Shown here: positions 1 to 64,000 of the stretch, piece after piece
Layout of the letters: every line of letters begins with the position of its first letter
Numbering within the stretch: position 1 is the stretch's first letter
NCBI GenBank assembly: GCA_041671645.1
Contig: JBAZBD010000001.1
Span: 21,561-85,560, forward strand
Length of the DNA stretch: 64,000 bases
Source: Patescibacteria group bacterium
GTDB taxonomy: Bacteria; Patescibacteriota; UBA1384; XYA2-FULL-43-10; 1-14-0-10-43-13
Direction: 5' to 3'
The notes under the pieces: generated by a model
The model's input: only the letters and a program-made list of their open reading frames with translations
Told to the model about the DNA's origin: nothing
Databases searched by the model: none
Program-made: the position numbers and the translations under genes

Positions 1-2
1 TA

Positions 3-932
3 GTGATCGGCGGACTCTGCCTTTTCGAGACGATCTCGAGCATCGATAACGCCATTATCAACGCTGAAGTTCTGACGACGATGGGCCAGCGGGCAAGAAA
101 ATGGTTTATGTCGTGGGGATTAATTTTCGCTGTATTTGGTGTACGCGGTCTCCTGCCCTGGATTATCGTCTGGGCAGTCAATCCATACCTTGGCCCAATC
201 GGAGCGCTGACCGCTACCTTTAGCTCTGACCCACAAATTAAATTAGCGATCGAACTATCTTCTCCGATGCTGTTAGCGGGAGGCGGTATTTTCTTGGTCT
301 TTCTATTCTTCCATTGGCTCTTTCTCGAGGAGAAAAACTTTGGCCTGCCAAGGGCAGAGCAGTTTTTCATGCAAAACGGCGTTTGGTTTTACGCTCTTAT
401 CTCCATAATCCTGACAGTCGTTGTGTCTATGACAGTCAAGGAAGATCCCATGCTAGCTCTTGGAGCGGTAGTTGGATCGACAGCCTTCTTCATCACTCAC
501 GGCTTCAAACAAAATGCTGAAAGAAGCGAAGCGAGTTTGATGTCCAGAAACAACGGCTTATCGGATATTTCCAAAATTCTATATCTTGAGATTATCGACG
601 CCACTTTCTCGGTCGACGGAGTACTCGGCGCCTTCGCCTTCACGCTAGCTGTTCCTCTGATCTTACTTGGTAATGGTGTTGGCGCATTGGTGGTCCGACA
701 GTTGACCTTGAACAATATCGACAAGATCAAGAAGTATATTTACCTCAAAAACGGAGCGATGTATTCTATCCTAATCCTCGGTGCAATCATGCTCTTTGAC
801 GGCCTTGGAGCTGAGATTCCACAATGGCTCTCTCCTGTCTCAACATTCGCAATTGTCGGGTACTTCTTCTATAGATCCAAAAAAGCAATTCCTGCCATGA
901 CGCCTCCTCCAGTCATGACTCAAGCCATATGA
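3..932 (+). CDS. DUF475/TerC-like integral membrane protein (5' end outside window)
   Basis: ORF is open from the window edge. It is polytopic and hydrophobic, with DUF475-like motifs (YLEIIDATFSVDGVLGAFAFT). Its stop overlaps the next start (ATGA). Confidence 0.5.
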   Translation: MIGGLCLFETISSIDNAIINAEVLTTMGQRARKWFMSWGLIFAVFGVRGLLPWIIVWAVNPYLGPIGALTATFSSDPQIKLAIELSSPMLLAGGGIFLVFLFFHWLFLEEKNFGLPRAEQFFMQNGVWFYALISIILTVVVSMTVKEDPMLALGAVVGSTAFFITHGFKQNAERSEASLMSRNNGLSDISKILYLEIIDATFSVDGVLGAFAFTLAVPLILLGNGVGALVVRQLTLNNIDKIKKYIYLKNGAMYSILILGAIMLFDGLGAEIPQWLSPVSTFAIVGYFFYRSKKAIPAMTPPPVMTQAI

Positions 933-1792
933 ACTCTCCTATTTTGCTGGCTCTCCTGGCGCTAATATTACTCGGACTTTCGAGCGCTTTTGCCAAGAAA
1001 CCGACCGACAAAATTGGAGCGACAAAAGTGATGATCTTCCGTGGTCTGTTTAACGTAGTTATATTGGGCGTAATTCTGATTTTCAATTTTCCGTCCTCAT
1101 TTTCGTGGACAGATCTGCCAGTTGCGATACTAATTTCCGCCCTTGGGTATTTCCCCCTGCTCTTCTTCCTCAAGGCTCTCAAAGTCGGGAAAATGGGAAT
1201 TGTCAGCCCAGTTTCCTCTTCGTACGGGCTGATTACGGCATTATTGGCGGTCGTCTTTTATCATGAAAAATTAAATGGGCTTCAGCTCTTTGGCATTCTG
1301 GCCGTTGTGATAGGAATCATTCTAGTTTCAATCAACTTCCGTGATTTCAAGAATTCGCATCTCTTTGACCGACAAAGCGGTATCGGCCTAGCGCTATTGG
1401 CCGCGCTACTTTGGGGAATATATTTCTTTCTGATCAAGATACCGACCCAACATTTCGGGACATATTTCACCTCGTTCTTGGTCGAGGCAGTAATATTGAT
1501 TTCCGCCTTGGTCTCGCTAATATTTGCCAAAGAATTTGATCTCAAATTGCCTGATCGTATGACAGCTTCATACCTATTCCTAGTTTCGATCACCGTTTCA
1601 GTTGGGGTATTGTTCTTCTACCAAGCACTCAACACCGGCTCGGTCGCGATTGTATCGGCGATCGGCTCCTCGACTCCCTTGATCGTAACTCTATACGGTG
1701 CTATCTTCATGAAGGAACGACTCAAACTTCAACAATACTGTGGTATGGCAATAATATTAATTGGAATAATCGGATTGGCAGTTACAAAATGA
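929..1792 (+). CDS. DMT/EamA-family transporter (10 TMS)
   Basis: 287 aa, two EamA-like halves of hydrophobic helices. Coupled by overlap to the upstream and downstream genes. Confidence 0.7.
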   Translation: MNSPILLALLALILLGLSSAFAKKPTDKIGATKVMIFRGLFNVVILGVILIFNFPSSFSWTDLPVAILISALGYFPLLFFLKALKVGKMGIVSPVSSSYGLITALLAVVFYHEKLNGLQLFGILAVVIGIILVSINFRDFKNSHLFDRQSGIGLALLAALLWGIYFFLIKIPTQHFGTYFTSFLVEAVILISALVSLIFAKEFDLKLPDRMTASYLFLVSITVSVGVLFFYQALNTGSVAIVSAIGSSTPLIVTLYGAIFMKERLKLQQYCGMAIILIGIIGLAVTK

Positions 1793-2406
1793 AAAATAAT
1801 ATTGAGAAAATTTTTGACTTCCTCAGGACTTCTGAAAGATTGAAATATACCAAAAGATGGAAGAATACTCCGAGTATGGTGAACAAAGAAACAAGCGCGG
1901 ATCATTCATGGCATTTGGCGCTGCTGCTTATCGTGTTGACCGAAGAAAATGATTTCAAATTGGACGTCCATAAGGCCCTGAAAATGGCTCTGACCCATGA
2001 CCTCGTCGAAGCAATCGCCGACGATACAGACGCCTCCTTGATCCATTTCGGTATCACCACCAAAAAGAAAAAGTACGAGGCTGAATTAAAGGCTATAGAA
2101 GAAATAAAAAAGATGCTACCAAGCAAATCAGGCAAAGCCATGTACGATCTCTGGATGGAGTACGAAATTTCTGAGACGGAAGAATCAAAATTTGTGAAGG
2201 CTCTCGATAAGATCGAGGGCATCAACCATATGCTTTGCGAAACAGACAAATGCTTTGATACACCAGATTTAATAGCCCCTTATCCGAGAGAATCAGTCGA
2301 GAAATATCCTGCTCTAAAATATGTTTACCAAGAGCTTCTCAAGCGTCTTAAGCCTGAATACAAAAAGCATAAATGGGAGTGGAAAGATTCTTACAATATC
2401 GAATAG
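1789..2406 (+). CDS. HD-domain phosphohydrolase (YfbR-like 5'-deoxynucleotidase family)
   Basis: H..H and HD motifs (DHSWHLALL ... THDLVEAIADD), characteristic of YfbR-like HD hydrolases. Confidence 0.7.
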   Translation: MKNNIEKIFDFLRTSERLKYTKRWKNTPSMVNKETSADHSWHLALLLIVLTEENDFKLDVHKALKMALTHDLVEAIADDTDASLIHFGITTKKKKYEAELKAIEEIKKMLPSKSGKAMYDLWMEYEISETEESKFVKALDKIEGINHMLCETDKCFDTPDLIAPYPRESVEKYPALKYVYQELLKRLKPEYKKHKWEWKDSYNIE

Positions 2407-3195
2407 ATGAAAAGAGAATTGAAGAAAATCTTAGATTTCTTGGTCGAGACGGAGAAGCTGAAACTCATCGAGCGGATTCCCGTCCTTTCCGACAAGATCC
2501 GTCGTGAGAATGATGCTGAACACTCTTGGCATCTGGCTTTGATGGTGATGGCCCTCAAGGATAAGTTGGGGCTCGATTTTGATCTCGAAAAAGCGCTCCA
2601 GATCGCCCTAGTCCACGATCTGCCAGAGATTTATACCGGTGATACCTGGCCGTCAGACGAAAAAGAGAAGAAGGAAAAATCAGAGAAAGAAAAATTATCA
2701 GCCAATAAAATCTTTGCTCTTTTGCCCGAAGAGGAGTGTGAAAAGTTCACACAACTTTGGCAAGAATACGAAGACGGAAAAACTATCGAAGCCAAAATCG
2801 TCAAAGCTCTCGACAAGATCTGCTATTCGATGCAATTTTCAATCTCCAACAATATTGTCTACTTCGACAAGGACTCAGGCCATACACGGCGCAAGGAATA
2901 CGCCGAACCGCATCTGCAATTTAATGAAACTTTGACAGAAATTTTTGATTATTTCTCCGAGAAAATCAATCAAGAACCTCAGCCAGCAATTAAACCTGGC
3001 AAATATAGGCATTTCAAAGGGAATCATTATCGGGTCATCAGCACGGGCAAACACTCAGAAACTGGTGAAGAGATGGTAGTCTACACTCCTCTATATCAAT
3101 CAGAGACCAAGATCTGGATTCGTCCCGCCTCTATGTTCTTTGAGGAAGTTGGATCGAACGGTCAAACCACCAAAAGATTTACTTTTTTGGGATAA
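2407..3195 (+). CDS. HD-domain phosphohydrolase fused to C-terminal DUF1653
   Basis: N-terminal half is paralogous to the previous gene (EHSWHLALMV ... VHDLPEIYTGD). C-terminal KPGKYRHFKGNHYRVI...EEMVVYTPLY...WIRPASMFFEEV matches the DUF1653 pattern. Confidence 0.65.
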   Translation: MKRELKKILDFLVETEKLKLIERIPVLSDKIRRENDAEHSWHLALMVMALKDKLGLDFDLEKALQIALVHDLPEIYTGDTWPSDEKEKKEKSEKEKLSANKIFALLPEEECEKFTQLWQEYEDGKTIEAKIVKALDKICYSMQFSISNNIVYFDKDSGHTRRKEYAEPHLQFNETLTEIFDYFSEKINQEPQPAIKPGKYRHFKGNHYRVISTGKHSETGEEMVVYTPLYQSETKIWIRPASMFFEEVGSNGQTTKRFTFLG

Positions 3196-3211
3196 ATTTT
3201 CTCCAAATAAA

Positions 3212-3247
3212 AACGCCTCGATGCAATATCGAGACGTTCGGTTTTTA
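3212..3247. terminator. Rho-independent terminator (bidirectional hairpin)
   Basis: 11-bp stem aacgcctcgat/atcgagacgtt with one mismatch and loop gcaat. T-run follows on + and A-run precedes it, so it also terminates on -. Confidence 0.4.
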
Positions 3248-3460
3248 GGGTCCAGAGATCTGGAATTGGCCTTCGTGATACAGGCCCGATCTATCATTCC
3301 ACCAAGCGACGATGACATTCGGAGCGTCACCAGGCCCCAGATAGACGACTTCCGGTTTATCCGGTCGATGGTCCGCCAAAGCAGGTCCGCTGAGCTGATC
3401 CACAAGATGCATGCTGGGCAACTCGCGAACCCTGTACGGTGGTTGTTGCGGTAACGCCAT
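3245..3460 (-). CDS. small hypothetical protein (72 aa) in GC-rich island
   Basis: ATG is preceded by GGAGG with an 8-nt spacer (ACGGAGGAAATTACCATGGCG). About 56% GC versus roughly 45% locally. Lies between two terminators. No recognisable domain. Confidence 0.3.
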   Translation of the reverse strand: MALPQQPPYRVRELPSMHLVDQLSGPALADHRPDKPEVVYLGPGDAPNVIVAWWNDRSGLYHEGQFQISGP

Positions 3461-3492
3461 GGTAATTTCCTCCGTTAGTATTTTCATAACAC

Positions 3493-3530
3493 AAAAACTG
3501 GCTCGAGTCAAAGCTCTGAGCCAGTTTTTT
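3493..3530. terminator. Rho-independent terminator downstream of ppsA (bidirectional)
   Basis: Stem ctggctc/gagccag flanked by A-run and T-run (aaaaactggctc...gagccagtttttt). Confidence 0.5.
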
Positions 3531-3547
3531 CGAGAGATTAGATTTTT

Positions 3548-5878
3548 CTAGCGATCTATGATGTTACCGAGTAATATTCTTTTTTCGACTGAAGCAATGA
3601 CTTTGCGGGTCTGGAAGACGACATCAGGAGTGACAGAGACGGAGGTCGTACCAGCGCGTACCATCATCTCGGTAATTTCAGGATAGACGCTTGGCGCTTG
3701 ACCGCAGATCGAGCAAGTAACAGAGTGCTTACGACAAGTCTTGATGATATATTCGAGCGAAAGCCTGACGGCTTCGTCGCGTTCATCGAAGATCTTGGCC
3801 AATGTCTGATTGTCACGATCAACCCCGAGAGTAAGCTGGGTCAAATCGTTGGATCCAATAGAGATGCCATCAATGCCGAGGGCAATGAATTTTTCGAGCA
3901 ATATGACGTTGGAGGGGATTTCGCACATCATCCAGATTTTGAAATCTGGCCCCTGCTTCAACCCACCCTTTTCAATTAATTTCATGCACTCTGCCATCTC
4001 GGTAGTGGTGCGGACGAAAGGAATCATAATCCAGAGATTCTTCAGATCAAATTCCTCGCGAACCTTCTTGATTGCCTCAAGTTCAAGTGCGAACATTTCC
4101 GGCTCAGCGATATATCGAGAAGCTCCACGATAACCGATCATCGGATTGTCTTCGACAGGTTCGTATTTCTCGCCGCCCTTGAGCCCGCGATATTCATTGG
4201 TTTTGAAGTCGGTAGCACGATATACCACCGGACGTGGCGCAAAAGCGCCAGCGATCGTCTTCAAGCCGTCTACAAGGGCTTGGACATAATCTTTGCCTCT
4301 CCCATCGGCTACCATTGCTTTGGGATGCTCGCCAATGTTGGCAATCATAAATTCTGCGCGGAGCAATCCAACGCCGTCGACTGGTAAGGCAGCCACCTTT
4401 TCGGCCATTTCTGGCTCTCCCAAATTGACATAAACTTTGGTCCCAGTGATCGGGACTTCTTCGACGAGCGCTGAGCCCTTGGCGGATGCATCCGCTGGGC
4501 CAGGGACAGGGGCTGAAGCGACTTTGACGTTTCCCTTGTAAACCAATCCCTTGGCGCCATCAACTGTGATCATCTGACCAGTTTTCAAAGTAGAAGTAGC
4601 TGTGCCAGTGCCAACTACACAAGGAATGCCAAGTTCGCGTGAAACGATGGCGGCGTGACAAGTTCTGCCACCGGTATCGGTCACAATGCCCTTGGCTTTT
4701 TTCATAGCTGGGACAAAATCTGGGGTTGTCATTTCAGTCACCAGTATGTCGCCCTCCATCACTTTGTCTATTTCGGTTGGTTTGTGGATTATCTTGACTG
4801 GGCCAGAAGCTGATCCCATAGAGGCGGCCGCACCATGAAGAATGACCTCTAGTTTGTCGGCAGTTTGGGGTTGGGAGTCGGCAGTTTTTTCTCCTGACTC
4901 CTGACTTTTGACGCCTGACTTTCCTAGTGTCGTGATTGGACGAGATTGAACAAAATAGACCGTGTCATTCTCTATCGCCCATTCTGTATCCTGAGGCTTG
5001 CCGTAATGTTTCTCGATTGCCATGCCAATCTTGGCTAACTCTAGGATTTGGTCATCGGTAATCTTCTGTTTTGATTGAAAATCCTTGGCGACCGAAACAT
5101 GTTTGTCCCCGCCATCCTTCTTGTGAACAATCTTCCAAGTCTGAGTATTGACCTCCTTGGCCGAAATCTTGAATTCCTTCTTGTCGACGATATAACGGTC
5201 AGGTGTGACCGAGCCAGAAACGATCGCCTCGCCAAGCCCATAACCCGCTTCGACGATCAAGTGGTCCATGTCTTCGTCAACTGGATCGACAGTGAAGAGA
5301 ATACCTGATTTCTCTGACTGAATCATGTTTTGGACAACAGCACAAAGGCCGACCTTCATATGGTCGAATTTGTTAATCAGACGATAATAAATAGCACGAG
5401 CCTCGAAAAGAGAGGCGAAGCACTCGAGAACTGCTTTGGCGACTTGGTCTTTGCTCTGCATATTGAGAAAGGTAGCTTGCTGTCCAGCAAATGAAGCCTC
5501 TGGCAAATCTTCGGCCGTGGCGCTAGAGCGAACAGCGACCGCGAAGCCACCAAGTTTGGTGTATGAGTCTTTGATCTCTGTCTCAAGATCCTTGGGTAGT
5601 GGAGTCTTCAGCATCAACTTCTTGATCTCCTTGGACACAACATTTAGCTTCTTGTTGTCCTCGGGATTGAGACCCTTCAAATACCCGGTAATTTTATTTT
5701 TAATTCCTGTCTTTTCCAGGTAATAAAAATAGGCTTGGGCTGTGACGCAAAAGCCTTGTGGAACGGGAATCCCCGCTCGAGTCATCTCGCCAAGATTGGC
5801 GCCCTTGCCACCTACCTGTGGAATAAAGCTCTTGTCGATCTCTTTAAACCAAAGAATATTTGCCGATTTCTTGGCCAT
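3548..5878 (-). CDS. ppsA: phosphoenolpyruvate synthase (pyruvate, water dikinase)
   Basis: 776 aa. N-terminal PEP-synthase ATP-binding region (VGGKGANLGEM), mobile His domain (TGGRTCHAAIVSRELGIPCVVG) and C-terminal PEP-utilising TIM-barrel. Confidence 0.85.
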   Translation of the reverse strand: MAKKSANILWFKEIDKSFIPQVGGKGANLGEMTRAGIPVPQGFCVTAQAYFYYLEKTGIKNKITGYLKGLNPEDNKKLNVVSKEIKKLMLKTPLPKDLETEIKDSYTKLGGFAVAVRSSATAEDLPEASFAGQQATFLNMQSKDQVAKAVLECFASLFEARAIYYRLINKFDHMKVGLCAVVQNMIQSEKSGILFTVDPVDEDMDHLIVEAGYGLGEAIVSGSVTPDRYIVDKKEFKISAKEVNTQTWKIVHKKDGGDKHVSVAKDFQSKQKITDDQILELAKIGMAIEKHYGKPQDTEWAIENDTVYFVQSRPITTLGKSGVKSQESGEKTADSQPQTADKLEVILHGAAASMGSASGPVKIIHKPTEIDKVMEGDILVTEMTTPDFVPAMKKAKGIVTDTGGRTCHAAIVSRELGIPCVVGTGTATSTLKTGQMITVDGAKGLVYKGNVKVASAPVPGPADASAKGSALVEEVPITGTKVYVNLGEPEMAEKVAALPVDGVGLLRAEFMIANIGEHPKAMVADGRGKDYVQALVDGLKTIAGAFAPRPVVYRATDFKTNEYRGLKGGEKYEPVEDNPMIGYRGASRYIAEPEMFALELEAIKKVREEFDLKNLWIMIPFVRTTTEMAECMKLIEKGGLKQGPDFKIWMMCEIPSNVILLEKFIALGIDGISIGSNDLTQLTLGVDRDNQTLAKIFDERDEAVRLSLEYIIKTCRKHSVTCSICGQAPSVYPEITEMMVRAGTTSVSVTPDVVFQTRKVIASVEKRILLGNIIDR

Positions 5879-5899
5879 AACCCCTCCGTTTTCTATAAT

Positions 5900-6343
5900 T
5901 TAAAATTTTGTTTTTTCTAATACACTTTTGATCGTGCCGTAGTCAAATCCTCGAGCCATCATAAAGCGGATTAATTTTTCTTTGGCGTTTTCTTTGGATC
6001 CGTTCTTCTTGATCCACCGTTCAACTAATTCGCCAGCTCTTTCGCTCTCGTCCTCCTCTGACACTTCAGCTAGACCTGCTTTGATCAAAGCATCATCTAT
6101 CTTGAGGCACTGCAATCGAAATTTGATTCGAGTCGTTCCGCGCCCCATATTTTGCTGGCTTCTGATATAGCTGGAGACAAATCTCTCGTCATCAAGCAAT
6201 TTCGTCTCTTTCAACTTTGCGATGACCGCTTCTGTCTCATCCGCAAAAAACCCCTTCAATTTCATCTTTTGTCTGACTTCACCCTCACTCCGGTCACGGA
6301 TTTTTATCAAGTTCAGGGCGTAATTTAGCGGCGAATATTTCAT
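5900..6343 (-). CDS. recX: RecA regulator RecX
   Basis: 147 aa helical-repeat protein immediately downstream of recA. RecX-like N-terminus (ALNLIKIRDRSEGEVRQKM). Confidence 0.75.
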   Translation of the reverse strand: MKYSPLNYALNLIKIRDRSEGEVRQKMKLKGFFADETEAVIAKLKETKLLDDERFVSSYIRSQQNMGRGTTRIKFRLQCLKIDDALIKAGLAEVSEEDESERAGELVERWIKKNGSKENAKEKLIRFMMARGFDYGTIKSVLEKTKF

Positions 6344-6354
6344 ATCCTCTAACT

Positions 6355-6375
6355 CCTCTCCTTTTCAAGGAGAGG
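6355..6375 (-). promoter_or_regulatory. recA-recX intergenic stem-loop (possible attenuator) just upstream of recX RBS
   Basis: 7-bp stem cctctcc/ggagagg with 7-nt loop. The 3' arm overlaps a GGAG-type RBS for recX. Confidence 0.3.
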
Positions 6376-6398
6376 TTGGGTGAGGTTAATGTTGAATT

Positions 6399-7457
6399 TT
6401 AATTTTGCTTGTCGGACTCGACTTTGTCGGCGGCTACTTTTTCTAGAATTTTGGCTTTGATTTCTTCAGTGATCTTGGGATTTTGTTTCAGAAATGCGCG
6501 ACCGCCCTCTTTGCCCTGGCCTAGTTTCTCGCCATTGTATGAAAGCCATGATCCGGCTTTGTCGACAATGCCTTTGTTGACTCCCAAATCCAAAACTTCA
6601 CCTTCATAATCAATTCCAGTGCCGAACATAATATCGAATTCGGCCATTTTGAAAGGCGGAGCAACTTTGTTTTTCACTACCTTGACTGTGACGTTGTTGC
6701 CGACGTTATCATCTCCCTGCTTCAAGGTCGCTTTGCGGCGGATGTCGAGACGGACTGAGGCATAAAACTTGAGCGCGTTACCACCGGTCGTCGTCTCAGG
6801 ATTTCCGAACATGACACCGATCTTCATACGAATCTGGTTGATAAAGATAAGAATGGTTTTGGATTTGCTAACAGCGCCAGTCAACTTGCGAAGTGCTTGT
6901 GACATTAATCTGGCCTGGACACCCATCATAGAGTCGCCCATCTCACCTTCAATTTCAGCACGTGGGACAAGAGCTGCTACTGAGTCAACTACGATAACGT
7001 CAAGCGCGTTTGAGCGTACCAGAGTTTCGCAAATTTCCAAAGCCTGCTCGCCATTGTCTGGCTGGGAAATTAGAAGATCGTCGAGATTGACACCGATTCT
7101 CTTGGCATATTCAGGGTCAAAAGCGTGTTCAGCATCAATAAAAGCACAGTATCCGCCAGTTTTCTGAGACTGGGCGATGGTGTGGATCGCAAGTGTTGTC
7201 TTACCGGATGACTCTGGACCGTAGATTTCGACAACTCGTCCGCGTGGCAAACCGCCAACGCCAAGAGCCAGGTCAAGCGATAGGGAGCCAGTCGAAATGG
7301 CGTCAACCTTGTATGAACCAGTGTCAGACATGGTCATGATTGCACCCTTGCCGAACTGCTTCTCAATTGTCAGAAGTGCAGATTTGAGCGCTTCATTCTT
7401 TCCCAACTCCATATTTGATATTTGTTTTTCTTCTTTTGTTGCTTCCTTCTTGGCCAT
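6399..7457 (-). CDS. recA: recombinase RecA
   Basis: Walker [10 protein letters not shown], RecA L1/L2 regions, 352 aa. Confidence 0.95.
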
Positions 7458-7489
7458 GGCAGTCCTTCCAGTCTTAATTTCTCTAAATA

Positions 7490-8197
7490 TTATTGATTTG
7501 TGTTCAAATTGATAAGCGCCGTTTTGGGTTTGTATTCGATTGTCAAAACTTCGCTTGTTTGCTTCTTGGCCTTATTGACCGCCTCGACTTTGATCACATT
7601 GACACCTTTGTGGAGTTTAACATCGCTGATGAAGTGGCCGTCATTGGTAATCGGAATAACCTCCTGATTTATCCGAAGAACCGCGTCGATATCAGCGACG
7701 CCGGCGATTTCGATGCTGTCGTCTTCAAAAATCTGGTTGTTGCCAGGAGAAGTGATCTTCAAATCTGGTGTACCGGCAAAACCGCGAACCTGGTAGCTGA
7801 TATAACCAAAAAATGCAGCAATCAAAACAACCGCAGCGACATAGCCTAGCAGTTTCGGGGTAATCAAAATCGGCACATCTTTGATTGTTCTTTTGTATGA
7901 TAAATTATGAACTGACTCTTTTTTGTACAGTTTCTTCTCTCGGTCGAAAAGACCGAGTGCTTCGCTCACATTTAGACCAATAAATTTGGAGTAGGCCATC
8001 ACAAAACCGCGGACATGGACAGACGAAGGAAGGTCACCCCAATCGTCCTTCTCCAGCGAAACGAGATATTTTGCCTTAACTTTTGAGCCGGTTTCGGCTT
8101 CCTCGATCGAGATATTCTTTGATTCGCGACCACACTTAAGCATCTCCCCCAGGGTCAAATCAGTCGCCACTTTTCTTTTTGAAAAACCTTTTACCAT
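7490..8197 (-). CDS. RodZ-like HTH membrane protein
   Basis: N-terminal XRE-type HTH ([20 protein letters not shown] ... [14 protein letters not shown]), a single TM, and a C-terminal DUF4115-like domain. Start chosen at the internal Met to avoid overlap with ftsK. Confidence 0.55.
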
Positions 8198-8201
8198 TGT
8201 G

Positions 8202-10544
8202 TTAAATCTTTTCGTCCTCTGGATAATCTTTGGAACTGTCATAAGTGCTACGGTATTCCGGTGTAAATCCGGTCGAAACCTGGCTCATCCCGCCTCCAGA
8301 CATTTCGTCGACCAAAACATCACGAGGCTTGGCGCCGTCTGGCGGTCCGATCACTCCGTTCTCCTCTAGTATATCGAGTAATCGTGCTGCTCTGGCATAG
8401 CCTACCTTAAGCCGACGCTGGAGTAAAGATGCGCTTGCCTTGCCAGCCGCTACGACAGTGTCGACAGCATCATTGTATAGGTCATCCTCGCTTGCTCCAT
8501 TGACTGAATTGCCGGATGATCCGTTGCGGCTAGCCCCAAAATTTGTGACTAGCTCATTGTACTGTGGCTCTGCTTGATCCTTTAGGAATTTTGTTACTTC
8601 CTCAATCTCTGGGTCAGAAACATAACAACCCTGGATACGTCGAGGCTTCTGGCCAGCGGCCATGTAGAGCATATCTCCGAATCCAAGTAATTTCTCAGAG
8701 CCAGAGACGTCCAAGATTGTGCGAGAGTCAACTTGGGAAGCGGTAGCAAAAGCAATTCTCGATGGGACATTGGCCTTGATCAAACCTGTCAAAACGTCAA
8801 CTGAAGGGCGCTGGGTCGCGATAATCAAATGCATCCCAGTCGCTCGAGCCATTTGGGCCAAACGAACGATCGAGCCTTCAACTTCTTTGGCAGAGGTTGC
8901 CATCAGATCGGCCAACTCATCGATAATAATTACAATGTAAGGCAATTTGCCCTCTGGCCCCGGATCAGAGTTGTAGGCGATAATATTGCGTTTGCCCAAT
9001 TCAGAAAACATCTTGTAGCGTCTTTCCATCTCCCAGACAGCCCATTTTAGCGCAGAAACCGTCTTGTCCACCTCAGTGACTACAGGAGTTAGAAGGTGCG
9101 GGATACTATTGTATCCAGTCAATTCAACACGCTTCGGGTCAACCAGAAGGATTTTTAGCTCCGCCGGAGAATTGTTGTAAAGCAGAGTCACGATGATAGT
9201 GTTGATACAAACTGATTTGCCCGAACCTGTCGCACCAGCGATCAGGATATGGGGCATTTTCTCGAGATCTATCGCTACCGGCTCCCCGGCTACGTCACGA
9301 CCAAGAGCTAGAGCAAGTTTGCTCTTCACGGCCGAGAATTGAGGTGCGTTCAAGATTTCACGCAGTGTAACTTTGGCAGAAACCTTATTTGGGATTTCGA
9401 TACCGACGGCGTTCTTGCCAGGGATTGGCGCTTCGATACGGATACTCTTGGCAGATAGCGCCAGAGCCAAATCATTCTGTCGAGCCACAATTTGATTTAA
9501 TTTGACGCCCTCTTTTGGCTTGATCGTATATTGAGTCACAGTCGGGCCTACATTGGCATCGCCCAAAGTAATATCCATGCTGAAGGTCTTGAGACAATTT
9601 TGGATCGCCTCGGCGTTTTTGTAAATATTGCCCGGATTCGCAACCTCGTCTAATTCTTTCAAGATTTTAATATCTGGGTATTTCCAAGCTACGCCAGGTT
9701 TGGCTGGGGTCTTAGGCGTGCGGTCTTCGGCAATTTCGAGAACTTGAGCGCGATTGACTTCCTCAAATTTGGGTGGTTTGCGGAAACCAAATCTTCTTCT
9801 AACGGCCTCAAAGACAGAAACTTTGGCGCTTGGCTGAGCCGCCTGGGCGCCGCTGTTGTTGATGTTGAGCTTGGGCCCAGTCTTGGCCTCTTCGCCCTCC
9901 TCCGACCGCTTGACGCCAAAAAGCTCCAGGATGGAAAACCCGAAGATCATAATAAGCGAGATCGCAATGAAAGCGACTGTGAGTAAAAATGTCGGGAAAA
10001 GACCGATCGCTCCCCTGAGAGGTCCAGAAATCAAATTACCAATTTCTCCGCCATAACCGCCCCTGGCGGCTACTTCCTTGGAGATATCGACGGGGATGAA
10101 TAGATGGAGGAAGGTCGGTAATGACAATAGAAGAAGGAAAATTCCGAAGAATTCAGCAACTCTGTAGCCGATTTTGCCCTTTTTGTCCTTCGGAGGGACC
10201 ATCAAACGATATGCGACGAATATAAATGAGATATCGAAGACAACTCCGCCGAATTTTCCAAACAGCCTGTAAATCACATTGGACAAGCCTTCGCCGATCG
10301 AGCCGGCTCGGCCGAAGAATCCAAGGAGGATGGTGACGCCAAGAATTAGCATTAGGATCGAAAAGATAAGCCGCCAAATTTCTTTGGGCAAGCCGAGAGA
10401 CCAATCGAAAACAAAATTGCCCCATTCGTCTTCCCTCTGATACCAGCGTCTGGTTGGTTTGTTTTTTGGATGAATTCTTTTTCTGCCCAATTTTCCCTCT
10501 TTGTGCACTCTATTATTTTTGAAAACTTTCCAGCATAACAACAA
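8202..10544 (-). CDS. ftsK: DNA translocase FtsK/SpoIIIE
   Basis: N-terminal TM segments, motor domain with Walker A (GATGSGKSVCIN), C-terminal gamma (winged-helix) domain. Confidence 0.85.
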   Translation of the reverse strand: MLLCWKVFKNNRVHKEGKLGRKRIHPKNKPTRRWYQREDEWGNFVFDWSLGLPKEIWRLIFSILMLILGVTILLGFFGRAGSIGEGLSNVIYRLFGKFGGVVFDISFIFVAYRLMVPPKDKKGKIGYRVAEFFGIFLLLLSLPTFLHLFIPVDISKEVAARGGYGGEIGNLISGPLRGAIGLFPTFLLTVAFIAISLIMIFGFSILELFGVKRSEEGEEAKTGPKLNINNSGAQAAQPSAKVSVFEAVRRRFGFRKPPKFEEVNRAQVLEIAEDRTPKTPAKPGVAWKYPDIKILKELDEVANPGNIYKNAEAIQNCLKTFSMDITLGDANVGPTVTQYTIKPKEGVKLNQIVARQNDLALALSAKSIRIEAPIPGKNAVGIEIPNKVSAKVTLREILNAPQFSAVKSKLALALGRDVAGEPVAIDLEKMPHILIAGATGSGKSVCINTIIVTLLYNNSPAELKILLVDPKRVELTGYNSIPHLLTPVVTEVDKTVSALKWAVWEMERRYKMFSELGKRNIIAYNSDPGPEGKLPYIVIIIDELADLMATSAKEVEGSIVRLAQMARATGMHLIIATQRPSVDVLTGLIKANVPSRIAFATASQVDSRTILDVSGSEKLLGFGDMLYMAAGQKPRRIQGCYVSDPEIEEVTKFLKDQAEPQYNELVTNFGASRNGSSGNSVNGASEDDLYNDAVDTVVAAGKASASLLQRRLKVGYARAARLLDILEENGVIGPPDGAKPRDVLVDEMSGGGMSQVSTGFTPEYRSTYDSSKDYPEDEKI

Positions 10545-10602
10545 ATTGGAATACCGAGTGCATTCTCCTTTAATTATAGATCAAAGCAAATCTCAGCGCA
10601 AC

Positions 10603-10635
10603 AAAAAGGAACTGTATTCCTACAGTTCCTTTTTG
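10603..10635. terminator. Rho-independent terminator after rnj (bidirectional)
   Basis: aaaaaggaactgta-ttcc-tacagttccttttt: perfect 9-bp stem flanked by A-run and T-run. Confidence 0.55.
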
Positions 10636-10655
10636 TATTGTTACCAAGATTCTAT

Positions 10656-12617
10656 TTAGACCTCGATAATGACTGGGATGATCATTGGCTTTCGCTCTGT
10701 CTCTTTGAAGAGATAATCGCCGAGTTCGTCACGAAGCTTTTGTTTGGCCACAGTATAGTCAGGTTTGCCCTTACCAGGCGCAGTATATTTGACGAAAATT
10801 CGCTTGACCTCTGCTCTGGCCTTGTGGACCAAGTCTTCGCTCTCACGCATGTAGATGAAGCCTCGAGAAATAATATCTGGTGAGGTCAGGATCTGACCTG
10901 TCTGGTGATTAACTGTGACGATGATGACGAAGATACCATCTTCTGCCATCGCTTTTCGATCACGAAGCACGATGTTTCCAACGTCGCCGACGCCCAAACC
11001 GTCAACCATGACGTAGGATGCAGGAACTCTCTTGTTGGTGACTTCGCCCTTGCCATTTGAGAATTCGATCACTTGACCGTCATCTCCGACTAGACAGTGA
11101 GCTTCGTCGACGATGCCCATCTCCCTAGCAATCTGGCAGTGAAGCATAAGTTTGTGACGCTCTCCGTGGAAAGGAATCAGATATTTTGGTTTGATCAAGG
11201 CGAGCATTAGTTTCAAATCCTCCTGATTGGCGTGGCCAGAGGTGTGAACATCCATCAATCTCTGATAAATGACCTGGGCACCAGTACGGAACAAACTGTC
11301 CATCAGGCTAGAAACTGCTCGCTCGTTGCCAGGAATTGGAGAAGAAGAAAGGATAACAAGGTCGCCCTTCTTCATTTTCACATTTCGATCTTCGCCATTG
11401 GCGATACGAGTCAGAGCGGCATTATCTTCACCCTGTGAGCCGGTGCAGACAACGACAACACGATCGTCGGCATATTTGCCAAGATCTTTGACATCAATCA
11501 TGGTGTCTTTTGGCAAAAATAAAGCTTCAAGCGAAAGTGCGATCTCAACAGTTTTGACCATGCTTCGTCCGACAAAACAAACCTTGCGGTTCAATTTCTT
11601 CGAGACATTTAGGACTTGCTGGATACGACCGATCAGAGTTGAGAATGTTGAGACAATAATTCTATTATCACATCTCTCCATAATCGACATCAGAGAATCT
11701 TCGAGAACTTTCTCGGAGATGGAAACGCCTGGTTTCTCAATATTTGTTGATTCTGAAAGCATTACAAGTGGCTTTCGAGCGCCAATCATGGCGAGTCCCG
11801 AAAAATCAGCCGGTTTACCATCAGCTGGAGTATGATCAAATTTGAAGTCTCCAGTCACAACGATGACGCCCTCAGGACTGGTAATACAAAATCCCATTGC
11901 CTGAGGGATAGAGTGGTTGACCTTGAAAGTTTCAATTTTGAAACAGCCAAGCTGGAGAGTGTCTTCTCCGATTTTCATCGAGGACATTTTGACTTTGTTG
12001 TCTAGACCAAATTCCTCAAGTTTGCTCTTGATAATTCCGAGAGTCAAAGGAGCTGAATAAATGGTCGGTGAGCCAAGTTTCTCATAAACGTAAGGAATGG
12101 CGCCAATATGGTCCAGGTGGCCATGAGTGATCAGCAGTCCTCGGATCTTCGACTTGTTTTGCTCCAAATAAGAAACATCAGGGATGACATAGTCAACGCC
12201 TGGCATAGTCTCGTCTGGGAACATGAAACCCATGTCGATAATAATAATATCGTTTTTGTACTCGATCACGGTGGTATTTTTGCCACCGGTTTCTTCAACA
12301 CCGCCGAGTGGGATGATCTTCAATTTTGGTTCGTAAAAAAACTTCGATTTGTAATTGTCATCGATCTGCTGAGCAGTGAAGCGGGGTTCGCCCTGAGCAG
12401 GCTCCTTGCGAGCAGTATCTTCCTTCTTCGGCTCAACCTTTTGAGCTGTGTATCTTGGCTCTGGGTTGTTGCCCTTTGGAGCCAAATTGATAGAGCGTCG
12501 AAATTCGTGTCTAGGCGAGTGCGCCTCCACGATATCGTGCTTTAGGGCCGCGTCCAACGGACTTGTTTTGATTGGTTTAGAGTTCATTGGATTCTGTGTT
12601 TTAATTTGTTCATTCAT
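10656..12617 (-). CDS. rnj: ribonuclease J with about 95-aa N-terminal low-complexity extension
   Basis: Metallo-beta-lactamase motif HGHLDHIG, beta-CASP and RNase J C-terminal domain. N-terminal extension contains an internal repeat (PRYTAQKVEP / PRFTAQQIDD). Confidence 0.85.
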   Translation of the reverse strand: MNEQIKTQNPMNSKPIKTSPLDAALKHDIVEAHSPRHEFRRSINLAPKGNNPEPRYTAQKVEPKKEDTARKEPAQGEPRFTAQQIDDNYKSKFFYEPKLKIIPLGGVEETGGKNTTVIEYKNDIIIIDMGFMFPDETMPGVDYVIPDVSYLEQNKSKIRGLLITHGHLDHIGAIPYVYEKLGSPTIYSAPLTLGIIKSKLEEFGLDNKVKMSSMKIGEDTLQLGCFKIETFKVNHSIPQAMGFCITSPEGVIVVTGDFKFDHTPADGKPADFSGLAMIGARKPLVMLSESTNIEKPGVSISEKVLEDSLMSIMERCDNRIIVSTFSTLIGRIQQVLNVSKKLNRKVCFVGRSMVKTVEIALSLEALFLPKDTMIDVKDLGKYADDRVVVVCTGSQGEDNAALTRIANGEDRNVKMKKGDLVILSSSPIPGNERAVSSLMDSLFRTGAQVIYQRLMDVHTSGHANQEDLKLMLALIKPKYLIPFHGERHKLMLHCQIAREMGIVDEAHCLVGDDGQVIEFSNGKGEVTNKRVPASYVMVDGLGVGDVGNIVLRDRKAMAEDGIFVIIVTVNHQTGQILTSPDIISRGFIYMRESEDLVHKARAEVKRIFVKYTAPGKGKPDYTVAKQKLRDELGDYLFKETERKPMIIPVIIEV

Positions 12618-12711
12618 AATGTTAAATCTTTATTTCTTAATTCTTACTTCTTAATTTTTATTCAATTTTTAATTAATAATTAATAATTCATTAGAAACTA
12701 GTAATTAAAAA

Positions 12712-13335
12712 TTAAATGAGGGTCTCTTGTTTCGATTGGTCCTTTTCTTCTTTTTTAAATTCTTCAATTTTGTTTAATATTGCGGGGATCTTTTGAAAAT
12801 CTGAGATCAGAGTGCTGCGGAGTCCTCCGTTGTGCAGAGCGGCGGCAGGATGGTAGAGGGGCAGATAGACAATACCGTTGGGCCGCTTGAGCGCTTTGCC
12901 ATGGATTTTGGAAATACCAGGCATTCCAGGCAAAAGCGTGGTAGCGGCGTGGCGGCCGAGCGCAACGATCAGTCTGGGCTTGATTAATTCAATCTGTTTT
13001 TCTAGATATGGGCGGCAAACTGATTTTTCATCATCTTCGGGGTCGCGGTTTTCAGGCGGACGGCATTTTACCGAGTTGGTGATAAATATTTTGTCGCGGT
13101 CGAGCTCAATGCTTGCAAGCATCTCGTCCAAGAATTTTCCGGCGGCGCCACAGAAAGGGATTCCCTCTTTGTCTTCATTGGCGCCAGGTGCCTCACCGAT
13201 AAACATTACGCGTGAACTATAATCTCCCGAACCAGGAACCGCTTTGGTCCTCGTCTCAGAAAGTCGGCATTTAGTGCAAACCGAAACCTGGTCACAAATG
13301 GCGTCGAGTGCTTCTTTTCGTTCTGTTTCAATCAT
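12712..13335 (-). CDS. uracil-DNA glycosylase, family 4
   Basis: CTKCRLSETRTKAVPGSGDYSSRVMFIGEAPGANED and FCGAAGKFLD, the 4Fe-4S UDG family 4 signature. Start taken at the internal Met. Confidence 0.8.
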   Translation of the reverse strand: MIETERKEALDAICDQVSVCTKCRLSETRTKAVPGSGDYSSRVMFIGEAPGANEDKEGIPFCGAAGKFLDEMLASIELDRDKIFITNSVKCRPPENRDPEDDEKSVCRPYLEKQIELIKPRLIVALGRHAATTLLPGMPGISKIHGKALKRPNGIVYLPLYHPAAALHNGGLRSTLISDFQKIPAILNKIEEFKKEEKDQSKQETLI

Positions 13336-13429
13336 TAAGCAAAAAATATAGAAAAATATCAAATAAGTTCAAAAAACGAAATGGCTTGAGTGCGTTTGTT
13401 TATGTTGTTATAAGATTAACACAACTTTT

Positions 13430-15979
13430 TTATTTTGTCAACCGAGCCGCCCGTTTGTCATGCACGGCGCGAATGATTTCTGCACCGAGGAACGAAATAA
13501 TGACAAGAGTTAAGAGGATAGTAATATCACGAGAGTTAAGAGCGACAATTCCGAAAACATGTCGGAGCGAAGGTAGGAATATCACAACTTGCAGAAGACC
13601 AACAACCAAAACTGAGAGCCATAAATATGGATTCCGGAAGAATGCGGCAGGGCTCTGCCAAATTCTTTTCTTCGATCGAATTGATACGACAAAAGCCAAA
13701 TTCATAAAGACCAGATAGGTAAATAATACTGTGCGAGCGTGAATTGGAGAGAAATTTTCGATAGCGTAGAGATACAAGCCAAGGCCGATTGTGAAGGACA
13801 ACACAGCCAATGAGAGGCCATAAGTCATAGAGATTTTGAGCGCGTTCTTCTTGGAGGAGCGCGGGGGCTGGCTCAGGACTTCTTTCTCTGGTTTTTCAAA
13901 ACAAAGCGCCAGCGCTGGCAAAGAATCGGTAATCAGATTGATCCAAAGAATCTGGATCGTTGTAATGGGCAGCGGCAGATTGAAACCGAAACCGACGCCA
14001 ACCAGAAAAAGCTCGACTAAATTGCCCGAGACGAGAAACACTACAATATTTTTGATATTGTCATAAATCGTCCGACCGTACTCTACCGCTGACAAAATTG
14101 TGGCATACTTGTCATCCAGAAGGACAATATCGGCCGAATCCTTGGCGATATCCGTCCCCTTTTGTCCCATGGCAATGCCAACGTCAGCTTTCTTGAGAGC
14201 TGGAGCGTCATTGATGCCATCCCCTGTCATCGCGACACAATATCCCTGACGCTGGAAAAGTTCTACAATTCTAATCTTGTCTGCCGGCGCGATCCGAGCA
14301 AATATTTTGACCTTTTTGATAATCTCTAGGAGTTCCCGATCGCTCTTTTTCTCCAGCATTTCGCCGATTATGATCTCATCGTCTTCAATCGAGATACCAA
14401 CTTTTTCGGCGATAAACCGAGCTGTTTCTGGGTGATCTCCCGTCAAAATGACTGGACGTATTCCCGCCTTTATCGCAAGCGCGATTGCTTCCTTGACTCC
14501 CTCCGACGGTTCGTCGGCCAGAGCGAAGAAGCCCTTGAAGGTCATGCCAGCCAAAGCGCTACTTTTTAGAGAACTCAAATGCTTGTCGGCTAGCGCGATT
14601 ACCTTGTACCCAAAGGCGGAAAGCTTGTGAGCCTCTTCTAATATCTTTTCTTTCTCACTTTGCTTGAGAACACAAAATTCAACAATTTTTTCGGTAGTGC
14701 CCTTGGCAATCAGCGACTTTTTACCCGCGGAGTTGACGATAACTCCCATGTATTTCTTTTCAGAATCAAATGGAATCTCGAAAATTCTTTCGTAATTTTT
14801 GGCAAAATATCGATCCAGGTGACTATGAGTTTTGGCCAGATTAGCTATCGCCACCTCGACAGAATCACCTAGAAAATCGGAATTCCCCTCCAAATTTAAG
14901 TTTGAACAAGCCAGCCCATGGACAATAAAATGACCGGCTTCGCTCTCTCTGATTCGATCAATGTTTTTCTTGGTGCTGATTTGTTCAAATTTTCCTCGAT
15001 CATAAAGACAAATCTCGCCAACTTCGAGATCGTTGTTGGTTAGTGTACCAGTCTTGTCGGTCGCAATAATGCTTACACTTCCTAGTGTCTCTACGGCTGA
15101 CATTTTCTTTACCAACGCCTTTTTCTTCGCCATTCTAGAAACACCAATCGCTAGAGCCAAAGTAATGGCGGTTGGCAAACTCTCCGGTACGACAGCCACC
15201 AGGAGGGCAATCGTAAAGGTGAGCAACTCTAGGACTTCGATCTGGCGAAATAATCCGAGCGCGAAGATGACCACACAAGCGGCTACTGCGAGCAGAGTCA
15301 GTTTCTTGGCCAGATAGATTATTTGCTTTTCCAGAGGAGTCTTTTCTTTCTCTTCGAGGGTCAGACTAGCGATTTTACCAAATTCTGTCTCCGCACCCGT
15401 AGCAACCACGATTCCCCGAGAGTGGCCAGAAACAATAATATCGCCGTTGAAAAGCATATTGATCTGGTCAGGCAGAGCCTTCTTTTTCGAAAGTGTCTTG
15501 GCGTTTTTGCTGACCGGCAGAGATTCGCCAGTCAGAGCCGACTCATTGACCTCTAGAGACTGCGCTTCAATAATTCGTAGGTCTGCAGGGACTTTCCCGC
15601 CTGCTTCGATCAGAACGATGTCACCACGTACAAGTAATGCGCTCTCGATCTCGATCACCTTTCCGCCGCGTAAAACTCTTGCCCGTGAGGTAAAATTACT
15701 CTTGAGATCCTGGAGCGTTCTCTCTGCCTTGTATTCCTGAAAAAAGCCAAAAATGACGTTAAGCAAAACTATCGCCAACAATATCAGTGATTGCGCCACT
15801 CCGTCGACAAAGTATGAAATCGTAGCCGCACCTAGGATAAGCAAGATGAATAAATTCTTAAATTGATTCAGAAGGATACGCCAAATCCCTCCCGTACTGG
15901 TCTCGACGAGAGAATTTGGGCCGTCTTGTTGGAGACGAAGACTGGCTTTGGCTTGTGAAAGGCCTGTTTCCGGATCCAC
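13430..15979 (-). CDS. P-type cation-transporting ATPase (Ca2+/Mg2+ type, P2)
   Basis: DKTGTLT phosphorylation motif, TGDGINDAPAL, 10 TM helices. The annotated GTG start may be wrong; conserved N-terminal coding sequence continues upstream in frame with no ATG (see findings). Confidence 0.85.
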   Translation of the reverse strand: MDPETGLSQAKASLRLQQDGPNSLVETSTGGIWRILLNQFKNLFILLILGAATISYFVDGVAQSLILLAIVLLNVIFGFFQEYKAERTLQDLKSNFTSRARVLRGGKVIEIESALLVRGDIVLIEAGGKVPADLRIIEAQSLEVNESALTGESLPVSKNAKTLSKKKALPDQINMLFNGDIIVSGHSRGIVVATGAETEFGKIASLTLEEKEKTPLEKQIIYLAKKLTLLAVAACVVIFALGLFRQIEVLELLTFTIALLVAVVPESLPTAITLALAIGVSRMAKKKALVKKMSAVETLGSVSIIATDKTGTLTNNDLEVGEICLYDRGKFEQISTKKNIDRIRESEAGHFIVHGLACSNLNLEGNSDFLGDSVEVAIANLAKTHSHLDRYFAKNYERIFEIPFDSEKKYMGVIVNSAGKKSLIAKGTTEKIVEFCVLKQSEKEKILEEAHKLSAFGYKVIALADKHLSSLKSSALAGMTFKGFFALADEPSEGVKEAIALAIKAGIRPVILTGDHPETARFIAEKVGISIEDDEIIIGEMLEKKSDRELLEIIKKVKIFARIAPADKIRIVELFQRQGYCVAMTGDGINDAPALKKADVGIAMGQKGTDIAKDSADIVLLDDKYATILSAVEYGRTIYDNIKNIVVFLVSGNLVELFLVGVGFGFNLPLPITTIQILWINLITDSLPALALCFEKPEKEVLSQPPRSSKKNALKISMTYGLSLAVLSFTIGLGLYLYAIENFSPIHARTVLFTYLVFMNLAFVVSIRSKKRIWQSPAAFFRNPYLWLSVLVVGLLQVVIFLPSLRHVFGIVALNSRDITILLTLVIISFLGAEIIRAVHDKRAARLTK

Positions 15980-16125
15980 CCCAAAATGCTCTAGGACTTT
16001 TGGGATATCCCATTCATAATAATTATTCTTTTGCGTAACCCCTCCTTATTTAGTCGGGAGCAGGGAGTTCGGAGTCGGGAGATAAAATTGTGGTCTCCTC
16101 CTAACTACTAACTCCTAACTATCAA

Positions 16126-18003
16126 CTAGCTCTGTTTTGGGCAGCTCCCGCCCATATCCACTGCAGTTTCGTCACCGTCCTGGACTCCGTTTGAGCAATT
16201 TGCCGGGACAGCTGTGCCCGTGCCGACGAGCCAGCGCTCCTGCCAGGGTACGTAGACTGACTTGAAAGTCCTGGTTTGCAAATCAGTACCGTCGGCGGCT
16301 GTGACTTTATAATTAAAGCTGGCGGTCGCGCCCTGATGCGATTTCTCAATTCGTTTGGTCTCCCCTGCCGCCATGGTCGGAGTTTCGACATAGACCGGCG
16401 GATCTGGGTTGGTGTAGTCATAAACCGTCGGAGTCGAGACCTCGATTTTCCGACTGTCTTTCGTGCCATAGAAGTCGAAGATGATCTTGGTGCCCTCAAT
16501 CCTTGATTGAATCAAAACCGAGTTAGCGTAATTGTTGACGAACTTGAAATCTGGAGCCGGGTCATAGATCGTGGCGTCCATCCCGACGGGAGGCTCATAA
16601 TACGAAACTCGGTATTTGTGATTTTGGCGATCGGTAATCTTCATGCCCGAATTGAGAGCAGCTCGGAATAAAGTCGAGGACACTTGGCAAAGCCCGCCAC
16701 CAAATTCTGGAGTTGTCGAATTATCCTTGATCACCAGCTCCTCAAGGTAGCCAGTCGAGGCGTCGATAGCGCCCAGGTGAGCCAGAGTCGAAAATTCCTC
16801 TCCTGGTTTGAGCAAAACTCCGTTCAGGGCGGCCGCGCCTACGGTCAAATTGTGCACACGGTTCACCGGAGAGCCTTTGAAATTGGTCATAGCAGTACCG
16901 ATCTGCTCGTTGATACCGAGACTGGCGATATCAGTATCTGCTACGTCCGGCTTCTTCTCGGTGATGACAAGAGCGATGGTTTTGGTATCAGTAGCGGCCA
17001 TATTGGTAGAGACACGGGCCAGAATTAGGCTCTTGATACTCTCTGTCACGCTATCTTGATTGAGCGAACGCCCATTTTTTGAAGGAGTGAAGACGGTCAC
17101 TTTGCCATTTTCGACAATAAGTTTGGAGCTAACTGGTTCGTTGTCTATGCCTTTGGCCAGCGCTTCGCTAAATTTTCTAATACGAGTATCGTTGGTGCTA
17201 AGCTTCATATTGGCATCATCGCTGACGAACCCAAAGAATCCGGCCAGTGTATCTTTGTCTATTTTGATCTCCTGGTCTGATCCAGTTAAAGTGATTTCTC
17301 CGCCGTCAATTATCTGATTTGCCTTGGCCAGAGCGGCATTTGCGTTTTCGATCGTAATCGTCGGCTTGTAATTTTCTCTCTCGAAAGCGATATCCAGGCA
17401 TCGGATCGCCTGGAAACAAGACTGGAAGGCCTCATTCATCTTTAGCTGGTTGAGCCTTTTGCCCTCCTGGCGTTTGTCGACAAGCGTGAATCTATCGCCG
17501 TTGTATTCCAGAGTGTAATCTTTGGCATTTTCGTCAATTTCCTTGGCGATGCTGGCAATCTTTTCGGCCAGTTGAGTCGCATTGTAGGTGTAGACGGCCG
17601 GATGGACAGAATCTTTGTAGACAGTCTCCAATTGCGCCCAAGCCGCCTTGGCGACCCTCTCGTCACGACCAACCTGCCAAAGGCTATTTACTGTTGCATC
17701 CAGATCATACTGGAGCCCAATATCGCTCGGATTGATAGAGTACTCCGCGCCAGTCTCCATGTAAATCAATTTGATCGGATTTTTGAGGACATCTCCAGCA
17801 TTTGATGATAATTCTTCTGAGGCGCTCTTCTTCTTCATCCCGCCCAGGTCGAGTTCGCCGATATGTTGCCGTGGAAAGATTTTTTTCGAGTAAAAGAGTG
17901 AATATCCAGCGAATAGAATCAATGACAACGCCAAAAGGCCCGCTACCGCTAGCAGTCCGATCCGCAGAATTTTCTTCGTTTTTGGCTTAATGTGCATCGC
18001 CAA
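16126..18003 (-). CDS. VanW-family protein with N-terminal TM anchor
   Basis: VanW-like region (NRVHNLTVGAAALNGVLLKPGEEFS), N-terminal signal-anchor, Cys-rich C-terminus. Confidence 0.65.
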   Translation of the reverse strand: MAMHIKPKTKKILRIGLLAVAGLLALSLILFAGYSLFYSKKIFPRQHIGELDLGGMKKKSASEELSSNAGDVLKNPIKLIYMETGAEYSINPSDIGLQYDLDATVNSLWQVGRDERVAKAAWAQLETVYKDSVHPAVYTYNATQLAEKIASIAKEIDENAKDYTLEYNGDRFTLVDKRQEGKRLNQLKMNEAFQSCFQAIRCLDIAFERENYKPTITIENANAALAKANQIIDGGEITLTGSDQEIKIDKDTLAGFFGFVSDDANMKLSTNDTRIRKFSEALAKGIDNEPVSSKLIVENGKVTVFTPSKNGRSLNQDSVTESIKSLILARVSTNMAATDTKTIALVITEKKPDVADTDIASLGINEQIGTAMTNFKGSPVNRVHNLTVGAAALNGVLLKPGEEFSTLAHLGAIDASTGYLEELVIKDNSTTPEFGGGLCQVSSTLFRAALNSGMKITDRQNHKYRVSYYEPPVGMDATIYDPAPDFKFVNNYANSVLIQSRIEGTKIIFDFYGTKDSRKIEVSTPTVYDYTNPDPPVYVETPTMAAGETKRIEKSHQGATASFNYKVTAADGTDLQTRTFKSVYVPWQERWLVGTGTAVPANCSNGVQDGDETAVDMGGSCPKQS

Positions 18004-18119
18004 TATTAATCATTTATCTGTATATTCACATCTTAACAACTGAGGGGAAATATTGGAAGGCCATACGAAAAATGGAGCAACTGATTTTCACCAGTCGCCC
18101 CATTTATATTTGAATCAAC

Positions 18120-18377
18120 TTATTCTTTGATATCGAGTATCTCGTTCAAAATATCTTTGGCCTGTTTTTCCTTCTCGATTTGTTTGACTTCGTTGTCAGA
18201 AATCGTCAGCACCACTATCTTGCCTTCGACGATCTCTTTTGATAATAACTTCTTGGGCAGGATTAACTCTTCGTCATTTTCATCAAGAAGGACTGCCTTG
18301 TCGCCCTCGAATCTGTCTAGAGAATATTCGTGTTCAGTTGTGTTTTTTTCTTTTCTTATCATATTAAACACAAACAT
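18120..18377 (-). CDS. DUF3006-family small protein
   Basis: 85 aa. EGDKAVLLDENDEELILPKKLL...EGKIVVL pattern typical of DUF3006. Stop/start overlap with the upstream gene. Confidence 0.5.
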   Translation of the reverse strand: MFVFNMIRKEKNTTEHEYSLDRFEGDKAVLLDENDEELILPKKLLSKEIVEGKIVVLTISDNEVKQIEKEKQAKDILNEILDIKE

Positions 18378-18880
18378 TATTTTTCAAAAACACCATTTTT
18401 AGTAATTTCCTTGCCAACGGCCTGATAAGTCATTGAGTATGGAATGTCATAGCGATCAATCAATCCGAGAGCAATATCAACCAATGTTTTCTCGGAATCA
18501 CTTAACGCTGTATATCGATCGCTTAGTTTACATTTTTCAACAGCGCTGAGACCAGGGGCATCTTCTTTATGTGCTGATGAGCCGAACGAAGTAATAAATC
18601 GGAGTGAGTTTTCGGCTCTTAACTCGCCGAAGAGCCCTGCCGCGATAGAAGCAGCCACTTGCGCGTCTGTCCGATCCGAAGTTGGATTATCGCTATTTTC
18701 TCTAATCGTCTTGAAAAGAAGATTCTGGCCTCCATCATAATTTTCTGGGATCTCTTGCGAAGGCGCATCGGCGTCAGGCAGGACCACGGAACCACTGATT
18801 TTCGGGTCCTTCATGCCTGCATGAAGATCGTCTCCATCTCCAATGTCTACTCCAGGAACATCTGTTTCTGAGTCAACCAT
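18377..18880 (-). CDS. hypothetical protein (acidic N-terminus)
   Basis: 167-aa ORF, coupled to the DUF3006 gene. No recognisable domain. Confidence 0.4.
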   Translation of the reverse strand: MVDSETDVPGVDIGDGDDLHAGMKDPKISGSVVLPDADAPSQEIPENYDGGQNLLFKTIRENSDNPTSDRTDAQVAASIAAGLFGELRAENSLRFITSFGSSAHKEDAPGLSAVEKCKLSDRYTALSDSEKTLVDIALGLIDRYDIPYSMTYQAVGKEITKNGVFEK

Positions 18881-18897
18881 AGAGCCTCCGATTTTAG

Positions 18898-21012
18898 CTA
18901 TTTAGCCTTTTTAGCGGTCATCCTTGGGGCGAAGATCATCCAGGCGGCAACGCCGAGGACGAGAGCACCGACAATGATGATTTTGACCATGTTGGTCAAT
19001 TCATATTTGACCAGAGTGCCGGCGATAAGCATAGCGATAATATTTACGACTTTGATCACAGGGTTGATGGCCGGGCCAGCAGTATCCTTGTATGGATCGC
19101 CAACGGTATCGCCAGTGACAGCAGCAGCGTGTGCAATTGAACCTTTGCCACCAAAGTTTCCGTCTTCAATGTATTTCTTCGAGTTGTCCCAAGCGCCACC
19201 GCCAGAAGTCATCGAGATAGCGATGAAGAGTCCTGTGATGATGGTACCGATCAGGAATCCGCCAAGAGCGACAGGACCCAAAAGGAAACCAACCAAAATA
19301 GGTGCGGCTACCGTAATTACGGCTGGCAAAATCATCTCGCGAATAGCGGCTTTGGTCACAATATCGACTGCGCGACCGTAATCAGGTTTGGCTTTGCCCT
19401 CCATGATCCCCTTGATCTCGCGGAATTGTCTTCGAACTTCTTCGACGACAGCGCCAGCAGCCTTACCGACCGCCTGCATGGCGAGAGAGCCGAAGTAATA
19501 TGGAAGTAATCCACCAATAATCAAGCCAACCAGAACATACGGATCTTTGAGGTCGAAGGCGATGACTTTGCCACCAGCAGACAATTTCTCAGTATAATCA
19601 GCGAATAGTACCATAGCGGCCAATCCGGCAGAAGCGATAGCATAACCTTTGGTCACGGCTTTGGTCGTGTTGCCGACAGAGTCAAGCTCGTCAGTGTGGA
19701 CACGAACATCTGATGGCAATTCGGCCATTTCAGCAATTCCACCAGCGTTGTCTACGACTGGGCCAAAAGCGTCGATAGCAACGATAATACCGGCCATCGA
19801 GAGCATGGACATGGCAGCGATTGCGATACCGTAGATACCAGCAAGAGAGTAAGCGCCTAGAATTGCGGCAGCGATCACGAGGACTGGAGCGGCAGTAGAA
19901 CGCATTGAGACAGCCAGACCGGTGATAATATTGGTACCATGACCGGTGACTGAGCTCTCAGCAATTGACTGGACTGGGTTGAAAGATTTGGAAGTGAAAT
20001 ACTCAGTGATCAAACACATTGCGGCAGTGACGCCGAGACCGATCAGAGAAGTGTAATAAATGCTCATGACCGAATATTGACCGTTGTCTTTCATCATCCA
20101 GGCGGTGATGAAGTAGAATGCAACTGCGGCCAAGAGGCCAGCGACAGCTAGACCGATATAGAGAGTGCCCATGACATTCTTGGATTTCTTTGGCAATCTG
20201 ACAAACCAGCTACCGACGATCGAAGTTACGATCGAAGCGGCGCCAAGCATGAGCGGATATAGAATAGCGTTACCGAAACTAGCGAAGAAAAGGTGGCCAA
20301 GCAACATTGCGGCAACTGCAGTGACAGAATAGGTTTCAAATAAGTCAGCTGCCATACCAGCACAGTCGCCGACGTTATCACCAACATTGTCAGCGATCAC
20401 AGCAGGATTGCGTGGATCATCTTCTGGAATTCCAGCTTCGACTTTGCCGACCAAATCAGCTCCCACGTCAGCAGCCTTGGTGAAGATACCGCCGCCGAGA
20501 CGAGCGAAGATTGAGATCAATGATCCACCAAATCCGAGGCCGATCAGAGCTTCGAGATCATGGAAAATTGCGTAAAATCCAGCAACAGCCAAGAGACCAA
20601 GGCCGACGACGAGCAAACCAGTCACAGTGCCGGACTTGAAAGCAACGTCCATACCAGCGGCCAGGCCCTTGCGTGAAGCTTCAGCTGTGCGGACATTGCC
20701 GCGAACTGAAACATTCATGCCGATATAGCCAGCCAGTGCTGAGAAGACTGCGCCGACCATAAAGCCGAGAGCGATTTTCCAGCCGAGTGCGTAGAGCAAA
20801 ATTACAAATAAGACAGCGGCGACCATGCCGACAGTTGAGTATTGGCGATTCAAGAAGGCCATAGCACCAGTCTCGATCGCCTTGGCGATGTCGACCATCT
20901 TCTTGTTGCCTGGGTCTTTCTTGTTGACCGATAAGGCCAAGAAAAGACCGTAAATAATTGAGATGCCTGCAGCGCAGAGCGCGATCGTGAACGCAATTGT
21001 CTCCATACTCAT
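18898..21012 (-). CDS. hppA: membrane-bound H+/Na+-translocating pyrophosphatase
   Basis: [18 protein letters not shown] and [14 protein letters not shown] signatures, about 16 TM helices. Start set at MSMETIAF, which follows a GGGAG RBS. Confidence 0.9.
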
Positions 21013-21231
21013 AAGACTCCCACAGTTAGTTTTATATAAGGTTATTCCTGTGTAATTTAACACAAGGGGGTCCAAAGTTCAATAACTGACGCCCCGAGAA
21101 GGAAATGGCGCCCTTAACGGCGTGAATAAAAGCGTTTCCTATCGCCTGAGCCCCATAAGACAGTCAGACCCCGATAATCGACCTCAAAGCTCTGATAAGG
21201 CTGAATTGAGCTCAATTTACTCTCCATACCA

Positions 21232-21261
21232 TTGACAAAGTAGCAGTATATGTGCTATAAT
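21232..21261 (+). promoter_or_regulatory. sigma70-type promoter (TTGACA-18-TATAAT)
   Basis: Exact consensus hexamers 92 bp upstream of the lipoprotein ATG. Confidence 0.45.
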
Positions 21262-21352
21262 AACTAGTTACGCTGGTAAATCTTACATGCCGGCTGACTG
21301 CAAATTGACAACGAGGCAACGTGCCTCAATATATTCTGAAAAGGAGGACGCG

Positions 21353-22498
21353 AACATGCGTTCAATCGTTCTGGCCACTCTGGCCCTTTTTGCCGCTCTG
21401 CTAATGAGTGGCTGTAATGGAAATTCTTCCATATCGACCCCAATCAAAAATAACCTCAGCATCACTGTTGAGCGTTACGACGGTGCTGCGTGGCAGACCG
21501 TCGAAGTTGGAGAGAGTGTTTTTGAGAGCGACGAGCTCTCATTTGACGTATTAGCCCCCGCAATCAAACGCGGTGGGGTGGATATTGTCTGGTCAGTTAA
21601 GAAGGCTGGTTTCGAAATCACCGGAAACGGTGGAAAATCGTGGAAGTTGATGGCCGGTGATTACATCATCTCGGCTCAACTTGCCATCTCCGGTAGCCCT
21701 GTATTGCTTCGAGAGTTGACCGTTAAAGCTGGCTCCAGACCAATCCCGCCAGCGCCACTTGCTTGGAATCCAGTCTTACGAGGCTACACCCCGTATAGTT
21801 CCGCAAACAGCGTCTCAACACAGGCAAGTAGCTACACGCTACAACGTAGCGGTGACAAATTCTTGGCCAAAGTCGGCCAAAAATTGACAGTTGAGATTGA
21901 TCGAACGGATCACCGCGGTGGACCTGGCGACGGTACAGTAGACCCCACCGCACCTCTATATAAAGAGGTAAAGGTGGTCGTCGTCAACAACATCGGCGCG
22001 GAAGTCCCCACAACCTATGAAGACTACTACTGGGGCTATAACGGCCTCCTCCCCGTCTTTACAGTAAAGGAGAGTGGCGACTTCACAGCAAAAGTTAGCA
22101 TTGTCCTTAGCGACAATACGCAAAAGGATTTTAGTCTCCAATTACGTGTCGAAGACGTGGTTGTAGACCAGCCGATGACCGTCGCCATCAAATGGCATTA
22201 CTATGACGGCACGCTTAAAACGCTTACCCTAACCAATAACACATTGTATGTGCTGCCTGGCAATCGCTACGATATTAAAGCGTCGAAACCAGGCTGGGAA
22301 GGTGCTCAGCAAGAAATCGTGATCTTTAATGAGATCACCCAGGTCTCCCCGCCGTTGATGGTAGGGAACGACTTTATTGAAGGACTTATGTCCGGAACAG
22401 GCGAAGGCACCGTTCGGGTGACCTTAAGCAAGGATGGACAATCAGTCCACACCGACTTCCACGTGGAAGTCATAGAGGGGCTAGGAATGGTCCGATAA
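21353..22498 (+). CDS. secreted lipoprotein, beta-rich, unknown function
   Basis: AAGGAGG RBS 8 nt upstream. Signal peptide with lipobox LLMSGC. No known catalytic motif. Confidence 0.6.
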   Translation, partial: NMRSIVLATLALFAALLMSGCNGNSSISTPIKNNLSITVERYDGAAWQTVEVGESVFESDELSFDVLAPAIKRGGVDIVWSVKKAGFEITGNGGKSWKLMAGDYIISAQLAISGSPVLLRELTVKAGSRPIPPAPLAWNPVLRGYTPYSSANSVSTQASSYTLQRSGDKFLAKVGQKLTVEIDRTDHRGGPGDGTVDPTAPLYKEVKVVVVNNIGAEVPTTYEDYYWGYNGLLPVFTVKESGDFTAKVSIVLSDNTQKDFSLQLRVEDVVVDQPMTVAIKWHYYDGTLKTLTLTNNTLYVLPGNRYDIKASKPGWEGAQQEIVIFNEITQVSPPLMVGNDFIEGLMSGTGEGTVRVTLSKDGQSVHTDFHVEVIEGLGMVR

Positions 22499-22570
22499 TA
22501 TTTTTTAGAAACTCCCTCTGGGGAGCTTAGGACAGCCCATCTGGGCTTGTCCAATGTACTTTAAACCGTT

Positions 22571-22596
22571 GCGCCCCGATAATTTTATCGGGGCGC
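22571..22596. terminator. bidirectional Rho-independent terminator between convergent genes
   Basis: Perfect 12-bp palindrome gcgccccgataa/ttatcggggcgc with T-run after it and A-rich stretch before it. Confidence 0.55.
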
Positions 22597-22620
22597 TTCT
22601 GCGTTTTAAGAGGACTTTAT

Positions 22621-23820
22621 TTATTTTAGAGCACTTTTATAGACGTCGAGAGTTTTCTCTGCCGTGTCGGACCAATTGTATTTGGCCGCTTGTTTCAGGC
22701 CTTTGGTTGAGAGCTCTCCCCTGAGCTTCTCGCCGGTGGAGACTCGTGCCATCGCCTTGGCCATATCTTCGATATCGTATGGATCGAAATACAGTGGAGC
22801 ATCGCCTAGAATTTCTGGCATACAGGAAACGTTGGATGAGAGTACTGGCGTGCCGCAAGCCATAGCTTGGAGCGGAGGGAGGCCGAAACCTTCATAGAGC
22901 GAAGGAATGATATAAGCCATCGCGCCAGCGAAACCAATCACCTGCTCCTCGGACTTCTCTGGCAAGAAACCAGTAGTAATAATGGAATTTGGAATTTGGA
23001 ATTTGGAATTTAGGTATTCTCGGACTCTTTTAATTTCTTCCATTACCTCTGGCTCTGCAGGATCGGGTTTGCCCATTAGGACTAGTTGAACAAAATTACT
23101 AGATTCCCGGGTCATGGCTTCGCCTGCCCGAGAATGACAATCAACGACAAACTTCTCATAGGCCTGGATTAGGCGTACGAGATTTTTGTGTTTTTTCCAC
23201 ATTCCGGCATAGAGAAAATAATCGCCGGTGATGCCAAATTTCTCCTTAAAATCTTTGACCTTCGAGGTCTGACCTTTGACCGATTCGTTATATTTCAAAT
23301 CGAAACCGAGATGAGTGACCGCTATCTTCTCTGGTTTGACGCTGAATCTTTTGACAATGTCCTGTTTGGTTGTTTCTGAGACAGAAATTATCTTGGCTGA
23401 GTCTCGAGCCGCTGATTGCATTACCTTCTTGAAGGCGAATTGCTTGATCGGATTAGCTTGGAAGAATTCGGTGAATTGGGTCAAGTCATGGATCGTGACG
23501 ACATAATTGCCCCGATACATGACCGGGTGATTGAACTGGGTAAAGTGCACGAGATCATACTTTTTATGATTCAGAAAAGTTAGGAGTTTGGTCTGCTCCG
23601 CCATGGAATAATGGGGGACGTCCAGAATCTTGGTTTGAAAGTTAGATGATTTTCCGAATGTTGGGTAGGCCTTCAATTTCTCTAGGCCCTGCGGACGGAT
23701 TAATAGTGTATACTCATTTTCCTTATCCAATTCCAAGACTCGGCTCAAAATCTCAAGGGTGTAGATAGTAAGTGAAGAGCCTATACCAATAAATCTGCCG
23801 TCAATTAGAATTTTTTTCAT
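22621..23820 (-). CDS. glycosyltransferase family 4
   Basis: GT-B fold with EGFGLPPLQAMACGTPVL motif (EX7E region). Confidence 0.8.
   Translation of the reverse strand: MKKILIDGRFIGIGSSLTIYTLEILSRVLELDKENEYTLLIRPQGLEKLKAYPTFGKSSNFQTKILDVPHYSMAEQTKLLTFLNHKKYDLVHFTQFNHPVMYRGNYVVTIHDLTQFTEFFQANPIKQFAFKKVMQSAARDSAKIISVSETTKQDIVKRFSVKPEKIAVTHLGFDLKYNESVKGQTSKVKDFKEKFGITGDYFLYAGMWKKHKNLVRLIQAYEKFVVDCHSRAGEAMTRESSNFVQLVLMGKPDPAEPEVMEEIKRVREYLNSKFQIPNSIITTGFLPEKSEEQVIGFAGAMAYIIPSLYEGFGLPPLQAMACGTPVLSSNVSCMPEILGDAPLYFDPYDIEDMAKAMARVSTGEKLRGELSTKGLKQAAKYNWSDTAEKTLDVYKSALK
22984..23011. repeat. 4 x perfect heptanucleotide tandem repeat (GGAATTT) inside the GT4 coding sequence
   Basis: ggaatttggaatttggaatttggaattt. 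Encodes KFQIPNS on the - strand. The unit is not a multiple of three. Confidence 0.6.
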
Positions 23821-25048
23821 CTGTTTCCTTTTTTACATTGGCCAAAGCGACTCCGATCAGGATAAACAAAGAGTAGCTCAAAGCTGGATTATCTGCAAAA
23901 GTATGAAGAAATATGGCGGTGATCGACACGGCCAACAGTGAGAAGAAAAGTCCCAGCTCTTTGGCACGAATAAGGGCAGTAGAGACGAGGTAAGAGATAT
24001 AGAGCCAAAGAGCCAAGCCGATGGCACCAATCTCAAGCAAAAGTTGGATATACCAAGATTCGGAAATTATACCTCCGTATTTGATGGCAATTGGCCCAGC
24101 TGTGCCAAGTCCATTGCCAAAGATCAAAATCGCCGGCTCTGCTAGCCTGTGCGTCACTTCATCAATTGAACTCTGGAGAGCGAAATTGTGGCCGGCCTGT
24201 GATTGGCCATGAGTCATGAATTGCGAGACCGTGGCGTTCGGCCAGAACCAGAGAGCCACAGCCAACGCCACGACAGCGAGACCGATAATTGAAATTATTT
24301 TCTTGACCCTCAAATTTGACTTGATGAAGATGAAGACAAAGAGTGAAACTATCAGCCCTATCAGCGCCGCTCGAGAAAAGGAGAGGAAGACGCCTAGGAA
24401 TAATACGATCGCCAACGAGATCGATAATTTCTTGGCACTGCCCTTGAAAATATTGTTGATGCAGATGAAGAAAGCCGGCAAAAGGTATGAGCCGAGCTGG
24501 ATCGCGCCAAGCAAGAAGGAGGCGCTCCGCTGCAAATCCATGTCGAAGCTGACTAGGAATGAGCCATATCCGTTCTCGACCCCGGGGATGATTATTCGCC
24601 AATAGTCAGCAGGGAGAAACCTCTCCAGTATCGCCCAAATCGCCACGGCCAGAGCGGTGCCAAGATAAACCTTGGTCATTTTTTTGATGTCAATAAGATC
24701 GCCCAGATTGGATAGTCCAAAGAGTAAAACGAGTGGCATGAGGGTAAATCGGAATCCCTCAATCCCCTGGCCCCAGCTTGGTGAGAAGAAAAAGATAGAG
24801 AAAGCGCCAAGGATAAGAATCGCCAGAATCGGCAATTGCCTATACAAATTAGCTTTTGCCTTGGGGAGGATCGAAAAGCGGACAAGCGCGATAAGAGCAA
24901 TTATCAAAATGATTGGCTCATAGAAATGAAGTGCCCAGAAGGAGACCCCGGAATCAATATTAATTGAGTCAAAATAAAAAGAGAGTAACTGCTGGAAGGG
25001 CAAGAGGATGATTAGAAAAGCAAGAAAAATATTAAGAGCTTTTTTCAT
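23801..25048 (-). CDS. O-antigen ligase/polymerase-like (Wzy_C) membrane protein, paralog 1
   Basis: Polytopic; SFSRAALIGLIV and GNGLGT motifs typical of Wzy_C. Start set at MKKALNIF. Confidence 0.6.
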   Translation of the reverse strand: MKKALNIFLAFLIILLPFQQLLSFYFDSINIDSGVSFWALHFYEPIILIIALIALVRFSILPKAKANLYRQLPILAILILGAFSIFFFSPSWGQGIEGFRFTLMPLVLLFGLSNLGDLIDIKKMTKVYLGTALAVAIWAILERFLPADYWRIIIPGVENGYGSFLVSFDMDLQRSASFLLGAIQLGSYLLPAFFICINNIFKGSAKKLSISLAIVLFLGVFLSFSRAALIGLIVSLFVFIFIKSNLRVKKIISIIGLAVVALAVALWFWPNATVSQFMTHGQSQAGHNFALQSSIDEVTHRLAEPAILIFGNGLGTAGPIAIKYGGIISESWYIQLLLEIGAIGLALWLYISYLVSTALIRAKELGLFFSLLAVSITAIFLHTFADNPALSYSLFILIGVALANVKKETDEKNSN

Positions 25049-26264
25049 TGTTTTGGCTTCCCTTCCCAAGCAAAAATGCTGAGGCGAAAACGAGCCAGAA
25101 GATGACCGAGAGATCGTTCTTGAAATAGGTCGTGTCAAATAAGCCATGGATCAGGATCGCGGACATAGCGGCGGCCACAAAATATTTGGTATTGCCGACC
25201 GATGCCCTCCAGGTATTTACGAAGAAGCTGATGATGAGGCCGAAAAGTGCAATGATGCCAACTAATCCCAAATTGAGCCAGAAAGCGAGGAAGAGATTGT
25301 GCGGGTGAATTGCGTATGGGAGGCCAAACTGTGTGAAGCTGGGATTGTTGAGGGCCACGACCGCCACCTTGTCCTGGAAGTCCCCCATGCCAATGCCAAA
25401 CAAATAATCTGAATTGATCAGTTGAAAACTGTAGCGATAAATTTCGGTACGCACAGTCTGAGTTGTCAGCAAACTGTCCGCAATTTGTGTCAGGAAGAAA
25501 ATTGCTATTGCAGATATGACGCCAAGGGCCGTCCACTTCAGAAACTTTCCTCTAATGAAGCTAAACGAGACAACCACAAGGCCAGAGAACAAAGCAATCA
25601 GCCCTCCGCTGGATTTACTCAAGACAAGCGCAGTTATTGCGATGAGGATTGAAACTATTTGAACGAAAAGAAGAAAATTGAATTTTCTCCAATTGACAGA
25701 GACAGCGGCGAGAAGCAGGACAGGAACGATGAACATCGTCAGATAATTTGGCGATTCGAAAGGACCAAAGAATCTTTGCTCACTAATATATTGGGCGAAA
25801 GAAGAATCGGTGCTTTGATAAAGCATCGGCGCAATCAGCCCTAGTCTTTGCAAGATAGCCCAGAGAGAAATCAGGAAGAGTGGGACGAAGAGAAGACGCA
25901 ATGATTTGATGAAGCCTTCACGGTCCTGGCCGAAGAGATTGATGATAGAGAGATAAAACATTATAGGGATTACAATCCAGCCCTTGGCGATTCCGAGAGA
26001 GACAGTGCTTGTTCCGTTGGCGATTAAGCTCAAGACAGCGGCAAAAACTACCAGATAAGCCCAGGGAGAGCCCCAGTTCCAGCTCTTCTTCTGTGATAAT
26101 TTCAAAATCAAAACCAAGAAGAAGAAAATGAGAATCAAAAGTTCAAGCGGATTGGTCCTGATCGAGCCGATCAAGGTAAAGCGAAAAATATAGGCCGGCA
26201 AAAAAATTAGTACAAGAGAATAGGCAGCAAAGGAAAACGACCTCAAATTTAATTTATTTTTCAT
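25032..26264 (-). CDS. O-antigen ligase/polymerase-like (Wzy_C) membrane protein, paralog 2
   Basis: Polytopic; LSKSSGGLIALFSGL and GIGMGDF motif. Overlaps its neighbours by 11-17 bp. Confidence 0.55.
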   Translation of the reverse strand: MKNKLNLRSFSFAAYSLVLIFLPAYIFRFTLIGSIRTNPLELLILIFFFLVLILKLSQKKSWNWGSPWAYLVVFAAVLSLIANGTSTVSLGIAKGWIVIPIMFYLSIINLFGQDREGFIKSLRLLFVPLFLISLWAILQRLGLIAPMLYQSTDSSFAQYISEQRFFGPFESPNYLTMFIVPVLLLAAVSVNWRKFNFLLFVQIVSILIAITALVLSKSSGGLIALFSGLVVVSFSFIRGKFLKWTALGVISAIAIFFLTQIADSLLTTQTVRTEIYRYSFQLINSDYLFGIGMGDFQDKVAVVALNNPSFTQFGLPYAIHPHNLFLAFWLNLGLVGIIALFGLIISFFVNTWRASVGNTKYFVAAAMSAILIHGLFDTTYFKNDLSVIFWLVFASAFLLGKGSQNNEKSS

Positions 26265-27576
26265 TTTGTTTGAATTGATATGAATTTAGCCAAGCCAAGA
26301 AGACCCAAAACGAAATTACATACAAAGTAGAGAAGAAATTATATTGGATCAGGACCGCCAGCATGCCGAGAGAGAGCGCAATCACCGTAGATTTTTGAGC
26401 GAGCGGAAGTGATCGGGTCGCCTTCCGAATTTCGATCGCCAAGAAGACCAAGAAAAGAAGGAAGAGAGTGAGTCCGACAGCACCGTTCTCAGCTAACAAT
26501 TCCAAATATTCGTTGTTAACTATCAGATACTGGCCGTTTGCAAGCTGTGCAGCCGGAGTGTAAAGATAGCCGAAGCTGGCTGGACCGGCGCCAAAAATTG
26601 GCTTTTTCTTAAATGAATCTATGGCCGAGCCATAAAATCCAAGCCGTTCGAAAGTCGAGTAGTCCGACCTCTGGCTCGGGACAACGTTGGTCGTCTGCTG
26701 TAAAAAACTTGAAGTTAGCTGAACTTTTTGGCCGTCCTTTGGTGGGTTCTTGATGTCTCTAACCATTTGATTGAGCCAAATCAGACCAAAACAGATGCCG
26801 AGAGATAAGATGAATGCGACAATGCCGCCGCCGATCTTGGCAAAACGATTGGCGATAGTCTTATTACAGATTATATAAATCAGGAAGATCAGTAGAGCCA
26901 CGCCCATGCCCAAGAAAGCGCCTCGTGACATTGTGAGCAGAAAGTTCACCAAGAATAGTACGATCAGCCAAAAAGTTGAATTGAAAAACTTAGCTCCAAA
27001 GATATATTTTCTCAGAGATATAAGGATCGGGATGATTAGAAAGTTTGCAAAATATAACGGCTCCAAAGCGACAGATTGAATTCGGGCAAAGCCAAAAACT
27101 TCCTTGGTATAGCGTTGTAGCAAGCCAGTAAATGTTGTCGGGGCGTCAAAAGTGTCTCCCAGGAATTGTACAAGACCGAAAATAGAAATGAAAATAGCAG
27201 CGGCAATTAGGAATTTTTCAATTTTCTCAAAGCTAATCTTGGCGATAACGCGAGAAAAGGAGAAATAAATCAAAAACATAAACAGCCAGAGCAAGGTGAA
27301 AATTAGTCCGCGTTTGGTCGGTGCAAGCATGAAAGAGATCAAGTCTGAGATGAATAATCCGACCAGGATAACCTCAGACCCTCTGAATTTGACAAATTTA
27401 TCCTTGCGAAAGAGGAGGCCAAAAAGCCAGCAGGAAAGGAAAGCGATAGCCAAGAGATAGCTGATCTTGACCGTGAACCCTCCAACGTCGAAAGTCGGGA
27501 TTCGTTCGAAAGGCAGGAAAAAAAAGATGGCTAGGACGAGGCCTGATAGGATGTTTGGTAGAGTAACTTTCTTCAT
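26254..27576 (-). CDS. O-antigen ligase/polymerase-like (Wzy_C) membrane protein, paralog 3
   Basis: Polytopic; LTMSRGAFLGMGVALL and FGAGPASFGY motifs. Confidence 0.6.
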   Translation of the reverse strand: MKKVTLPNILSGLVLAIFFFLPFERIPTFDVGGFTVKISYLLAIAFLSCWLFGLLFRKDKFVKFRGSEVILVGLFISDLISFMLAPTKRGLIFTLLWLFMFLIYFSFSRVIAKISFEKIEKFLIAAAIFISIFGLVQFLGDTFDAPTTFTGLLQRYTKEVFGFARIQSVALEPLYFANFLIIPILISLRKYIFGAKFFNSTFWLIVLFLVNFLLTMSRGAFLGMGVALLIFLIYIICNKTIANRFAKIGGGIVAFILSLGICFGLIWLNQMVRDIKNPPKDGQKVQLTSSFLQQTTNVVPSQRSDYSTFERLGFYGSAIDSFKKKPIFGAGPASFGYLYTPAAQLANGQYLIVNNEYLELLAENGAVGLTLFLLFLVFLAIEIRKATRSLPLAQKSTVIALSLGMLAVLIQYNFFSTLYVISFWVFLAWLNSYQFKQNEK

Positions 27577-27689
27577 AGATTTATTATACCTTATTATTTA
27601 TATTTTTTTTGGTGGGGTAATTGCCTCATAAAAAGCAAATGCCCCCAGGCAAGGGCTTAAAAGTTGTATGAAGCTATGATAAAATTAGT

Positions 27690-28871
27690 TTGATGATATT
27701 GTCAAATTGGGACAGAAAATTTGTGTCTGCTATTCTCTGCGTATCCGTGTTTTCTCTGACGCTCGCGGCAATGCAAAAAGTTCATGCTGAAATCAACAGC
27801 ACTGATTTTGTAAATAATAAATCCTACAACAATCTGATCTCCAACAGGGACTTTATCGATATCGGATCGATGACCCAGGACGAAATTCAAGCCTTCCTCA
27901 ATACTAAGGCCTCTTATCTAAAAGAATTTTCTGAGGGTGGCAAGAGCGCTGCACAAATTATTTATGAGGCGGCTCGAGGCAAGAAAAATACTGCCGCCAG
28001 AGATGGCGAGGATTACAGCACTTATCTAGGTGAAACATATAAGAATGTCACGGTCAACGAAAGCACCGGCACCGTGAGCCCCAAAGTACTGCTTGTGATG
28101 CTGCAAAAGGAACAAAGCTTGATCACTCGAACTGAACGCAACGATGACGCCCTAACGATCGCCATGGGCTACGGCTGCCCCGATTCGAGCAGTTGCTCCA
28201 GTCATTATTTCGGCTTTACTTTCCAAGTCGAATGGGCGGCTTGGCAATTGCGTTACAATTATGGACGCTCACAAGGTAAAGGAACCGATTTTCAGGTCGG
28301 CCAGACGATGACCGGGGTAGACGGACAATACGATGTCACATTTATGAACGAAGCCACAGCTTCGCTCTATCGCTATACTCCGCATGTTTTCGATAGCGCC
28401 TATAATTTTATGAACTTGTATGATAGTTGGTTCACTACCCACGCCGATAGTGAAAGTGACGACACGGCCAACTTCACCCTCAAAACTTATACTAACGCCC
28501 AAAAAGTTTCTGGCGGGAAAAGAAGCGACACTATCGCTTATCTGAACAACAGCCCCCTAAGCGACGGTGGGCTCGGATCTAGAAGTTGGAATATTAATTT
28601 TACCGATCTGGCTTACGGGACCAATAATTACACCTTAGAATACAAGGACGCGGGCGGTACTCTGGTCGATACAAAATCGATAGTGATCGAGATTCACAAA
28701 CCTGGCGATATCGACGGCAATAACGCCGTCGACGTCCAGGACCTTTCGATTTTCGCCGCCTACTGGTCGCAGATCAATCCAGAGGAGCCACTGGCCAATT
28801 TGACCGGTGAAGTCGGCCATGCCATTAACGTTCAGGATCTTTCAATCTTGGCGGGGTATTGGGGAAAGTAG
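27690..28871 (+). CDS. secreted protein with C-terminal dockerin-type repeat pair
   Basis: Signal peptide. C-terminal GDIDGNNAVDVQDLSIFAAYW ... INVQDLSILAGYW, a duplicated dockerin type I Ca-binding repeat. N-terminal roughly 300-aa domain is unassigned. Confidence 0.6.
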   Translation: MMILSNWDRKFVSAILCVSVFSLTLAAMQKVHAEINSTDFVNNKSYNNLISNRDFIDIGSMTQDEIQAFLNTKASYLKEFSEGGKSAAQIIYEAARGKKNTAARDGEDYSTYLGETYKNVTVNESTGTVSPKVLLVMLQKEQSLITRTERNDDALTIAMGYGCPDSSSCSSHYFGFTFQVEWAAWQLRYNYGRSQGKGTDFQVGQTMTGVDGQYDVTFMNEATASLYRYTPHVFDSAYNFMNLYDSWFTTHADSESDDTANFTLKTYTNAQKVSGGKRSDTIAYLNNSPLSDGGLGSRSWNINFTDLAYGTNNYTLEYKDAGGTLVDTKSIVIEIHKPGDIDGNNAVDVQDLSIFAAYWSQINPEEPLANLTGEVGHAINVQDLSILAGYWGK

Positions 28872-28978
28872 TTACAATTTTTAATTACTAATTTTTAATT
28901 TCTAATCAAATCTTAATCATTAAAAATTTTAAATTGATTAAAACTTAGGAAATACGAATTAAGAATTAAAAGGATAAT

Positions 28979-30232
28979 ATGAAGAAAAATTTGTTAGTAT
29001 GCGTATCGGCGTTCTTGTCAGTTTTATTTTTGCCCACGCTTGCCATGGCGGCTGGTATTTCTGTCTCGTCTGGCAGTCTGAAATACCCAGGAGATGAAGC
29101 TACTGGCACCGTTACGGCTAGCGGCACTACTTTTAATGCCTTTTCGGGGACGATCGGGTCCGGCGGCGTGATCAAAATAGTGAGCTGTTCTCCTGGAGAT
29201 GCCCTCTGGGTAAACAAGCCAAACGGAGCTGGCAGTTTTGCCGGAGCTTTGACTGAGCCAGTTTCCTCATTTCGGATCGCTTCCTGCAAATTGAGAGCTA
29301 GTACGACAGGCAGTGGAACATTCTCTGTCTCTGGAGTATCTCTGGCCGACAAAGGACCTATCGTCGGGACTGATGGCGACAGCACATCCTTCAGCATCGT
29401 TCGCCGTCCGACGCCCCCAGGTGCTATCTCCATCTCTTCGGCGACTCACGCTGACCAAAATACGTCCTACGAAGCGAACACCGTCATCTTGTCCTGGGAT
29501 CGGCCAAGCAATATTACCGGTTTCTCCTATCTTCTCGATCAGACCGCTGACACTATTCCTGGCGCGAAGGTGACCTCCAATGAGATGACCGTCACTTATG
29601 CGGATCAAGCAATCGGGACATATTATTTCCATATCCGAGGACAGAACAATGATGGCTTTGGCGACACTTCGCATTTCAAAATTATGATCAAGGAGCCAGA
29701 TCCAAAGATTAAGGAAGAAATTGCCAAACCCTCCGATATTTCAATCTCAAAAACAAGCGACTTCAAAAATATTATAGCTGACGGCACCGCATCAGGTATC
29801 AAGATCTCAGGCCTGACACTGCCAGAGTATATGGCTAACATCAAATTGGAACCATCGCCAAAGATACCTGAGGGCAAATTGATGTCGGCCAAGGCTGACG
29901 CCAATGGCAGATTTGAATTCCTGATCGACTTTCCGATACCAGCAGGGTCGTATATTTTGACAGTTCAGGGTCAAAACAACAAAACTTTAACCCCAGTCTC
30001 CGATCCGATTCGCTTCGAGCTCTCTCAAAAAGAGGGTGGATCAATCCAAATTGTTACGGCAAGCGATGAAAATGTCCCCATTATTCCACCCAAGAAATGG
30101 CATGAAAAAGTAAATTGGTTGGCGGTTTCTATCGCAATAGCTTCGCTTTGGTTGATTTCCGCAGCCATAATTGTTACTTTGGCAGTAAGGAAAAAGATAA
30201 ATTTGAAGAAATTCACTAAATTGATTGGTTAG
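28979..30232 (+). CDS. cell-surface protein: signal peptide, beta-rich ectodomains, C-terminal TM anchor
   Basis: AAAGGATAAT-ATG RBS. Signal peptide ending TLAMAAG. Ig/FN3-like repetitive beta-rich sequence. C-terminal hydrophobic helix followed by RKKINLKKF. Confidence 0.6.
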   Translation: MKKNLLVCVSAFLSVLFLPTLAMAAGISVSSGSLKYPGDEATGTVTASGTTFNAFSGTIGSGGVIKIVSCSPGDALWVNKPNGAGSFAGALTEPVSSFRIASCKLRASTTGSGTFSVSGVSLADKGPIVGTDGDSTSFSIVRRPTPPGAISISSATHADQNTSYEANTVILSWDRPSNITGFSYLLDQTADTIPGAKVTSNEMTVTYADQAIGTYYFHIRGQNNDGFGDTSHFKIMIKEPDPKIKEEIAKPSDISISKTSDFKNIIADGTASGIKISGLTLPEYMANIKLEPSPKIPEGKLMSAKADANGRFEFLIDFPIPAGSYILTVQGQNNKTLTPVSDPIRFELSQKEGGSIQIVTASDENVPIIPPKKWHEKVNWLAVSIAIASLWLISAAIIVTLAVRKKINLKKFTKLIG

Positions 30233-31660
30233 ATGAAAGAAAAACGAGCCATTTTTATCAGTACCGCTTCGCAAATAATTGTGCGATTTTTCACCTTGGC
30301 CTTTACTCTTATCGCGGTCAAACTGATCACAAACTATCTGGGAACCAAAGGAACCGGTGATTATAACACTATTAATACCTTCCTGGGCTTCTTCATTGTC
30401 ATTGCTGACCTCGGTCTATTCTCTGTAGCCGTAAGGGAAATCGCCAAAAATCCAGAAAAAGAGAGAAAAATTCTTTCGAATGTCCTGGCGATTAGAATTA
30501 TTACCGCGATCTTGGCTGTTATCTTTGCGGTGATAATAATGTTTTCTACAAAGTTCAGCCCAGAAGTAAAATTTGGCACTTTGGTCGGAAGCGGTTTTAT
30601 TTTCTTCAATCTGCTCTCGAGCGTTTACGATGTCGTTTTGCAGTACAAATTGCAGATGCAGTTCTCTGCGCTAGCTGAGTTTATAACTCGAATTATTACT
30701 CTGATCGCCCTGTATATCGTAATCAAAAGTCATGGGAATTTTTACTTGATCATGGCGACACTTACCTTTTCGGCGATACTAATATATTTCTTCAAAAAGA
30801 TTTTTTCTGATCGTCTGGCTAAATTCAGACCGGAATTCGACCAGAAAATATCAAAATGGATCTTCGATCTCGCTTGGCCTCTGGGAATCGTCTTCGTCAT
30901 GAATAATCTGTTTTTCAAGATCGACACTCTGATGGTAGCCTGGATCAAAGGATCGGTTGCTGTCGGGATTTATTCAACAGCTTACAAAGTGATCGAGGTG
31001 ATAGTTTTCATGGGCGGTTATTTTGCTAGTAGTTTGAAGCCTGTCATCTCCCGAGAGATAGATCGCGACAAAGAAGGCGTAGCCCGCATAATTCAAAAAT
31101 CGGTAAATATTATGCTGATTCTTTCCCTGCCGGTCACTATCATCTCAGTCGCCTTTTCCAGAGAGATAATCCTCTTTATTAGTAGCCCAGATTTTGCAAT
31201 TGGCGCGAAGGCCCTAATTGTCTTGTCCTTCACTCTACCATTTATTTATCTTGACACCTTGCTTGGTGAAGTGCTCCTGGCCAGCAACGCTCGGAAGTTA
31301 CTTGTCAAAATAGCTGTTTTTATCTTGGCTTTCAACTTTTTGACGAATCTTTACTTCATTCCGAAATACTCATACATGGGCGCCGCCTTTACGACCCTAA
31401 TGTCAGAAATAGTCTTGTTTGGCGTAAATTATTACTATACTAAGAAAATATTGCCCTATTCATTCGACAAAAAAATGATCGCAAAGATATTCGCGATTTC
31501 CTTGATCTCTTATTTTTTCGCCGTAGCGGTGAAACAGGCCACTTCTTGGCACTTCCTGATTATTATGGCTCTGACACTAGTTCTCTACATTCTTTTGCTT
31601 AATGCATGGAAGATACTCACTCTCGCAAGCTTGAAAGAACTGCGTAAAAGCGACCAATAG
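30233..31660 (+). CDS. Wzx-type oligosaccharide flippase (MOP superfamily)
   Basis: 475 aa, 12-14 TMS, polysaccharide-biosynthesis-protein N-terminus (ASQIIVRFFTLAFTLIAVKLITNYLG). Confidence 0.75.
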   Translation: MKEKRAIFISTASQIIVRFFTLAFTLIAVKLITNYLGTKGTGDYNTINTFLGFFIVIADLGLFSVAVREIAKNPEKERKILSNVLAIRIITAILAVIFAVIIMFSTKFSPEVKFGTLVGSGFIFFNLLSSVYDVVLQYKLQMQFSALAEFITRIITLIALYIVIKSHGNFYLIMATLTFSAILIYFFKKIFSDRLAKFRPEFDQKISKWIFDLAWPLGIVFVMNNLFFKIDTLMVAWIKGSVAVGIYSTAYKVIEVIVFMGGYFASSLKPVISREIDRDKEGVARIIQKSVNIMLILSLPVTIISVAFSREIILFISSPDFAIGAKALIVLSFTLPFIYLDTLLGEVLLASNARKLLVKIAVFILAFNFLTNLYFIPKYSYMGAAFTTLMSEIVLFGVNYYYTKKILPYSFDKKMIAKIFAISLISYFFAVAVKQATSWHFLIIMALTLVLYILLLNAWKILTLASLKELRKSDQ

Positions 31661-31662
31661 CG

Positions 31663-32535
31663 CTATTTAGCTTTGATTAAATCAAAGTCCTTTTTGGCTT
31701 GAGCAAAGGCCCAAAAAGGAGTTTTGAGCGCTTTTGCTTTTCCCTTGCCATAGAAGAACATGCAGGCTAGTATCGGCCTTAGTTTGCGCCAGAAGAAACA
31801 CAGAAGATAGATATGTGAAAAGTTCTTCAGGAAGAAATAGTACTCGTTGTGGAAAAAGTCAAAGTACCAATCAATCCGTGATTTTTGGCGGCCACCACCA
31901 CTTTTGTGGGCCAGATGGATAATTTCGGCCTCTGGATCAAAAATTATTTTGTAGCCAGCGGCCACGACTCTCAAGACAAAATCGCTCTCTTCTCTCATGG
32001 CGTTGCCAATATAATTCTCGTCATAATAGCCAGCTTTGGCGATTATCTCTCGGTAAATAGAGAAGTTCCCTCCGGCGACCGTGTTCACTTCTTCTCGATC
32101 ACGGCTGGTCCAGTTGACGATAATATTGCCAGTCTTGGTGATATGGTTGGCCTTGCCGGAAGTGAAAACCCCCTTTTCATGAGGTAGGACGACTCGTCCA
32201 GTCACTGCAGAAATGCTCTTGTCCTCATAATTCTTGAGGTGCTTGGCTAGAAATCCTTCGACCGGGATGATGTCGTCATCGAGGAATAATACTAATTCCC
32301 CTGTCGCCTTCCGAGCAGCGAAATTCCTGGCGGCTGGCGCGTTTGGCACATCCAAATGAAAATATTTGATAATCGGAATTTTGGCCACAAAATCGAGGAA
32401 AGGTTTGTCGACATCTTCAGACTGATCGATAATCAAAATTTCCTCAATCAAAGATTTTTCTCGAAGCAAAAGATCGATTGTATCTTTGAGCACACCGTAT
32501 CGATTGAGAGTTGGGATGATAATTGAAAATTTCAT
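31663..32535 (-). CDS. glycosyltransferase family 2
   Basis: FSIIIPTLNR ... DDD GT-A motifs. Confidence 0.75.
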   Translation of the reverse strand: MKFSIIIPTLNRYGVLKDTIDLLLREKSLIEEILIIDQSEDVDKPFLDFVAKIPIIKYFHLDVPNAPAARNFAARKATGELVLFLDDDIIPVEGFLAKHLKNYEDKSISAVTGRVVLPHEKGVFTSGKANHITKTGNIIVNWTSRDREEVNTVAGGNFSIYREIIAKAGYYDENYIGNAMREESDFVLRVVAAGYKIIFDPEAEIIHLAHKSGGGRQKSRIDWYFDFFHNEYYFFLKNFSHIYLLCFFWRKLRPILACMFFYGKGKAKALKTPFWAFAQAKKDFDLIKAK

Positions 32536-32543
32536 ATTTAGTC

Positions 32544-33545
32544 TTAATTAATTCCTGAAACTTCGTCGAGCATCCAACTTGATTGTCGCCTTGAGGCCCA
32601 GCCAGAATAGCGACGTTTGCATTTGATAATGAGTGAAGCCAACGATGGGGACAGAGCCAGGATTGATCTCATCAATTCTCGGCTTCTGCTTGAGATGTAT
32701 TTTTCTGATTCCTGATAGTTTGACTTGGCCTTCTCGTAATCCTTCGCTTCTAGGTAATAATTGCCGAGTCGAATCAGGTAAGTCCCGATTTGGCTCTGGA
32801 CGAAAGTTTTATCAACAGGATCGAGCTCCCATGTACCATCTATTTTTTTGTAGCAATAGACCAGATCGATCAGCATTTTGTCTACTCTGTGAGAGAGGCT
32901 GGTACGATGGAATCTCCAACGAAAGAGCGGCTCCGAGATAAAGGTAAGTTGTCCCTCTCGAGCTAGACGAAGCCAAAGCTCATAATCATCAGCGAGCTTC
33001 ATCTTTTCGTCGAAACCGCCGAGTTTCTTCAAAACTGACGCTCTAACCACCGCGCCAGTCGTCGTCAAGATAAAATTCTGCTTGATTAAAGCCTTCAAAA
33101 TACTCTTTTGGCTTGGCACAGACTCAATCTCGGGCCATCGGGCGGCAAGATCAATCTTTTTGACATCATCGAAAATGAAACCATTGGCGAAATTGGCAAC
33201 TGCGTCAGAGTTTTTCTCGAGAGAATCGACTTGTTTGGCCAGCTTGGTCGAAAGCCAAAGATCGTCATGGTCAGAGAAGGCAATATACTTGCCACGAGAA
33301 TTTTTGATTCCGGTATTTTTGGTCCCAGCCGGCGCACCAGCGTTCTTATCGTGTTCTATGAGACGCAGTTTGTCGCCATAACTCTTGATTATCTCAACTG
33401 AATTGTCGGTCGAGCAATCGTCAACTAGAATCAATTCAAAATCTTTGAACGTTTGGCCAAGGACTGAGTCTATTGTTTGTCGCAGATTTTTGGCGCCGTT
33501 GTAAACCGGAATGATGATCGAAACCAGCGGACTTTTATCGCCCAT
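32544..33545 (-). CDS. glycosyltransferase family 2 with C-terminal TPR-like tail
   Basis: VSIIIPVYNGAKNL...LILVDDCSTDNS, DHDD motif. Confidence 0.8.
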   Translation of the reverse strand: MGDKSPLVSIIIPVYNGAKNLRQTIDSVLGQTFKDFELILVDDCSTDNSVEIIKSYGDKLRLIEHDKNAGAPAGTKNTGIKNSRGKYIAFSDHDDLWLSTKLAKQVDSLEKNSDAVANFANGFIFDDVKKIDLAARWPEIESVPSQKSILKALIKQNFILTTTGAVVRASVLKKLGGFDEKMKLADDYELWLRLAREGQLTFISEPLFRWRFHRTSLSHRVDKMLIDLVYCYKKIDGTWELDPVDKTFVQSQIGTYLIRLGNYYLEAKDYEKAKSNYQESEKYISSRSRELMRSILALSPSLASLIIKCKRRYSGWASRRQSSWMLDEVSGIN

Positions 33546-33586
33546 AGTATTCCTGAAAATTTAATAGTTTGATATATTAAAATTAC

Positions 33587-34684
33587 ATGATAATCGGCGT
33601 TGATACAAGAGAATTGGGCGAGAGGAAGACTGGCAAGGGCTGGTATGTTTACCATGTCCTGAAAAGGATGCTGGAAAGAGATCACGAAAATACCTATCTT
33701 TTGTATTCTAACAAAGAAATCGATTTTCCTCACTTCAAAAATGCCAAACTGGTCAAAGTCGAGAGCGGAGGGATTGGTTGGCATTTCAAGGTAAACAGTC
33801 GATTGGGAAAGGATGGGGTCGATCTATATTGGGCTCCGACTAGCCCAATCGTACCAGCAATCGCCAAGATCCCGACCGTTCATACCATCCATGATCTTTC
33901 AAACTTGATCTTCCCCCAAACACACACCTGGAAAGGAATCTTGGTCGACAAAATTTTCACTTATTGGGCAGTCAAGAGGACGAAAAAAGTCATAACTATT
34001 TCAGAGGCGACCCAAAAAGATATCTTGAGTTTCTATCCTTTCGCAAAGGGAAAAATTGAGATTACGCCGCTCGGCTTCGACCAAGCTTTCAAACCCATGA
34101 CTGATAGCGAAATCGCACCAATTCTGGCGGAAGACAAACTCAAACCTGGCTATATTCTCTTCGTCGGGACACTCGAGCCCAGGAAAAATATTGAGACGAT
34201 ACTAGGCGCATTTGCCAAGTTAGACCCCAAAACGCAAGAAGCTCATCCGCTCATAATTTGCGGCAAGAAGGGTTGGCTTTATGAGAATATATTTGCCAAA
34301 GTCGATCAGCTGAATCTCAAAGACAAGGTCAAATTCCTGGAGCACAAGGGGCTCAGAGAGCTACCAGCGCTTTATAATGGGGCTTCGGTCTTCGTCTTCC
34401 CGTCTCTATATGAAGGGTTTGGTTTGCCACCGCTCGAAGCAATGGCCTGCGGCAAGGCAGTCATCGTAAGCAATGTTAGCTCTCTGCCAGAGGTAGTCGG
34501 AGACGCTGGCATTTTGATAGAGCCAAAAGACGCCGATAATCTGGCACAAAATATTACAAAAATACTAAGCGACAACAACTATCGCCAAGATCTAGAGCAA
34601 AGAGGATTGAGAAGAGCGAAAGAGTTCTCCTGGGAAAAAACTGCCGATCAGACCAGAGACATACTGTCGAATATATTGAAATAA
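33587..34684 (+). CDS. glycosyltransferase family 4
   Basis: EGFGLPPLEAMACGKAVIVSNVSSLPEV motif. Confidence 0.8.
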   Translation: MIIGVDTRELGERKTGKGWYVYHVLKRMLERDHENTYLLYSNKEIDFPHFKNAKLVKVESGGIGWHFKVNSRLGKDGVDLYWAPTSPIVPAIAKIPTVHTIHDLSNLIFPQTHTWKGILVDKIFTYWAVKRTKKVITISEATQKDILSFYPFAKGKIEITPLGFDQAFKPMTDSEIAPILAEDKLKPGYILFVGTLEPRKNIETILGAFAKLDPKTQEAHPLIICGKKGWLYENIFAKVDQLNLKDKVKFLEHKGLRELPALYNGASVFVFPSLYEGFGLPPLEAMACGKAVIVSNVSSLPEVVGDAGILIEPKDADNLAQNITKILSDNNYRQDLEQRGLRRAKEFSWEKTADQTRDILSNILK

Positions 34685-34685
34685 A

Positions 34686-35147
34686 CTATTTGTTCTGCCA
34701 GTCGTTGTGGAAATAAAATGATGGAATCTTCTCACGAGATTCCTCTTTTTTTGGCTTGTTTTTTTCGAGCGATATCCAAATTAGAAAATTGAATAATCCG
34801 ACGGGCAGAACGATCAGAATCGCAAAATAGAGATAGTTCACAATTAACTTCGTCGAGAGATAGATATCATCACTAGTCAGCCAAAGATAGGGCGCAGGAA
34901 TCTTCTTGAAGAAGAGTAGGAGTGCCATCGTCGTAATGATCAGTAAATTAACGATGTAACGTAATTTGACCTGGGAAAGAAACAGCAGGACGCCAGACAA
35001 TAGCGCTGCAAAACGAAAACGTCCGCCCCATTCTGGATGGTAGAAGGCTAACGTGAACATGATGATTATCAAAAGAGCAAATACCGATCTGATCGGAGAC
35101 TCGCTACTTTCGTTTTTTTCTTGTGGGGGCTGCTGGGGGTGGGTCAT
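34686..35147 (-). CDS. small integral membrane protein
   Basis: 153 aa, four hydrophobic helices. True start may be an internal Met; it overlaps the upstream gene. Confidence 0.4.
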   Translation of the reverse strand: MTHPQQPPQEKNESSESPIRSVFALLIIIMFTLAFYHPEWGGRFRFAALLSGVLLFLSQVKLRYIVNLLIITTMALLLFFKKIPAPYLWLTSDDIYLSTKLIVNYLYFAILIVLPVGLFNFLIWISLEKNKPKKEESREKIPSFYFHNDWQNK

Positions 35148-36597
35148 TTTTCTTCAGAATTAATACTTTATCATTATAAACTATAGAGTAATTCTTGAAA
35201 TCTGTGGGCGACGAGGTAGCCTCGGGCGGAAAGTAGATATAGTCATATTTGACTTCGTTGCCTTTCGCTAGATAGTCATCTAGGGCTGGCTTTTCAAAGA
35301 GCATATTATCATACACTAGATTGTAGCGATCACCTACCGCCTTGATCCATATGCCATAGCGCCAATAAGCCGCAATCGTTTTATCTTCGGGAATGTTGTC
35401 CCTTACCCAGGTGATGGCCTTTTGGTCCGATCCAGTCATAATTGCCTGGGCTCCCGGGTCATTCTTCTGCCAATTCAATAATACTGTGTTGGCGCTGTAG
35501 CTAGGAGCGATCGCAAGAAATGCGAGTATCGCGATTAATGTACAACGAGCAACCGCTGGCAAAATCACCGTTTTGGCTAGCGAATAGATCCCGACCGCCG
35601 CGAATACGGCCAGACCCATTTCGAAATACGGGTAGAAGCGAAATGAGAGGAAATATATCCCGAAAACATAGTTTAGCGACATGAAAAGCCCTGCGATTAC
35701 AAGGGCAAATCCAACCTTCACTTCATGCTTGACCCAGTTTTTCAACGAAGCGATAAGTCCAATTATAGCCAAGAATGGGACAAGGATGCGTTGTGGTTGG
35801 TCAGAAGTAAGGATCAGCCAAAACGGGCGCTGACCGTATCCCTTCGGATCGCCCGAGACGAAAAGTAAAAACTTTTCAATCAAGTCATTTTTGAAGAAAT
35901 AAGTAAGCAGTCCGGCCAAGGCATATATTGCCAATAAAATCAAAAGAAATTTCCTGCTCTCTTTGTTCTCTGACTCGACGAATGTAAGAACACAAATAGT
36001 TATGAAAAATAATACATATATGATAAACGAAAGCGGATGGGAAAAAATTAAAATTATTGAAAAAATAATTGTAAAGACGATATTCTTTTTTACAAAGAAA
36101 TAGAGCAGGAGTGCAAACGCAAACCAGCCCCACGTCTCTCCGAGAAGGCCCATCCTGATACCGTCGTTGGTCCAGCGACTTGTCACGAAGATCAGGGCTG
36201 ACAAGAAACCGACGATCCAACTCTTCGAGATTGATTTGGCGAGGAGCGCAACCCCGAGGCCGGCAAGAAAAAAGTAGAAGGAAATAGTTACAGTGAAGAG
36301 CCGAGGCAATTCTACCCCGTGGAACACAATGGAAAGCCATTTGAAAATTATCAGCGGGATCGGGTAGAACATCCCACATATATCGCTGAAGCTCATGGTC
36401 TTGATTCGAGTAATATGAGTCGCTGGATCATCGCCTATCGGAAAAGCAGTGACACGCGCGTATTGGAATGCAAAGTAATAGAGCAGATAAACAAAAAATG
36501 CCCCGACCAAACTTCTCCAAAGAAGGGGGTATTTTTTGAAAAAATTAGAGACTTTTACAATAGCCATTTCCTGATAATCATACCAGAAAATGGCCAT
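35104..36597 (-). CDS. polytopic membrane protein, possibly a GT-C-fold (ArnT/PMT-like) glycosyltransferase
   Basis: 497 aa, at least 11 TM helices, short periplasmic C-terminal domain. No soluble-enzyme motifs. The GT-C call rests on topology only. Confidence 0.4.
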   Translation of the reverse strand: MAIFWYDYQEMAIVKVSNFFKKYPLLWRSLVGAFFVYLLYYFAFQYARVTAFPIGDDPATHITRIKTMSFSDICGMFYPIPLIIFKWLSIVFHGVELPRLFTVTISFYFFLAGLGVALLAKSISKSWIVGFLSALIFVTSRWTNDGIRMGLLGETWGWFAFALLLYFFVKKNIVFTIIFSIILIFSHPLSFIIYVLFFITICVLTFVESENKESRKFLLILLAIYALAGLLTYFFKNDLIEKFLLFVSGDPKGYGQRPFWLILTSDQPQRILVPFLAIIGLIASLKNWVKHEVKVGFALVIAGLFMSLNYVFGIYFLSFRFYPYFEMGLAVFAAVGIYSLAKTVILPAVARCTLIAILAFLAIAPSYSANTVLLNWQKNDPGAQAIMTGSDQKAITWVRDNIPEDKTIAAYWRYGIWIKAVGDRYNLVYDNMLFEKPALDDYLAKGNEVKYDYIYFPPEATSSPTDFKNYSIVYNDKVLILKKNDPPPAAPTRKKRK

Positions 36598-36628
36598 CCA
36601 GCGGAAGTGGACGAGACGAAATCAAAGC

Positions 36629-38806
<2,178 letters not shown>

Positions 38807-38807
<1 letters not shown>

Positions 38808-39970
38808 TATTTGATCTTCTTAGCTTTTTCCCATGGCAGATCTAGATCTGGACGGCCAAAATGGCCGTAGGCGGCGCATTGTCGATAGAGTGGTCGACGA
38901 AGTTTCAACTCTTTGATGATCATACCTGGACGAAGATCAAAGTTCTTGGCGATTTTTTCAGCGATTGCTTCATCAGAGATCTTACCCGTGCCCGAAGTGT
39001 TGACGTAAACAGACAATGGCTCTGGCTTGCCGATAGCGTAGGCGAGCTGGATTTCGCATTTGGAAGCAAGCCCAGAAGCTACAACGCTCTTGGCGACCCA
39101 ACGAGCGGCATAAGCGCCAGATCGGTCAACCTTCGACGGATCTTTGCCCGAGAAAGCGCCTCCGCCATGACGAGCATATCCACCATAAGTATCAACAATA
39201 ATTTTTCGGCCAGTCAGACCTGTGTCGCCCTCAGGGCCACCGATCACAAATTTACCTGTCGTATTAACATAAATCTTGGTCGCTTTGTCAATTTCAAAAC
39301 CATATTCCCTGAGCACTGGAGCGATCACTTTCTCGGTGATTTCTTTTCTCAAAGTCTTCTGGTCTTTGTCTTCTGCGTGTTGAGCGGCGATTAAGACCGT
39401 GTGAATTCGGGCTGGTTTGTCATTTTCATATTCAACAGTGACCTGAGATTTGCCATCAGGATAGAGACCTTTGACAATATTCTTCTTGCGAACTTCAGCT
39501 AGACGCTGGCAAAGTCTGTGCGCTAGCGTGATCGGAAGTGGCATCAGCTCTGGTGTTTCGTCGCATGCAAAGCCAAACATTAAGCCCTGATCCCCTGCAC
39601 CAAGATGCTCCAAGTCTTCCTTCACAATTTTGCCGCCAGCGGTTTGTTCGAAGCTATCAACACCCTGGGCGATGTCCGAAGACTGTTCTTTGATCGCGGT
39701 CATGACACCGGAGGATGAGTGGTGGAAGCCACAACCGTCATAGCCGATCTCTTTGATTACGTTTCGCGCAATCTTGGCCATATCAACGTATGCGTTGGTC
39801 GTAACTTCACCTGCTACCACGGCAACACCATTGGTCAACAACGTCTCTACCGCGACTCTGGATTTTTCGTCCTTCTCAAGCAACGCGTCTAGAACTGCGT
39901 CGGAAATCTGATCCGCCATTTTGTCAGGATGACCCTCCGTCACTGACTCGGAGGTAAATAAATAACTCAT
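38807..39970 (-). CDS. metK: S-adenosylmethionine synthetase
   Basis: [17 protein letters not shown] and GGGAFSGKD signature. Start at MSYLFTSE, 8 nt after GGAG. Confidence 0.95.
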
Positions 39971-40061
39971 ACTAAGCTCCAATCCGCCAAAGGGCGGAGA
40001 ATTAAGAATATTGAATATAGAATCAAGGTTCGAACCCATAATTCCAAATTCGAGATTCCAA

Positions 40062-40192
40062 ATTCAAAAAAGGCTTGCCACCGGCAAGACTTTACATTTT
40101 TATCTTGCCCGAAGGCTTGGATTTAGCACTTTACCTTGCGGCAAGCTGCTGGATGGTCGACGGGCCAATTCCCTACCATCACTCTTGATAAT
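40062..40192 (-). promoter_or_regulatory. SAM-I (S-box) riboswitch with intrinsic-terminator expression platform, leader of metK operon
   Basis: - strand reads UUAUCAAGAGUGAUGGUAGGGAAUUGGCCCGUCGACCAUCCAGCAGC...GUGCUAAAUCCAAGC...GAUAAAAAU, matching the S-box P1/P2 and GGCCC / GCA-C / GUGCUAAUUCC core. It is followed by cuugcc-GGUG-ggcaag + UUUUUU, then roughly 90 nt to the metK RBS. Confidence 0.55.
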
Positions 40193-40306
40193 TATTTGAT
40201 TGTAAATCCACAATACCAATGCTTTGGTCGGCTGTCAAATTCGTACATTGTAGATCGTGATTATATTTGTTATGTTAGTGATATATTTATTCAGGAAGAG
40301 AATGAA

Positions 40307-40996
40307 ATGAAACTCGTTATCGTCATCCCCGCTTATAATGAAGAAGCGGCCATTGAACATGTTTTGAAATCATTGCCCAAGAAGATCGAGGGTATCGATG
40401 ATATTATTTCCTTAGTGGTCGACGATGGCTCTACCGACAAGACAGCCGAGAAAGCATCCCAGCACGCGGGCAGACTCGTCCAGCATGCTATCAATTTGGG
40501 TGTAGGAGCAGCCACAATCACAGGGTTGGAAGCTGCCAAAAAACTTGGTGCAGATATTGTCGTCACTATGGACGCAGACGGCCAGCACAATCCAAAAGAT
40601 ATTCGTAGAGTCATCCTGCCGATTTTGGAAAAAAATGTGGACGTGGTGGTCGGGACCAGAATGTATAACGCGGAAGGCATGCCGAAGTTCAAAATCTTTG
40701 GTAATCATATGATGAATGTGATGACCTTGATAGTGTTTCGTAAATGGTCTTCTGACTCTCAATCAGGCATGAAAGCATTTAACAGGAAAGCACTTAGAAA
40801 GATTTGCCTGCATTCGATGGGATACGAAATTTGTTCTGAGATTGTCGGCGAGATTAAGCGCAACAGGTTGAAGCACCTTGAAGTGCCGATCGAAGTCCTC
40901 TATTCAAGCTACTCCAAACAAAAAGGCCAGAGTTGGATGAACGGAGTTAATATTTTAACAAAAATACTAACCATTAAAATCGCAGGGAGAAAATAA
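40307..40996 (+). CDS. GT2 polyprenyl-phosphate glycosyltransferase (GtrB/DPM1-like)
   Basis: MKLVIVIPAYNEE ... VVDDGSTD ... TMDADGQH motifs. Short (230 aa) DPM-synthase-like architecture. AGGAAG RBS. Confidence 0.8.
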   Translation: MKLVIVIPAYNEEAAIEHVLKSLPKKIEGIDDIISLVVDDGSTDKTAEKASQHAGRLVQHAINLGVGAATITGLEAAKKLGADIVVTMDADGQHNPKDIRRVILPILEKNVDVVVGTRMYNAEGMPKFKIFGNHMMNVMTLIVFRKWSSDSQSGMKAFNRKALRKICLHSMGYEICSEIVGEIKRNRLKHLEVPIEVLYSSYSKQKGQSWMNGVNILTKILTIKIAGRK

Positions 40997-41343
40997 TGGT
41001 CATCATCGCCAAAATACTTTCCATGGTGATAGGGATAGTAGTCATCACCAAAACATTCCATGATTTTCGGAAGAAAAAAGAGAACCTCATAATGTCCCTC
41101 TTCTGGATATTTACCTGGCTGGCAGTGATGGTTCTGGCTATCTTCCCGCCGATCATCGACGAGATAAACCGTGCGATTGGCGGAAACGACTCCGGACTCA
41201 ACACTTTCTTCGGGGCTGCCTTCGTCTTCTTGTTCTTCGTAACATACAGAATATATATCAAGGCCCACCGTCTCGAGAGACAAATACACAGGATGGTGAT
41301 GAAGATCGGTCTCAAAGATTTTGAGAAACAGGAAGAAGAATGA
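40996..41343 (+). CDS. DUF2304 small membrane protein
   Basis: 115 aa, two to three TM helices. Typical partner of GtrB-like GT2. Start overlaps the upstream stop. Confidence 0.5.
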   Translation: MVIIAKILSMVIGIVVITKTFHDFRKKKENLIMSLFWIFTWLAVMVLAIFPPIIDEINRAIGGNDSGLNTFFGAAFVFLFFVTYRIYIKAHRLERQIHRMVMKIGLKDFEKQEEE

Positions 41344-42353
41344 TTTCGGTAATTATCGTCGGCTATAATAGCAAGAAACATCTTCGAGACTGCCTGGAAA
41401 GTCTGTTCGCCTCCAAATACAAGAAATTTGAGGTGATCTTCGTCGATAACAACTCGCAGGATGGATCGATAAATTATATCGAAAAAGAATATCCTCGTGT
41501 TAAGTTAATTCAGGGCAAGAAGAACTTAGGATTTGCAGGCGGAAATAATCTAGGCATTGATACGGCAGTCAAGAACAAGTCTGAATATGTTTTCCTGCTG
41601 AACCCCGACACGATAATCGATCCTGATTGCCTTGGACAACTTGTTGAAAAAGCCGATAGAAATACTATCCTTCAGCCTTTAATCCTCCTTCACGATGGCA
41701 AGCGTAAGACCGATTTGGTCAATTCGGCGGGAAATGTCCTGAACTTCCTTGGCTTTAGCTATTGTGGCGATTACAAAAAAAACAAATCGGAGATTGCCTC
41801 TGATAAAGATATTTCGGTCGCCAGCGGCGCCGCCATGCTTATCCCTGCTGAGATAATCAGAAAAATCGGCATGTTTGACGAGAGTTTCTTCATGTACCAC
41901 GAAGACGTAGATCTGAGCTGGCGAGCTAGAATTGCTGGTTATAATATTCGATTGATCAAAGACGCCATCGTTTGGCACAAATACTCATTTAGCAAAAACA
42001 AAAATAAGTTCTTCTATGCCGAAAGAAATCGGCTGATATTTTTATTCAAGAATTCTCAAACGAAGACTCTGTTGTTGATCCTGCCTCTGCTGCTCTTGAA
42101 CGAGATTTTTCTCTTATTGTATGCAACAATCGACGGATGGTTTATAGCCAAAATACAAAGCTCTGTTTCTTTTGTTCAAGGATTATCAAGTGTGCTGAGA
42201 GCCAGAAAAAAAATGAAGCGGGCCAAAACAGATAAGGACCTAAAGAAACATCTCAGCTCTAAGTTGAGTTTTTCCGAACTAGATTCCCCTGCTCTCCGTT
42301 GCTATAATATTTTGGTTGATAGCTACTGGAAAATAATTCTAAAATTCGTTTAA
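41340..42353 (+). CDS. glycosyltransferase family 2
   Basis: ISVIIVGYNSKKHL ... VDNNSQDGS ... GGNNLG motifs. Confidence 0.75.
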   Translation: MISVIIVGYNSKKHLRDCLESLFASKYKKFEVIFVDNNSQDGSINYIEKEYPRVKLIQGKKNLGFAGGNNLGIDTAVKNKSEYVFLLNPDTIIDPDCLGQLVEKADRNTILQPLILLHDGKRKTDLVNSAGNVLNFLGFSYCGDYKKNKSEIASDKDISVASGAAMLIPAEIIRKIGMFDESFFMYHEDVDLSWRARIAGYNIRLIKDAIVWHKYSFSKNKNKFFYAERNRLIFLFKNSQTKTLLLILPLLLLNEIFLLLYATIDGWFIAKIQSSVSFVQGLSSVLRARKKMKRAKTDKDLKKHLSSKLSFSELDSPALRCYNILVDSYWKIILKFV

Positions 42354-42355
42354 AT

Positions 42356-44410
42356 ATGGCAAGAAGAATAAAAAGTAAAACCTGGCTCCAGGCTAATGTT
42401 TGGAAGGGAGTCCCTCAATTCGGTCTCTTTTTTGTAGCCACCTATTGTTTGTCATGGCTGCTAAATTTTTCTTTTGGCATGACTTTGTTCGGTAGTGTAT
42501 TATTATTTTACTTTCCTGGGAAACTTCTGATAGATCTAGCGCCTTGGATCAATTTTAGCTTTGGGAGATTCGGCAACATCTCGTTAAGTATCCTGTATTC
42601 ATTTTTTATTTCCACGATTATTGGATTTTTAACTCAGTCATCATTCGAGTTCAATACGATATGGCAGATTTGGTTGATTATTATTATAAATACTTTCCTA
42701 TCGATTCTTGTTTTGCTCTTTAACCGATGGAAATTATGGAAAAAAATTATTTCTGGTGAGCTAGAACATCAAAAAAAATATACTGTGGACTGGCGTGATT
42801 ACGCGACAATCATCGCATTTGCAAGTGTAATTTTGATTACAGTGGTTGCAAACCCACTGGCGCAGGACGCTGACGGCTATTTGACACAGCTTACGCGATC
42901 AATCGCCCAGAATATCAACTTGGAGCCACGGAGGCAATTCTATATCTCGTTCCTAGGTGTTTGTGCAAAATTTTTGCGAATTGATGTACTTTTTCTGTAT
43001 AGGAATGTATTCATTGCCTTATTCCTCGGCCTATCTCTCATTTTTTATGATTATTTGAGAAAAAATATACATCCTAGATTTACTGCCATTTTGTTATACA
43101 TGTCTCTTCTGGCGCCTTCCGTGATACTCACAGAAATGAATATTATCAGACCACAAGTTGGGATGATGGTTCTGACGATTCCAGTCTTGATTCTCACCGC
43201 TGCTTCAGTCAAGACTAATAATGCCCTAGCGTCAATTGTGGCCTTCACGATTTCCGTTTTCTCAATGAAGTTTCATGAATTAGGTATCTGCCTTGTGATG
43301 ATTTCCTCATTAGCGCTTGTGATAAATTTGTCACAACTAATTTTTGTCGATAAAAAAATTCCATTTAAATACGTCATTTTAGCAATTCTTATCATTCTGC
43401 CGTATATCGAGCTCTTCCATTTAGGGCAAATCTTCGCTGGTGCTACCTTTATGATTAAATATGCGCTACATTTTTTTGATTCCGTTCATTGGAGGTGGTG
43501 GTTTATAAATAACTACCAAACGATGGACGGAGCAGAGTTGGGTTGGACTGGCATTTATGCATTATTTTATTATTTGTATAATGGGATACTGTCGCTTTTG
43601 TTAGCCGTTTATCTCTCGGTTTTTCTGCTGAAAAAAAGAATCAAAGTCAGGCCTTACATTGTATTGCCACTTGTCTATATTCTTCTTTTTTTCTTGGTCG
43701 CAGAAGTTTTGCCGAGGTTGGGCCTGTTCTTTCTGCCCAATCGAGCTTGGGTCCATTTGTCGATCGGAGTTGTTATCATGACAGCCATGCTCATCGAACG
43801 TTGTCAACAACTAGGAGAAAAGAATAAGCTTTTGAACATTGCTCTTATGATATTTATTATTATGGGTTCAGCCGCAAGCTTATATGTTTCCATAAATAAC
43901 GTCTCCATTGTTTATAAGGAAGAATTGGCAGTCGCAAGATATATCAAAAATCATACACCAGCGAATTCAATAATTTTTTCTACCCAGGGCAATGCCACCT
44001 TAATTGACCTTTACAGTAACAGATACTACCATCAGCTCATCTTTGACCATAGGGTCGATAGACTCGAATTTGATAACATATTGGATAAAAATTTACGTAA
44101 TCTTGCTAGTAATACCCCTATCGTTATCCAGCCAGAGCTCAAACAACAGATAACTACCTTAGAAGATGATACCGTTGTAAGTACGAGAACGGTCTTATTA
44201 AAAAATCGAATAATTGAGAACCCTAAAATCCAGTACGATGACAAAACTGCGGTCTATTTCCTGTATTCATATAAGAAATTAAGTGGTTTAAATGCCAAAA
44301 GATCGTATCAACAAAATTCTGATGATATATTAAATCGCGAGATATATTCCGCCTTGGGATACCCTATCGTCTATGCAGATAACGGCGGGATACTGATTAA
44401 AATCAGATAG
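42356..44410 (+). CDS. large polytopic membrane protein (about 500 aa of TM helices plus about 180-aa C-terminal soluble domain), candidate GT-C (YfhO-like) glycosyltransferase
   Basis: 684 aa. Architecture and position after a GtrB-like GT2 and DUF2304. No sequence-level family assignment possible by eye. Confidence 0.45.
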   Translation: MARRIKSKTWLQANVWKGVPQFGLFFVATYCLSWLLNFSFGMTLFGSVLLFYFPGKLLIDLAPWINFSFGRFGNISLSILYSFFISTIIGFLTQSSFEFNTIWQIWLIIIINTFLSILVLLFNRWKLWKKIISGELEHQKKYTVDWRDYATIIAFASVILITVVANPLAQDADGYLTQLTRSIAQNINLEPRRQFYISFLGVCAKFLRIDVLFLYRNVFIALFLGLSLIFYDYLRKNIHPRFTAILLYMSLLAPSVILTEMNIIRPQVGMMVLTIPVLILTAASVKTNNALASIVAFTISVFSMKFHELGICLVMISSLALVINLSQLIFVDKKIPFKYVILAILIILPYIELFHLGQIFAGATFMIKYALHFFDSVHWRWWFINNYQTMDGAELGWTGIYALFYYLYNGILSLLLAVYLSVFLLKKRIKVRPYIVLPLVYILLFFLVAEVLPRLGLFFLPNRAWVHLSIGVVIMTAMLIERCQQLGEKNKLLNIALMIFIIMGSAASLYVSINNVSIVYKEELAVARYIKNHTPANSIIFSTQGNATLIDLYSNRYYHQLIFDHRVDRLEFDNILDKNLRNLASNTPIVIQPELKQQITTLEDDTVVSTRTVLLKNRIIENPKIQYDDKTAVYFLYSYKKLSGLNAKRSYQQNSDDILNREIYSALGYPIVYADNGGILIKIR

Positions 44411-44417
44411 GAACCAA

Positions 44418-45515
44418 CTAGTTGAGATGTTTTAGTAATTTGATCAACTTCTCAAATGATTTTGACCATGAATAGCTCCCCGCTGTCTCCAGGCCATTAT
44501 CGATTAACTTTTTACAAAGTTTAGAATCAGCCAAAATTTTCTTAATAGCGGAGGTTGTTTCTTCCGGTCTATTTACCGCGGTGACAATGCAATTTTCCTT
44601 ATTCTTCGCATATTCTCTGGCTCCGACAGTGTCAGTCAAAACCACAGGGGCACCTGACGCCATCGCCTCAAGTGCTGGTAAACCGAAGCTTTCTCCTAGG
44701 CTAGTATTCACGTAGATCAGTGCCCTACTATAGATCTCTGCAAGCTGTTCCCTATCTTTGTATTTTATAAATTCTATTCCGTTCACAATTCTGTCTTCAA
44801 CTGTCGGGGATACTACCTTCGCTTTAATCTCGGGGGAATCTCTTTTGATAATTCTATAAGCTTCCTTAAAAATATGGAAGCCCTTCGGTCTTTGCGGTCG
44901 GCCAACGAAGAGAAGATAATTATCCCTTTTAAGGGAACTCTGATGGAATTCAGGATCAATGCCGTTCTTTACCACCACTGATTTGACCTTGGAAACGCTT
45001 CTCAGGGCTTTTTCTGAGCTATCCGAGACACATACTGCAAGAGCAATGTTTTCAGTGATTTTTTTGTTCCCAAGCATCCGTTTGATAAAAGGGCCGGCCC
45101 AAACCATCTCAAAGAAATCTTGAAAAAGAAAAACAATTTTTGCTTCGAGTTTTTTTTGCTTTTTGGCTTTGATGATTGCCGGTAGCAAAGGAGTATAGAT
45201 CGGAATTAGAAAATCGCACTCTGAAATTAACCCAATTATTTGTTTGAAATAAATTTTCTGGAGAAGAAAGAAATCAACATACCTGATCGGAAAAGATTTA
45301 TATTGTTTGAGCGTAATTCTCCTGTCGATATCAAAAAGAGTTTGGCGGTCAGCAGAGATAATTGTAACCTCGTGGCCACTCTCGGCCAGGAAGTTTGCAT
45401 ACCTGAGCATGACCAAATTACCACCATGCATCTCTAAATTGGGGGTCAGGAAGGTAATTTTCATTTCAGTTTGTCCGTCATCTTTTTTCTCATCGACATC
45501 AGCAGCTTTATCCAC
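44418..45515 (-). CDS. glycosyltransferase family 4
   Basis: ESFGLPALEAMASGAPVVLTDTVGAREY motif. Confidence 0.75.
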   Translation of the reverse strand: MDKAADVDEKKDDGQTEMKITFLTPNLEMHGGNLVMLRYANFLAESGHEVTIISADRQTLFDIDRRITLKQYKSFPIRYVDFFLLQKIYFKQIIGLISECDFLIPIYTPLLPAIIKAKKQKKLEAKIVFLFQDFFEMVWAGPFIKRMLGNKKITENIALAVCVSDSSEKALRSVSKVKSVVVKNGIDPEFHQSSLKRDNYLLFVGRPQRPKGFHIFKEAYRIIKRDSPEIKAKVVSPTVEDRIVNGIEFIKYKDREQLAEIYSRALIYVNTSLGESFGLPALEAMASGAPVVLTDTVGAREYAKNKENCIVTAVNRPEETTSAIKKILADSKLCKKLIDNGLETAGSYSWSKSFEKLIKLLKHLN

Positions 45516-46429
45516 GGTCCGTTAAAGACAACAAACGCAAAGATTGAAGTGAACAAATAGGGCACAAAAGCAACAAGCCAATAGTTATTCTCTCGGTAAT
45601 AACTCCAAAGAATTTTATTCATTTCCTCTCGAGACAAGCAATCCTTGATACCCGACTCATCCTCCACAAACTTACGCTGTTCCCTGCTGATCACATGGGT
45701 GGGTCCGGTTGAGAATAAGTCTCTTGTCCTCTTGCCATACTCAAGTTTGTCGATAACGGTAAATTTTCCGACATTAACATCACGCATTCCCTTATTTACT
45801 AAGACTGGTGATTTTCCAGTCAAGAAGAACGGAACCCCGAGATCCACAGCGTTAAGAAGATAGGTACCAACATCGTTGGAGGTGGCATACTTATGACTCG
45901 AAAGTATCCTATAAAAATTTCTGACAAAATCTTGGCTATTCGAAATCCTCGGCCCAGCCGATGTAACGCTAAAGCCTTCATTCCGATAAATATCAGCGCT
46001 CTTGTCAATAAAATCCAACCAGAAGAGGCAGATGGTGACCGGCTGGAATTCAGCCGGAAGAGTTTTAAGCTCCTTACAATATTCCTTGATATTAAAGTCG
46101 CTTTTTAGGAAATAAGTTGAATGACTCGGGAAAACAACTGTCCCCTTTGCGTCAGATTTTATGGTAATTTTGTGGGCATTTTTGTAATGGATGTATGGAG
46201 ACCCCATTACATACGCCGGAATTTTGCTTTTCTTGCGCCAAGCCAAGACCATCCGTTTATTGAAAAGAAAAACACAGGGTTTATCAGTGCTAAGGTCGCT
46301 CACTGCCGGCTCCAAGAGAATGCTCCACCCGTGGTCGATATGACAGGGTAACGGCAGAAACCGTGGAAAGCGAGCGTAGTCTTTCAAAACTTGGTTAAAA
46401 CCGTAATTTCTGCCCTCTGTATATTGCAT
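45461..46429 (-). CDS. hypothetical protein with C-terminal TM helix (glycan-locus protein)
   Basis: 322-aa ORF coupled to neighbours. No recognisable motif. Confidence 0.4.
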   Translation of the reverse strand: MQYTEGRNYGFNQVLKDYARFPRFLPLPCHIDHGWSILLEPAVSDLSTDKPCVFLFNKRMVLAWRKKSKIPAYVMGSPYIHYKNAHKITIKSDAKGTVVFPSHSTYFLKSDFNIKEYCKELKTLPAEFQPVTICLFWLDFIDKSADIYRNEGFSVTSAGPRISNSQDFVRNFYRILSSHKYATSNDVGTYLLNAVDLGVPFFLTGKSPVLVNKGMRDVNVGKFTVIDKLEYGKRTRDLFSTGPTHVISREQRKFVEDESGIKDCLSREEMNKILWSYYRENNYWLVAFVPYLFTSIFAFVVFNGPWIKLLMSMRKKMTDKLK

Positions 46430-46483
46430 AGGTGTCCTAGCGTTAAAAACAACTGTTTAGTAAAACCCATTCCGGCCTAAAGC

Positions 46484-47437
46484 CTAGACCGACGGTTTGA
46501 AGGTCGTAACAAAATATGGTTTAAGTTCCGGATTAAAGCTGAGCTTAAAGTCTCCTCTGTTTGGAGAATTTGCCCCGACAAAATCGACCTCGCTGAGCTT
46601 TTTATCCATTGCATCACGTACAGCATCAGCCAACAATAATGTGCCTGCGTTTAGATTGCGATAATCCGGATGATTTGCCCCGAATAAGTAGAAACCGGAT
46701 CGGTCATCAAAGATAAATAGATTGGCGGCAACCGGCACGCCGTCGACTTTGACACAGGTGAGTCTGCCATAGTGATTATCGAGGGCGCTCTTTGTGATAC
46801 TTCTCAAAAGAAGCGACTCTTTTTCATCACGCTCGATACCTTGGCGCTTAAAGGTTTTATCATGCAGGTCATCCAAAACCATTTCATCGTCAATTTCCTC
46901 GATCTTCAAATTCTCAAAAGCTTTCTTGATCTCCTGCCTTCTTACTTTTCGAATCGTGCCCAGATACTCATCAAAGCTTTCATGCTTCCGGAGATCCAAG
47001 ACGGCTGAATATCTCAACACCAGATTGTATACTCCCTTCTCCGGCTCATGATAATTGAACCATTGAAACGGCCGCATATCAACAAGGCGCCAAGAATGAC
47101 ACAGACACAATTGCCCATAGTGTTCAGTGCACTCAGCGATTAAGAATTCAGTAACCTTAAATTCCAGCGACTGTCGGCGATGTGGCTCCAAAGCTGAATT
47201 ATCAGCAAGCGACAAGCCCTGATACTCGGTGAAGGGAAATACGCCGGAGATAGGACCATCATCGCCAAATAGCACAACCAGACCGGCAACGATCTTATTG
47301 TCCTCGGCACAAGTAACAAGCTCGTATTTTGTATTTAAAGAATTTAAAAACTTTGTCGACACAAATACGCTTCTTTGTGGCGAACTATGGACAAATTCAT
47401 CCCAAAGCTCGGCACTCTCTCCGAATTTTATCTCCAT
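46484..47437 (-). CDS. FemAB-like / GNAT-fold (acetyltransf_6) acyl- or aminoacyl-transferase
   Basis: 317 aa. N-terminal half resembles the FemABX substrate-binding half; C-terminal half is acetyltransferase-like. No catalytic motif I can verify by eye. Confidence 0.4.
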   Translation of the reverse strand: MEIKFGESAELWDEFVHSSPQRSVFVSTKFLNSLNTKYELVTCAEDNKIVAGLVVLFGDDGPISGVFPFTEYQGLSLADNSALEPHRRQSLEFKVTEFLIAECTEHYGQLCLCHSWRLVDMRPFQWFNYHEPEKGVYNLVLRYSAVLDLRKHESFDEYLGTIRKVRRQEIKKAFENLKIEEIDDEMVLDDLHDKTFKRQGIERDEKESLLLRSITKSALDNHYGRLTCVKVDGVPVAANLFIFDDRSGFYLFGANHPDYRNLNAGTLLLADAVRDAMDKKLSEVDFVGANSPNRGDFKLSFNPELKPYFVTTFKPSV

Positions 47438-47449
47438 ACTATACTCTCG

Positions 47450-48757
47450 CTAATTAGTTAACTGGCCTCTATTCTCCCAGACTTTTTTGAATGCGTTCGC
47501 CACATCATCCAGATCATCCCTCGTCATCGGCGGTCGCATTAATTCATGAGTTACCAGTAATTCGTAATGCATTTTTTCAGTGACCGGACAGATGCCTTTT
47601 TGATAAGAAACGTCATCATTATAAAAAGCACACTTCCATGGGCAGCCTTTGTCGCCATACGCTATTTTTTGCTGAAAAATCGGCTGGAGGTAGAGTGGCT
47701 TCACATAGCCTGTCCCTATTTTCACCCCCTCAGTTTCCCTCAGTTCTATGGGAGCCAGCTCTGCCTTGACGGCTTCAATAAATTTTTCTCTAGTGACTCC
47801 GGCTTTTGCCTCATCAAATTTAATCGCGTGCAGGTAAAAAACATGTTCGCTCTCCGGCCTGACCTTCGCAACCTCAAGACAGGGGATCTGATTTAGTTTA
47901 TCATTGAGATAATTAACGTTGTCAATTCGATCTTTTATCAGCCCAGCTAACTTTCTAAGTTGTACTTGAGCAATCGCTGCCTCAATCTCAGTCATCCGGA
48001 GATTGAAGCCGACCATATTTACTAAATCGCCGACACCTTTATTCTCAACAACGGCTTCAGCGTGGTTCCTTATTAGCCTGATCTTTTCGGCAAGGTCGTC
48101 ATCATCGGTCACGACGATACCGCCCTCACCAGTATGAATATGTTTATGGTAGTTCAGCGAGTAAACACCGATATCTCCGAGAGTACCGGCCCATCTCCCT
48201 TTATATTTAGCTCCTGGAGCCTGGGCACAATCCTCGATAACCAGCAGATGATGTTTCTTTGCGATTGCATTGATCTTATCAGCGTCATACGGTTGGCCGA
48301 ATATGTCGACTACAATAATTGCCTTTGTTTGTTTAGTAATTTTTGCCTCAATCGATTCGGGAGACAGACAAAAGTAGTCCTCCTCAATATCGGCAAAGAC
48401 TGGAATAGAATTAAAAATCAGAGGAGCAGTTGCAGAAGCTGACATCGTATAAGGCGAAACGATAACTTCGTCCCCTGGTCCGGCGCCAACGGCGCCAACG
48501 GCACAATAGAGTCCGGAGGTAGCAGAGTTAACTGAAATTGCATGTTTTACGTTAAAATATTTTGCCCATTTTTCCTCTAGCGCACGTACTTCTGGCCCGC
48601 CATAAAAATCCTCATGCCATGCTCCTAGAAATTTGGATAACACGCCGGACTCAATAACTTTTTTAGTTATCTCAGTCTCTTCTTGCCCCAGAACTCTATA
48701 TGCAGGAAAACTTTTGGCTCTGGTCTTCTCGCCACCGTTAATCGCTAATTTTGGCAT
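47450..48757 (-). CDS. DegT/DnrJ/EryC1/StrS-family PLP sugar aminotransferase (second copy, C-terminal extension)
   Basis: Motif ...DCAQAPGAKYKGRWAGTLGDIGVYSLNYHKHI with PLP-lysine. About 60-aa C-terminal extension. Confidence 0.8.
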   Translation of the reverse strand: MPKLAINGGEKTRAKSFPAYRVLGQEETEITKKVIESGVLSKFLGAWHEDFYGGPEVRALEEKWAKYFNVKHAISVNSATSGLYCAVGAVGAGPGDEVIVSPYTMSASATAPLIFNSIPVFADIEEDYFCLSPESIEAKITKQTKAIIVVDIFGQPYDADKINAIAKKHHLLVIEDCAQAPGAKYKGRWAGTLGDIGVYSLNYHKHIHTGEGGIVVTDDDDLAEKIRLIRNHAEAVVENKGVGDLVNMVGFNLRMTEIEAAIAQVQLRKLAGLIKDRIDNVNYLNDKLNQIPCLEVAKVRPESEHVFYLHAIKFDEAKAGVTREKFIEAVKAELAPIELRETEGVKIGTGYVKPLYLQPIFQQKIAYGDKGCPWKCAFYNDDVSYQKGICPVTEKMHYELLVTHELMRPPMTRDDLDDVANAFKKVWENRGQLTN

Positions 48758-49878
48758 AAACTCTGCTCCATATAATCAATTACTCTTTTCACCGGATCTT
48801 TTATTAATTTGAATTCAGCCATCTTCTCTCTTCCGCCGTTTATAGCCGATTTGATCCGGAAATTCAGGGTTCCTTGGTCTAAAATACTTCTCATTAGCCC
48901 AATCCGGTCCAGAACGAAGGGATTGTCCCCTTTGAGCCCGATCTGGATGCTGATCGTCGGTTTACCTAAAATATAAGATTCCAACAGGAACATCGAAGAC
49001 ATCCCACACACAAGATCTGATATTTTTATTAAATCTTGGGAGCAAGAATCCCGATCCAAATATACTTTTATATTATCGCTCTTCAGCTTATTGATCAACC
49101 CATCATAATAGCTTTCGTCCTCTTTGGGGTGAAGTTTTATTATCAGAGAAATTTTAAAGTTTTTCTTAACGTCCTCTATATCAGACAACGCTTCGTGCAA
49201 GCTACAAAATGTCGTGATTTCGTCATAACCAAAGTGTTCCCTAGCATCGCCATATATTTTTCTGATCGGCTCTGAAGCGTAGGTCACAACATAATTGGAG
49301 TGAGAAAGACGATATTTCTTTCTGATCTTTTCCAAAGCATGAGTATCAAATTCTCTATTCTTTAAATACTCGAAGTACGGCTGTCCAGAGACTAAAATCC
49401 GATCTACGGGCAATCCGGCCAAAATCGCCTCACTTTTAGCCAGCTCATCCATCACCAATATCTTTGATGGCAGATACTCATGCTGAGGGTTCTTCTTATA
49501 TTTATCGACATTAGAAACGCCCCATTTTGAAAAACGGATTCCGTAATTTACCCACTGATCCAGAATCGCAAATGAGGGAATGTCCATAATCATGGCCGAT
49601 GACCAAAGATATTTTTCCGTCATATCATCGGCGCTCGTACCGGTAATGATAAAATCTGGTTTTTGGATGAGAAGAAACCCCTTGATCTCTTTTGGACTTA
49701 TTTCTTTGATCTCTTCGGCGATCGGCAAAGCGTGGATTCCGTTTTGGTTAAAACGAGTCATCGCGACATCCTTGCCGAATACTACAACCTTATATCCCCT
49801 CTGTTTCAATGGTTCAAAAAGAGGAATAACCGTGTTAGCTCCGCCGGGATCTCTGGCAAACAGAAGAATTTTCTTCAC
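48745..49878 (-). CDS. GT-B-fold protein, candidate PseG-like UDP-sugar hydrolase / surface carbohydrate biosynthesis protein
   Basis: 377 aa, Rossmann-like halves. C-terminal DLIKISDLVCGMSSMFLLESYILGKPTISI resembles the MurG/PseG GT28 C-domain. The assignment relies largely on position in the operon. Confidence 0.35.
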   Translation of the reverse strand: MKKILLFARDPGGANTVIPLFEPLKQRGYKVVVFGKDVAMTRFNQNGIHALPIAEEIKEISPKEIKGFLLIQKPDFIITGTSADDMTEKYLWSSAMIMDIPSFAILDQWVNYGIRFSKWGVSNVDKYKKNPQHEYLPSKILVMDELAKSEAILAGLPVDRILVSGQPYFEYLKNREFDTHALEKIRKKYRLSHSNYVVTYASEPIRKIYGDAREHFGYDEITTFCSLHEALSDIEDVKKNFKISLIIKLHPKEDESYYDGLINKLKSDNIKVYLDRDSCSQDLIKISDLVCGMSSMFLLESYILGKPTISIQIGLKGDNPFVLDRIGLMRSILDQGTLNFRIKSAINGGREKMAEFKLIKDPVKRVIDYMEQSLCQN

Positions 49879-49880
49879 CC

Positions 49881-50834
49881 TTACGATCCCTTCATATTAA
49901 TAGCCGTTTCTAGATCAGCAATGGCCTCTTTGGCTGAGCACAGAAGCGTTTCTTTTTTTGTTAAATGTGAGAATATGTTATCGGCGGCAAAGTATATAGA
50001 CCTATTTAGCGAAGTCTTGAGGTTGTTCTCCTTCACTAGGTATTTATAACCTTCGAACTCATCGCTCTTCTCTACCCGCCAAATCTCAACATCATTTCCT
50101 GAATTGCGTATCTGAATTCTACCGCTAGCAAAAAGGAGTTCCAGTTCGAAGATTGTATAGTTTTTCGAGCCTATCGCCAAGAATGCAACATTGCCTGAGT
50201 TTATCTTCAGAATACCACTCACCGATGGATCGTCAGTAGAAAAATCATTCTCTCTCGCAAAAGGTTCAAACGCACCGGCTTCCCCCAAAAACATCCGAAG
50301 AAGATCGACCATATGCGAGCCATTATGCATAACGCCCTTACCATAGTAAGCCGTACCACAGATAAAGTTACCATATTCGCCTGCCTTAACAGCCTCGGCC
50401 AAATTTATTAGTTCCGGGACAAACCGCCTAGAATAGTTGACCTGCAAGGCGATACTGCGCTCCTCACAGATTTTTACAATCTCCACGGCCTCTAGTAACG
50501 TTTTGGTAATTGGCTTCTCAGCAAAGATAGCCTTGATCGACTTGGTCATCAATGATTTTAGAATCTCCGCATGGAAATCGTCTGGCACGCAAACGCTGAC
50601 AACATCAATGGATTCTGATGAAAATGCTTCGTCAATATCCTTAAAACTACGACATCCCCACGCCTTGGCTGCTTTCGTGCCCCTCTCAGTGTCATTATCG
50701 ACAAAACCAACCAGCTTAAAACCAGGATGTTCGGTATAAGCGTGAGCGTGTGTGATGATGTTTTTGCTGTTGGGAGTATCAAAATACGCTCCAATTTTCC
50801 CAGCTCCAACAATTAAAGCTTTAAGTTTGTCCAT
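49881..50834 (-). CDS. Gfo/Idh/MocA-family NAD(P) oxidoreductase
   Basis: N-terminal Rossmann fold ALIVGAGKIG, typical length. Confidence 0.75.
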   Translation of the reverse strand: MDKLKALIVGAGKIGAYFDTPNSKNIITHAHAYTEHPGFKLVGFVDNDTERGTKAAKAWGCRSFKDIDEAFSSESIDVVSVCVPDDFHAEILKSLMTKSIKAIFAEKPITKTLLEAVEIVKICEERSIALQVNYSRRFVPELINLAEAVKAGEYGNFICGTAYYGKGVMHNGSHMVDLLRMFLGEAGAFEPFARENDFSTDDPSVSGILKINSGNVAFLAIGSKNYTIFELELLFASGRIQIRNSGNDVEIWRVEKSDEFEGYKYLVKENNLKTSLNRSIYFAADNIFSHLTKKETLLCSAKEAIADLETAINMKGS

Positions 50835-51528
50835 TATTTTCCAAAATTTTGTACTTCATCTCGGCGATCTTCCAGTCCTCCAGGGTGTCGATATCCTGAA
50901 CCTCTGATTCAGGTATCTCTACGGGGACAGCATCATCAAGAAATGATTTCTTCTGAGCCAAAAATTTTTCTGTATTATACCAGTAAAACTGGCCACTATC
51001 GTGGTAGGACGATTCCAGATCCTGCGAGTGTTTATGCATATTCTCTGGCCAAATCATTTTTAAGCGGTCCTTTTCAATTTGGAAAGCTCGCTGGATCGGA
51101 AAGCTATATTTTACGACTGCCACAACCTGATCAGCGTGATTTTCCCTTAATTTCTGAAAGCCTAATTTCAATCTTTCAGCATTTATAAACGGTGCGGTCG
51201 ACAAAATCACGCAGAAATTGTCAAAAGATTTGCCCTCCTTCTCATATCTCTTGATCACTTCCTCAAAAACATCAATGAGGTTGGCCTTGCTGTCAGAGTT
51301 CTCCCGACTTCGTAAAAAAGGAACCTTGGCGCCTGATCTTCGTGAAATCTCTGCAATCTCTTCGTCATCTGTCGAGACCATTACCTCGTCAAAACAGCCA
51401 CACTTTACGGCAGCATCGATAGAATATTTAAGAATTGGCTGACCAAGAAAATTTTTGACATTTTTTCTCGGAACTCTCTTGCTACCACCACGGGCGGGGA
51501 TAATGGCTAATGTTTTGCTCTCCATCAT
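50821..51528 (-). CDS. pseF: acylneuraminate/pseudaminate cytidylyltransferase
   Basis: LAIIPARGGSKRVPRKN cytidylyltransferase motif. Start trimmed to an internal Met. Confidence 0.8.
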   Translation of the reverse strand: MMESKTLAIIPARGGSKRVPRKNVKNFLGQPILKYSIDAAVKCGCFDEVMVSTDDEEIAEISRRSGAKVPFLRSRENSDSKANLIDVFEEVIKRYEKEGKSFDNFCVILSTAPFINAERLKLGFQKLRENHADQVVAVVKYSFPIQRAFQIEKDRLKMIWPENMHKHSQDLESSYHDSGQFYWYNTEKFLAQKKSFLDDAVPVEIPESEVQDIDTLEDWKIAEMKYKILENNGQT

Positions 51529-51551
51529 ATAAACCTCGGTCATGATTAATT

Positions 51552-52595
51552 CTAAATGTGCATCCAATTAAGTGGCGTACCCTTTTCTAGGTGTTTTTTG
51601 GCTCTTTTACCCAATATTGCATTGAGATGTTTCGGCGGTAACCCAAAGCCTGGCCTAACCGATCGTATGTTGTCAGTAGTAAATAATTCACCTCGTTCAA
51701 TATTCTCTGCTACAAAAAGTGACCGACAGAAATCTCGGCTCTTGCTTGCCTTTTCGGTCAATTCATAATTCACCTTGCCAAGAGATTCTTCTACTTCTCG
51801 AATAGAACTAACCATTTTGCGAAAATCTTCTGGTTCCATAGAGAAAGATGCATCTGGCCCACCAATTTTTTTATCCAATATGAAATGCTTCTCAATTATC
51901 TTTGCGCCAAGAGCACAGCTAGCGATCGGAATCGCTGAACCAATGGTGTGGTCAGATAAGCCAGCAATCGCTTTCAGCCTCCGACCGATGTCTGGGATCG
52001 TTGCTAAATTTATCTCCCTCAGAGGTGCAGGATATGACGAAGTGCATTTAAGTACTGCAATTTGGTTATTACCCATTCTTCGACAAGCGGCAATAGCATC
52101 CTCTATATCTGATAACTCCGCGACACCTGTCGCTAGTATCATCGGCTTGCCTTTCGACGCGGTATATTCGATCAACGGAATATCTGTAATTTCAAAAGAA
52201 GCAATTTTGTAAGCAGGCACATCCATTTTTTCTAGAAAATCGACAGCCGTATTGTCAAAGGGAGTCGAGAAACACTCCATGCCAAGATCATTGGCGATTT
52301 TCTTGAGCTTCGGCTGCCACTCCCATGGCATAGAGGCCTCTTCGTACAATTTATGAAGATTTTTACCATCCCAGATTGTGCCCTGCTTGATCTTGAAGTA
52401 ATCATTGTCGCAATTTAGTGTAATAGTATCCGCAGTGTAAGTTTGCAACTTTACGGCATCTGCACCTGAATCTCTCATCGCCCTAACAGTGTCCGCTGCT
52501 ATCTCGAATTTGTTTCCATGGTTGGCCGATAATTCGGCGACAATGAATGCCGGAGCTCCATCACCAATCGTTTTATTCCCAATCTTCAATCTCAT
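51552..52595 (-). CDS. pseI: nonulosonic acid (pseudaminic acid) synthase, NeuB family
   Basis: IGDGAPAFIVAELSANHGN...AVKLQTYTADTI, NeuB TIM-barrel plus C-terminal antifreeze-like domain. Confidence 0.85.
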   Translation of the reverse strand: MRLKIGNKTIGDGAPAFIVAELSANHGNKFEIAADTVRAMRDSGADAVKLQTYTADTITLNCDNDYFKIKQGTIWDGKNLHKLYEEASMPWEWQPKLKKIANDLGMECFSTPFDNTAVDFLEKMDVPAYKIASFEITDIPLIEYTASKGKPMILATGVAELSDIEDAIAACRRMGNNQIAVLKCTSSYPAPLREINLATIPDIGRRLKAIAGLSDHTIGSAIPIASCALGAKIIEKHFILDKKIGGPDASFSMEPEDFRKMVSSIREVEESLGKVNYELTEKASKSRDFCRSLFVAENIERGELFTTDNIRSVRPGFGLPPKHLNAILGKRAKKHLEKGTPLNWMHI

Positions 52596-53134
52596 CGGGA
52601 TCTCTTTCTTAAATCACATTTACAGCGTAAGAATTTCTCTCCGCTTATAACACTTTCTTTCTCGAAAACGAAACCGGCATATTCAGAGTTTCTGACAGCT
52701 GCTAGATTGTTTGGTTTTATGTCACCAGTAGCAAAGCTTATTTCGGGCCGATATTTTTTTAAGTAGTCCATGCCTCTGATAAGAAGAATTTTGCCAAGAC
52801 CATATCCCCTAAACCTTTTGTGAAGACTAACACCGGTCAAGGCCTCGTCCCCTTTGAGATCAAATCTTACTTGACCAGCAAAAAGGCCCTTAGTTTCAGC
52901 GATCAGAAAAATATAATTCTTATCGCAAATTTTTCTGGCGAACCACGCCTTATGGTTCTTAAAATCTAATTTTTCTTGATTTACGGAATTTTTTCTTACC
53001 AAGGGATCATTAAAAAGATAGAAGATCTTTTTGCAATCTTTCTCGGTAGCCAACCGAAGTGTTACGTTGTCTCTAATTTCGTTTTTATCCATTGCCACCT
53101 TAAATAATATAAGAATACGGCGCAAACTCCGCAT
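52592..53134 (-). CDS. GNAT N-acyltransferase (PseH-like)
   Basis: 180-aa GNAT fold (RFRGYGLGKILL). Position matches pseH. Confidence 0.6.
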   Translation of the reverse strand: MRSLRRILILFKVAMDKNEIRDNVTLRLATEKDCKKIFYLFNDPLVRKNSVNQEKLDFKNHKAWFARKICDKNYIFLIAETKGLFAGQVRFDLKGDEALTGVSLHKRFRGYGLGKILLIRGMDYLKKYRPEISFATGDIKPNNLAAVRNSEYAGFVFEKESVISGEKFLRCKCDLRKRSR

Positions 53135-53936
53135 GGTCTTTGCTAATATATCCTATAATGCCTCTTAATTCAGCGTTTGTAAATTCAATCTCATCCTCAA
53201 GATGATCTAATTTGATTGGAAAAGCTTGGATTGTTGCTCCTCGGGGAAAGGATTTGTGCTTATTTGCCATACGCAAAACCCGAGGAAAATGCGGCGAGTG
53301 AGTCACAACGCCGATTATGTCTCCGATATTGAATTCAATGTTCGGAAATTTTAAATCGGTCACCTGATCAATGGTACAAGTGATAGTTCCGTCGGGTATA
53401 CAGAGCTTCTCCTCCGGGAAATTTAGCTTGCCTATTCTGACAGCACTCCTTAAAGCTTCTATTTGTATTTTAACCCCGTTGTAGATTAGATAAGGCCCAA
53501 ATTCTCTGATAATATTTTCGACCTGTTCTTCAGTCAAACTTTTTTGGTCTTCTTCTGAGAGTCCTGAGACAGCAAGACTAATTTCCCGAATAATTTTTAT
53601 GGCGTGGTCAATTCTTTTTTTATCGGAATTGTGCGCCCAAGTTTTATCCTTATAGATAGCATCGCCTGTCAAATCAGTGATCGACTCCTGATAAGTCCCA
53701 GCCCCAGAGATCGCCCAAATCGCTTTGTATGTTTTTGGTTTTTCGTGGTCAAACTGTATCGGTTTTGAAGCTGCTTGATCCAAACTCTCAATTTCAAGAA
53801 CAACTGTTTTTATGAGATGATCGAGCCGATCCTCGTGACCACGCCAATACTCTCCATGCTCTTCAGTCGCATAGTCGAGGAGGGCCGGACTATCAATCCC
53901 TTTAGTTAATTTTGATATAGTTTTTTTCTCATTCAT
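53100..53936 (-). CDS. hypothetical protein within the nonulosonic-acid operon
   Basis: ORF with GGAG RBS 10 nt upstream of ATG (MNEKKTIS...). No recognisable family. Confidence 0.45.
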   Translation of the reverse strand: MNEKKTISKLTKGIDSPALLDYATEEHGEYWRGHEDRLDHLIKTVVLEIESLDQAASKPIQFDHEKPKTYKAIWAISGAGTYQESITDLTGDAIYKDKTWAHNSDKKRIDHAIKIIREISLAVSGLSEEDQKSLTEEQVENIIREFGPYLIYNGVKIQIEALRSAVRIGKLNFPEEKLCIPDGTITCTIDQVTDLKFPNIEFNIGDIIGVVTHSPHFPRVLRMANKHKSFPRGATIQAFPIKLDHLEDEIEFTNAELRGIIGYISKDHAEFAPYSYII

Positions 53937-53977
53937 ATGATCGACTCCGCAATCTTTCCATACAAGAGGCATCGACG

Positions 53978-54712
53978 CTATAGCCAACCGCCGTTGATAC
54001 CGATACATTCTCCGGTAATATAGCTGCTGTCGTCAGAAGCCAAAAAAATGGCTAGTTTCGCAATTTCTTGCGGTTTGGCTAATCTGCCAAGAGCAATTTT
54101 TGGCAAAACTTTTGTTTTCATTATTTCATCTGGGACTCCGGCCACCATATCAGTTTCTGTAAAACCGGGGCAAATGGCGTTGACTGTGATACCGTATCGT
54201 GCCGTTTCCTTGGCCAGAGACTTGGTCAGGCCGATCAAGCCGGCCTTGGCGGCGCTATAGTTTGTTTGGCCGAAGTTACCGATCTGAGCTATAATGGAGG
54301 AAATATTGATGATTCGCCCTCCGCCATTTTCAACCATTTTAGGTAAAAATTGTTTGATGATGAAAAAGGGGCCGTAAAGATCAGTTTTAATCACGGCGTC
54401 CCAATCCTCGAGAGACAACTTCAATAGCGTTCTATCTCTAGCAATACCAGCATTATTTACCACAACATCCACCTGGCCAAATTGATCCAGAATTTTCGCG
54501 CAAGCTTTTTCTACTTCTTCGTAGTTAGCTACATCAAAGTAGAATATGGAGCTCTTGGGAGAAATTTCTTTGACCTCAGCGACGGTCTGCTTGGAAGCGT
54601 CGTTTTCTTTGGTTCCCGTCATCGCTATTGTATAACCATTTTTCGCGAACTCCAGGGCCATACTTTTGCCAATTCCTCTGGTCGATCCAGTGATAACAGC
54701 AATCTTATTCAT
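53978..54712 (-). CDS. short-chain dehydrogenase, FabG/PhaB-like (acetoacetyl-CoA / 3-oxoacyl reductase family)
   Basis: TGSTRGIGK ... NNAG ... YSAAKAG catalytic tetrad region. Confidence 0.8.
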   Translation of the reverse strand: MNKIAVITGSTRGIGKSMALEFAKNGYTIAMTGTKENDASKQTVAEVKEISPKSSIFYFDVANYEEVEKACAKILDQFGQVDVVVNNAGIARDRTLLKLSLEDWDAVIKTDLYGPFFIIKQFLPKMVENGGGRIINISSIIAQIGNFGQTNYSAAKAGLIGLTKSLAKETARYGITVNAICPGFTETDMVAGVPDEIMKTKVLPKIALGRLAKPQEIAKLAIFLASDDSSYITGECIGINGGWL

Positions 54713-55889
54713 AGTTTTCTATCAGCATCGCAATGCCCTGACCACCACCAATACAAAGCGAGGCTACCCCATATTTTAATTTTCTTCTTTTGAGTTCATG
54801 GATGAGACTGACCAAGATACGAGCGCCACTTGCGCCAATTGGGTGGCCGAGGGCGATAGCTCCACCGTTTACATTAACAATTTTTTCATCTATACCAAGT
54901 AGTTTCAAGGCAGCAACACTTTGGCTGGCAAAAGCCTCGTTTAGTTCCCAAAGATCGATATCTTCAATCTTGAAATTTGCCTTCTTGAGGCAAGCAACTA
55001 CTGCATAATAAACACCCATACCCATGATCTTGGGATCCAGACCAACAGAAGCATAACTCATAATCCTAGCCATGGGCTTGATTTTCTCATTTTGAACAAA
55101 TTTTTCAGAGGCAACGAAGATAACCGCAGCTCTATCATTTAAGGATGAGGAGTTGCCTGCTGTCACGGTGCCGTCTTTGTCGAATATGGGCTTCAACTTA
55201 GCAAGCGCCTCAAACGTTGTGTCGGCACGGGGTTGCTCGTCAATTTTGAACTCCGCCATTTCTTTCTTCTGCTTCACCAGAACAGGAACAATCTCATCTG
55301 ACAGACGGTTCTCCATCATGGCCGCAAGGGCTTTCTCATGACTTCTGAACGCAAATCGATCCTGGTCTTCCCTAGAAACTTTGTATTTCTTGGCAACATT
55401 TTCAGCTGTTACCCCCATATGTTCGCCGATCAAGGAACAAAATAATCCATCAGTAATCATACTATCTTTGATCGTCTGATCTCCAAGTTTTACTCCGAAC
55501 CGATGATCATCAATTAAATATGGGCTACGGCTCATGTTTTCCATCCCACCAGCGACAATCAAGTCTGCTTCTCTGAGCTCGATCGCCTGGCTGGCCAAGG
55601 TAATGCTTTTTAACCCTGATCCACAAACCTTGTTTACTGTGTAGGCCGGAACTGATTCAGGAATTCCTGCCTTGACGCTAGCAATTCTGGCCGGATTCTG
55701 CCCCAATCCAGCAGACAAAACATTGCCAAGAATAACTTCTCCGACTTTCTTTTCAATCCCTGGATTCTCGGCAATCAAATTTTTGATAACAGCCGCAGCA
55801 AGCTCTGGTGCTGAGCTACCCTGAAGACTACCACCGAATTTTCCAACGGCTGTTCTTTTGGCTGAGACGATATACACATTTTCTTTCAT
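54705..55889 (-). CDS. acetyl-CoA C-acetyltransferase (thiolase II)
   Basis: Thiolase signatures NKVCGSGLK (active-site Cys) and C-terminal CIGGGQGIA. Confidence 0.85.
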
Positions 55890-55910
55890 AACATATTCCT
55901 CGGCTCCTAG

Positions 55911-57062
55911 TCAGCTGACCAGTATTTTTATTTTTTGGATAACAAAGTTTACTTCAACATCGGTCATTTTTGGATACAATGGTAAGCTCAAACACTGCTC
56001 GTAATACGCTTCTGCAACAGGATAATCCCCAACCTTATACCCGTATGTGTCTTGATAATAAGGCTGCAAGTGAGCAGGAATATAATGAACCTGCGAGCCA
56101 ACATTGTTTTTCCTTAATTCTTCCATCACCTCTTTGCGCGTCTTACCAATTTTAGCAAAATCAATTTTTAATACGTAAAGATGAAATGCAGAGCCGACGC
56201 CTGGCTTTTCATAAGGGGTAACGACATTTGGAAGTTTAGCGAACGCTTTATTGTATTTATCAACGATTTCCCGACGGCGTGCAGCAAATTTGTCAAGTTT
56301 CCTAAGCTGACTCAAACCAAGCGCAGCTTGTATGTCAGTAATACGATAATTGAAGCCAAGATCTTGCATTTCATAGTACCAAGGACCGGGATTTTGGCTT
56401 AATATTGCTGGATCTTTGGTGATACCATGAGATCGAAGCAGGAGCAACTGTTTGTATATTTTTTCATCATTTGTAGTGATAGCCCCGCCCTCTCCAGTAG
56501 TAATCGTCTTAACCGGATGGAACGAGAAGGTCGTCAGATCGGAATATTTGTTTGACCCAACCTTACTGCCATCAGCAAACGAAGATCCGATAGAGTGAGC
56601 GGCGTCCTCAATTACATAAATGCCTTTACTCTTCGCAAAATCGTATATTTCCTCCAAGTCGGCGACCTGGCCAGCAAAATCGACGGCCACAATTACCTTG
56701 GTTTTGTCGGTCACTCTCTTCTTGATTTCCACTAGGTCAATATTGCAGGTGTCCTCCCTGATATCCGCGAAAGCAGGGGTTAGCCCGCAATAAGCAAGGC
56801 AGTTGGCTGAAGCAACAAATGTATTGGGTGTGGTGATCCCCTCACCGTTCCCTAAATTTAATGCTAAAACGGCCAAATGGAGGGCGGCCGTGCCGTTGGA
56901 GACGGCGACACAATGTTTTGCGCCAGTATATTTGCAAATTGCCTGCTCAAACTCCTCTATTTTTGGACCTTGTGTCAAGAAGTCGCTTTTGAGCGTTTGG
57001 ACAACTTCAGCGATATCGTCGTCATCAAGCCACTGCTTGCCATATGCAATAAAACTATTCAT
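55911..57062 (-). CDS. pseC: UDP-4-amino-4,6-dideoxy-N-acetyl-beta-L-altrosamine transaminase (DegT family)
   Basis: YGKQWLDDDDI N-terminus, PLP motif. Immediately downstream of pseB with overlap. Confidence 0.8.
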   Translation of the reverse strand: MNSFIAYGKQWLDDDDIAEVVQTLKSDFLTQGPKIEEFEQAICKYTGAKHCVAVSNGTAALHLAVLALNLGNGEGITTPNTFVASANCLAYCGLTPAFADIREDTCNIDLVEIKKRVTDKTKVIVAVDFAGQVADLEEIYDFAKSKGIYVIEDAAHSIGSSFADGSKVGSNKYSDLTTFSFHPVKTITTGEGGAITTNDEKIYKQLLLLRSHGITKDPAILSQNPGPWYYEMQDLGFNYRITDIQAALGLSQLRKLDKFAARRREIVDKYNKAFAKLPNVVTPYEKPGVGSAFHLYVLKIDFAKIGKTRKEVMEELRKNNVGSQVHYIPAHLQPYYQDTYGYKVGDYPVAEAYYEQCLSLPLYPKMTDVEVNFVIQKIKILVS

Positions 57063-57063
57063 T

Positions 57064-58062
57064 TTAATACACAATCTCTATTGATTTCAAAAATTCTGTA
57101 ATGCCTTTTTGATCCAACCACTCATCGTTTAAATCTGAGGAATAGCGGAATCCCTCCATCACTTTCTTGCTCCCTGGTTTGCAATGAATTTTTGGGTTCC
57201 ACCAATCAAAATCTGGATAGATAATGTAGTGATCGCCGTAGTCATGGGTTAATCTGGAGTCTTCCTCAGTGATCATGACTTCATGAAGTTTCTCCCCTTC
57301 CCTGATGCCAATTTCTTTAAGCTTGACCTCTTTGTGCATCGCTTTGGCCAAATCAGTAATTTTGACAGACGGGATCTTGGACACATAAATCTCGCCGCCT
57401 TTGGCTTCTTTGATCGCCTTAAATACAAGATCGACGCCTTGATTGAGAGTTATTAAAAATCGGGTCATACGGAAATCAGTGATCGGAATTATTCTTTGGC
57501 CAGAATCTAACAACTGTTTGAAGAAAGGTATGACTGAGCCGCGGCTACCGGCAACGTTGCCATATCGGACTACAGAAAAAACTGGGCCCTTGCCCCCAGA
57601 GTAAGCGTTGGCGGAAACAAACAATCTATCAGAGACTAACTTGGTGGCCCCATAAAGGTTGACTGGATTGACAGCTTTATCGGTAGAAAGAGCAACTACT
57701 TTCTCGACCCCGCAGTCCAAAGCCGCATCGATTACATTCTCTGCGCCGTGAATATTGGTTTTGATGGCCTCCATCGGGTTGTATTCGGCTATCGGCACAT
57801 GCTTCATAGCGGCCGCATGGATCACAATATCTACTCCATTGAGGGCCCTCTTCAGACGATCTTTGTCACGGACATCTCCGATAAAGTAACGCAGCTGACT
57901 GTCATATTCGGCGAACTGTCGGCGCATCATGTATTGCTTATACTCGTCACGAGAATAAATGATGATCTTTTTTGGTTTATATTCAGACAAAATCCGCTTA
58001 GTAAATTGCTTACCAAATGAGCCGGTCCCACCCGTGATTAGAATTGTTTTATTATTTAGCAT
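57064..58062 (-). CDS. pseB: UDP-N-acetylglucosamine 4,6-dehydratase (inverting)
   Basis: ILITGGTGSFGK, IIYSRDEYKQ, GDVRD, YGATK motifs and overall high similarity to the FlaA1/PseB family. Confidence 0.85.
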   Translation of the reverse strand: MLNNKTILITGGTGSFGKQFTKRILSEYKPKKIIIYSRDEYKQYMMRRQFAEYDSQLRYFIGDVRDKDRLKRALNGVDIVIHAAAMKHVPIAEYNPMEAIKTNIHGAENVIDAALDCGVEKVVALSTDKAVNPVNLYGATKLVSDRLFVSANAYSGGKGPVFSVVRYGNVAGSRGSVIPFFKQLLDSGQRIIPITDFRMTRFLITLNQGVDLVFKAIKEAKGGEIYVSKIPSVKITDLAKAMHKEVKLKEIGIREGEKLHEVMITEEDSRLTHDYGDHYIIYPDFDWWNPKIHCKPGSKKVMEGFRYSSDLNDEWLDQKGITEFLKSIEIVY

Positions 58063-58110
58063 ATCCGTACCTCTTAATAATCAAGTAGAAAAATTTGTAA
58101 TTGTCTCGAC

Positions 58111-59403
58111 TCACTCGCTCATTACTTTCTTTATATAGAAACGCTGAATCGCTATCGTGATACAATAGTTTGCTATCAGAGTCCCAATCACTAAAGACAC
58201 GGAGAAGAAGCTAAACCTCACAGCCACTATATAGAGGCAAATCGCTAAGAAATTTACTCCATATGTAGTTAACAGACATTTCCTATAATATTGTTCCGAA
58301 AAATCAAGAATGATTGTAGCATATATCGATTGGAACAGAAAGACAACTGAGAGCACGGAGAAGCCAATAACATAAAATAAACTGACCGGGTATTGCCGCC
58401 CAAATATTGATAACATTATTAGAGTCAAGCAAGATGCAAGAACAAACAGCGGCAGGAACCCAATACAAAAGATTTTATCAATTTTTTTAATAAATGCTTT
58501 GTCTTTTACCCGAACTGTAGCAGGGAAAAATACGTTGTTAAACAATTGCCCAGCTTGTGCGATCAAGGTAAAAGAAGAAAAATAATAGGCACTGTATATG
58601 CCAAACGCTGTGAATCCAAGATATTTCGCAATTATTATTTTGTCAGCGGATAAGAAAATCGTGCCAAGCAGCGCGCTTATGAGAAACCATTTCCCCTCCC
58701 TCAAAACAGCCAATGAATCAGTAAAGTTACTTTTGCCAAAATATCTTTTAAGATAGGATAGATAATAAATCGATATTGCTATAGCCCCAGCGACTAGAAC
58801 TGAAACGAATCCCGCAAATGTGTGATCTTTTAGGACAAAAAACACCGCGATAAATAGAACGGCAACGATAATCACCTCGAATATCTTAGCCTTAGCCTGA
58901 ACTTTGAACTCCTCCAGCCCTCTAATGGACGAATCAAATAAAGTTTTAGCTGAGAAAACAATTGTGTAGCATATGAGCATCAGAAAAAAGGATTTTCCTC
59001 CAGACATTATCCGGCTCACAAAAGGATAAACTATTGGCGAGAGGACCACCAACCCGACTAGCACCAGAAAAACAATGTTGCTTATTGATGAGATAACCCG
59101 TTTTCTAGCTTTAACGGAAGGGTCTCTCGCGATGCTTCTGATAAGTACTGTATCCAGACCCAAAAAAATGAAAATAATTAAATACTGATTTGCAACCAGC
59201 ATGAGATTGTATTTTCCATACTCGATCGGTCCCATGAAGCGCCCAGCCAGGGTGGTAATCAGCATGAGAATTGGTAAGGCTCCGATGCCAGACAAAAAGG
59301 ACCACGATAGGCGAGTTAAGAATGACCGCATCTCATCCCCCATCTCATGACCGAAGACCTTGAGGTGGACTTTTTCGACAAATTGTACTAATCTTTTTTT
59401 CAT
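58111..59403 (-). CDS. Wzx-like polysaccharide flippase (second copy)
   Basis: 430 aa, about 12 TMS, MOP-family organisation. Confidence 0.5.
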   Translation of the reverse strand: MKKRLVQFVEKVHLKVFGHEMGDEMRSFLTRLSWSFLSGIGALPILMLITTLAGRFMGPIEYGKYNLMLVANQYLIIFIFLGLDTVLIRSIARDPSVKARKRVISSISNIVFLVLVGLVVLSPIVYPFVSRIMSGGKSFFLMLICYTIVFSAKTLFDSSIRGLEEFKVQAKAKIFEVIIVAVLFIAVFFVLKDHTFAGFVSVLVAGAIAISIYYLSYLKRYFGKSNFTDSLAVLREGKWFLISALLGTIFLSADKIIIAKYLGFTAFGIYSAYYFSSFTLIAQAGQLFNNVFFPATVRVKDKAFIKKIDKIFCIGFLPLFVLASCLTLIMLSIFGRQYPVSLFYVIGFSVLSVVFLFQSIYATIILDFSEQYYRKCLLTTYGVNFLAICLYIVAVRFSFFSVSLVIGTLIANYCITIAIQRFYIKKVMSE

Positions 59404-59447
59404 AATTCTTGTCCGATCATATCAGGAATGATTGCTCTTATAAACCC

Positions 59448-59476
59448 TTGATGATAATATTTGAGTCAGATAAATA
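59448..59476 (+). promoter_or_regulatory. sigma70-like promoter (TTGATG-17-TAAATA) upstream of rfbA
   Basis: Hexamers with 17-bp spacer, followed by AAAGGAG RBS and the ATG at 59489. Confidence 0.35.
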
Positions 59477-59488
59477 AAAGGAGTCCAT

Positions 59489-60379
59489 ATGAAAGGTATA
59501 ATTTTAGCAGGTGGGAGTGGGACGAGACTTTATCCGTTGACCATGGCGATGAGCAAGCAGATGTTGCCGATCTATGACAAGCCGATGATCTTCTACCCAC
59601 TATCAATCCTGATGTTGGCTGGGATCAAGGATGTTTTGATAATTTCAACACCGCACGATCTGCCAAATTTCAAGAAATTGTTGGGGGACGGATCGGATTA
59701 CGGAATCAAATTGAGCTACGAAGAGCAGCCTTCTCCCGACGGCCTGGCTCAGGCTTTCATCATCGGTGAGAAGTTTATTGGTAGCGACGACGTCGCGATG
59801 GTCCTGGGAGACAATATTTTCTTTGGCAACGGGCTGACCGAGATGTTGAGAGACGCCGCCAGCAACAAAAGCGGAGCGACTGTCTTTGGCTATTATGTCA
59901 ATGACCCGGAGCGATTCGGCGTTGTCGAGTTCGACGAGAACAATAGAGCGATCTCGCTGGTCGAGAAACCAACCGAGCCCAAGTCCAACTACGCCGTGAC
60001 CGGCCTCTATTTCTATGACAACCGCGTCGTCGAATTCGCCAAGAATTTGAAACCGAGTGATCGAGGCGAGTTGGAAATCACCGATTTGAACAAGGTATAT
60101 TTGGAAAAGGGTGATCTCAACGTCAAATTGCTCGGCCGAGGATTTGCCTGGCTCGACACTGGAACGGTGGATTCGATGTCGCAAGCCAGCGAATTTATCC
60201 GCATTGTTGAAGAGCGCCAGAATATCAAAGTTGCCGCACTCGAAGAAATTGCCTTCAACCAGGGTTGGATTTCGAAGGATCAATTGCTCGTATCAGCAAA
60301 TAGGTATGGTAAGTCTCCATATGGCCAATATTTAAAGAAGGTGGCTGAGGGCAAAATTAAAATCCTGGAGTCGCTATGA
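59489..60379 (+). CDS. rfbA: glucose-1-phosphate thymidylyltransferase
   Basis: [18 protein letters not shown]. Confidence 0.9.
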
Positions 60380-60939
60380 ACGTGACCGAAACAGATATTC
60401 CCGGAGTCCTAATCCTCGAGCCCAAGGCTTTTGGTGACGATCGTGGCTGGTTTATGGAGACTTACAGTAAATCTAAGTTTGAGGAGGCCGGGATCAAGGG
60501 TGAATTTGTTCAGGACAACCATAGTTTTAGTGCACAAAAAGGCACTCTTCGCGGAATTCATTTCCAGAAGAATCCGATGGCACAAGCCAAAATAGTCCGC
60601 TGTACCAGAGGAGCCGTCCTAGACGTTGCGGTTGATCTGAGGAAAGACTCGCCCACATTCAAGCAATGGGTTTCTGTCGAGCTCACGGCCGAAAACAAGA
60701 AAATGTTTTACATTCCCAGAGGCTTTGGCCATGGTTTCCTCACACTCGAAGAGAATACAGAATTTCAGTACAAGGTAGATAATTACTATTCGCCAGAAAA
60801 TGATAGGAGCATCCGTTTCGACGACCCAGAAATCTCTATCGACTGGCAAGTGGCAGAGCCGATCGTGTCAGAAAAGGATCGACAAGCTCCTCTGCTCAAA
60901 GATAGCGACGTTGATTTTGCATATCAGGAAAATCAATAA
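60376..60939 (+). CDS. rfbC: dTDP-4-dehydrorhamnose 3,5-epimerase
   Basis: Cupin motifs (RGIHFQK..., PRGFGHGF). Confidence 0.85.
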
Positions 60940-61478
60940 TGGCTGGCTGGAAAAAAGTTGATAGCAAAACCGCCTTTGAGTGTCCTTATTACTCGATTTC
61001 TGAGGATAATGTGATCCGTCCAGACGGCGCACCAGGCAAATACTTCCATGTCGTGACCAAAGGCTCGGTTTCTATCATCGCAGAAGACACGGACGAGAAG
61101 ATTTATATGGTCAGCCAGCATCGCTACACGGCAGACAATGAATTGTCCACTGAAGTAGTAGCTGGCGGTATCGAGAAAAATGAAGATCCTTTGTCAGCAG
61201 CCAAGCGAGAGCTTGTGGAGGAAGCTGGAATCGCTGCTAAAGAGTGGATATATTTGGGGAACTTTCGGCCATTCAATGGTATTTCCTCCGAGATTGATTA
61301 CGTCTACTTGGCCCGAGATTTGACCCAAGGGCTTAGTAATCCTGATTCGACTGAAGATATTACGCTATCGAAAAAAAGTCTGGCCGAGGTAAAAGAATTG
61401 ATATTGAAAAATGAGATCACTGATGGCCAAGCCATCGCCGCATTGATGAAATATATTATATATAAGGAGAATGTATGA
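60939..61478 (+). CDS. NUDIX hydrolase
   Basis: Nudix box GGIEKNEDPLSAAKRELVEEAGI. Embedded between rfbC and rfbB with overlapping stop and start codons. Confidence 0.7.
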   Translation: MAGWKKVDSKTAFECPYYSISEDNVIRPDGAPGKYFHVVTKGSVSIIAEDTDEKIYMVSQHRYTADNELSTEVVAGGIEKNEDPLSAAKRELVEEAGIAAKEWIYLGNFRPFNGISSEIDYVYLARDLTQGLSNPDSTEDITLSKKSLAEVKELILKNEITDGQAIAALMKYIIYKENV

Positions 61479-62500
61479 AAATTTTGGTAACTGGGGGCGC
61501 TGGATTTATTGGTTCAAACTTTATTCTCTACATGATGAGCAAGTATCCCGACTACGAAATAGTTAACTTGGATAATCTGACCTACGCAGGAAATCTAGAA
61601 ACTCTTGCCAGTGTCGAGAACAATCCAAATTATACTTTTGTCCATGGTGACATTTGCGATCGCGAAACGGTCGTCAAGGCGATGGCTGGCTGTGATATTG
61701 TCGTCCATTTCGCCGCAGAATCCCATGTCGATCGTTCGATCACTGGGCCAGCGATTTTCGTCAAGACAAATGTTGTCGGGACTCAAGTCTTGCTCGATGT
61801 TGCCAAGGACAACAATATCAAGCGATTCCATCACGTCTCGACCGATGAAGTCTTCGGTGCCCTCGACTTGGACAAGCCAGAAGAGAGATTTTCCGAATCA
61901 ACTCCATATTGTCCGCACTCCCCATATTCTGCTTCCAAGGCCGGTAGCGACCACCTAGTTCGTGCTTATCATGATACTTATGGACTTGATGTGACTATCT
62001 CCAACTGCACCAACAATTATGGCCCGTATCAATTTCCAGAGAAGGTTATTCCCCTCTTCATCACCAACGCCCTTCAAGACAAGGCCCTCCCGATCTATGG
62101 CAAAGGCCTGGCTATCAGAGATTATATCTATGTCACCGACCACTGCGCTGGCATCGATCTGATCGTTCACAATGGAAAAGCCGGCGAGACCTACTGCCTC
62201 GGCGGTCATGCTGAGAAAAATGGCCTGGAAGTAGCTGACACAATATTGAGAACAGTCGGCAAGCCAGAGACACTCAAGACTCACGTCGAGGATCGCAAGG
62301 GTCATGATATGAGATATGCCATTGACGACACCAAAATCCGCAACGAGCTTGGCTACAAGCCTTCCGTAACTTTTGACGAGGGCATCCAGAAAACTATTGA
62401 TTGGTATAAGGAAAACAAAACTTGGTGGGAACGGATCATCTCCAAGGAATATCTCGACACCAATAGAGAGCAATTAAACAATTCAAAGGTTGGGGAATAA
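61475..62500 (+). CDS. rfbB: dTDP-glucose 4,6-dehydratase
   Basis: ILVTGGAGFIGSNF, YSASKAGSD. Confidence 0.9.
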   Translation: MKILVTGGAGFIGSNFILYMMSKYPDYEIVNLDNLTYAGNLETLASVENNPNYTFVHGDICDRETVVKAMAGCDIVVHFAAESHVDRSITGPAIFVKTNVVGTQVLLDVAKDNNIKRFHHVSTDEVFGALDLDKPEERFSESTPYCPHSPYSASKAGSDHLVRAYHDTYGLDVTISNCTNNYGPYQFPEKVIPLFITNALQDKALPIYGKGLAIRDYIYVTDHCAGIDLIVHNGKAGETYCLGGHAEKNGLEVADTILRTVGKPETLKTHVEDRKGHDMRYAIDDTKIRNELGYKPSVTFDEGIQKTIDWYKENKTWWERIISKEYLDTNREQLNNSKVGE

Positions 62501-63354
62501 TGAAAATATTAGTCACTGGCGCCAAAGGACAACTTGGCAAGAAAATCATCGATTTACTAAGCGATAAATACGAATTGGTATTGACCGACTCGGCAGAAAT
62601 GGATATCACAGACAAGGCGAAAGTCCTCGAAGTTGTTGGCGCGGAAAAGCCAGATTTCATCTTGCACGCCGCCGCTTACACTCAGGTAGACAAGGCCGAG
62701 GAAACGGAAGAGATTTGCCGCAAAGTGAATTCACTGGGCTCGGAAAATATTGCAAAAGCAGGTAAAGAATTTGGCTCGACCGTGATTTACATCTCGACTG
62801 ATTATGTCTTTGACGGCAAGAAAGATTCGCCTTATACCGAAGAAGACGCAACCAATCCTCTCTCAGTATATGGGAAGACGAAACTCGAGGGCGAAGAAGC
62901 CGTTAAAAATAATTGTGATAAATACTATATTATCCGCTCCGCTTGGATCTTTGGCGAATTGCCAGAGGGCCATCCAGGAACCAATTTCGTCGAGACGATG
63001 CTCAGACTTGCCAAAGATCGAGATGAATTAAGCATCGTCAGCGATCAGATCGGCTCGCCTACTTACACTGGCGATTTGGTCGAGGCAATTGAGAAAATAA
63101 TCGAAATCAAACCCGCCTACGGCGTTTATCTCTTTTCTGGCGCTGGTGCCGCTTCATGGTACGACTTCGCAGTTGAGATTTTCAAGCAAACCAATACCAA
63201 AATTGAGGTCAAGCCGATCACAAGCGACCAATATCCCCAAAAAGCGACGAGACCAGCCTATTCATACATGGATAAAACTAAAGTCGAGACAGCACTCTCT
63301 TCCAAAGTTCGGCCATGGCAAGAAATGTTGGCTGACTATCTCAAAAGAAGATAA
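62500..63354 (+). CDS. rfbD: dTDP-4-dehydrorhamnose reductase
   Basis: RmlD-like length and Rossmann fold. YGKTK catalytic region. Confidence 0.85.
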   Translation: MKILVTGAKGQLGKKIIDLLSDKYELVLTDSAEMDITDKAKVLEVVGAEKPDFILHAAAYTQVDKAEETEEICRKVNSLGSENIAKAGKEFGSTVIYISTDYVFDGKKDSPYTEEDATNPLSVYGKTKLEGEEAVKNNCDKYYIIRSAWIFGELPEGHPGTNFVETMLRLAKDRDELSIVSDQIGSPTYTGDLVEAIEKIIEIKPAYGVYLFSGAGAASWYDFAVEIFKQTNTKIEVKPITSDQYPQKATRPAYSYMDKTKVETALSSKVRPWQEMLADYLKRR

Positions 63355-63365
63355 TTGTTTACACT

Positions 63366-63398
63366 AAAAAAGAGGCCCATCGTGAGCCTCTTTTTTTA
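63366..63398. terminator. bidirectional Rho-independent terminator (rfbD / gtrA convergent)
   Basis: aaaaagaggc-ccatcgtga-gcctcttttttt. Confidence 0.5.
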
Positions 63399-63407
63399 TA
63401 GATATTC

Positions 63408-63848
63408 CTATCTCTTGTATGTCCAGAGCTTGTTGATGAAGAAATTCCAGATGATCGCTGAGCCAGAGGCGAAGACAAGTGGCATGATATCGTGTTTACC
63501 CATCAGGACAGGATTGTAGGAGCCAAGAGTCGCTCTGAATACTAGCCAATTGATGCCCCAGCCGATCAGGCTGACAACAAAGAATTTGACCAGGATCATG
63601 CTTTTGGCGTTAGCTTCGCCCGATTGAGCAATTTTTTGATATTCCTTCTTGAAGGTCCAAATCGTGTTGAAAAGGTATGAATTGGCGACCGCGACCAGGA
63701 ATGAAATCGCCTTGGCGATGCTCTTGTCCCCCTCTAGCACCGAAGCCGTCAAAAGATAGTAGACAACCCAGTCGACACCGGTGTTGACGACGCCAACTAC
63801 ACCAAACTTTATAAATTGAACGAGATTCTCATTTTTCGATTTATTCAT
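63408..63848 (-). CDS. GtrA-family membrane protein (polyprenyl-phosphate-sugar translocation)
   Basis: LVQFIKFGVVGVVNTGVDWVVYYLL GtrA signature, four TM helices. Confidence 0.75.
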   Translation of the reverse strand: MNKSKNENLVQFIKFGVVGVVNTGVDWVVYYLLTASVLEGDKSIAKAISFLVAVANSYLFNTIWTFKKEYQKIAQSGEANAKSMILVKFFVVSLIGWGINWLVFRATLGSYNPVLMGKHDIMPLVFASGSAIIWNFFINKLWTYKR

Positions 63849-63973
63849 TTTTCGATTCTCATTAATTTTCTGCTCTTTCCAATTATACTCGAATTACGGA
63901 ATTGTGAAAATAAATATTAAAATGCTAGAATGGAATAAATAGAAAGATTGTAAAATAATTCACTGGAGGTGCC

Positions 63974-64000
63974 ATGCTTGAAGTAGACATTGAGAAAATT
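63974..64000 (+). CDS. start of a gene running off the window (MLEVDIEKI...)
   Basis: GGAGGTG RBS 5 nt before ATG. Only 9 codons visible. Confidence 0.2.

Follow-up and report, generated by a model that had tools for sequence, protein, structure and literature searches.

The window, a 64-kb stretch of DNA, contains two convergent genes on either side of positions 3196-3547. The plus-strand one, which encodes an HD_3/YfbR-like phosphohydrolase with a fused DUF1653, extends to 3195; the minus-strand one is ppsA, a PEP-synthase-like gene for the domains PPDK_N, PEP-utilizers and PEP-utilizers_C, and has its end at 3548. A further minus-strand gene, here called ORF71 (3245..3460; ATG 3460-3458, stop TAA 3247-3245), lies between them and was delimited from the ORF list, its homologues and its codon usage; PEVVYLGPGDAPNVIVAWWNDR is an example of its peptide. 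The interval had been described as a 350-bp spacer between convergent terminators with a 72-aa minus-strand ORF. The hairpins, the ORF and the quoted peptide are present, but the product has 71 aa and not 72, and the spacer is not empty, the order on the minus strand being ppsA, hairpin T2, ORF71 and hairpin T1, with the HD operon converging from the plus strand. T2 is located upstream of ORF71 on the strand of ORF71 itself. The plus-strand side (1789-3195) consists of two tandem HD_3/YfbR-like phosphohydrolase paralogues, the second of which (2407-3195) has the C-terminal DUF1653.

Two good intrinsic terminators had been reported around the ORF, and both were found, T1 at 3211-3239 and T2 at 3498-3524, each combining a GC-containing stem-loop with a U-run on the transcribed strand, as expected of rho-independent terminators. 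T1, which would be common to ORF71 on the minus strand and the HD/DUF1653 operon on the plus strand, was called by the terminator scan on the minus strand with 12 pairs and the tail TTATTTGG; it has -16.9 kcal/mol (z -4.69) on that strand, and in the plus orientation, where GGTTTTT follows, the value is -11.4 kcal/mol (z -2.16). On the minus strand, T2 serves as the intrinsic terminator for ppsA. It spans 3493..3530 with its flanking A-run (3493-3497) and T-run (3525-3530); its arms form a perfect inverted repeat of 12 nt, and the U-run behind them is UUUUU when read on the minus strand and UUUUUU when read on the plus strand. Of its two folding energies, -20.6 kcal/mol (z -4.78) belongs to the minus strand, and the second is -21.5 kcal/mol (z -4.4). 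Flanked by A- and T-runs, both hairpins look bidirectional.

Homologues and start codon of ORF71

A word-indexed search of 5.8 billion protein clusters returned only self matches (the Logan 71-aa and NCBI 52-aa versions of ORF71). Two homologues, both hypothetical proteins, were found by other means. The first, P0005 (67 aa), came from an exhaustive HMMER search of 1.84 billion representatives (E 2.1e-5 library-wide) and is encoded on a 511-bp metagenome contig (ENA ERZ18662010 scaffold_244885; locus L039). It is 43% identical to ORF71 across ORF71 residues 18-70 (53 aa), and both proteins have the FQISG C-terminus. The second, P0007 (65 aa; CAYOQP010000005.1 / JGI 3300059473; locus L007), belongs to a Berkelbacteria-like MAG, is 28% identical to ORF71 and was spotted by reading the DNA 3' of ppsA in 15 related genomes, where its ORF, in the orientation of ppsA, comes after the terminator of that gene and is introduced by AAAGGAGGAAGCC-ATG. 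Among the 37 ppsA loci searched, the HMM found L007 alone, after the detection by eye, and tblastn missed it. P0007 matches P0005 with a pairwise E of 9e-9 and the ORF71+P0005 profile with an hhalign E of 7e-6 (probability 84%); direct BLAST gave no match between ORF71 and P0007, and the link between these two is transitive via P0005 and the profile, plus synteny.

All three align over their full length as complete proteins of 65-71 aa, Met1 and the C-terminus included, and have in common the motifs [FY][RH]V, [HN][VL]xD[QE][VL], L, P, E[VI]xx[VL]G, D, [IV]V and W. Their genes are also alike in having an upstream hairpin, a GGAGG ahead of the aligned Met1 and a downstream terminator. P0007 shares with ORF71 the slot after ppsA, and its leader in L007 exceeds that of ORF71 by some 50 nt. 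Unlike ORF71 and the L007 gene, the P0005 gene has behind it, in translational coupling, the frame of a 44-aa peptide (L039 338-472, plus strand) with one predicted transmembrane segment, whose stop TAG is inside TAGGAGGAAACAATG and after which a terminator is found at 460-483; this membrane peptide has no counterpart in the window or in L007. The family amounts to three clusters among the 5.8 billion, and scans of metagenome contigs and viral contigs with the family alignments gave no further members. As judged from these searches, ORF71, P0005 and P0007 form a very rare orphan small-protein family, apparently present in a few bacteria of the candidate phyla radiation (CPR) only, with three detectable members, two of which occupy the same slot after recA-recX-ppsA in Berkelbacteria-like CPR genomes.

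Other candidates were rejected. These include the long repeat proteins P0003, P0004 and P0006 from the search of representatives, whose E-values were summed over repeats; P0006, with the motif WWGNRTGVFHQG, reached an hhalign probability of only 7.9% against the family profile. P0009 (1147 aa) is unrelated as well, and its connection appears to be a clustering artefact of the 90%-identity cluster of P0002, which holds the NCBI 52-aa protein. By eye, P0009 is RHS/YD-repeat-like, with no Pfam match.

The textbook ribosome-binding site that had been noted ahead of ORF71 is confirmed by reading the sequence, with GGAGG at 3469..3473 on the minus strand and an 8-nt spacer, AAATTACC, to the ATG. The same GGAGG precedes the aligned Met in both homologues, as AAGGAGGCTAGTTATG in L039 and AAAGGAGGAAGCCATG in L007. 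The NCBI, JGI and Logan pipelines each call a gene in the frame of ORF71, and their starts differ, with 52 aa from a GTG in NCBI (MFA6963117.1), 71 aa from ATG 3460 in Logan and 80 aa from ATG 3487 in JGI. Residues 9-17 of ORF71 (YRVRELPSM) align with FHVGGIQA and FRVKGITA of the homologues, and the NCBI call begins only after these conserved residues. The ATG of the JGI call falls within a conserved non-coding block (described below), and L039 has ATA at this place, which is no start codon. Because of the alignment of residues 9-17, the location of the 80-aa ATG in the conserved block and the ATA in L039, the homologues together with the Shine-Dalgarno sequence support the 71-aa start (ATG 3460) over the 52-aa and the 80-aa ones. 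ORF71 is therefore an already annotated hypothetical gene with a mis-started CDS.

Coding signal and RNA structure

The codon-position identities of the three family pairs (positions 1/2/3) are 0.51/0.61/0.34, 0.43/0.57/0.31 and 0.46/0.57/0.39, as obtained from a protein-guided alignment, which is biased toward positions 1 and 2. The order of constraint is position 2 > 1 > 3, with third positions near random, which fits coding constraint given that the alignment was guided by the protein. The coding DNA of the window and that of L039 are about 49% identical. In the window, the annotated frame of ORF71 outranks the other five in codon log-odds, with a score equalled or exceeded by only 2.6% of off-frame segments of real genes.

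The whole-codon log-odds of ORF71, however, ranks low, at the 3rd percentile when set against in-frame segments of genes from this genome, as could be expected of a spurious ORF or of what is left of a longer, decayed gene, and the missing family annotation and the conflicting pipeline starts (52, 71 and 80 aa) point in the same direction. A decayed remnant, the scenario by which the earlier note would have been overturned, is not supported by the two full-length homologues of 65-67 aa, whose starts and ends align with those of ORF71 and which have Shine-Dalgarno sequences of their own. Neither does any significant match to a longer protein hold, those of P0003, P0004 and P0006 being repeat-summed, and the ORFs in alternative frames are without Pfam match. 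A spurious or decayed ORF is thus considered very unlikely.

The same region had also been put forward as a possible structured ncRNA. Such an element, an sRNA or cis-regulatory RNA that is open in a frame by chance, would account for a GC-rich, hairpin-bounded segment with more than one open frame, and the DNA best conserved with L039 is indeed non-coding, consisting of the 3' arm of the hairpin and TTTTTGTGTTATRAAAA. However, a permissive Rfam scan of 3000-3800, a check that the note had proposed, found no family at gathering score, the best being SpF36 (28 vs 48 bits) and STnc450 (22.8 vs 37), and these sub-threshold matches fall on the T2 terminator hairpin only, as look-alikes of a terminator. 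A scan of the homologous loci L039/L042 likewise gave nothing credible. Folding of the 256-nt body of the island gave no better minimum free energy than dinucleotide-shuffled sequence, with z -0.65 and -0.45 for the two strands. What is conserved is the protein, third positions being nearly randomised, together with the Shine-Dalgarno sequence and start codon. With this evidence, an RNA gene is extremely unlikely.

The openness of several frames had been taken as a sign of structured RNA or foreign DNA. It is literally true of the ORF71 region, where two sense frames lack stops and an antisense frame contains just one. As 24% of codon shuffles of ORF71 are equally open in multiple frames, this openness carries no signal. 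The small protein gene, which was the other half of the first alternative in the note, has held up, with homologues, synteny and a coding pattern. Taken together with the evidence on its origin that follows, ORF71 is regarded as a real, native protein-coding gene with a probability of roughly 85%.

Base composition and the slot after ppsA

A GC content of about 56% had been given for the whole island. This does not apply to the interval 3196-3547, which has 48.9% GC, a value reached by 18% of windows of that length across the 64 kb; it does apply to ORF71 alone, with 56.8% (top 0.3% of 213-nt windows). The GC content of first codon positions is extreme (GC1 0.69, top 0.4%), and that of third positions is ordinary (GC3 0.577 vs 0.496 +/- 0.073 in the window, within 1.1 sd, with 14% of segments having this value or higher). 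The GC excess lies in the first positions because the protein is 14% proline, rich in glutamine and poor in lysine and isoleucine. Compared to the genes of the window, ORF71 has 14.1% vs 3.8% Pro, 7.0% vs 2.6% Gln, 1.4% vs 7.9% Lys, 2.8% vs 8.6% Ile and 0% vs 5.2% Thr, and it is also poor in Phe. The look of an island is a by-product of this amino-acid composition and not of foreign origin. Similarly, the homologous gene in L007 is GC-rich, with 56.9% vs 40.9% for its locus.

Foreign codon usage had been suggested along with horizontal acquisition, and the comparison of codons and composition turned out otherwise, the synonymous usage of ORF71 being native (mean ln RSCU 0.051 vs 0.041 +/- 0.041 in the genes of the window, 59th percentile) and its GC3 not atypical. 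A syntenic homologue is also at odds with this suggestion. The window has the order recA-recX-ppsA-[ORF71], facing HD/DUF1653-HD-EamA, and L007/L040-42 has HTH_25-recA-(hyp)-recX-ppsA-[ORF65], facing EamA-HD-HD, with a PpsA in L007 that is 73% identical to that of the window. The synteny comparison, which the note had also proposed, hence places the homologue in the same slot after ppsA in L007/L040-42; the genomic position of the family was compared in the window and L007/L040-42, the 511-bp contig of L039 being unplaced.

At least 12 other relatives, with a PpsA 69-77% identical and a contig that continues past ppsA, are without the ORF71 gene, from which it follows that the gene is dispensable or often lost; their lack of it speaks against a simple vertical descent. 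In the closest relative by PpsA, L002 (97% identical), the contig CAZGJE010000097.1 ends inside ppsA. The slot 3' of ppsA is variable among Berkelbacteria-like genomes. L003, L011 and L027 encode a membrane protein there, L004 has DUF1653 as a separate gene on the opposite strand (8391-8615), directly after ppsA, and unrelated GC-rich small ORFs are found in L008 (8460-8648, minus strand, 57% GC vs 39% for the genome), L033 (6645-6797, plus strand, 57% vs 40%) and L031 (8405-8695, plus strand, 48% vs 39%). The stand-alone copy in L004 suggests that DUF1653 is a mobile module tied to the HD cluster. Additional observations in this slot are that one of the three small ORFs encodes a very basic 50-aa peptide, that L013 has short tandem ATAGAATAT-type repeats and then a tRNA-like sequence (~8330-8560), and that L012 has CAATAG/GATAG-type repeats (~8340-8440).

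Horizontal acquisition of ORF71, as a small foreign island between ppsA and the HD operon, would agree with its GC content in the top 0.3% of windows, with its absence after ppsA in most relatives, and with the closest homologue (43%) being found on the unplaced 511-bp contig, closer than the syntenic one (28%); that other relatives have small ORFs there which are GC-rich and unrelated also indicates a variable site. Against it are the native synonymous codon usage and ordinary GC3, with a GC excess that comes from the amino acids, the identical syntenic position of the L007 homologue, and an upstream hairpin and motif that are homologous between loci. Furthermore, no direct repeats bracket ORF71 (short chance repeats only), no tRNA is found in positions 1-12000, and no integrase, transposase or other insertion signature is present at ORF71, whose neighbours are housekeeping genes. 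A foreign origin is accordingly judged unlikely, and ORF71 would be a true small protein gene that stands alone and has been inherited vertically.

Upstream region, predicted product and biological meaning

The hairpin upstream of the P0005 gene in L039 is homologous to T2, with one compensatory change in the stem (CTGGC/GCCAG to CCGGC/GCCGG). A hairpin with 6-bp arms in L039 (CTCGAT...ATCGAG, 22-39) was also considered as an equivalent of T1 and rejected as a palindrome coincidence without U-run. Next to T2 is the conserved non-coding block TTTTTGTGTTATGAAAA (3481..3497, minus strand), which consists of the U-tract of T2 and GTGTTAT (3486-3492), occurs once in the window and is identical to L039 91-107 (TTTTTGTGTTATAAAAA) at 16 of 17 positions. 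The only blastn match between the window and L039 (25/28) is at this hairpin and block, which are better conserved than the coding DNA, and the module in both loci is a hairpin, then TTTTTGTGTTAT[G/A]AAAA, 7-8 nt and GGAGG. GTGTTAT is also present upstream of the L007 ORF, at 8383. The sequence TG-T-TAT(GAA/AAA/CCT) fits an extended -10 element, and a scan of the three loci (window, L039 and L007) for consensus sigma-70 promoters found no full canonical promoter. The block may serve as an extended -10-like promoter (TGtTATgaa) or as a different 5' signal.

From this arrangement, ORF71 would be a stand-alone gene directly behind T2, the intrinsic terminator of ppsA. Its transcription would most likely start from the weak extended -10-like promoter in TTTTTGTGTTATGAAAA, abutting T2, or else result from read-through of T2. 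In the case of the promoter, the candidate transcription start is about 7 nt downstream of TGTTATGAA, near 3477. Translation would then proceed from the strong GGAGG and ATG 3460, and the transcript would presumably end at the bidirectional T1, shared with the convergent HD-phosphohydrolase operon.

The ORF71 product has a predicted mass of 7.9 kDa, a pI of 5.35 and a net charge at pH 7 of -3.2, and the homologues are similarly acidic (P0005, pI 4.16 and -8.2; P0007, pI 4.85 and -4.3). All three are hydrophilic, and inspection of their sequences showed neither Cys pairs nor a hydrophobic segment of transmembrane length. With two sequences, AF2 gave a pLDDT of 54.7, and with three sequences a pLDDT of 80.4 and a pTM of 0.66. 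The three-sequence model places strands at residues 14-24, 37-43, 48-55 and 61-69; it is provisional, as there is disagreement among the five models, whose pLDDT varies from 44 to 80. The product is thus predicted to be a small, acidic, soluble, all-beta unit of 4-5 strands.

ORF71 had no match above threshold in Pfam, NCBIfam, PHROGs, PADLOC, PDB sequences or solved folds; in PHROGs and PADLOC, P0005 had no match either and P0007 matched only at E 0.24 to 0.4. Membership of DUF2158 (PF09926; YodC-like) was rejected. This family is similar in being small (~50-60 aa) and functionally uncharacterised, and residues 35-64 of P0005 align weakly to profile positions 17-46 of 50; the difference is that the match is below the cut-off (14.8 vs 22.3 bits, E 0.024) and confined to P0005, with none at E <= 10 for ORF71 and P0007. 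A WD40-type propeller blade, as in the designed Ika4/Ika8 (PDB 6g6o/6g6q), was also rejected, as its 3-5 bits per repeat faded after adding the third member.

The best guess, held with low confidence, is that ORF71 encodes a dispensable protein-binding accessory or regulator, because of its size, its acidity and the lack of catalytic or nucleic-acid-binding signatures; by the same guess it would not be an enzyme, a toxin or an RNA. A small protein this acidic is not expected to bind nucleic acids or to be catalytic. A novel small beta fold with a functional link to ppsA or recA-recX and a 5' element of its own seems improbable as a reading of ORF71, and the repeated position after ppsA is a weak lead and not a finding.

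For annotation, the starts in GenBank (MFA6963117.1, 52 aa, GTG) and JGI (80 aa) stand against the supported start of the 71-aa protein. As a caution for similar cases, a GC peak in a low-GC CPR genome can arise purely from the composition of a proline-rich small protein. ORF71 would be one more uncharacterised, lineage-restricted small protein among the "hypotheticals" of the CPR.

What the first reader, a model, noticed from the sequence alone, without database searches (positions are those of the whole stretch)
23801..30232. Three tandem, translationally coupled Wzy_C (O-antigen-ligase/polymerase-like) paralogs next to dockerin-bearing and membrane-anchored surface proteins
Three consecutive 410-448-aa polytopic proteins each carry Wzy_C-like motifs (SRGA/SSGG, GxGxG). 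They overlap by 11-17 bp, which points to co-translation.

Immediately divergent from them are two genes. One encodes a secreted protein ending in a duplicated dockerin type I repeat. The other encodes a signal-peptide, Ig-like, TM-anchored surface protein. That is followed by a Wzx flippase and several glycosyltransferases.

The arrangement suggests either three distinct glycan ligases/polymerases with different acceptors (possibly protein O-oligosaccharyltransferases, PglL/PilO-like) or a hetero-oligomeric assembly. The dockerin protein implies a cohesin-bearing partner elsewhere, that is, a surface scaffold system.
Basis: partly seen in the sequence, partly recalled or inferred. Interest (0 to 1): 0.5.

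Follow-up and report, generated by a model that had tools for sequence, protein, structure and literature searches.

The report
Three Wzy_C glycan enzymes, CPR bacterium
A tiny-genome Patescibacteria (CPR) bacterium has three very distantly related WaaL/Wzy-type membrane enzymes in a row inside a large surface-sugar gene cluster, beside a probable secreted cell-wall hydrolase with a dockerin-like tail; this is an ordinary kind of pathway in an understudied group, and two of the three genes form a pair conserved across that group.

Summary
Three consecutive minus-strand genes encode 10-11-TM Wzy_C-superfamily proteins: W3 26254-27576, W2 25032-26264, W1 23801-25048. They overlap by 11 and 17 bp, and a GT4 gene follows with a 20-bp overlap.

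They are not recent duplicates. Identity is 15-18%, and homology is clear only profile-to-profile (99.4-99.5%).

The window comes from a Patescibacteria MAG. In 80 species-level relatives, the W3 ortholog is followed by a W2 ortholog in 59 of 71 informative loci, usually after Wzx and GT4. W1 is restricted to a small clade.

Only W2 keeps the WaaL/PglL catalytic His (H322) and the loop Arg (R272). W3 has invariant Asn-Asn at that site, and W1 has Glu-Ser.

My best reading is a Wzx/Wzy-type envelope glycan pathway with separate enzymes. W2 would be a ligase to a non-LPS acceptor, and W3 and W1 polymerase-like. This split of roles is inferred, not shown. An obligate hetero-oligomer is unlikely because the genes occur in varying combinations.

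The parts
26254..27576 (-). W3: 440-aa, 11-TM Wzy_C-superfamily protein and first gene of the operon. R218 and R311 are invariant in the family. Asn354-Asn355 are invariant where WaaL has His-Asn. Proposed role is polymerase-like (inferred).
   Evidence: Pfam Wzy_C 64.5 bits. The family profile hits the WaaL structure sequence 7TPG at E 1.4e-13. 375 homologs were found, with names pointing to Patescibacteria. Orthologs are present in 80 species loci.
25032..26264 (-). W2: 410-aa, 11-TM Wzy_C-superfamily protein. It keeps the WaaL/PglL loop Arg (R272, 30/30) and the His motif H320-P-H322-N323-x9-G333-xx-G336. The first Arg of the triad is Ser219 in this copy (family: R18/L7/K4/S1). Proposed role is terminal ligase (inferred).
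   Evidence: Pfam Wzy_C 55.4 bits. AF2 model pLDDT 88.4, pTM 0.90. Best PDB fold match is WaaL 7tpg_B, E 2.3e-7, TM 0.63. Profile vs 7TPG sequence E 2.5e-4, with HPHN aligned to the HAHN of WaaL. Residue counts. An ortholog follows the W3 ortholog in 59/71 loci.
23801..25048 (-). W1: 415-aa, ~10-TM divergent Wzy_C-superfamily protein, restricted to a small clade. R226 is kept. His287 replaces the loop Arg and Glu330-Ser331 replace His-Asn; all are invariant in its family. An invariant H382-x3-D386-x-P is also present.
   Evidence: Pfam Wzy_C is subthreshold at 22.0 bits. hhalign to the W3 family 99.5% and to the W2 family 99.4%. Only 47 homologs were found, most carrying PF04932. The start at 25048 matches the database protein and has a GGAAGG-type ribosome-binding site. 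The trio recurs in L002, L004, L005, L006, L084 and L086.
22621..23820 (-). GT4a: GT4-family glycosyltransferase and last gene of the operon. It overlaps W1 by 20 bp. Across relatives it is conserved downstream of W2/W1 and is often followed by the H+-pyrophosphatase gene.
   Evidence: Pfam Glycos_transf_1 75.6 bits. NCBIfam gives only subthreshold hits (TuaC, glycolipid-anchor GTs, MshA). Synteny is shown.
27577..27705 (-). Divergent promoter and leader region for the W3-W2-W1-GT4 operon. It contains TTGACA-18 nt-TATCAT, then a hairpin plus T-run (27656-27641), then TATAAT just before the W3 ATG.
   Evidence: Consensus scan and sequence. Mean column identity is 93% in an alignment with L001 (the same sequence) and L002; L002 differs at about 9 positions and lacks an 11-nt stretch before the A-run. 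Function was not tested.
27690..28871 (+). DOC: 393-aa secreted protein. It has an N-terminal hydrophobic segment read as a signal peptide, a lysozyme-like (GH73-like) alpha domain (~45-250) with conserved E141, an Ig/Fn3-like beta-sandwich (~260-335), and a dockerin-like C-terminus whose second repeat is degenerate.
28979..30232 (+). IG: 417-aa surface protein with an N-terminal hydrophobic segment read as a signal peptide, an N-terminal beta-rich domain, an fn3/Ig-like domain and a C-terminal TM anchor. It always sits next to DOC in relatives.
   Evidence: Weak Ig_J and fn3 hits. TM segments at 5-23 and 385-403. Orthologs lie next to DOC in L002, L004, L005, L006, L082, L086 and L088. No member hits a cohesin model.
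30233..31660 (+). Wzx-type (MOP/MATE-like) flippase for a lipid-linked oligosaccharide. It starts at the base immediately after the IG stop codon.
   Evidence: Pfam Polysacc_synt 79.3 bits, plus MurJ and MatE hits. A Wzx ortholog lies upstream of W3 on the same strand in 47/59 informative relatives.
31663..34684 (.). Three cytoplasmic glycosyltransferases of the same locus: GT2 31663-32535 (-), GT2 32544-33545 (-) and GT4 33587-34684 (+). Orthologs of this GT4 ('GT4b') sit immediately upstream of W3 in 42/80 relatives.
   Evidence: Pfam results and neighbour statistics.

Best explanation
The region is the membrane-step core of a Wzx/Wzy-type cell-surface glycan pathway in a Patescibacteria (CPR) bacterium. 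In such pathways a polyprenyl-diphosphate-linked glycan is built in the cytoplasm and assembled en bloc outside the membrane.

Proposed sequence of events:
- Cytoplasmic GT4 and GT2 enzymes build an oligosaccharide on a polyprenyl phosphate carrier.
- The Wzx flippase (30233-31660) moves it to the outer face of the membrane.
- The three WaaL/Wzy-fold (GT-C_B) enzymes act there one after another as separate enzymes.

W3 and W2 are orthologs of a gene pair that is adjacent in most sampled Patescibacteria. W2 keeps the WaaL/PglL loop Arg and catalytic His, so it is most likely the terminal ligase. It would move the glycan from the lipid carrier to a final acceptor. That acceptor cannot be lipid A-core in this LPS-less lineage, so it is probably a membrane glycolipid (as with TacL) or a surface protein (as with WsaB/PglL). 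W3 has both Arg residues but an invariant Asn-Asn instead of His-Asn, so it is most likely the repeat-unit polymerase. W1 is a clade-specific third member with His287 and Glu330 at the triad positions. It is most likely a second polymerase or ligase with a different substrate or linkage.

The gene overlaps reflect operon compaction, not an obligate complex.

The divergent neighbours are a secreted lysozyme-like cell-wall hydrolase with a dockerin-like tail (DOC) and a membrane-anchored Ig-like protein (IG). They are evolutionarily linked to the W3/W2 pair, but how they connect mechanistically is unknown.

Shown here: family membership, fold, residue patterns and synteny. Inferred: which enzyme polymerises, which ligates, and the acceptor.
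For: Source organism. All three proteins exist in the protein collection at 100% identity, from one 867,751-bp contig. NCBI names W3 and W2 'O-antigen ligase family protein [Patescibacteria group bacterium]' and W1 'hypothetical protein'.

Family and fold:
- Pfam Wzy_C is above threshold for W3 and W2.
- All three families are homologous over their full length.
- The W2 model (pLDDT 88.4) best matches WaaL 7TPG (E 2.3e-7, TM 0.63), then FtsW.
- The W3 and W2 profiles hit the 7TPG sequence at E 1.4e-13 and 2.5e-4.

Active-site pattern. The E. coli WaaL R215/R288/H338 triad is also conserved in PglL (PMC3643930), and the His is the proposed catalytic residue (PMC12800693). At those positions:
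- W2 has [S219; family mostly R]/R272/H322.
- W3 has R218/R311/N354.
- W1 has R226/H287/E330.
Apart from W2 position 219 (variable) and H322 (29/30), each of these residues is invariant within its family.

Pathway context. A Wzx flippase, GT2 and GT4 genes are adjacent. Nonulosonic-acid and dTDP-rhamnose genes and a second Wzx lie in the same window.

Conservation. Among 80 species loci, 59/71 have W2 downstream of W3, and 45 of those are directly adjacent, often with 4-bp overlaps. Wzx is upstream in 47/59, and GT4 is immediately upstream in 42/80. L089 shows a minimal Wzx-GT4-W3-W2 cluster.

Precedents in bacteria without an outer membrane:
- TacL, a Wzy_C protein, is the LTA ligase acting on a glycolipid (PMC5727136).
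- WsaB and WsfB are the predicted Wzy_C S-layer O-OTases (PMC2943079).
- TuaE and SscD are predicted Wzy_C polymerases in PGT-GT4-polymerase-flippase loci (PMC11841062).
- In the cultivated Saccharibacterium Southlakia, Wzy-like, Wzx and 'O-antigen ligase family' genes are fitness-relevant in Tn-seq (PMC10633639).
Against: No biochemical evidence exists for any of the three families.

The polymerase/ligase split rests on one motif:
- The window W2 lacks the first Arg of the triad (Ser219). That position varies in its family (R18/L7/K4/S1).
- W3, not W2, is the closer sequence relative of the solved WaaL (53.6 vs 23.3 bits).
- Wzy polymerases have no agreed sequence signature, so 'polymerase-like' is assigned by exclusion.

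Gaps in the pathway picture:
- No chain-length regulator (Wzz/PCP) and no initiating phosphoglycosyltransferase were found among the window ORFs scanned.
- 12 of 71 relatives have W3 without any detectable W2 nearby.
- The absence of LPS in this organism is assumed from general knowledge of Patescibacteria. It was not checked, because only 64 kb of the genome was available.
Confidence: 0.6

Rival explanations
1. One or more of the three enzymes, most plausibly W2, is a protein O-oligosaccharyltransferase (as PglL, PilO, WsaB are). It would glycosylate the neighbouring secreted and anchored proteins DOC and IG. The locus would then be a surface-glycoprotein system rather than a polysaccharide or lipoglycan system.
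For: DOC and IG stay next to W3/W2 in at least 8 genomes, including L088 where DOC->IG->W3->W2 are co-directional. PglL genes are often adjacent to their target genes (PMC3643930). Wzy_C O-OTases are predicted in Gram-positive S-layer glycosylation loci (PMC2943079). W2 keeps the Arg/His shared by WaaL and PglL. W1 and W2 have an invariant H-x3-D that resembles PglL H400-x3-E404 (PMC3643930).
Against: No PglL_A (PF15864) or other O-OTase-specific model is hit, even at E<=10. About 50 species have the W3-W2 pair with Wzx/GT4 but no DOC or IG in the ~10-kb flanks examined. No pilin gene was found in the window. The H-x3-D resemblance is by eye only.
Confidence: 0.2
2. The three proteins form an obligate hetero-oligomeric membrane complex, with assembly aided by translational coupling.
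For: The genes overlap by 11, 17 and 20 bp within one operon. W3 and W2 orthologs overlap by 4 bp in many species.
Against: Overlaps of 4-35 bp are usual for same-strand genes across this window. Gene content varies between genomes: W2+W1 without W3 (L082), W3 plus a W1-like gene without W2 (L024, L032, L070), W3 alone in 12/71, and other genes (PMT_2-type GT-C, DUF4012) inserted between them in several loci. The W2 ATG has no Shine-Dalgarno sequence upstream.
Confidence: 0.1
3. The three are functionally redundant or alternative polymerases serving different repeat units, for example one per flippase, with no ligase among them. Attachment to the final acceptor would be carried out by an unrelated enzyme encoded elsewhere, such as an LCP-family protein.
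For: The window holds two Wzx-type flippases (30233-31660 and 58111-59403) and sugar pathways for at least two glycan types. W1 has a weak hit to the repeat-unit polymerase model TIGR04370 (E 0.0011, below cutoff). In Gram-positive bacteria LCP enzymes usually do the wall attachment (general knowledge; discussed in PMC5727136).
Against: The invariant His-x-His-Asn of the W2 family, aligned to the HAHN of WaaL, is hard to explain for a polymerase. The W3-W2 pairing is conserved even in minimal four-gene clusters with a single flippase (L089).
Confidence: 0.1

Closest known systems
WaaL O-antigen ligase (Cupriavidus metallidurans WaaL, PDB 7TPG/7TPJ; E. coli WaaL)
   Same: Same superfamily and fold. 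Pfam Wzy_C applies, the W2 model matches 7tpg_B with TM 0.63, and the W3 and W2 profiles hit its sequence. The large outer loop carries the conserved Arg, and in W2 also the H-x-H-N...G..G motif.
   Different: The host is a Patescibacterium, a group not known to make lipid A (general knowledge), so the acceptor must differ. W3 has Asn and W1 has Glu in place of the catalytic His. The window W2 has Ser in place of the first Arg. Identity to WaaL is about 15%.
TacL (RafX), the lipoteichoic-acid ligase of Streptococcus pneumoniae
   Same: It is a Wzy_C-domain polytopic protein in a bacterium without an outer membrane, proposed to transfer a polymer from its lipid carrier to a membrane glycolipid (PMC5727136). 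This is the most plausible functional analogue for W2. A conserved GT4 (GT4a), with subthreshold hits to glycolipid-anchor glycosyltransferases, follows the operon.
   Different: The polymer and the acceptor in Patescibacteria are unknown.
Teichuronic-acid (tua) and S. aureus ssc loci: PGT - GT4 (TuaC/SscC) - Wzy_C polymerase (TuaE/SscD) - MATE-like flippase (TuaB/SscE)
   Same: The gene set and logic match the conserved Patescibacteria core of Wzx-GT4-W3(-W2) (PMC11841062). GT4a has a weak TuaC hit.
   Different: Those loci have one Wzy_C protein, whereas this one has two (widely) or three (this clade). No initiating phosphoglycosyltransferase is present in the window.
PglL / PilO / WsaB protein O-oligosaccharyltransferases
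   Same: They share the Wzy_C core with the same Arg/Arg/His triad (PMC3643930), and their genes are often adjacent to target proteins. Here DOC and IG are syntenic with the enzymes.
   Different: The PglL_A motif model is not hit. There is no C-terminal extra domain or TPR. The pair is mostly found without DOC/IG.
Non-cellulosomal dockerin-bearing hydrolases and GH73 N-acetylglucosaminidases (LytB, Acp, phage lysins)
   Different: No GH73 (Glucosaminidase) or any other Pfam model matches. The family has 3,425 hits at E<=0.001 in the representative library and no Pfam model matches the window protein, while the relatives scanned matched only accessory-domain models. The second dockerin repeat lacks Ca-binding residues in this copy. 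No cohesin partner was identified.

Membership tests
Wzy_C superfamily (Pfam PF04932; WaaL/Wzy/PglL-type GT-C_B enzymes) | HMM match at or above the Pfam gathering score (31.7 bits) | tested here: met
   W3 scores 64.5 bits and W2 55.4 bits. W1 alone scores only 22.0 bits, which is not met. However, most of its 47 orthologs carry PF04932, and hhalign to the W3 and W2 families gives 99.4-99.5%.
Wzy_C superfamily (Pfam PF04932; WaaL/Wzy/PglL-type GT-C_B enzymes) | Polytopic WaaL-like fold with a large extracytoplasmic loop before the last TM helices | tested here: met
   W2 AF2 model has pLDDT 88.4. Its top PDB match is WaaL 7tpg_B (E 2.3e-7, TM 0.63) and the second is FtsW. W1 and W3 were not modelled; their fold is inferred from full-length profile homology and 10-11 predicted TM segments.
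WaaL/PglL-type ligases (transfer from Und-PP-glycan to a non-carrier acceptor) | Arg/Arg/His triad (E. coli WaaL R215, R288, H338; N. meningitidis PglL R224, R298, H349; PMC3643930) | tested here: inconclusive
   W2 has S219 (family R18/L7/K4/S1), R272 (30/30) and H322 (29/30), so 2 of 3 in this copy. W3 has R218, R311 and N354 (27/27), so the His is absent. W1 has R226, H287 and E330 (32/32), so only 1 of 3.
WaaL sensu stricto (O-antigen ligase of LPS) | Acceptor is lipid A-core, so the organism must make LPS | not testable with these tools
   Only 64 kb of an 867-kb contig is available. No lipid A genes occur among the window ORFs scanned. Patescibacteria are generally regarded as lacking LPS (general knowledge).
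PglL-type protein O-oligosaccharyltransferase | PglL_A motif (Pfam PF15864), conserved in PglL but not in WaaL | tested here: not met
   There is no PF15864 hit for the whole proteins or for the excised C-terminal segments at E<=10. HMMER's filters may drop very weak matches.
Wzy repeat-unit polymerase | Match to a polymerase-specific model (e.g. NCBIfam TIGR04370, Pfam O-ag_pol_Wzy/EpsG), or demonstrated polymerisation | tested here: inconclusive
   W1 hits TIGR04370 at 18 bits, below the cutoff of 40. W2 and W3 have no such hit. No agreed sequence signature exists for Wzy, and activity cannot be tested here.
Type I dockerin (Pfam PF00404) | HMM match at or above the gathering score (22.9 bits), with two Ca-binding repeats | tested here: inconclusive
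   The whole protein gives no hit. The excised C-terminus scores 16.5 bits over profile positions 1-32 of 57. 23 of 42 family members hit Dockerin_1, best E 1.1e-9. Repeat 1 has D340/D342/N344/D348/D351. Repeat 2 has T372/E374/G376/N380/D383 and is degenerate.
Cohesin-dockerin system | A cohesin-domain partner | tested here: not met
   No Cohesin Pfam hit was found for IG, for X403 or for any IG-family member. A profile of the IG N-domain finds no cohesin among the best 60 PDB sequence matches listed. hhalign to a CipA cohesin sequence recalled from memory gives 2.6%. The rest of the genome was not searchable.
Lysozyme-like / GH73 peptidoglycan hydrolase (for DOC) | Lysozyme-like fold with a conserved catalytic Glu | tested here: met
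   [not shown]
Wzx / MOP-superfamily flippase (30233-31660) | Polysacc_synt HMM above the gathering score | tested here: met
   PF01943 scores 79.3 bits against a cutoff of 28.2, with additional MurJ and MatE hits.

The most novel reading that the evidence does not exclude
The W3-W2 pair, with W1 added in this clade, would be the assembly machinery for a Patescibacteria-wide envelope glycoconjugate that nobody has characterised. The His-bearing W2 would ligate a flipped glycan onto a non-LPS acceptor: either a glycolipid made by the conserved GT4a, or the neighbouring surface proteins. The syntenic DOC-IG pair would be a membrane-tethered murein hydrolase that works with this glycan at the epibiont-host interface, with the dockerin-like tail docking on the anchored Ig-like protein.
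Probability: 0.15. Interest if true: 0.6.

Novelty: new member of a known kind. Interest (0 to 1): 0.3.

Why it matters
Patescibacteria are abundant, mostly uncultured epibionts, and their cell surface is thought to mediate attachment to hosts. Almost nothing is known about the chemistry of their envelope glycans.

This analysis shows that a pair of WaaL/Wzy-type enzymes is conserved and adjacent across many Patescibacteria lineages. One member has the ligase-type His and the other does not. The pair sits next to a flippase and GT4 genes. That gives a concrete, testable core for a lineage-wide surface glycan pathway.

It also flags a large lysozyme-like hydrolase family (3,425 hits at E<=0.001 in the representative library) for which no sequence model in the libraries searched matches the window protein.

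The pathway logic itself is conventional, so the value lies in better annotation and target selection rather than in a new principle.

Tried and rejected
- **Direct phmmer of W1, W2 and W3 against PDB sequences.** Nothing relevant was found. Family profiles were needed to reach WaaL.
- **Recent tandem duplication.** Rejected, because pairwise BLASTP is non-significant for two of the three pairs.
- **PglL_A, Wzy_C_2, O-antigen_lig and other Wzy models at E<=10.** No hits.
- **NCBIfam.** Only subthreshold IctB (W2) and TIGR04370 (W1) hits. The IctB 'bicarbonate transporter' reading was set aside as an annotation legacy of the same superfamily.
- **Cohesin search.** Pfam on IG, on X403 and on 7 IG orthologs; PDB profile searches with the whole IG family and with its N-domain, which returned only spurious antibody matches; and hhalign against a CipA cohesin sequence recalled from memory (2.6%). 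All negative.
- **PHROGs search for DOC, IG, X403 and two polytopic orphans.** No hits.
- **PMT_2-type GT-C profile from relatives against window ORFs.** No hit.
- **Rfam and tRNA scans.** They found only a SAM riboswitch, unrelated to the finding.
- **Literature searches for Patescibacteria/Saccharibacteria with O-antigen ligase or Wzy.** No description of the conserved pair was found.

Full report
**1. What is there**

The minus strand between 22.6 and 27.6 kb carries four tightly packed genes:
- W3, 26254-27576, 440 aa.
- W2, 25032-26264, 410 aa.
- W1, 23801-25048, 415 aa.
- A GT4 glycosyltransferase ('GT4a'), 22621-23820.

For W1 the longest ORF reaches 25147 (448 aa). The ATG at 25048 has a GGAAGG-type ribosome-binding site and matches the protein as deposited in public databases. 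The overlaps are 11, 17 and 20 bp. A hydropathy scan gives 10-11 TM segments for each of W1-W3.

Pfam Wzy_C is above threshold for W3 (64.5 bits) and W2 (55.4 bits). It is below threshold for W1 (22.0 vs 31.7 bits).

Divergently transcribed on the plus strand are:
- DOC, 27690-28871, with a signal peptide and no Pfam hit.
- IG, 28979-30232, with a signal peptide, weak fn3/Ig hits and a C-terminal TM anchor.
- A Wzx-type flippase, 30233-31660 (Polysacc_synt, 79.3 bits).
- GT2, GT2 and GT4 genes after that.

The rest of the window from about 40 to 64 kb holds more glycosyltransferases, a nonulosonic-acid pathway (NeuB, cytidylyltransferase, PseB/PseC-like), a second Wzx, rmlABCD and GtrA. The finding therefore sits in a surface-glycan region of roughly 40 kb. 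Only the three named ORFs in the window match the W-family HMMs.

**2. Source**

All three proteins exist in public collections at 100% identity on one 867,751-bp contig. NCBI names W3 and W2 'O-antigen ligase family protein [Patescibacteria group bacterium]' and W1 'hypothetical protein'. The organism is a CPR/Patescibacteria MAG. By synteny and best hits it is close to genomes labelled Berkelbacteria.

**3. How the three are related**

They are not recent duplicates. BLASTP is significant only for W1-W3 (E 6e-5, 29% over 164 aa).

I aligned 27-32 orthologs for each protein (A1 = W3, A2 = W2, A3 = W1). Profile-profile comparison then shows full-length homology among all three families (probability 99.4-99.5%, E ~1e-21, 15-18% identity).

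The W2 family model (AF2, pLDDT 88.4, pTM 0.90) matches the WaaL O-antigen ligase structure 7tpg_B best (Foldseek E 2.3e-7, TM 0.63). The SEDS protein FtsW comes second. The W3 and W2 family profiles also reach the 7TPG sequence directly, at E 1.4e-13 and 2.5e-4. Membership in the WaaL/Wzy/PglL superfamily is therefore secure for all three.

**4. Active-site pattern**

E. coli WaaL R215, R288 and H338 are functionally important and are also conserved in PglL (PMC3643930). The His is the proposed catalytic residue, and the equivalent H324A mutation inactivates PglS (PMC12800693).

I placed the residues using the HMMER alignments to C. metallidurans WaaL. There R191, R265 and H311-A-H313-N314 are the equivalent positions, counted from the alignments. 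The column counts are:

| Family | First Arg position | Loop Arg position | His-Asn position |
|---|---|---|---|
| W2 | S219 here (family R18/L7/K4/S1) | R272 (30/30) | H320 (30/30), H322 (29/30), N323 (30/30) |
| W3 | R218 (27/27) | R311 (27/27) | N354-N355 (27/27) |
| W1 | R226 (32/32) | H287 (32/32) | E330-S331 (32/32) |

In W2 the motif reads H-N-x9-G-xx-G. W1 and W2 also share an invariant H-x3-D (H382..D386 in W1, H373..D377 in W2). By eye this recalls PglL H400-x3-E404, but the PglL_A Pfam model is not hit.

So each family has its own fixed chemistry at the site, and only W2 looks like a WaaL/PglL-type ligase.

**5. Conservation elsewhere**

A scan of one genome per GTDB species found 216 relatives of W3, and I fetched the best 80 loci. 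Where the labels are informative they are Patescibacteria-type MAGs: Berkelbacteria, Kerfeldbacteria, Saccharimonadia, Microgenomates, Parcubacteria and others. Some of the automated 'Gammaproteobacteria' and 'Saccharibacteria' labels look unreliable.

I classified every ORF with the three family HMMs. Of the 71 loci with at least 1.3 kb downstream of W3:
- 45 have a W2 ortholog directly adjacent, many with 4-bp overlaps.
- 14 have W2 further downstream.
- 12 have none.

Wzx lies upstream on the same strand in 47 of 59 informative loci. A GT4 gene lies immediately upstream in 42 of 80. L089 shows a minimal Wzx-GT4-W3-W2 cluster.

PMT_2-type GT-C genes, and occasionally a DUF4012 gene, are interleaved in several loci.

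W1 is much rarer. It has 47 homologs, against 375 and 501 for W3 and W2 (searches capped at 8,000 candidates). W3, W2 and W1 orthologs occur together in the window and in L002, L004, L005, L006, L084 and L086. They are contiguous in the window, L002, L004 and L084. A PMT_2 gene separates W3 from W2 in L005 and L006. L086 has W3-DUF4012-W2-PMT_2-W1. L082 has W2-W1 without W3. L024, L032 and L070 have W3 plus a W1-like gene without W2.

This variability, together with the fact that 4-35-bp overlaps are routine between same-strand genes throughout the window, argues against an obligate heterotrimer. The overlaps are best read as operon compaction.

**6. The neighbours**

*DOC.* It has no Pfam, NCBIfam or PHROG hit, yet 3,425 library representatives match it at E<=0.001. 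Its AF2 model (pLDDT 89.1) shows an alpha domain (~45-250), a beta-sandwich (~260-335) and two C-terminal helices.

The C-terminus scores only 16.5 bits on Dockerin_1, and only over the first repeat. However, 23 of 42 relatives hit Dockerin_1, best E 1.1e-9. The first repeat keeps the Ca-binding pattern, while the second is degenerate in this copy.

*IG.* It is a signal-peptide, Ig/fn3-like, C-terminally anchored protein.

*Linkage.* DOC and IG are adjacent to each other and to W3/W2 in the window and in L002, L004, L005, L006, L082, L086 and L088. In L088 (Berkelbacteria CP066697) the order is DOC->IG->W3->W2 on one strand, and its DOC ortholog has two intact dockerin repeats. The linkage thus survives rearrangement, which suggests a functional tie. 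Most W3-W2 pairs elsewhere lack DOC and IG, however.

*Cohesin.* No cohesin was detected in IG or elsewhere in the window.

**7. Interpretation**

The best-supported reading is a Wzx/Wzy-type envelope glycan pathway. W2 would be the terminal ligase, W3 the polymerase and W1 a clade-specific extra polymerase or ligase, all acting as separate enzymes.

Patescibacteria are not known to make LPS (general knowledge, not checked here), so the acceptor for W2 is probably a glycolipid or a protein.

Precedents exist in bacteria without an outer membrane:
- TacL, a Wzy_C LTA ligase acting on a glycolipid (PMC5727136).
- WsaB and WsfB, predicted Wzy_C S-layer O-OTases (PMC2943079).
- TuaE and SscD, predicted Wzy_C polymerases in PGT-GT4-polymerase-flippase loci (PMC11841062).

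In the cultivated Saccharibacterium Southlakia, a Wzy-like gene, a Wzx and an 'O-antigen ligase family' gene show fitness defects, and a dockerin-domain protein is essential in Tn-seq (PMC10633639).

Caveats:
- The role split rests on one motif.
- W3 is closer in sequence to WaaL than W2 is.
- The window W2 lacks the first Arg.
- No PGT or chain-length regulator was found in the window.

**8. Verdict**

Known-kind machinery is involved, and NCBI already labels two of the three genes 'O-antigen ligase family'.

Three points are new here, as far as the searchable literature shows:
- The W3-W2 pair is conserved across Patescibacteria.
- The three families carry distinct residue signatures at the WaaL active-site positions.
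- DOC has a lysozyme-like fold.

I rate it a new member of a known kind, with an interest of about 0.3.

Noticed in passing
[not shown]
   Followed up: partly
window 27577-27705 (minus strand), upstream of W3: A near-consensus promoter (TTGACA-18 nt-TATCAT) is followed by a hairpin plus T-run (27656-27641), then a second TATAAT just before the W3 start codon. Mean column identity is 93% in an alignment with L001 (the same sequence) and L002, whose proteins are about 86% identical. This could be a leader or attenuator. Rfam has no match.
   Followed up: partly
window 35104-36597 (-) and 42356-44410 (+): Two polytopic membrane proteins (497 aa with ~9 TM; 684 aa with ~12 TM) lie inside the glycan region. 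Neither has a Pfam or PHROG hit, nor a match to the PMT_2-type GT-C profile built from relatives. They may be further uncharacterised glycan-processing membrane enzymes.
   Followed up: partly
L005, L006, L016, L045, L046, L061, L086 (between W3 and W2 orthologs); L008, L037, L086 (DUF4012): In several relatives, PMT_2-type (ArnT/PMT-like GT-C) genes are inserted between or just after the W3 and W2 orthologs. In a few, a DUF4012 gene is inserted. This suggests extra outer-face glycosylation steps in the same pathway.
   Followed up: partly
window 40097-40194 (-): A SAM riboswitch (Rfam RF00162, 49.9 bits) lies upstream of a metK - pfkB-family kinase - S-adenosylhomocysteine hydrolase operon (38807-40039, 37908-38807, 36629-37939). 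The operon is embedded in the middle of the glycan gene region.
   Followed up: no
window 44418-63848: This is a second glycan sub-cluster. It contains NeuB, a CMP-sugar cytidylyltransferase, PseB/PseC-like enzymes, a weak polysialyltransferase-like hit (48745-49878), thiolase and SDR genes, a second Wzx (58111-59403), rmlA-rmlC-NUDIX-rmlB-rmlD and GtrA. It implies a nonulosonic-acid- and rhamnose-containing surface glycan.
   Followed up: no
window 18898-21075 (-), 16126-18003 (-), 13430-15979 (-); L082, L084, L086: The block of H+-pyrophosphatase, VanW-domain protein and P-type ATPase downstream of the W operon is syntenic with the same block in relatives. In 13 of 44 informative species loci, the H+-PPase gene lies within 10 kb of W3.
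   Followed up: partly
window 21287-22498 (+): A 403-aa lipoprotein-like, beta-rich protein has no detectable family. It lies between the GT4a gene and the H+-PPase gene, and unannotated ORFs occupy the same position in relatives.
   Followed up: no
L089 5224-7221 and 15927-18167; window 16126-18003: Other cell-wall-active genes (SpoIID, Amidase_2 with Ig-like domains, VanW) recur near W3-W2 clusters in different genomes. This hints at a loose association between this glycan locus and peptidoglycan remodelling genes.
   Followed up: no

Follow-up and report, generated by a model that had tools for sequence, protein, structure and literature searches.

A SAM-I riboswitch predicted to act as a transcriptional OFF switch for a metK / PfkB-family kinase / ahcY operon in a patescibacterial genome

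Genes of the locus and their surroundings

Three closely packed genes lie on the minus strand of the window, by which we mean the whole 64,000-nucleotide stretch of DNA analysed. The first, metK (38807..39970), codes for an S-adenosylmethionine (SAM) synthetase of 387 aa, which matches TIGR01034 with 545 bits (cut-off 309) and carries three S-AdoMet_synt Pfam domains. It is followed by the gene of a PfkB-family kinase of 299 aa (37908..38807; PF00294, 85 bits against a cut-off of 25.8) and by ahcY (36629..37939), whose 436-aa product is an S-adenosylhomocysteine (SAH) hydrolase (TIGR00936, 675 bits, cut-off 498). There is a 1-nt overlap between the metK stop and the kinase start, and the first 32 nt of ahcY lie within the kinase gene; therefore, the three genes are considered as one transcription and translation unit, in agreement with the operon put forward in the original prediction for this DNA.

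The ORF finder placed the metK start at an upstream in-frame ATG (40039). This candidate was rejected because the alignment to the metK model begins at residue 4 of the protein read from ATG 39970 (MSYLFTSE...) and a GGAG precedes 39970; the extra 23 codons from ATG 40039 are structured leader. At the other end of the operon, the terminator scan gave no convincing terminator marking the 3' end. A 497-aa membrane protein (36597..35104) was considered as a further member and rejected, since it has no Pfam match and adjoins ahcY in no relative. Its gene is probably a member of the glycan cluster that surrounds the operon.

Outside the operon, the window is occupied by a cell-envelope glycan island that encodes glycosyltransferases, three Wzy-like proteins, flippases, NeuB together with a cytidylyltransferase, and rmlABCD. 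Housekeeping genes are also present in the window, namely those for recA, recX, ftsK, RNase J, H+-PPase and PPDK. A domain search of 56 ORFs, that is, every long non-overlapping ORF of the window, found no MetE, MetH, homocysteine S-methyltransferase, LuxS or Pfs domain, and the earlier statement that metE and metH are missing thus holds for the window only.

The best relative of the kinase (94% identity) is on a contig labelled "uncultured Candidatus Saccharibacteria bacterium", whose MetK and AhcY are 96% and 97% identical to those of the window. Seven further kinase loci were found at 60-67% identity, six of them labelled Patescibacteria, Saccharibacteria or "bacterium" and one (L007) labelled Bacillota. 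Judged by these nearest relatives, the host is assigned to Candidatus Saccharibacteria (TM7, Patescibacteria/CPR).

The aptamer

When the whole window was searched with cmscan and Rfam 15, the SAM-I (S-box) family RF00162 matched at 40194..40097 on the minus strand with 49.9 bits (E 1.9e-8), above the gathering score of 44.4. The alignment spans model positions 1-108 of 108 and is untruncated, and it is the sole Rfam match at the gathering threshold in the 64-kb window. Read from 40194 downwards, the minus strand is UAAUUAUCAAGAGUGAUGGUAGGGAAUUGGCCCGUCGACCAUCCAGCAGCUUGCCGCAAGGUAAAGUGCUAAAUCCAAGCCUUCGGGCAAGAUAAAAA, then UGUAAAGUCUUGCCGGUGGCAAGCCUUUUUU. The aptamer is encoded on the metK strand, 127 nt ahead of the gene, and is itself preceded by a promoter-like site. 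All S-box fragments quoted in the original prediction were found on the minus strand, and its interval, 40062-40192, covers the aptamer and the terminator to within 2-4 nt. The margin over the gathering threshold is just 5.5 bits, which weighs against reading the element as a riboswitch.

Folding gives the helices P1 (UUAUC/GAUAA, 40191-40187 with 40104-40100), P2a (GAUGGU/ACCAUC, 40180-40175 with 40157-40152), P2b (GGG/CCC, 40173-40171 with 40164-40162), P3 (AGCA/UGCU and UUGCC/GGUAA, 40150-40140 with 40135-40125) and P4 (GCC-UUCG-GGC, 40116-40114 with 40109-40107). By complementarity, UUGG in the P2 loop (40168-40165) and CCAA in J3/4 (40120-40117) form the pseudoknot. The four-way junction of P1-P4 forms in the window and in six relatives alike. 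The ligand-contacting core (J1/2 AAGAG, the U-A pairs of P1 and the P3 internal loop GCA...GUGC) follows the consensus and is invariant in a seven-sequence alignment, with one deviation: the bulged A after GCA in P3 is G in the window and in one relative (L004). In the P2 kink-turn the 5' strand is GUA where the consensus has gGA, and the 3' strand keeps GA (GUCGAC); the UA is common to all five short-P2 CPR sequences. With 5 bp, P1 is short, and it does not covary in the aligned set; this, like the deviations from the consensus in the P2 kink-turn and the P3 bulge, weighs against the riboswitch reading. From its sequence and predicted fold, we regard the element as a genuine member of the SAM-I riboswitch class, and it would be expected to bind SAM.

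The expression platform

Upstream of the aptamer is a sigma-70-like promoter (40210..40238, minus strand) with the -35 hexamer TTGACA (40238..40233), a 17-nt spacer and the extended -10 element TG-TATTGT. It is the best such site of the promoter scan between 35 and 41 kb, with 10/12 matches plus the TG, which is a consensus match only. A TTGAC[A/T/G] hexamer is equivalently placed upstream of the aptamer in L002, L003, L004, L008, L049 and L129. The putative start site would be a few nt past the -10 element, which leaves about 10-15 nt between the start site and P1. We also considered a further promoter, independent of SAM, in the stretch from the terminator to metK; the scan contained none, and the sequence TTGATT...TAATTC picked by eye fails the -10 rule.

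The aptamer is followed by a predicted intrinsic terminator (40066..40093), AAAG-U-CUUGCC-GGU-GGCAAG-C-CUUU, with a U6 tract (40071-40066). The GC hairpin and U6 of the original prediction were recovered by an independent terminator scan, which picks the hairpin CTTGCCGGTGGCAAG then CCTTTTTTGA at 40088..40074. In the unconstrained minimum-free-energy (MFE) structure an antiterminator helix (40077..40116) is formed instead: GGCAAGAU (40109-40102) pairs with GUCUUGCC (40090-40083), extended by GCC (40116-40114) with GGC (40079-40077). GGCAAGAU consists of the P4 3' arm and the first bases of the P1 3' strand, and GUCUUGCC contains the terminator 5' arm. Altogether, the nucleotides of the antiterminator are shared with the P4 3' arm, the P1 3' strand and both terminator arms.

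As isolated elements, the antiterminator has -16.1 kcal/mol and the terminator -9.4 kcal/mol. For the whole region, the free MFE structure is the antiterminator fold at -39.2 kcal/mol; when P1 is enforced, the four-way junction and the terminator are obtained at -37.6 kcal/mol. Both folds of the proposed alternation were therefore obtained; they are mutually exclusive and differ by 1.6 kcal/mol. Since the two states are nearly isoenergetic, the stability gained from ligand binding could tip the balance between them. As far as sequence and computed folds can tell, the layout is the standard S-box transcription-attenuation design. In folding of the relatives, L002, L003 and L050 gave no convincing antiterminator at thermodynamic equilibrium, and this weighs against transcription attenuation.

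Related loci and covariation

The gene order metK-pfkB-ahcY is conserved in L001-L004, L006-L008, L049-L051, L129 and L131. The kinase adjoins ahcY in CPR, and a pfkB-ahcY overlap of 29-32 nt also occurs in L001, L002, L004, L129, L130 and L132, where L130 and L132 (Patescibacteria) have the pair without metK. A SAM-clan aptamer precedes metK-pfkB-ahcY in eight CPR loci, seven of SAM-I type, including four below the gathering score, and one of SAM-I/IV type. The RF00162 scores are above the gathering score in L002 (56.1 bits), L003 (49.1 bits) and L008 (46.4 bits), and just below it in L049 (44.0 bits). Lower values were obtained for L050 (33.3 bits), which has a large P2 insertion, for L129 from Ca. 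Berkelbacteria (30.7 bits), and for L004 (27.6 bits), which has insertions in P2 and P3. The leader of L131 (Patescibacteria) matches SAM-I/IV, RF01725, at 45.5 bits, which exceeds the gathering score of that family (41.1). No aptamer was found upstream of metK in L006 and L051, and the contigs of L001, L005 and L007 are truncated. A hairpin and T run precede metK in every SAM-I-type aptamer-bearing locus examined. A metagenome scan with MetK gave mostly distant non-CPR relatives at 58-64% identity, and only L049-L051 were informative.

For the covariation analysis, seven CPR leaders (the window and six SAM-I-type loci) were aligned with MAFFT. RNAalifold alone recovers P2b, P3, P4 and the terminator from this alignment, with compensatory changes in 10/23 pairs. 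We also projected the SAM-bound structure of the window onto the alignment and compared it with slid controls, in which the partners were moved by 1-3 columns. Standard pairs occupy 87.3% of the pair cells in the seven sequences compared with 36-47% in the slid controls, a figure somewhat favoured, since one of the aligned sequences was itself the source of the structure. The counts of pairs changed on both sides are less affected by this, and they are 14/37 against 1-6 in the slid controls. Among the shuffles, 0/500 reached the observed value on four of five measures and 4/500 on the fifth.

The covarying pairs are located in P2a, P2b, P3, P4 and the terminator. For example, one pair of the terminator stem changes from UA to AU to GC (alignment columns 230/243). 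The helices of the aptamer named in the original prediction thus show compensatory changes except for P1, which never varies in the alignment and so carries no information; in L049 and L050 it seems mismatched because MAFFT shifted it by 1-2 columns. In the pseudoknot, pairing is complete (100%) in 7/7 sequences, with one compensatory change, from UUGG/CCAA to UCGG/CCGA in L008.

The leader and the alternative readings

Between the terminator and the ribosome-binding site there is a long imperfect hairpin of 68 nt (40065..39999), not mentioned in the original prediction, which takes up most of the leader. Two copies of the direct repeat GAATTTGGAAT are present in it, and the repeat forms one arm of the hairpin. 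Directly 5' of the ribosome-binding site follows a small GC hairpin, UCCGCC-CUUU-GGCGGA (39983..39998), which is not conserved in the relatives. The stretch containing both hairpins (40066..39966, 101 nt) has an MFE of -30.4 kcal/mol with z = -3.5, and 1/200 shuffles folds as well. The Shine-Dalgarno sequence GGAG (39977..39980) is 6 nt before the metK ATG and unpaired in the local fold. The earlier placement of the ribosome-binding site inside the second small hairpin was not borne out: the hairpin ends at 39983, 2 nt before GGAG (39980..39977), and the site adjoins the stem.

Two short sequences of the leader were evaluated as protein-binding sites and rejected. The near-palindrome ATATTSAATATT (40007-40018, again at 37959-37970) is not significant as an operator, with 4 matches against 1.46 expected and 10/100 shuffles doing as well; its second site is inside the kinase coding sequence (codons NIQY), and among the relatives it occurs in the leader of L049 only. 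The two copies of GAATTTGGAAT are not enriched either, since 29/100 shuffles do as well, and apart from these, copies occur only as a heptamer run within a glycosyltransferase gene.

The structured leader, about 95 nt between the terminator and the ribosome-binding site, counts against transcription attenuation and suggests another reading. According to it, the aptamer binds SAM but control is mainly post-transcriptional, with the structured leader (40065..39983) affecting translation or the processing and stability of the mRNA, while the hairpin and U tract serve as a weak pause or attenuation site. Besides the strong folding of this leader, the terminator stem is modest (6 bp, -9.4 kcal/mol), and long hairpins of unrelated sequence are found at the same place in the leaders of L008 and L049. 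However, GGAG is unpaired in the local folds and complementary to no aptamer strand. The hairpins of the leader lack sequence conservation, and L002, L003, L004 and L050 have none; in these four loci the ribosome-binding site is only 4-36 nt after the terminator, which is kept with covariation. We consider post-transcriptional control improbable on this balance.

Less probable still is that the element is a decaying SAM-I relic which has lost ligand binding or regulation. The near-threshold score and the deviations in the kink-turn and the P3 bulge are what a relic might display, the aptamer was lost altogether in L006 and L051, and several other relatives are below the gathering score. Nevertheless, no core position varies among loci whose PfkB kinases share only about 60-67% identity with that of the window, compensatory changes maintain the helices, and all seven sequences retain the pseudoknot. 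Moreover, the low scores of L004, L050, L002 and L003 are due to insertions in P2 or P3 and not to decay of the core. Finally, a chance S-box resemblance in AT-rich intergenic DNA, for which the modest bit score and nothing beyond speaks, is effectively refuted by the E value over the whole window, the correct orientation and position upstream of metK, and the recurrence of the element with covariation in eight further loci.

The PfkB-family kinase

Among Pfam families the kinase matches PF00294 PfkB only. It reaches no NCBIfam equivalog, as all 11 NCBIfam matches are far below their cut-offs, the best being the Thermoplasmatales nucleoside kinase NF041164 with 58.8 bits against a cut-off of 450. 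The closest solved structure is PDB 3kd6, a PfkB kinase of Chlorobium tepidum, which aligns end to end (E 2e-86, 44.6% identity) and which we take to have been deposited as a nucleoside kinase bound to AMP; in this alignment the C-terminal PfkB motif DPTGxGD is present. The next structural relative, the Methanocaldococcus jannaschii nucleoside kinase MJ0406 (PDB 2c49), is weaker (E 9e-9). The names in public records are generic ("PfkB family carbohydrate kinase", "ribokinase"), and the closest characterised relatives are nucleoside kinases. From these similarities, the protein is probably a nucleoside (adenosine/inosine) kinase.

The gene context makes adenosine kinase a plausible identity. 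The hydrolysis of SAH can run in both directions and is driven towards cleavage when adenosine is removed, and therefore adenosine kinase, or inosine kinase if the route is through S-inosylhomocysteine, would be the most economical assignment.

Outside CPR, the nearest relatives of the kinase are from DPANN archaea (52-57% identity), and in many of these loci ahcY is within about 0.5-3 kb. Scanning 16/28 of the DPANN loci with Rfam gave no riboswitch at the gathering threshold, and the S-box core regular expression had no match in any archaeal locus.

Discussion

Taking the aptamer, its alternative helices and the covariation together, we predict that the SAM-I riboswitch is a transcriptional OFF switch for the metK / PfkB nucleoside kinase / ahcY operon, and we give this reading a probability of roughly 85%. 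Transcription would start a few nt beyond position 40210, the last of the -10 hexamer. When SAM is low, GGCAAGAU would be free to pair with GUCUUGCC, the antiterminator would form and RNA polymerase would read through. When SAM is high, the ligand would lock the four-way junction of P1-P4 and the pseudoknot, so that P1 and P4 hold GGCAAGAU; the terminator CUUGCC-GGU-GGCAAG with its U6 tract would then form and transcription would stop at about 40066. Given the gene overlaps of 1 nt and 32 nt, SAM synthesis would be regulated together with SAH hydrolysis and with the presumed phosphorylation of the nucleoside that is set free.

The original prediction attached phylogenetic interest to an S-box outside Firmicutes. 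The CPR host does lend the element modest interest, but SAM-I is not restricted to Firmicutes and occurs in many bacterial phyla. SAM-I, SAM-IV and SAM-I/IV have been treated as one widespread class in a survey of riboswitch distribution which used RefSeq 56 and 36 bacterial divisions (McCown et al. 2017, PMC5473149). In the literature searched, no description of SAM riboswitches in Saccharibacteria/CPR (TM7) was found. The element of the window is an ordinary textbook S-box that is mildly unusual only in its ultra-small CPR host. For the locus and its relatives as a whole, less usual points are this host, the control of ahcY together with metK by a SAM-OFF switch, and the number of CPR aptamers below the Rfam threshold. 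Since many of these escape the threshold through insertions in P2 or P3, the SAM-I class may be under-counted in CPR.

A broader proposal, which we offer tentatively and at somewhat less than even odds, is that a SAM-clan riboswitch governs a conserved metK / nucleoside kinase / ahcY module across Patescibacteria as an "open" methyl cycle. Imported methionine would be converted to SAM, SAH would be cleaved, adenosine would be re-phosphorylated to save purine, and homocysteine would not be remethylated locally. SAM-I would serve in Saccharibacteria-like organisms and Berkelbacteria, and SAM-I/IV in another lineage. Patescibacteria/CPR have tiny genomes with few recognisable regulators. If the proposal is true, there would be very few metabolite sensors in these genomes besides the riboswitch, which would place SAH hydrolase under a SAM-OFF switch, the reverse of SAH-ON control. 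The coupling of metK, nucleoside kinase and ahcY would also provide a compact hypothesis on methyl-group and purine economy in organisms without methionine or purine synthesis. In addition, the kinase clade is common to CPR and DPANN archaea and linked to ahcY in both, which hints at exchange between ultra-small symbionts.

On the practical side, a validated natural riboswitch would offer an entry point for studying how these episymbionts monitor their own SAM. It would also be a candidate native ligand-responsive control element for the genetic tools under development for Saccharibacteria, for which a 2024 review explicitly proposes riboswitches (PMC11665869).

Comparison with known systems

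The kinase of the window shares the PfkB alignment with 3kd6 and MJ0406 and differs in reaching no curated equivalog model. For the operon, a close parallel in control is the SAH riboswitch (RF01057), likewise a metabolite-sensing RNA controlling ahcY and the activated-methyl cycle, which we found between metK and ahcY in other bacteria (L117 and L126). Its fold is different and its ligand is SAH, whereas ahcY of the window has no separate leader since its start overlaps the kinase gene. The SAH riboswitch is an ON switch; the predicted repression of ahcY at high SAM is the reverse of this logic used elsewhere, and this weighs against the OFF-switch reading.

The best comparison is with SAM-I (RF00162) itself, as known from the Bacillus subtilis metK and yitJ leaders and the Thermoanaerobacter tengcongensis metF aptamer. 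The element of the window has the same P1-P4 junction and pseudoknot between the P2 loop and J3/4, and it has the conserved core UAUCAAGAG, AGGGA, GGCCC, GCA, GUGCUAA, UCC and AGAUAA. It is likewise upstream of metK with a terminator/antiterminator expression platform. The differences are the CPR host, the UA instead of GA in the kink-turn 5' strand, the G instead of A in the P3 bulge, and the regulated operon, which additionally carries ahcY and the PfkB kinase; furthermore, the window has relatives with large P2 or P3 insertions that are below the Rfam gathering score. SAM-I/IV (RF01725) belongs to the same clan (CL00012) and has a SAM-I-like binding core, but clan competition scored the element of the window as SAM-I, and its P4 and its pseudoknot between the P2 loop and J3/4 are of the SAM-I type.

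Variation of the riboswitch and its surroundings among relatives

Two highly conserved positions of the SAM-I consensus are altered in the window aptamer, at 40172-40175 and 40146. In the P2 kink-turn, the 5' strand has GUA where the consensus has gGA, a change common to all short-P2 relatives from the CPR (Patescibacteria), and the bulged A that follows GCA in P3 has become G, as it has in the related operon of L004.

Several relatives carry the metK-pfkB-ahcY operon behind a different leader. In L131 (contig k141_2079645 of ENA ERZ27253376, 1.04 Mb), a SAM-I/IV riboswitch (RF01725, 45.5 bits) at 2388-2507 is followed by a divergent metK (41% identity) and then by pfkB and ahcY. The operon is the same as that of the window, here with another SAM-clan riboswitch in front of it. 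The operon was also found without an aptamer in two other relatives, L006 (2250-2343) and L051 (3400-3500). Only a stand-alone hairpin and T run, TCTTGTTGCAAGG...TTTTT, are retained in L051, and in L006 there is a short string, GTAAAATCCAAGC, reminiscent of J3/4-P4; both are possibly remnants of lost riboswitches.

Another arrangement is seen in L129, from Ca. Berkelbacteria RBG_13_40_8 (MEZT01000016.1, region 1829-3978), where a 272-aa ORF (1976-2794) separates a SAM-I-like aptamer and its terminator from metK. The ORF gives a faint LAGLIDADG match, and the tblastn match to metK does not start before residue 12, which falls at position 2836. Possible readings are the insertion of a homing endonuclease and an intein-like organisation of the extreme N-terminus of MetK.

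Hairpins, inserted ORFs and repeats

Three metK leaders contain long G.U-rich hairpins: that of the window (39999-40065, minus strand) and those of two relatives, L008 (2271-2399) and L049 (3358-3473). They are made of simple A/C-rich and G/U-rich repeats, for example CAAGAUACAAG.../CUUGUAUCUUG... and three copies of GUUGUAA with four of UUACAAC. Between the operon genes of relatives there are also inserted small ORFs, flanked by inverted repeats like those of the leader hairpins; the regions concerned are 3570-4010 in L008, 4640-5110 and 5995-6610 in L049, 3480-4010 in L003 and 3490-3790 in L006. Judged by eye from their sequences, one type of inserted ORF looks like a putative 23S-rRNA-intervening-sequence protein and the other like a putative GIY-YIG-like protein. 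For the first type, the Pfam family PF05635 was detected only on a neighbouring gene in L129. The hairpins and the ORFs that they flank have the look of one family of insertions, bounded by hairpins, in the intergenic DNA of CPR genomes.

One repeat is shared between the leader and a distant gene. The heptamer GAATTTG is repeated 3.5 times (21+ nt, in frame) at 22985-23009 (plus strand), within a GT4 glycosyltransferase gene (ORF 22621..23820, minus strand), and the 11-mer GAATTTGGAAT of this tract is also present in two copies in the metK leader. The tract could be prone to slippage. The near-palindrome ATATT[C/G]AATATT has exactly two sites in the 64 kb, both within the operon: one in the metK leader (40007-40018) and the other in the kinase coding sequence, 20 nt upstream of the ahcY start (37959-37970). 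It is also found in the leader of L049. Its occurrence in the window is not statistically significant, as 10 of 100 shuffles reached the observed value.

Genomic context of the operon

The operon sits within a large surface-glycan island (21287-34684 and 40304-63848). The island includes three consecutive Wzy_C (O-antigen-ligase-like) paralogues (23801-27576), several GT2/GT4 genes, two flippases, a NeuB/CMP-transferase/DegT nonulosonic-acid set (47450-58062), and rmlA, rmlC, rmlB and rmlD with an interrupting NUDIX gene (59489-63354). The divergent neighbours of the riboswitch, GT2-DUF2304-GT2, are kept in synteny in L002, and in L004 this holds for GT2 and DUF2304. Elsewhere in the window, at 1789-3195 (plus strand), there are two tandem HD-domain paralogues resembling the 5'-deoxynucleotidase YfbR, the second with a DUF1653 fusion. 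Such nucleotide-salvage enzymes fit a lifestyle of scavenging purines and pyrimidines.

Comparison with other kinase and ahcY loci

Outside the CPR, the nearest relatives of the kinase belong to Woesearchaeota/Nanoarchaeota-type MAGs of the DPANN archaea (48-57% identity; L009-L035 and L048), and the relatives from Bacteroidota/PVC and the Chlorobium kinase of PDB entry 3kd6 are farther away (43-46%). Most of the DPANN loci have an ahcY homologue some 0.5-3 kb downstream. Rfam scans of 16 of these loci gave no family at or above its gathering score. Gene sharing between CPR and DPANN is a possible explanation for the likeness of the kinases.

A contrasting arrangement to the CPR operon is provided by two unrelated metagenomic contigs, in which a SAH riboswitch (RF01057) lies between adjacent metK and ahcY (L117, 4651-4711, 49.6 bits; L126, 1765-1846, 58.7 bits), so that ahcY is controlled separately.

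Follow-up and report, generated by a model that had tools for sequence, protein, structure and literature searches.

The window analyzed here, a 64,000-nucleotide stretch of a Patescibacteria metagenome-assembled genome (MAG), contains a glycan operon of 15 tightly packed genes on the minus strand (44418–59403), with junctions between neighboring genes ranging from -16 to +54 nt (Table 1). A previous sequence-only reading had confined the operon to 46484–58062; every gene it listed lies on the minus strand where it was placed, but the unit is larger, starting with a Wzx flippase and ending with a 322-aa gene and a GT4 glycosyltransferase. A Wzx flippase upstream of pseB is also found in three related loci (L001, L012 and L025). 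The reduced-genome host surmised in that reading was borne out: the host belongs to the CPR and has a small genome, and proteins identical to those encoded here are on record from a MAG of the Patescibacteria group (867,751-bp contig).

Table 1. Genes of the operon and neighboring features, with positions in the window and principal profile matches
Feature	Position	Strand	Profile match
Wzx-type flippase, first operon gene	58111..59403	-	Polysacc_synt (Pfam), 80.5 bits
pseB, inverting UDP-GlcNAc 4,6-dehydratase	57064..58062	-	TIGR03589, 537.6 bits (cut-off 407.75)
pseC, aminotransferase	55911..57074	-	TIGR03588, 500.2 bits (cut-off 423.5)
Biosynthetic (type II) thiolase, acetyl-CoA C-acetyltransferase	54705..55889	-	Thiolase_N, 307 bits; Thiolase_C, 167 bits (Pfam)
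FabG/PhaB-type SDR, proposed acetoacetyl-CoA reductase	53978..54712	-	TIGR01829, 272 bits; TIGR01830, 282 bits
DUF218/YdcF-like 278-aa protein (DUF218L), proposed non-orthologous PseG (UDP-sugar hydrolase) replacement	53100..53936	-
GNAT N-acyltransferase in PseH slot, proposed 3-hydroxybutyryl transferase	52592..53092	-	Acetyltransf_3
pseI, pseudaminic acid synthase	51552..52595	-	TIGR03586, 486.5 bits (cut-off 340.25)
pseF, CMP-pseudaminic acid synthetase	50821..51567	-	TIGR03584, 292.8 bits (cut-off 205.7)
Gfo/Idh/MocA sugar oxidoreductase	49881..50834	-	GFO_IDH_MocA, 83 bits
377-aa putative nonulosonate (Pse) glycosyltransferase (GT377)	48745..49878	-	BFO_1060, TIGR04396, A-2_8-polyST (partial)
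Second DegT-family aminotransferase	47450..48757	-	DegT_DnrJ_EryC1, 301 bits
FemAB/Acetyltransf_6-like acyl- or aminoacyl-transferase	46484..47437	-	Acetyltransf_6, 62 bits; FemAB, 38 bits
Terminator-like hairpin, by the FemAB-like gene	46492-46472
Conserved 322-aa protein	45461..46429	-
GT4 glycosyltransferase, last operon gene	44418..45515	-	Glycos_transf_1, 95 bits
Nudix gene, in divergent rml operon	60939-61478

The core of the operon is of the pseudaminic acid (Pse) type. PseB, PseC, PseI and PseF all exceeded their NCBIfam equivalog cut-offs (4/4), PseB carries the IIYSRDEYKQ motif at residue 34, and PseI scored 296 bits on the NeuB sialic-acid model, under the cut-off of 399.65. The proposed Pse pathway is thus genuine, rather than one for Leg or Neu. 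Four genes, for a thiolase, a FabG/PhaB-type reductase, a 278-aa protein and a GNAT, separate pseC from pseI. Since the operon encodes both predicted enzymes for 3-hydroxybutyryl-CoA together with an unannotated protein in the place of PseG, it seems self-sufficient, and one step may be carried out by a new enzyme.

Further downstream, the Gfo/Idh/MocA oxidoreductase is distant from WbpB/WlbA (23 bits) and syntenic in L012 and L020. The 377-aa protein, previously suspected to be a PseG-like GT-B enzyme, did not match the PseG model; its weak likeness to BFO_1060 (60.6 bits against a cut-off of 200), TIGR04396 (23.9 against 125) and polysialyltransferase amounts to resemblance only. Perosamine synthase and KdnA, the Kdo8N transaminase, are among the PDB neighbors of the second DegT aminotransferase. 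Pfam and NCBIfam searches with the 322-aa protein returned no match, and a strong homologue adjoins a GT377-like gene in L009. The surrounding glycan island also holds MetK and AdoHcy hydrolase, and a Nudix gene lies in a divergent rml operon.

The 278-aa protein in the PseG position

The gene preceding the GNAT gene, formerly reported to encode an unassignable protein of 279 aa, is present; translation in fact begins at the ATG at 53936, so that the product is 278 aa long, and it is the same as database protein P0001. No significant Pfam match (DUF218 sub-threshold, E = 0.002) and no NCBIfam match were obtained, the DUF218 (PF02698) score being 18.4–18.7 bits, below the gathering score of 27.6. 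Among its relatives, 12 of 66 matched DUF218 at E ≤ 0.01 (best 8e-08), none shown above the gathering score. Structure prediction yielded a high-confidence model with a Rossmann-like fold, and DUF218L shares its fold with YdcF. A glycine-rich SGxG loop follows the first strand, and two Arg and one Glu are invariant. The suggestion that this protein is an acyltransferase is unlikely to hold: it is DUF218/YdcF-like and occupies the PseG slot.

PseG itself was not detected: its model TIGR03590 matched none of the operon proteins, and an enterobacterial PseG HMM had no hit in either the window or the related loci. The alignment of the DUF218L family with PseG by hhalign gave a probability of 2.75%. 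The E. coli order pseG–pseH–pseI corresponds to DUF218L–GNAT–pseI in the operon, and DUF218L+GNAT fusions exist, paralleling the PseG+GNAT fusions of E. coli O165 and O136. At least 13 Pse-type loci contain DUF218L, among them L006, L022 and L024, which have neither thiolase nor SDR; the L022 cluster carries a 2-oxoacid:ferredoxin oxidoreductase. From the missing pathway step, the gene position, the GNAT fusions and the co-occurrence with Pse genes, we infer that DUF218L may substitute for PseG. We tentatively extend this to a broader proposal, possible though somewhat short of probable, that the DUF218/YdcF-like proteins represent a new class of nucleotide-sugar hydrolase replacing PseG in CPR and related uncultured lineages, and that nonulosonate clusters are modular, with plug-in cassettes that supply acyl-CoA (a thiolase and a reductase in this operon, the ferredoxin oxidoreductase in L022).

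An alternative, albeit a doubtful one, is that the DUF218-like protein is a tailoring or accessory factor, for instance SAM-dependent like YdcF, and that UDP is released by the 377-aa GT-B-like protein, by the Nudix enzyme of the rml operon with a phosphatase, or by a PseG encoded elsewhere. YdcF, the only structural relative, is described as SAM-utilizing, MetK and AdoHcy hydrolase belong to the same glycan island, and no experimentally characterized homologue of DUF218L is known to have hydrolase activity. The Nudix gene is indeed present, and a PseG could lie elsewhere on the 868-kb contig, of which 64 kb was inspected. Nevertheless, among the loci examined PseG occurs in none and DUF218L in all, and both the GNAT fusions and the gene order mirror those of PseG. 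Homologues of the 377-aa protein are missing from L010, L022 and L024, where KpsS-like transferases are present instead. A Nudix enzyme yields a sugar-1-phosphate, whereas PseI needs the free sugar.

The thiolase–reductase pair and the acyl group

The thiolase scored 477 bits on TIGR01930 (cut-off 240.55), and its top PDB match is the acetyl-CoA acetyltransferase 4wyr (E = 7e-133). Its catalytic triad is intact (Cys89/His349/Cys379, in motifs CGSG, GHP and CIGGG), and its closest relatives, with Patescibacteria and Microgenomates proteins among them, are 58–73% identical. The SDR falls slightly under the cut-offs of both the acetoacetyl-CoA reductase model (272 against 302.1 bits) and the FabG model (282 against 297.75 bits). 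Its best full-length single-domain PDB match is the acetoacetyl-CoA reductase 3gk3, and the TGSTRGIG, NNAG and YSAAK motifs were all found. The SDR start and the thiolase stop overlap by 8 nt, an overlap that is identical in L001 and L012.

Pse genes lie beside this pair in at least six further metagenomic lineages, and the thiolases involved fall into two different subfamilies. The core pseC–thiolase–SDR–DUF218L–GNAT–pseI is shared with a second organism (proteins 65–73% identical) and repeated in L012 (thiolase 66% identical). Thiolase and SDR also lie within the Pse clusters of L004 (Berkelbacteria), L005, L009, L010/L011 and the P0005 contig, all but L005 carrying a Thiolase_C_1-type thiolase unlike that of the window. 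On a Microgenomates contig, the pair lies beside an amino-sugar cluster of non-Pse type, with a PseB-like dehydratase, DegT and acyltransferases of the left-handed beta-helix (LbH/Hexapep) class, from which DUF218L is absent; the thiolase/SDR pair thus follows N-acylated amino sugars, and DUF218L follows Pse. In the ~43 kb of glycan genes around the pair, neither PHB nor beta-oxidation partner genes were found. Its proposed dedication to glycan synthesis therefore gains support from both recurrence and surroundings. Recurrence beside Pse genes with two thiolase subfamilies, and in the non-Pse cluster, argues for a cluster-borne supply of 3-hydroxybutyryl-CoA, with CMP-Pse5Ac7(3Hb) as the most likely product. 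The host is presumed to be without the fatty-acid and PHB metabolism from which other bacteria draw 3-hydroxybutyryl thioesters, an assumption checked against the 64-kb window, under which the supply cassette would travel with the glycan genes. Other acetoacetyl-CoA users could be encoded elsewhere on the 868-kb contig beyond the 64 kb inspected.

The 3-hydroxybutyryl assignment is read from enzyme families. As a candidate PseH-family member, the GNAT was rejected (16.9 bits on TIGR03585, where the cut-off is 93.1), sharing only the PseH position. It is 30% identical over 103 aa to the PseG-fused GNAT domain of E. coli O165 (E = 2e-8), compared with E = 1e-3 for canonical PseH. The L012 orthologue matches the domain of O136, which we take to be a diacetyl producer, at least as well as the O165 (3Hb) domain. 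Given this and the weak O165 likeness, the GNAT sequence reveals no acyl specificity.

This leaves some room for an unlikely reading in which the sugar is ordinary Pse5Ac7Ac, the GNAT is a divergent acetyl-CoA PseH, and 3-hydroxybutyryl-CoA is used by the FemAB/Acetyltransf_6 protein on an amine formed by the Gfo oxidoreductase and second DegT, or elsewhere by an Antibiotic_NAT-type enzyme. The same operon does hold this second oxidize–aminate–acylate module, an Antibiotic_NAT-type gene directly follows the SDR gene in L009 and the P0005 contig, and a FemAB-like gene is also present in L010/L011; the Antibiotic_NAT-type enzyme in some related loci, or the FemAB-like one in the window, could be the true acyl-CoA user. 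However, pseC and pseI enclose the pair together with DUF218L and the GNAT in the window, in L001/L002 and in L005, at a distance of 4–6 kb from the FemAB gene, and L012 retains thiolase, SDR and GNAT without FemAB, having a 185-aa GNAT at that position. The usual donor of FemAB-family enzymes, moreover, is aminoacyl-tRNA, not acyl-CoA. A housekeeping role for the pair (mevalonate entry, PHB or lipid metabolism), merely inserted in a glycan operon, is very improbable: although the two proteins belong to large housekeeping families and are unremarkable within them, and a related Patescibacteria thiolase (L014) lies outside any glycan context, L014 has no SDR, the pair is kept inside Pse clusters across at least seven lineages with two thiolase subfamilies and in another amino-sugar cluster, overlapping start and stop codons tie it to the operon, and partner enzymes were not found nearby.

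Proposed pathway and implications

On balance, we favor a Wzx-dependent surface-glycan operon that builds CMP-activated Pse and provides an unusual N-acyl donor for it. As their equivalog-level matches show, PseB and PseC convert UDP-GlcNAc to UDP-4-amino-4,6-dideoxy-beta-L-AltNAc. By family, catalytic residues and conserved pairing, the thiolase would condense two acetyl-CoA to acetoacetyl-CoA, and the coupled PhaB/FabG-type reductase would reduce this to (R)-3-hydroxybutyryl-CoA, pulling the unfavorable thiolase reaction. The GNAT in the PseH slot would place the acyl group on the 4-amino group (N7 of Pse), and the DUF218/YdcF-like protein would release UDP in the stead of the absent PseG. 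PseI and PseF, likewise matched at equivalog level, complete the route: PseI condenses PEP with the released sugar, and PseF activates the product, which would be CMP-Pse5Ac7(3Hb). The 377-aa transferase-like protein probably adds this sugar to the glycan. The Gfo oxidoreductase, second DegT and FemAB-like protein would form an oxidize–aminate–acylate module generating a further N-acylated amino sugar; by analogy with the KdnA/KdnB route to Kdo8N, this module may act on the ulosonic acid itself, giving a tri-amino, aminoacylated nonulosonate.

Pse sugars play a key part on cell surfaces and flagella and serve as vaccine and inhibitor targets, and PseG has hitherto been treated as an invariable step in their synthesis. 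A non-homologous enzyme for this step, if confirmed, would alter the way genomes are screened for Pse pathways, PseG-less clusters no longer counting as "incomplete", and would give a branch of the large DUF218 superfamily its first function or enzymatic role. Presuming no fatty-acid or PHB metabolism, the in-cluster cassette would offer ultra-small genomes a route to unusual surface acyl groups; the window suggests that surface glycans take up ~5% of the 0.87-Mb contig. The operon would also provide a compact, portable gene set for heterologous production of CMP-Pse5Ac7(3Hb), the predicted product.

Comparison with known systems

With the canonical PseB–PseC–PseH–PseG–PseI–PseF pathway (Campylobacter/Helicobacter and E. 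coli O-antigen), the operon shares PseB, PseC, PseI, PseF and the order hydrolase–acyltransferase–synthase. It differs in the DUF218/YdcF-like protein in the place of PseG, a GNAT far under the PseH cut-off and the inserted thiolase and reductase. Among DUF218 and SanA/ElyC-type proteins, E. coli YdcF (PDB 3ca8) was compared with DUF218L: identity is only 16%, and DUF218L differs further in an extra N-terminal helical region, in its genomic setting among nonulosonate biosynthesis genes and in its fusions to GNAT domains.

PhaA and PhaB of PHB synthesis resemble the thiolase and reductase in their two predicted reactions, conserved catalytic residues and adjacent, translationally coupled genes, but the window pair lies in a glycan operon with no PhaC nearby and scores below the equivalog cut-offs for PhaA (350 against 740 bits) and PhaB (196 against 436 bits). 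FdhC and QdhC of the dTDP-Fuc3N and dTDP-Qui3N pathways are precedents for 3-hydroxybutanoyl N-acylation of amino sugars (PMC4869667, PMC3726653), with different acceptor sugars and supply genes outside their clusters; a PDB search with the window GNAT gave no significant match to them.

The closest product precedent is Pse bearing N-(R)-3-hydroxybutanoyl, established for A. baumannii psaABCGHF and also E. coli O165 (PMC9676051; PMC7685785). Pse5Ac7RHb modules, including those of E. coli O165 and Shigella boydii O7 (PMC7685785, PMC3726653), have the same product as that predicted here, with the 3-hydroxybutanoyl group on N7 of Pse, and likewise use a GNAT-superfamily acyltransferase. Unlike the window operon, E. 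coli O165 has a canonical PseG fused to its GNAT, and it presumably takes the acyl donor from general metabolism. Its cluster makes Pse5Ac7RHb without a thiolase/reductase pair, which agrees with the earlier view that such a pair is unusual in a glycan cluster and makes the in-cluster supply genes the distinctive feature of the operon described here.

Gene content of the operon and its glycan island

All genes named in the sequence-only reading were recovered in the ORF map and by Pfam and NCBIfam scans (table below). PseB, PseC, PseI and PseF all exceeded their NCBIfam equivalog cut-offs, and the LegB, LegC and NeuB models scored far lower, identifying the pathway as that of pseudaminic acid (Pse) rather than Leg or Neu. 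Intergenic junctions range from -16 to +54 nt, and the first terminator-like hairpin within the operon lies directly 3' of the FemAB-like gene. The earlier remark on a reduced genome was right, since identical proteins are recorded in a Patescibacteria-group MAG contig of 867,751 bp.

Genes of the pseudaminic acid operon (window positions)
Gene	Position	Strand	Assignment
wzx	58111-59403	-	family assignment, flippase
pseB	57064-58062	-	above NCBIfam equivalog cut-off
pseC	55911-57074	-	above NCBIfam equivalog cut-off
thiolase	54705-55889	-	biosynthetic type
SDR reductase	53978-54712	-	just under acetoacetyl-CoA reductase and FabG cut-offs
DUF218L (278 aa, unknown)	53100-53936	-	sub-threshold Pfam match only
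GNAT	52592-53092	-	far under PseH cut-off
pseI	51552-52595	-	above NCBIfam equivalog cut-off
pseF	50821-51567	-	above NCBIfam equivalog cut-off
Gfo/Idh/MocA oxidoreductase	49881-50834	-	
377-aa protein	48745-49878	-	partial glycosyltransferase-family matches
second DegT	47450-48757	-	
FemAB/Acetyltransf_6 protein	46484-47437	-	
322-aa unknown	45461-46429	-	no family match
GT4	44418-45515	-	

The operon is part of a glycan island that fills the entire 21-64 kb of the window and carries GT2 and GT4 genes, two tandem Wzy_C paralogues (O-antigen ligase/polymerase-like; 25032-27576, minus strand) and a second, Wzx/MurJ-like flippase (30233-31660). Genes for at least two glycans are probably present in the island. 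A dTDP-rhamnose operon, rmlA-rmlC-nudix-rmlB-rmlD, is transcribed divergently from the Pse operon and encloses a NudE-like NUDIX hydrolase (54 bits; 60939-61478, plus strand). Mid-island, S-adenosylhomocysteine hydrolase, a PfkB-family kinase and SAM synthetase (MetK) are encoded at 36629-40039 (minus strand); these SAM-cycle genes hint at methylated glycans. Several large ORFs (684, 403, 393, 417 and 497 aa) gave no Pfam match at E <= 1e-4 (42356-44410, 21287-22498 and 27690-30232, plus strand; 35104-36597, minus strand).

Downstream of pseF, the Gfo oxidoreductase is not close to WbpB/WlbA, and perosamine synthase, 2-deoxy-scyllo-inosose aminotransferases and the Kdo8N transaminase KdnA match the second DegT with similar scores. 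This Gfo/DegT/FemAB-like module is kept 3' of pseF in L012 and L020, two of the loci retrieved from other genomes and metagenomes (designated L plus a number). The 377-aa protein, earlier considered possibly PseG-like, gave only partial matches, which go to glycosyltransferase families (the BFO_1060 family, TIGR04396 and the polysialyltransferase family), and is best read from its sequence as a putative Pse transferase; the judgement on a PseG-like GT-B protein is based on HMM results, the single-sequence model having an unusable pLDDT of 37. A strong homologue of the 322-aa protein (L009:12858-13832, E 1e-113) lies directly after a gene resembling that of the 377-aa protein; the 322-aa protein is probably conserved as a partner of the putative Pse transferase.

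Predicted pathway and acyl transfer

By family assignment, PseB and PseC would generate the UDP-4-amino sugar. The thiolase and reductase would supply (R)-3-hydroxybutyryl-CoA, with which the GNAT would acylate N4, the future N7, and the DUF218/YdcF-like protein (DUF218L) would then release UDP. PseI and PseF, again by family, would complete CMP-Pse5Ac7(3Hb), where 3Hb denotes 3-hydroxybutyryl; the 377-aa protein may transfer the sugar onto a glycan, which Wzx is predicted to flip. The product is probably an already known sugar: Acinetobacter baumannii makes N7 3-hydroxybutanoyl Pse through psaABCGHF (PMC9676051), and Pse with this group also occurs in Escherichia coli O165 and Shigella boydii O7 (PMC7685785, PMC3726653).

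A rival for the acylation step is that another acyltransferase consumes the 3-hydroxybutyryl-CoA. Homology links the window GNAT to the GNAT portion of the O165 PseG fusion (30% identity over 103 aa, E 2e-8). No usable signal of acyl specificity emerged when GNATs of 3Hb and diacetyl E. coli clusters were compared by BLAST, and a k-mer search with the window GNAT returned only six close relatives, none informatively named.

A DUF218-like protein in the position of PseG

The canonical UDP-sugar hydrolase PseG was not found in the operon, the 64-kb window or any related locus. Gene order is pseG-pseH-pseI in E. coli clusters versus DUF218L-GNAT-pseI in the window. Moreover, DUF218L is fused to a GNAT in at least five representatives, which parallels the 512-aa 'pseG' of E. 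coli O165, a PseG+GNAT fusion, and a single 859-aa ORF of E. coli 08-00022 (O136; L016:9831-12410) that joins PseG, GNAT and PseI and is annotated just as 'pseI'. A family HMM detected a DUF218L member in every collected Pse-type locus, among them L006, L022 and L024, where thiolase and SDR are absent, and none in the non-Pse cluster L013; DUF218L therefore tracks the Pse pathway rather than acyl supply. These four observations, namely the missing step, the position, the matching fusions and the co-occurrence with Pse genes, point to DUF218L taking the role of PseG.

DUF218L itself is not PseG: TIGR03590 gave no match, and aligning the family to E. coli PseG with hhalign returned a probability of 2.75%. 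The earlier proposal of an acyltransferase function was rejected, as a GNAT accompanies DUF218L in the thiolase/SDR-free clusters L006, L022 and L024 and the fold is Rossmann-like and YdcF-like (AlphaFold model with a 66-sequence alignment, pLDDT 96.2, pTM 0.93). A role other than hydrolase is the rival to the PseG-like assignment. Conserved features, comprising an SGxG loop following strand 1, invariant R108, R219 and E256 and near-invariant H213, are compatible with nucleotide binding but are no proof of it.

DUF218L had no NCBIfam match, and Pfam DUF218 matched weakly in 12 of 66 relatives. An exhaustive HMMER search collected 142 representatives (17 at E <1e-30), which, where named by their source, are all 'hypothetical' or, for fusions, 'GNAT family'. 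The family profile gave only chance matches to PDB sequences, and a related-locus search with 12 aligned sequences retrieved only one genome locus and seven metagenome loci. Between its pseB and pseC, L010 encodes a further protein (L010:2069-2779, 236 aa) that is a bona fide Pfam DUF218 member, separate from that cluster's DUF218L (L010:6179-7027).

Proposed acyl-CoA supply and comparison with known clusters

The thiolase is of the standard biosynthetic type, with catalytic Cys89, His349 and Cys379 all present and acetyl-CoA acetyltransferase 4wyr as best PDB match (E 7e-133). Its stop overlaps the start of the SDR by 8 nt. The SDR carries TGxxxGIG, NNAG and YxxxK motifs and falls slightly under the cut-offs of the acetoacetyl-CoA reductase and FabG models alike. 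Among its full-length single-domain PDB matches, an acetoacetyl-CoA reductase ranks first.

Comparison across loci is decisive for this pair. The pseC-thiolase-SDR-DUF218L-GNAT-pseI core occurs in a second organism with proteins 65-73% identical. Synteny with L012 (thiolase 66% identical) extends over the whole operon, the sole difference being a GNAT that replaces the FemAB gene, and L005 has the order thiolase-SDR-[DUF218L+GNAT fusion]-pseI. More distant Pse clusters with both genes (L004 from a Berkelbacteria MAG, L009, L010/L011 and the contig of database protein P0005) encode a different, Thiolase_C_1-type thiolase and an SDR with an N-terminal extension. The classic pair reappears on a Microgenomates contig (L013) inside a different amino-sugar cluster with a PseB-like dehydratase, DegT, an FdtA-like protein and two LbH acyltransferases, without NeuB. 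A housekeeping function of the pair, for which one might cite the related thiolase of L014 outside a glycan context, is disfavoured by this recurrence across Pse and other amino-sugar clusters, the pair behaving as a cassette that accompanies pathways for N-acylated amino sugars in these small-genome lineages; L014 also lacks an SDR. Synthesis of (R)-3-hydroxybutyryl-CoA is the most economical reading of the pair. The central prediction of the sequence-only reading, a CMP-nonulosonate with a 3Hb (or related) N-acyl group, is strengthened by recurrent synteny but stays a prediction.

The extension on the SDRs paired with Thiolase_C_1-type thiolases is a conserved segment of ~70-80 aa, MPLPPRKSxYAIGI...QIDRKFFGxLxIG (L004:12362-12640, L009:6187-6450, L010:8254-8520). 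It has no Pfam match, and its assignment as a DUF35-type domain was rejected for want of Pfam support; speculatively, it might dock onto the thiolase. Some DUF218L-containing Pse clusters (L022:3074-5412, L008:1391-2227) encode 2-oxoacid:ferredoxin oxidoreductase subunits (POR/POR_N and TPP_enzyme_C), placed between pseC and pseF or adjoining DUF218L, which may represent another type of acyl-CoA supply encoded in the cluster; small ferredoxins lie upstream of pseB in L010 and the P0005 contig. An aldo/keto reductase, a class-III aminotransferase and a second CTP_transf_3 cytidylyltransferase recur as a trio in L004, L006, L009 and L010 (e.g., L010:3944-6178, 9226-10017) and are absent from the window.

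Our literature search found no account of in-cluster thiolase/reductase supply within a Pse operon, and no relevant paper on Pse or nonulosonic acid in Patescibacteria/CPR or on DUF218 with pseudaminic acid. Two features are new: acyl-CoA supply inside the cluster, and a DUF218-like protein that appears to replace PseG in candidate-phyla-radiation bacteria. The retrieved E. coli O165 cluster, galF-pseB-pseC-pseF-pseG(+GNAT)-pseI-wzx, contains neither thiolase nor reductase; the unusual feature of the window operon is that it carries both within the cluster.
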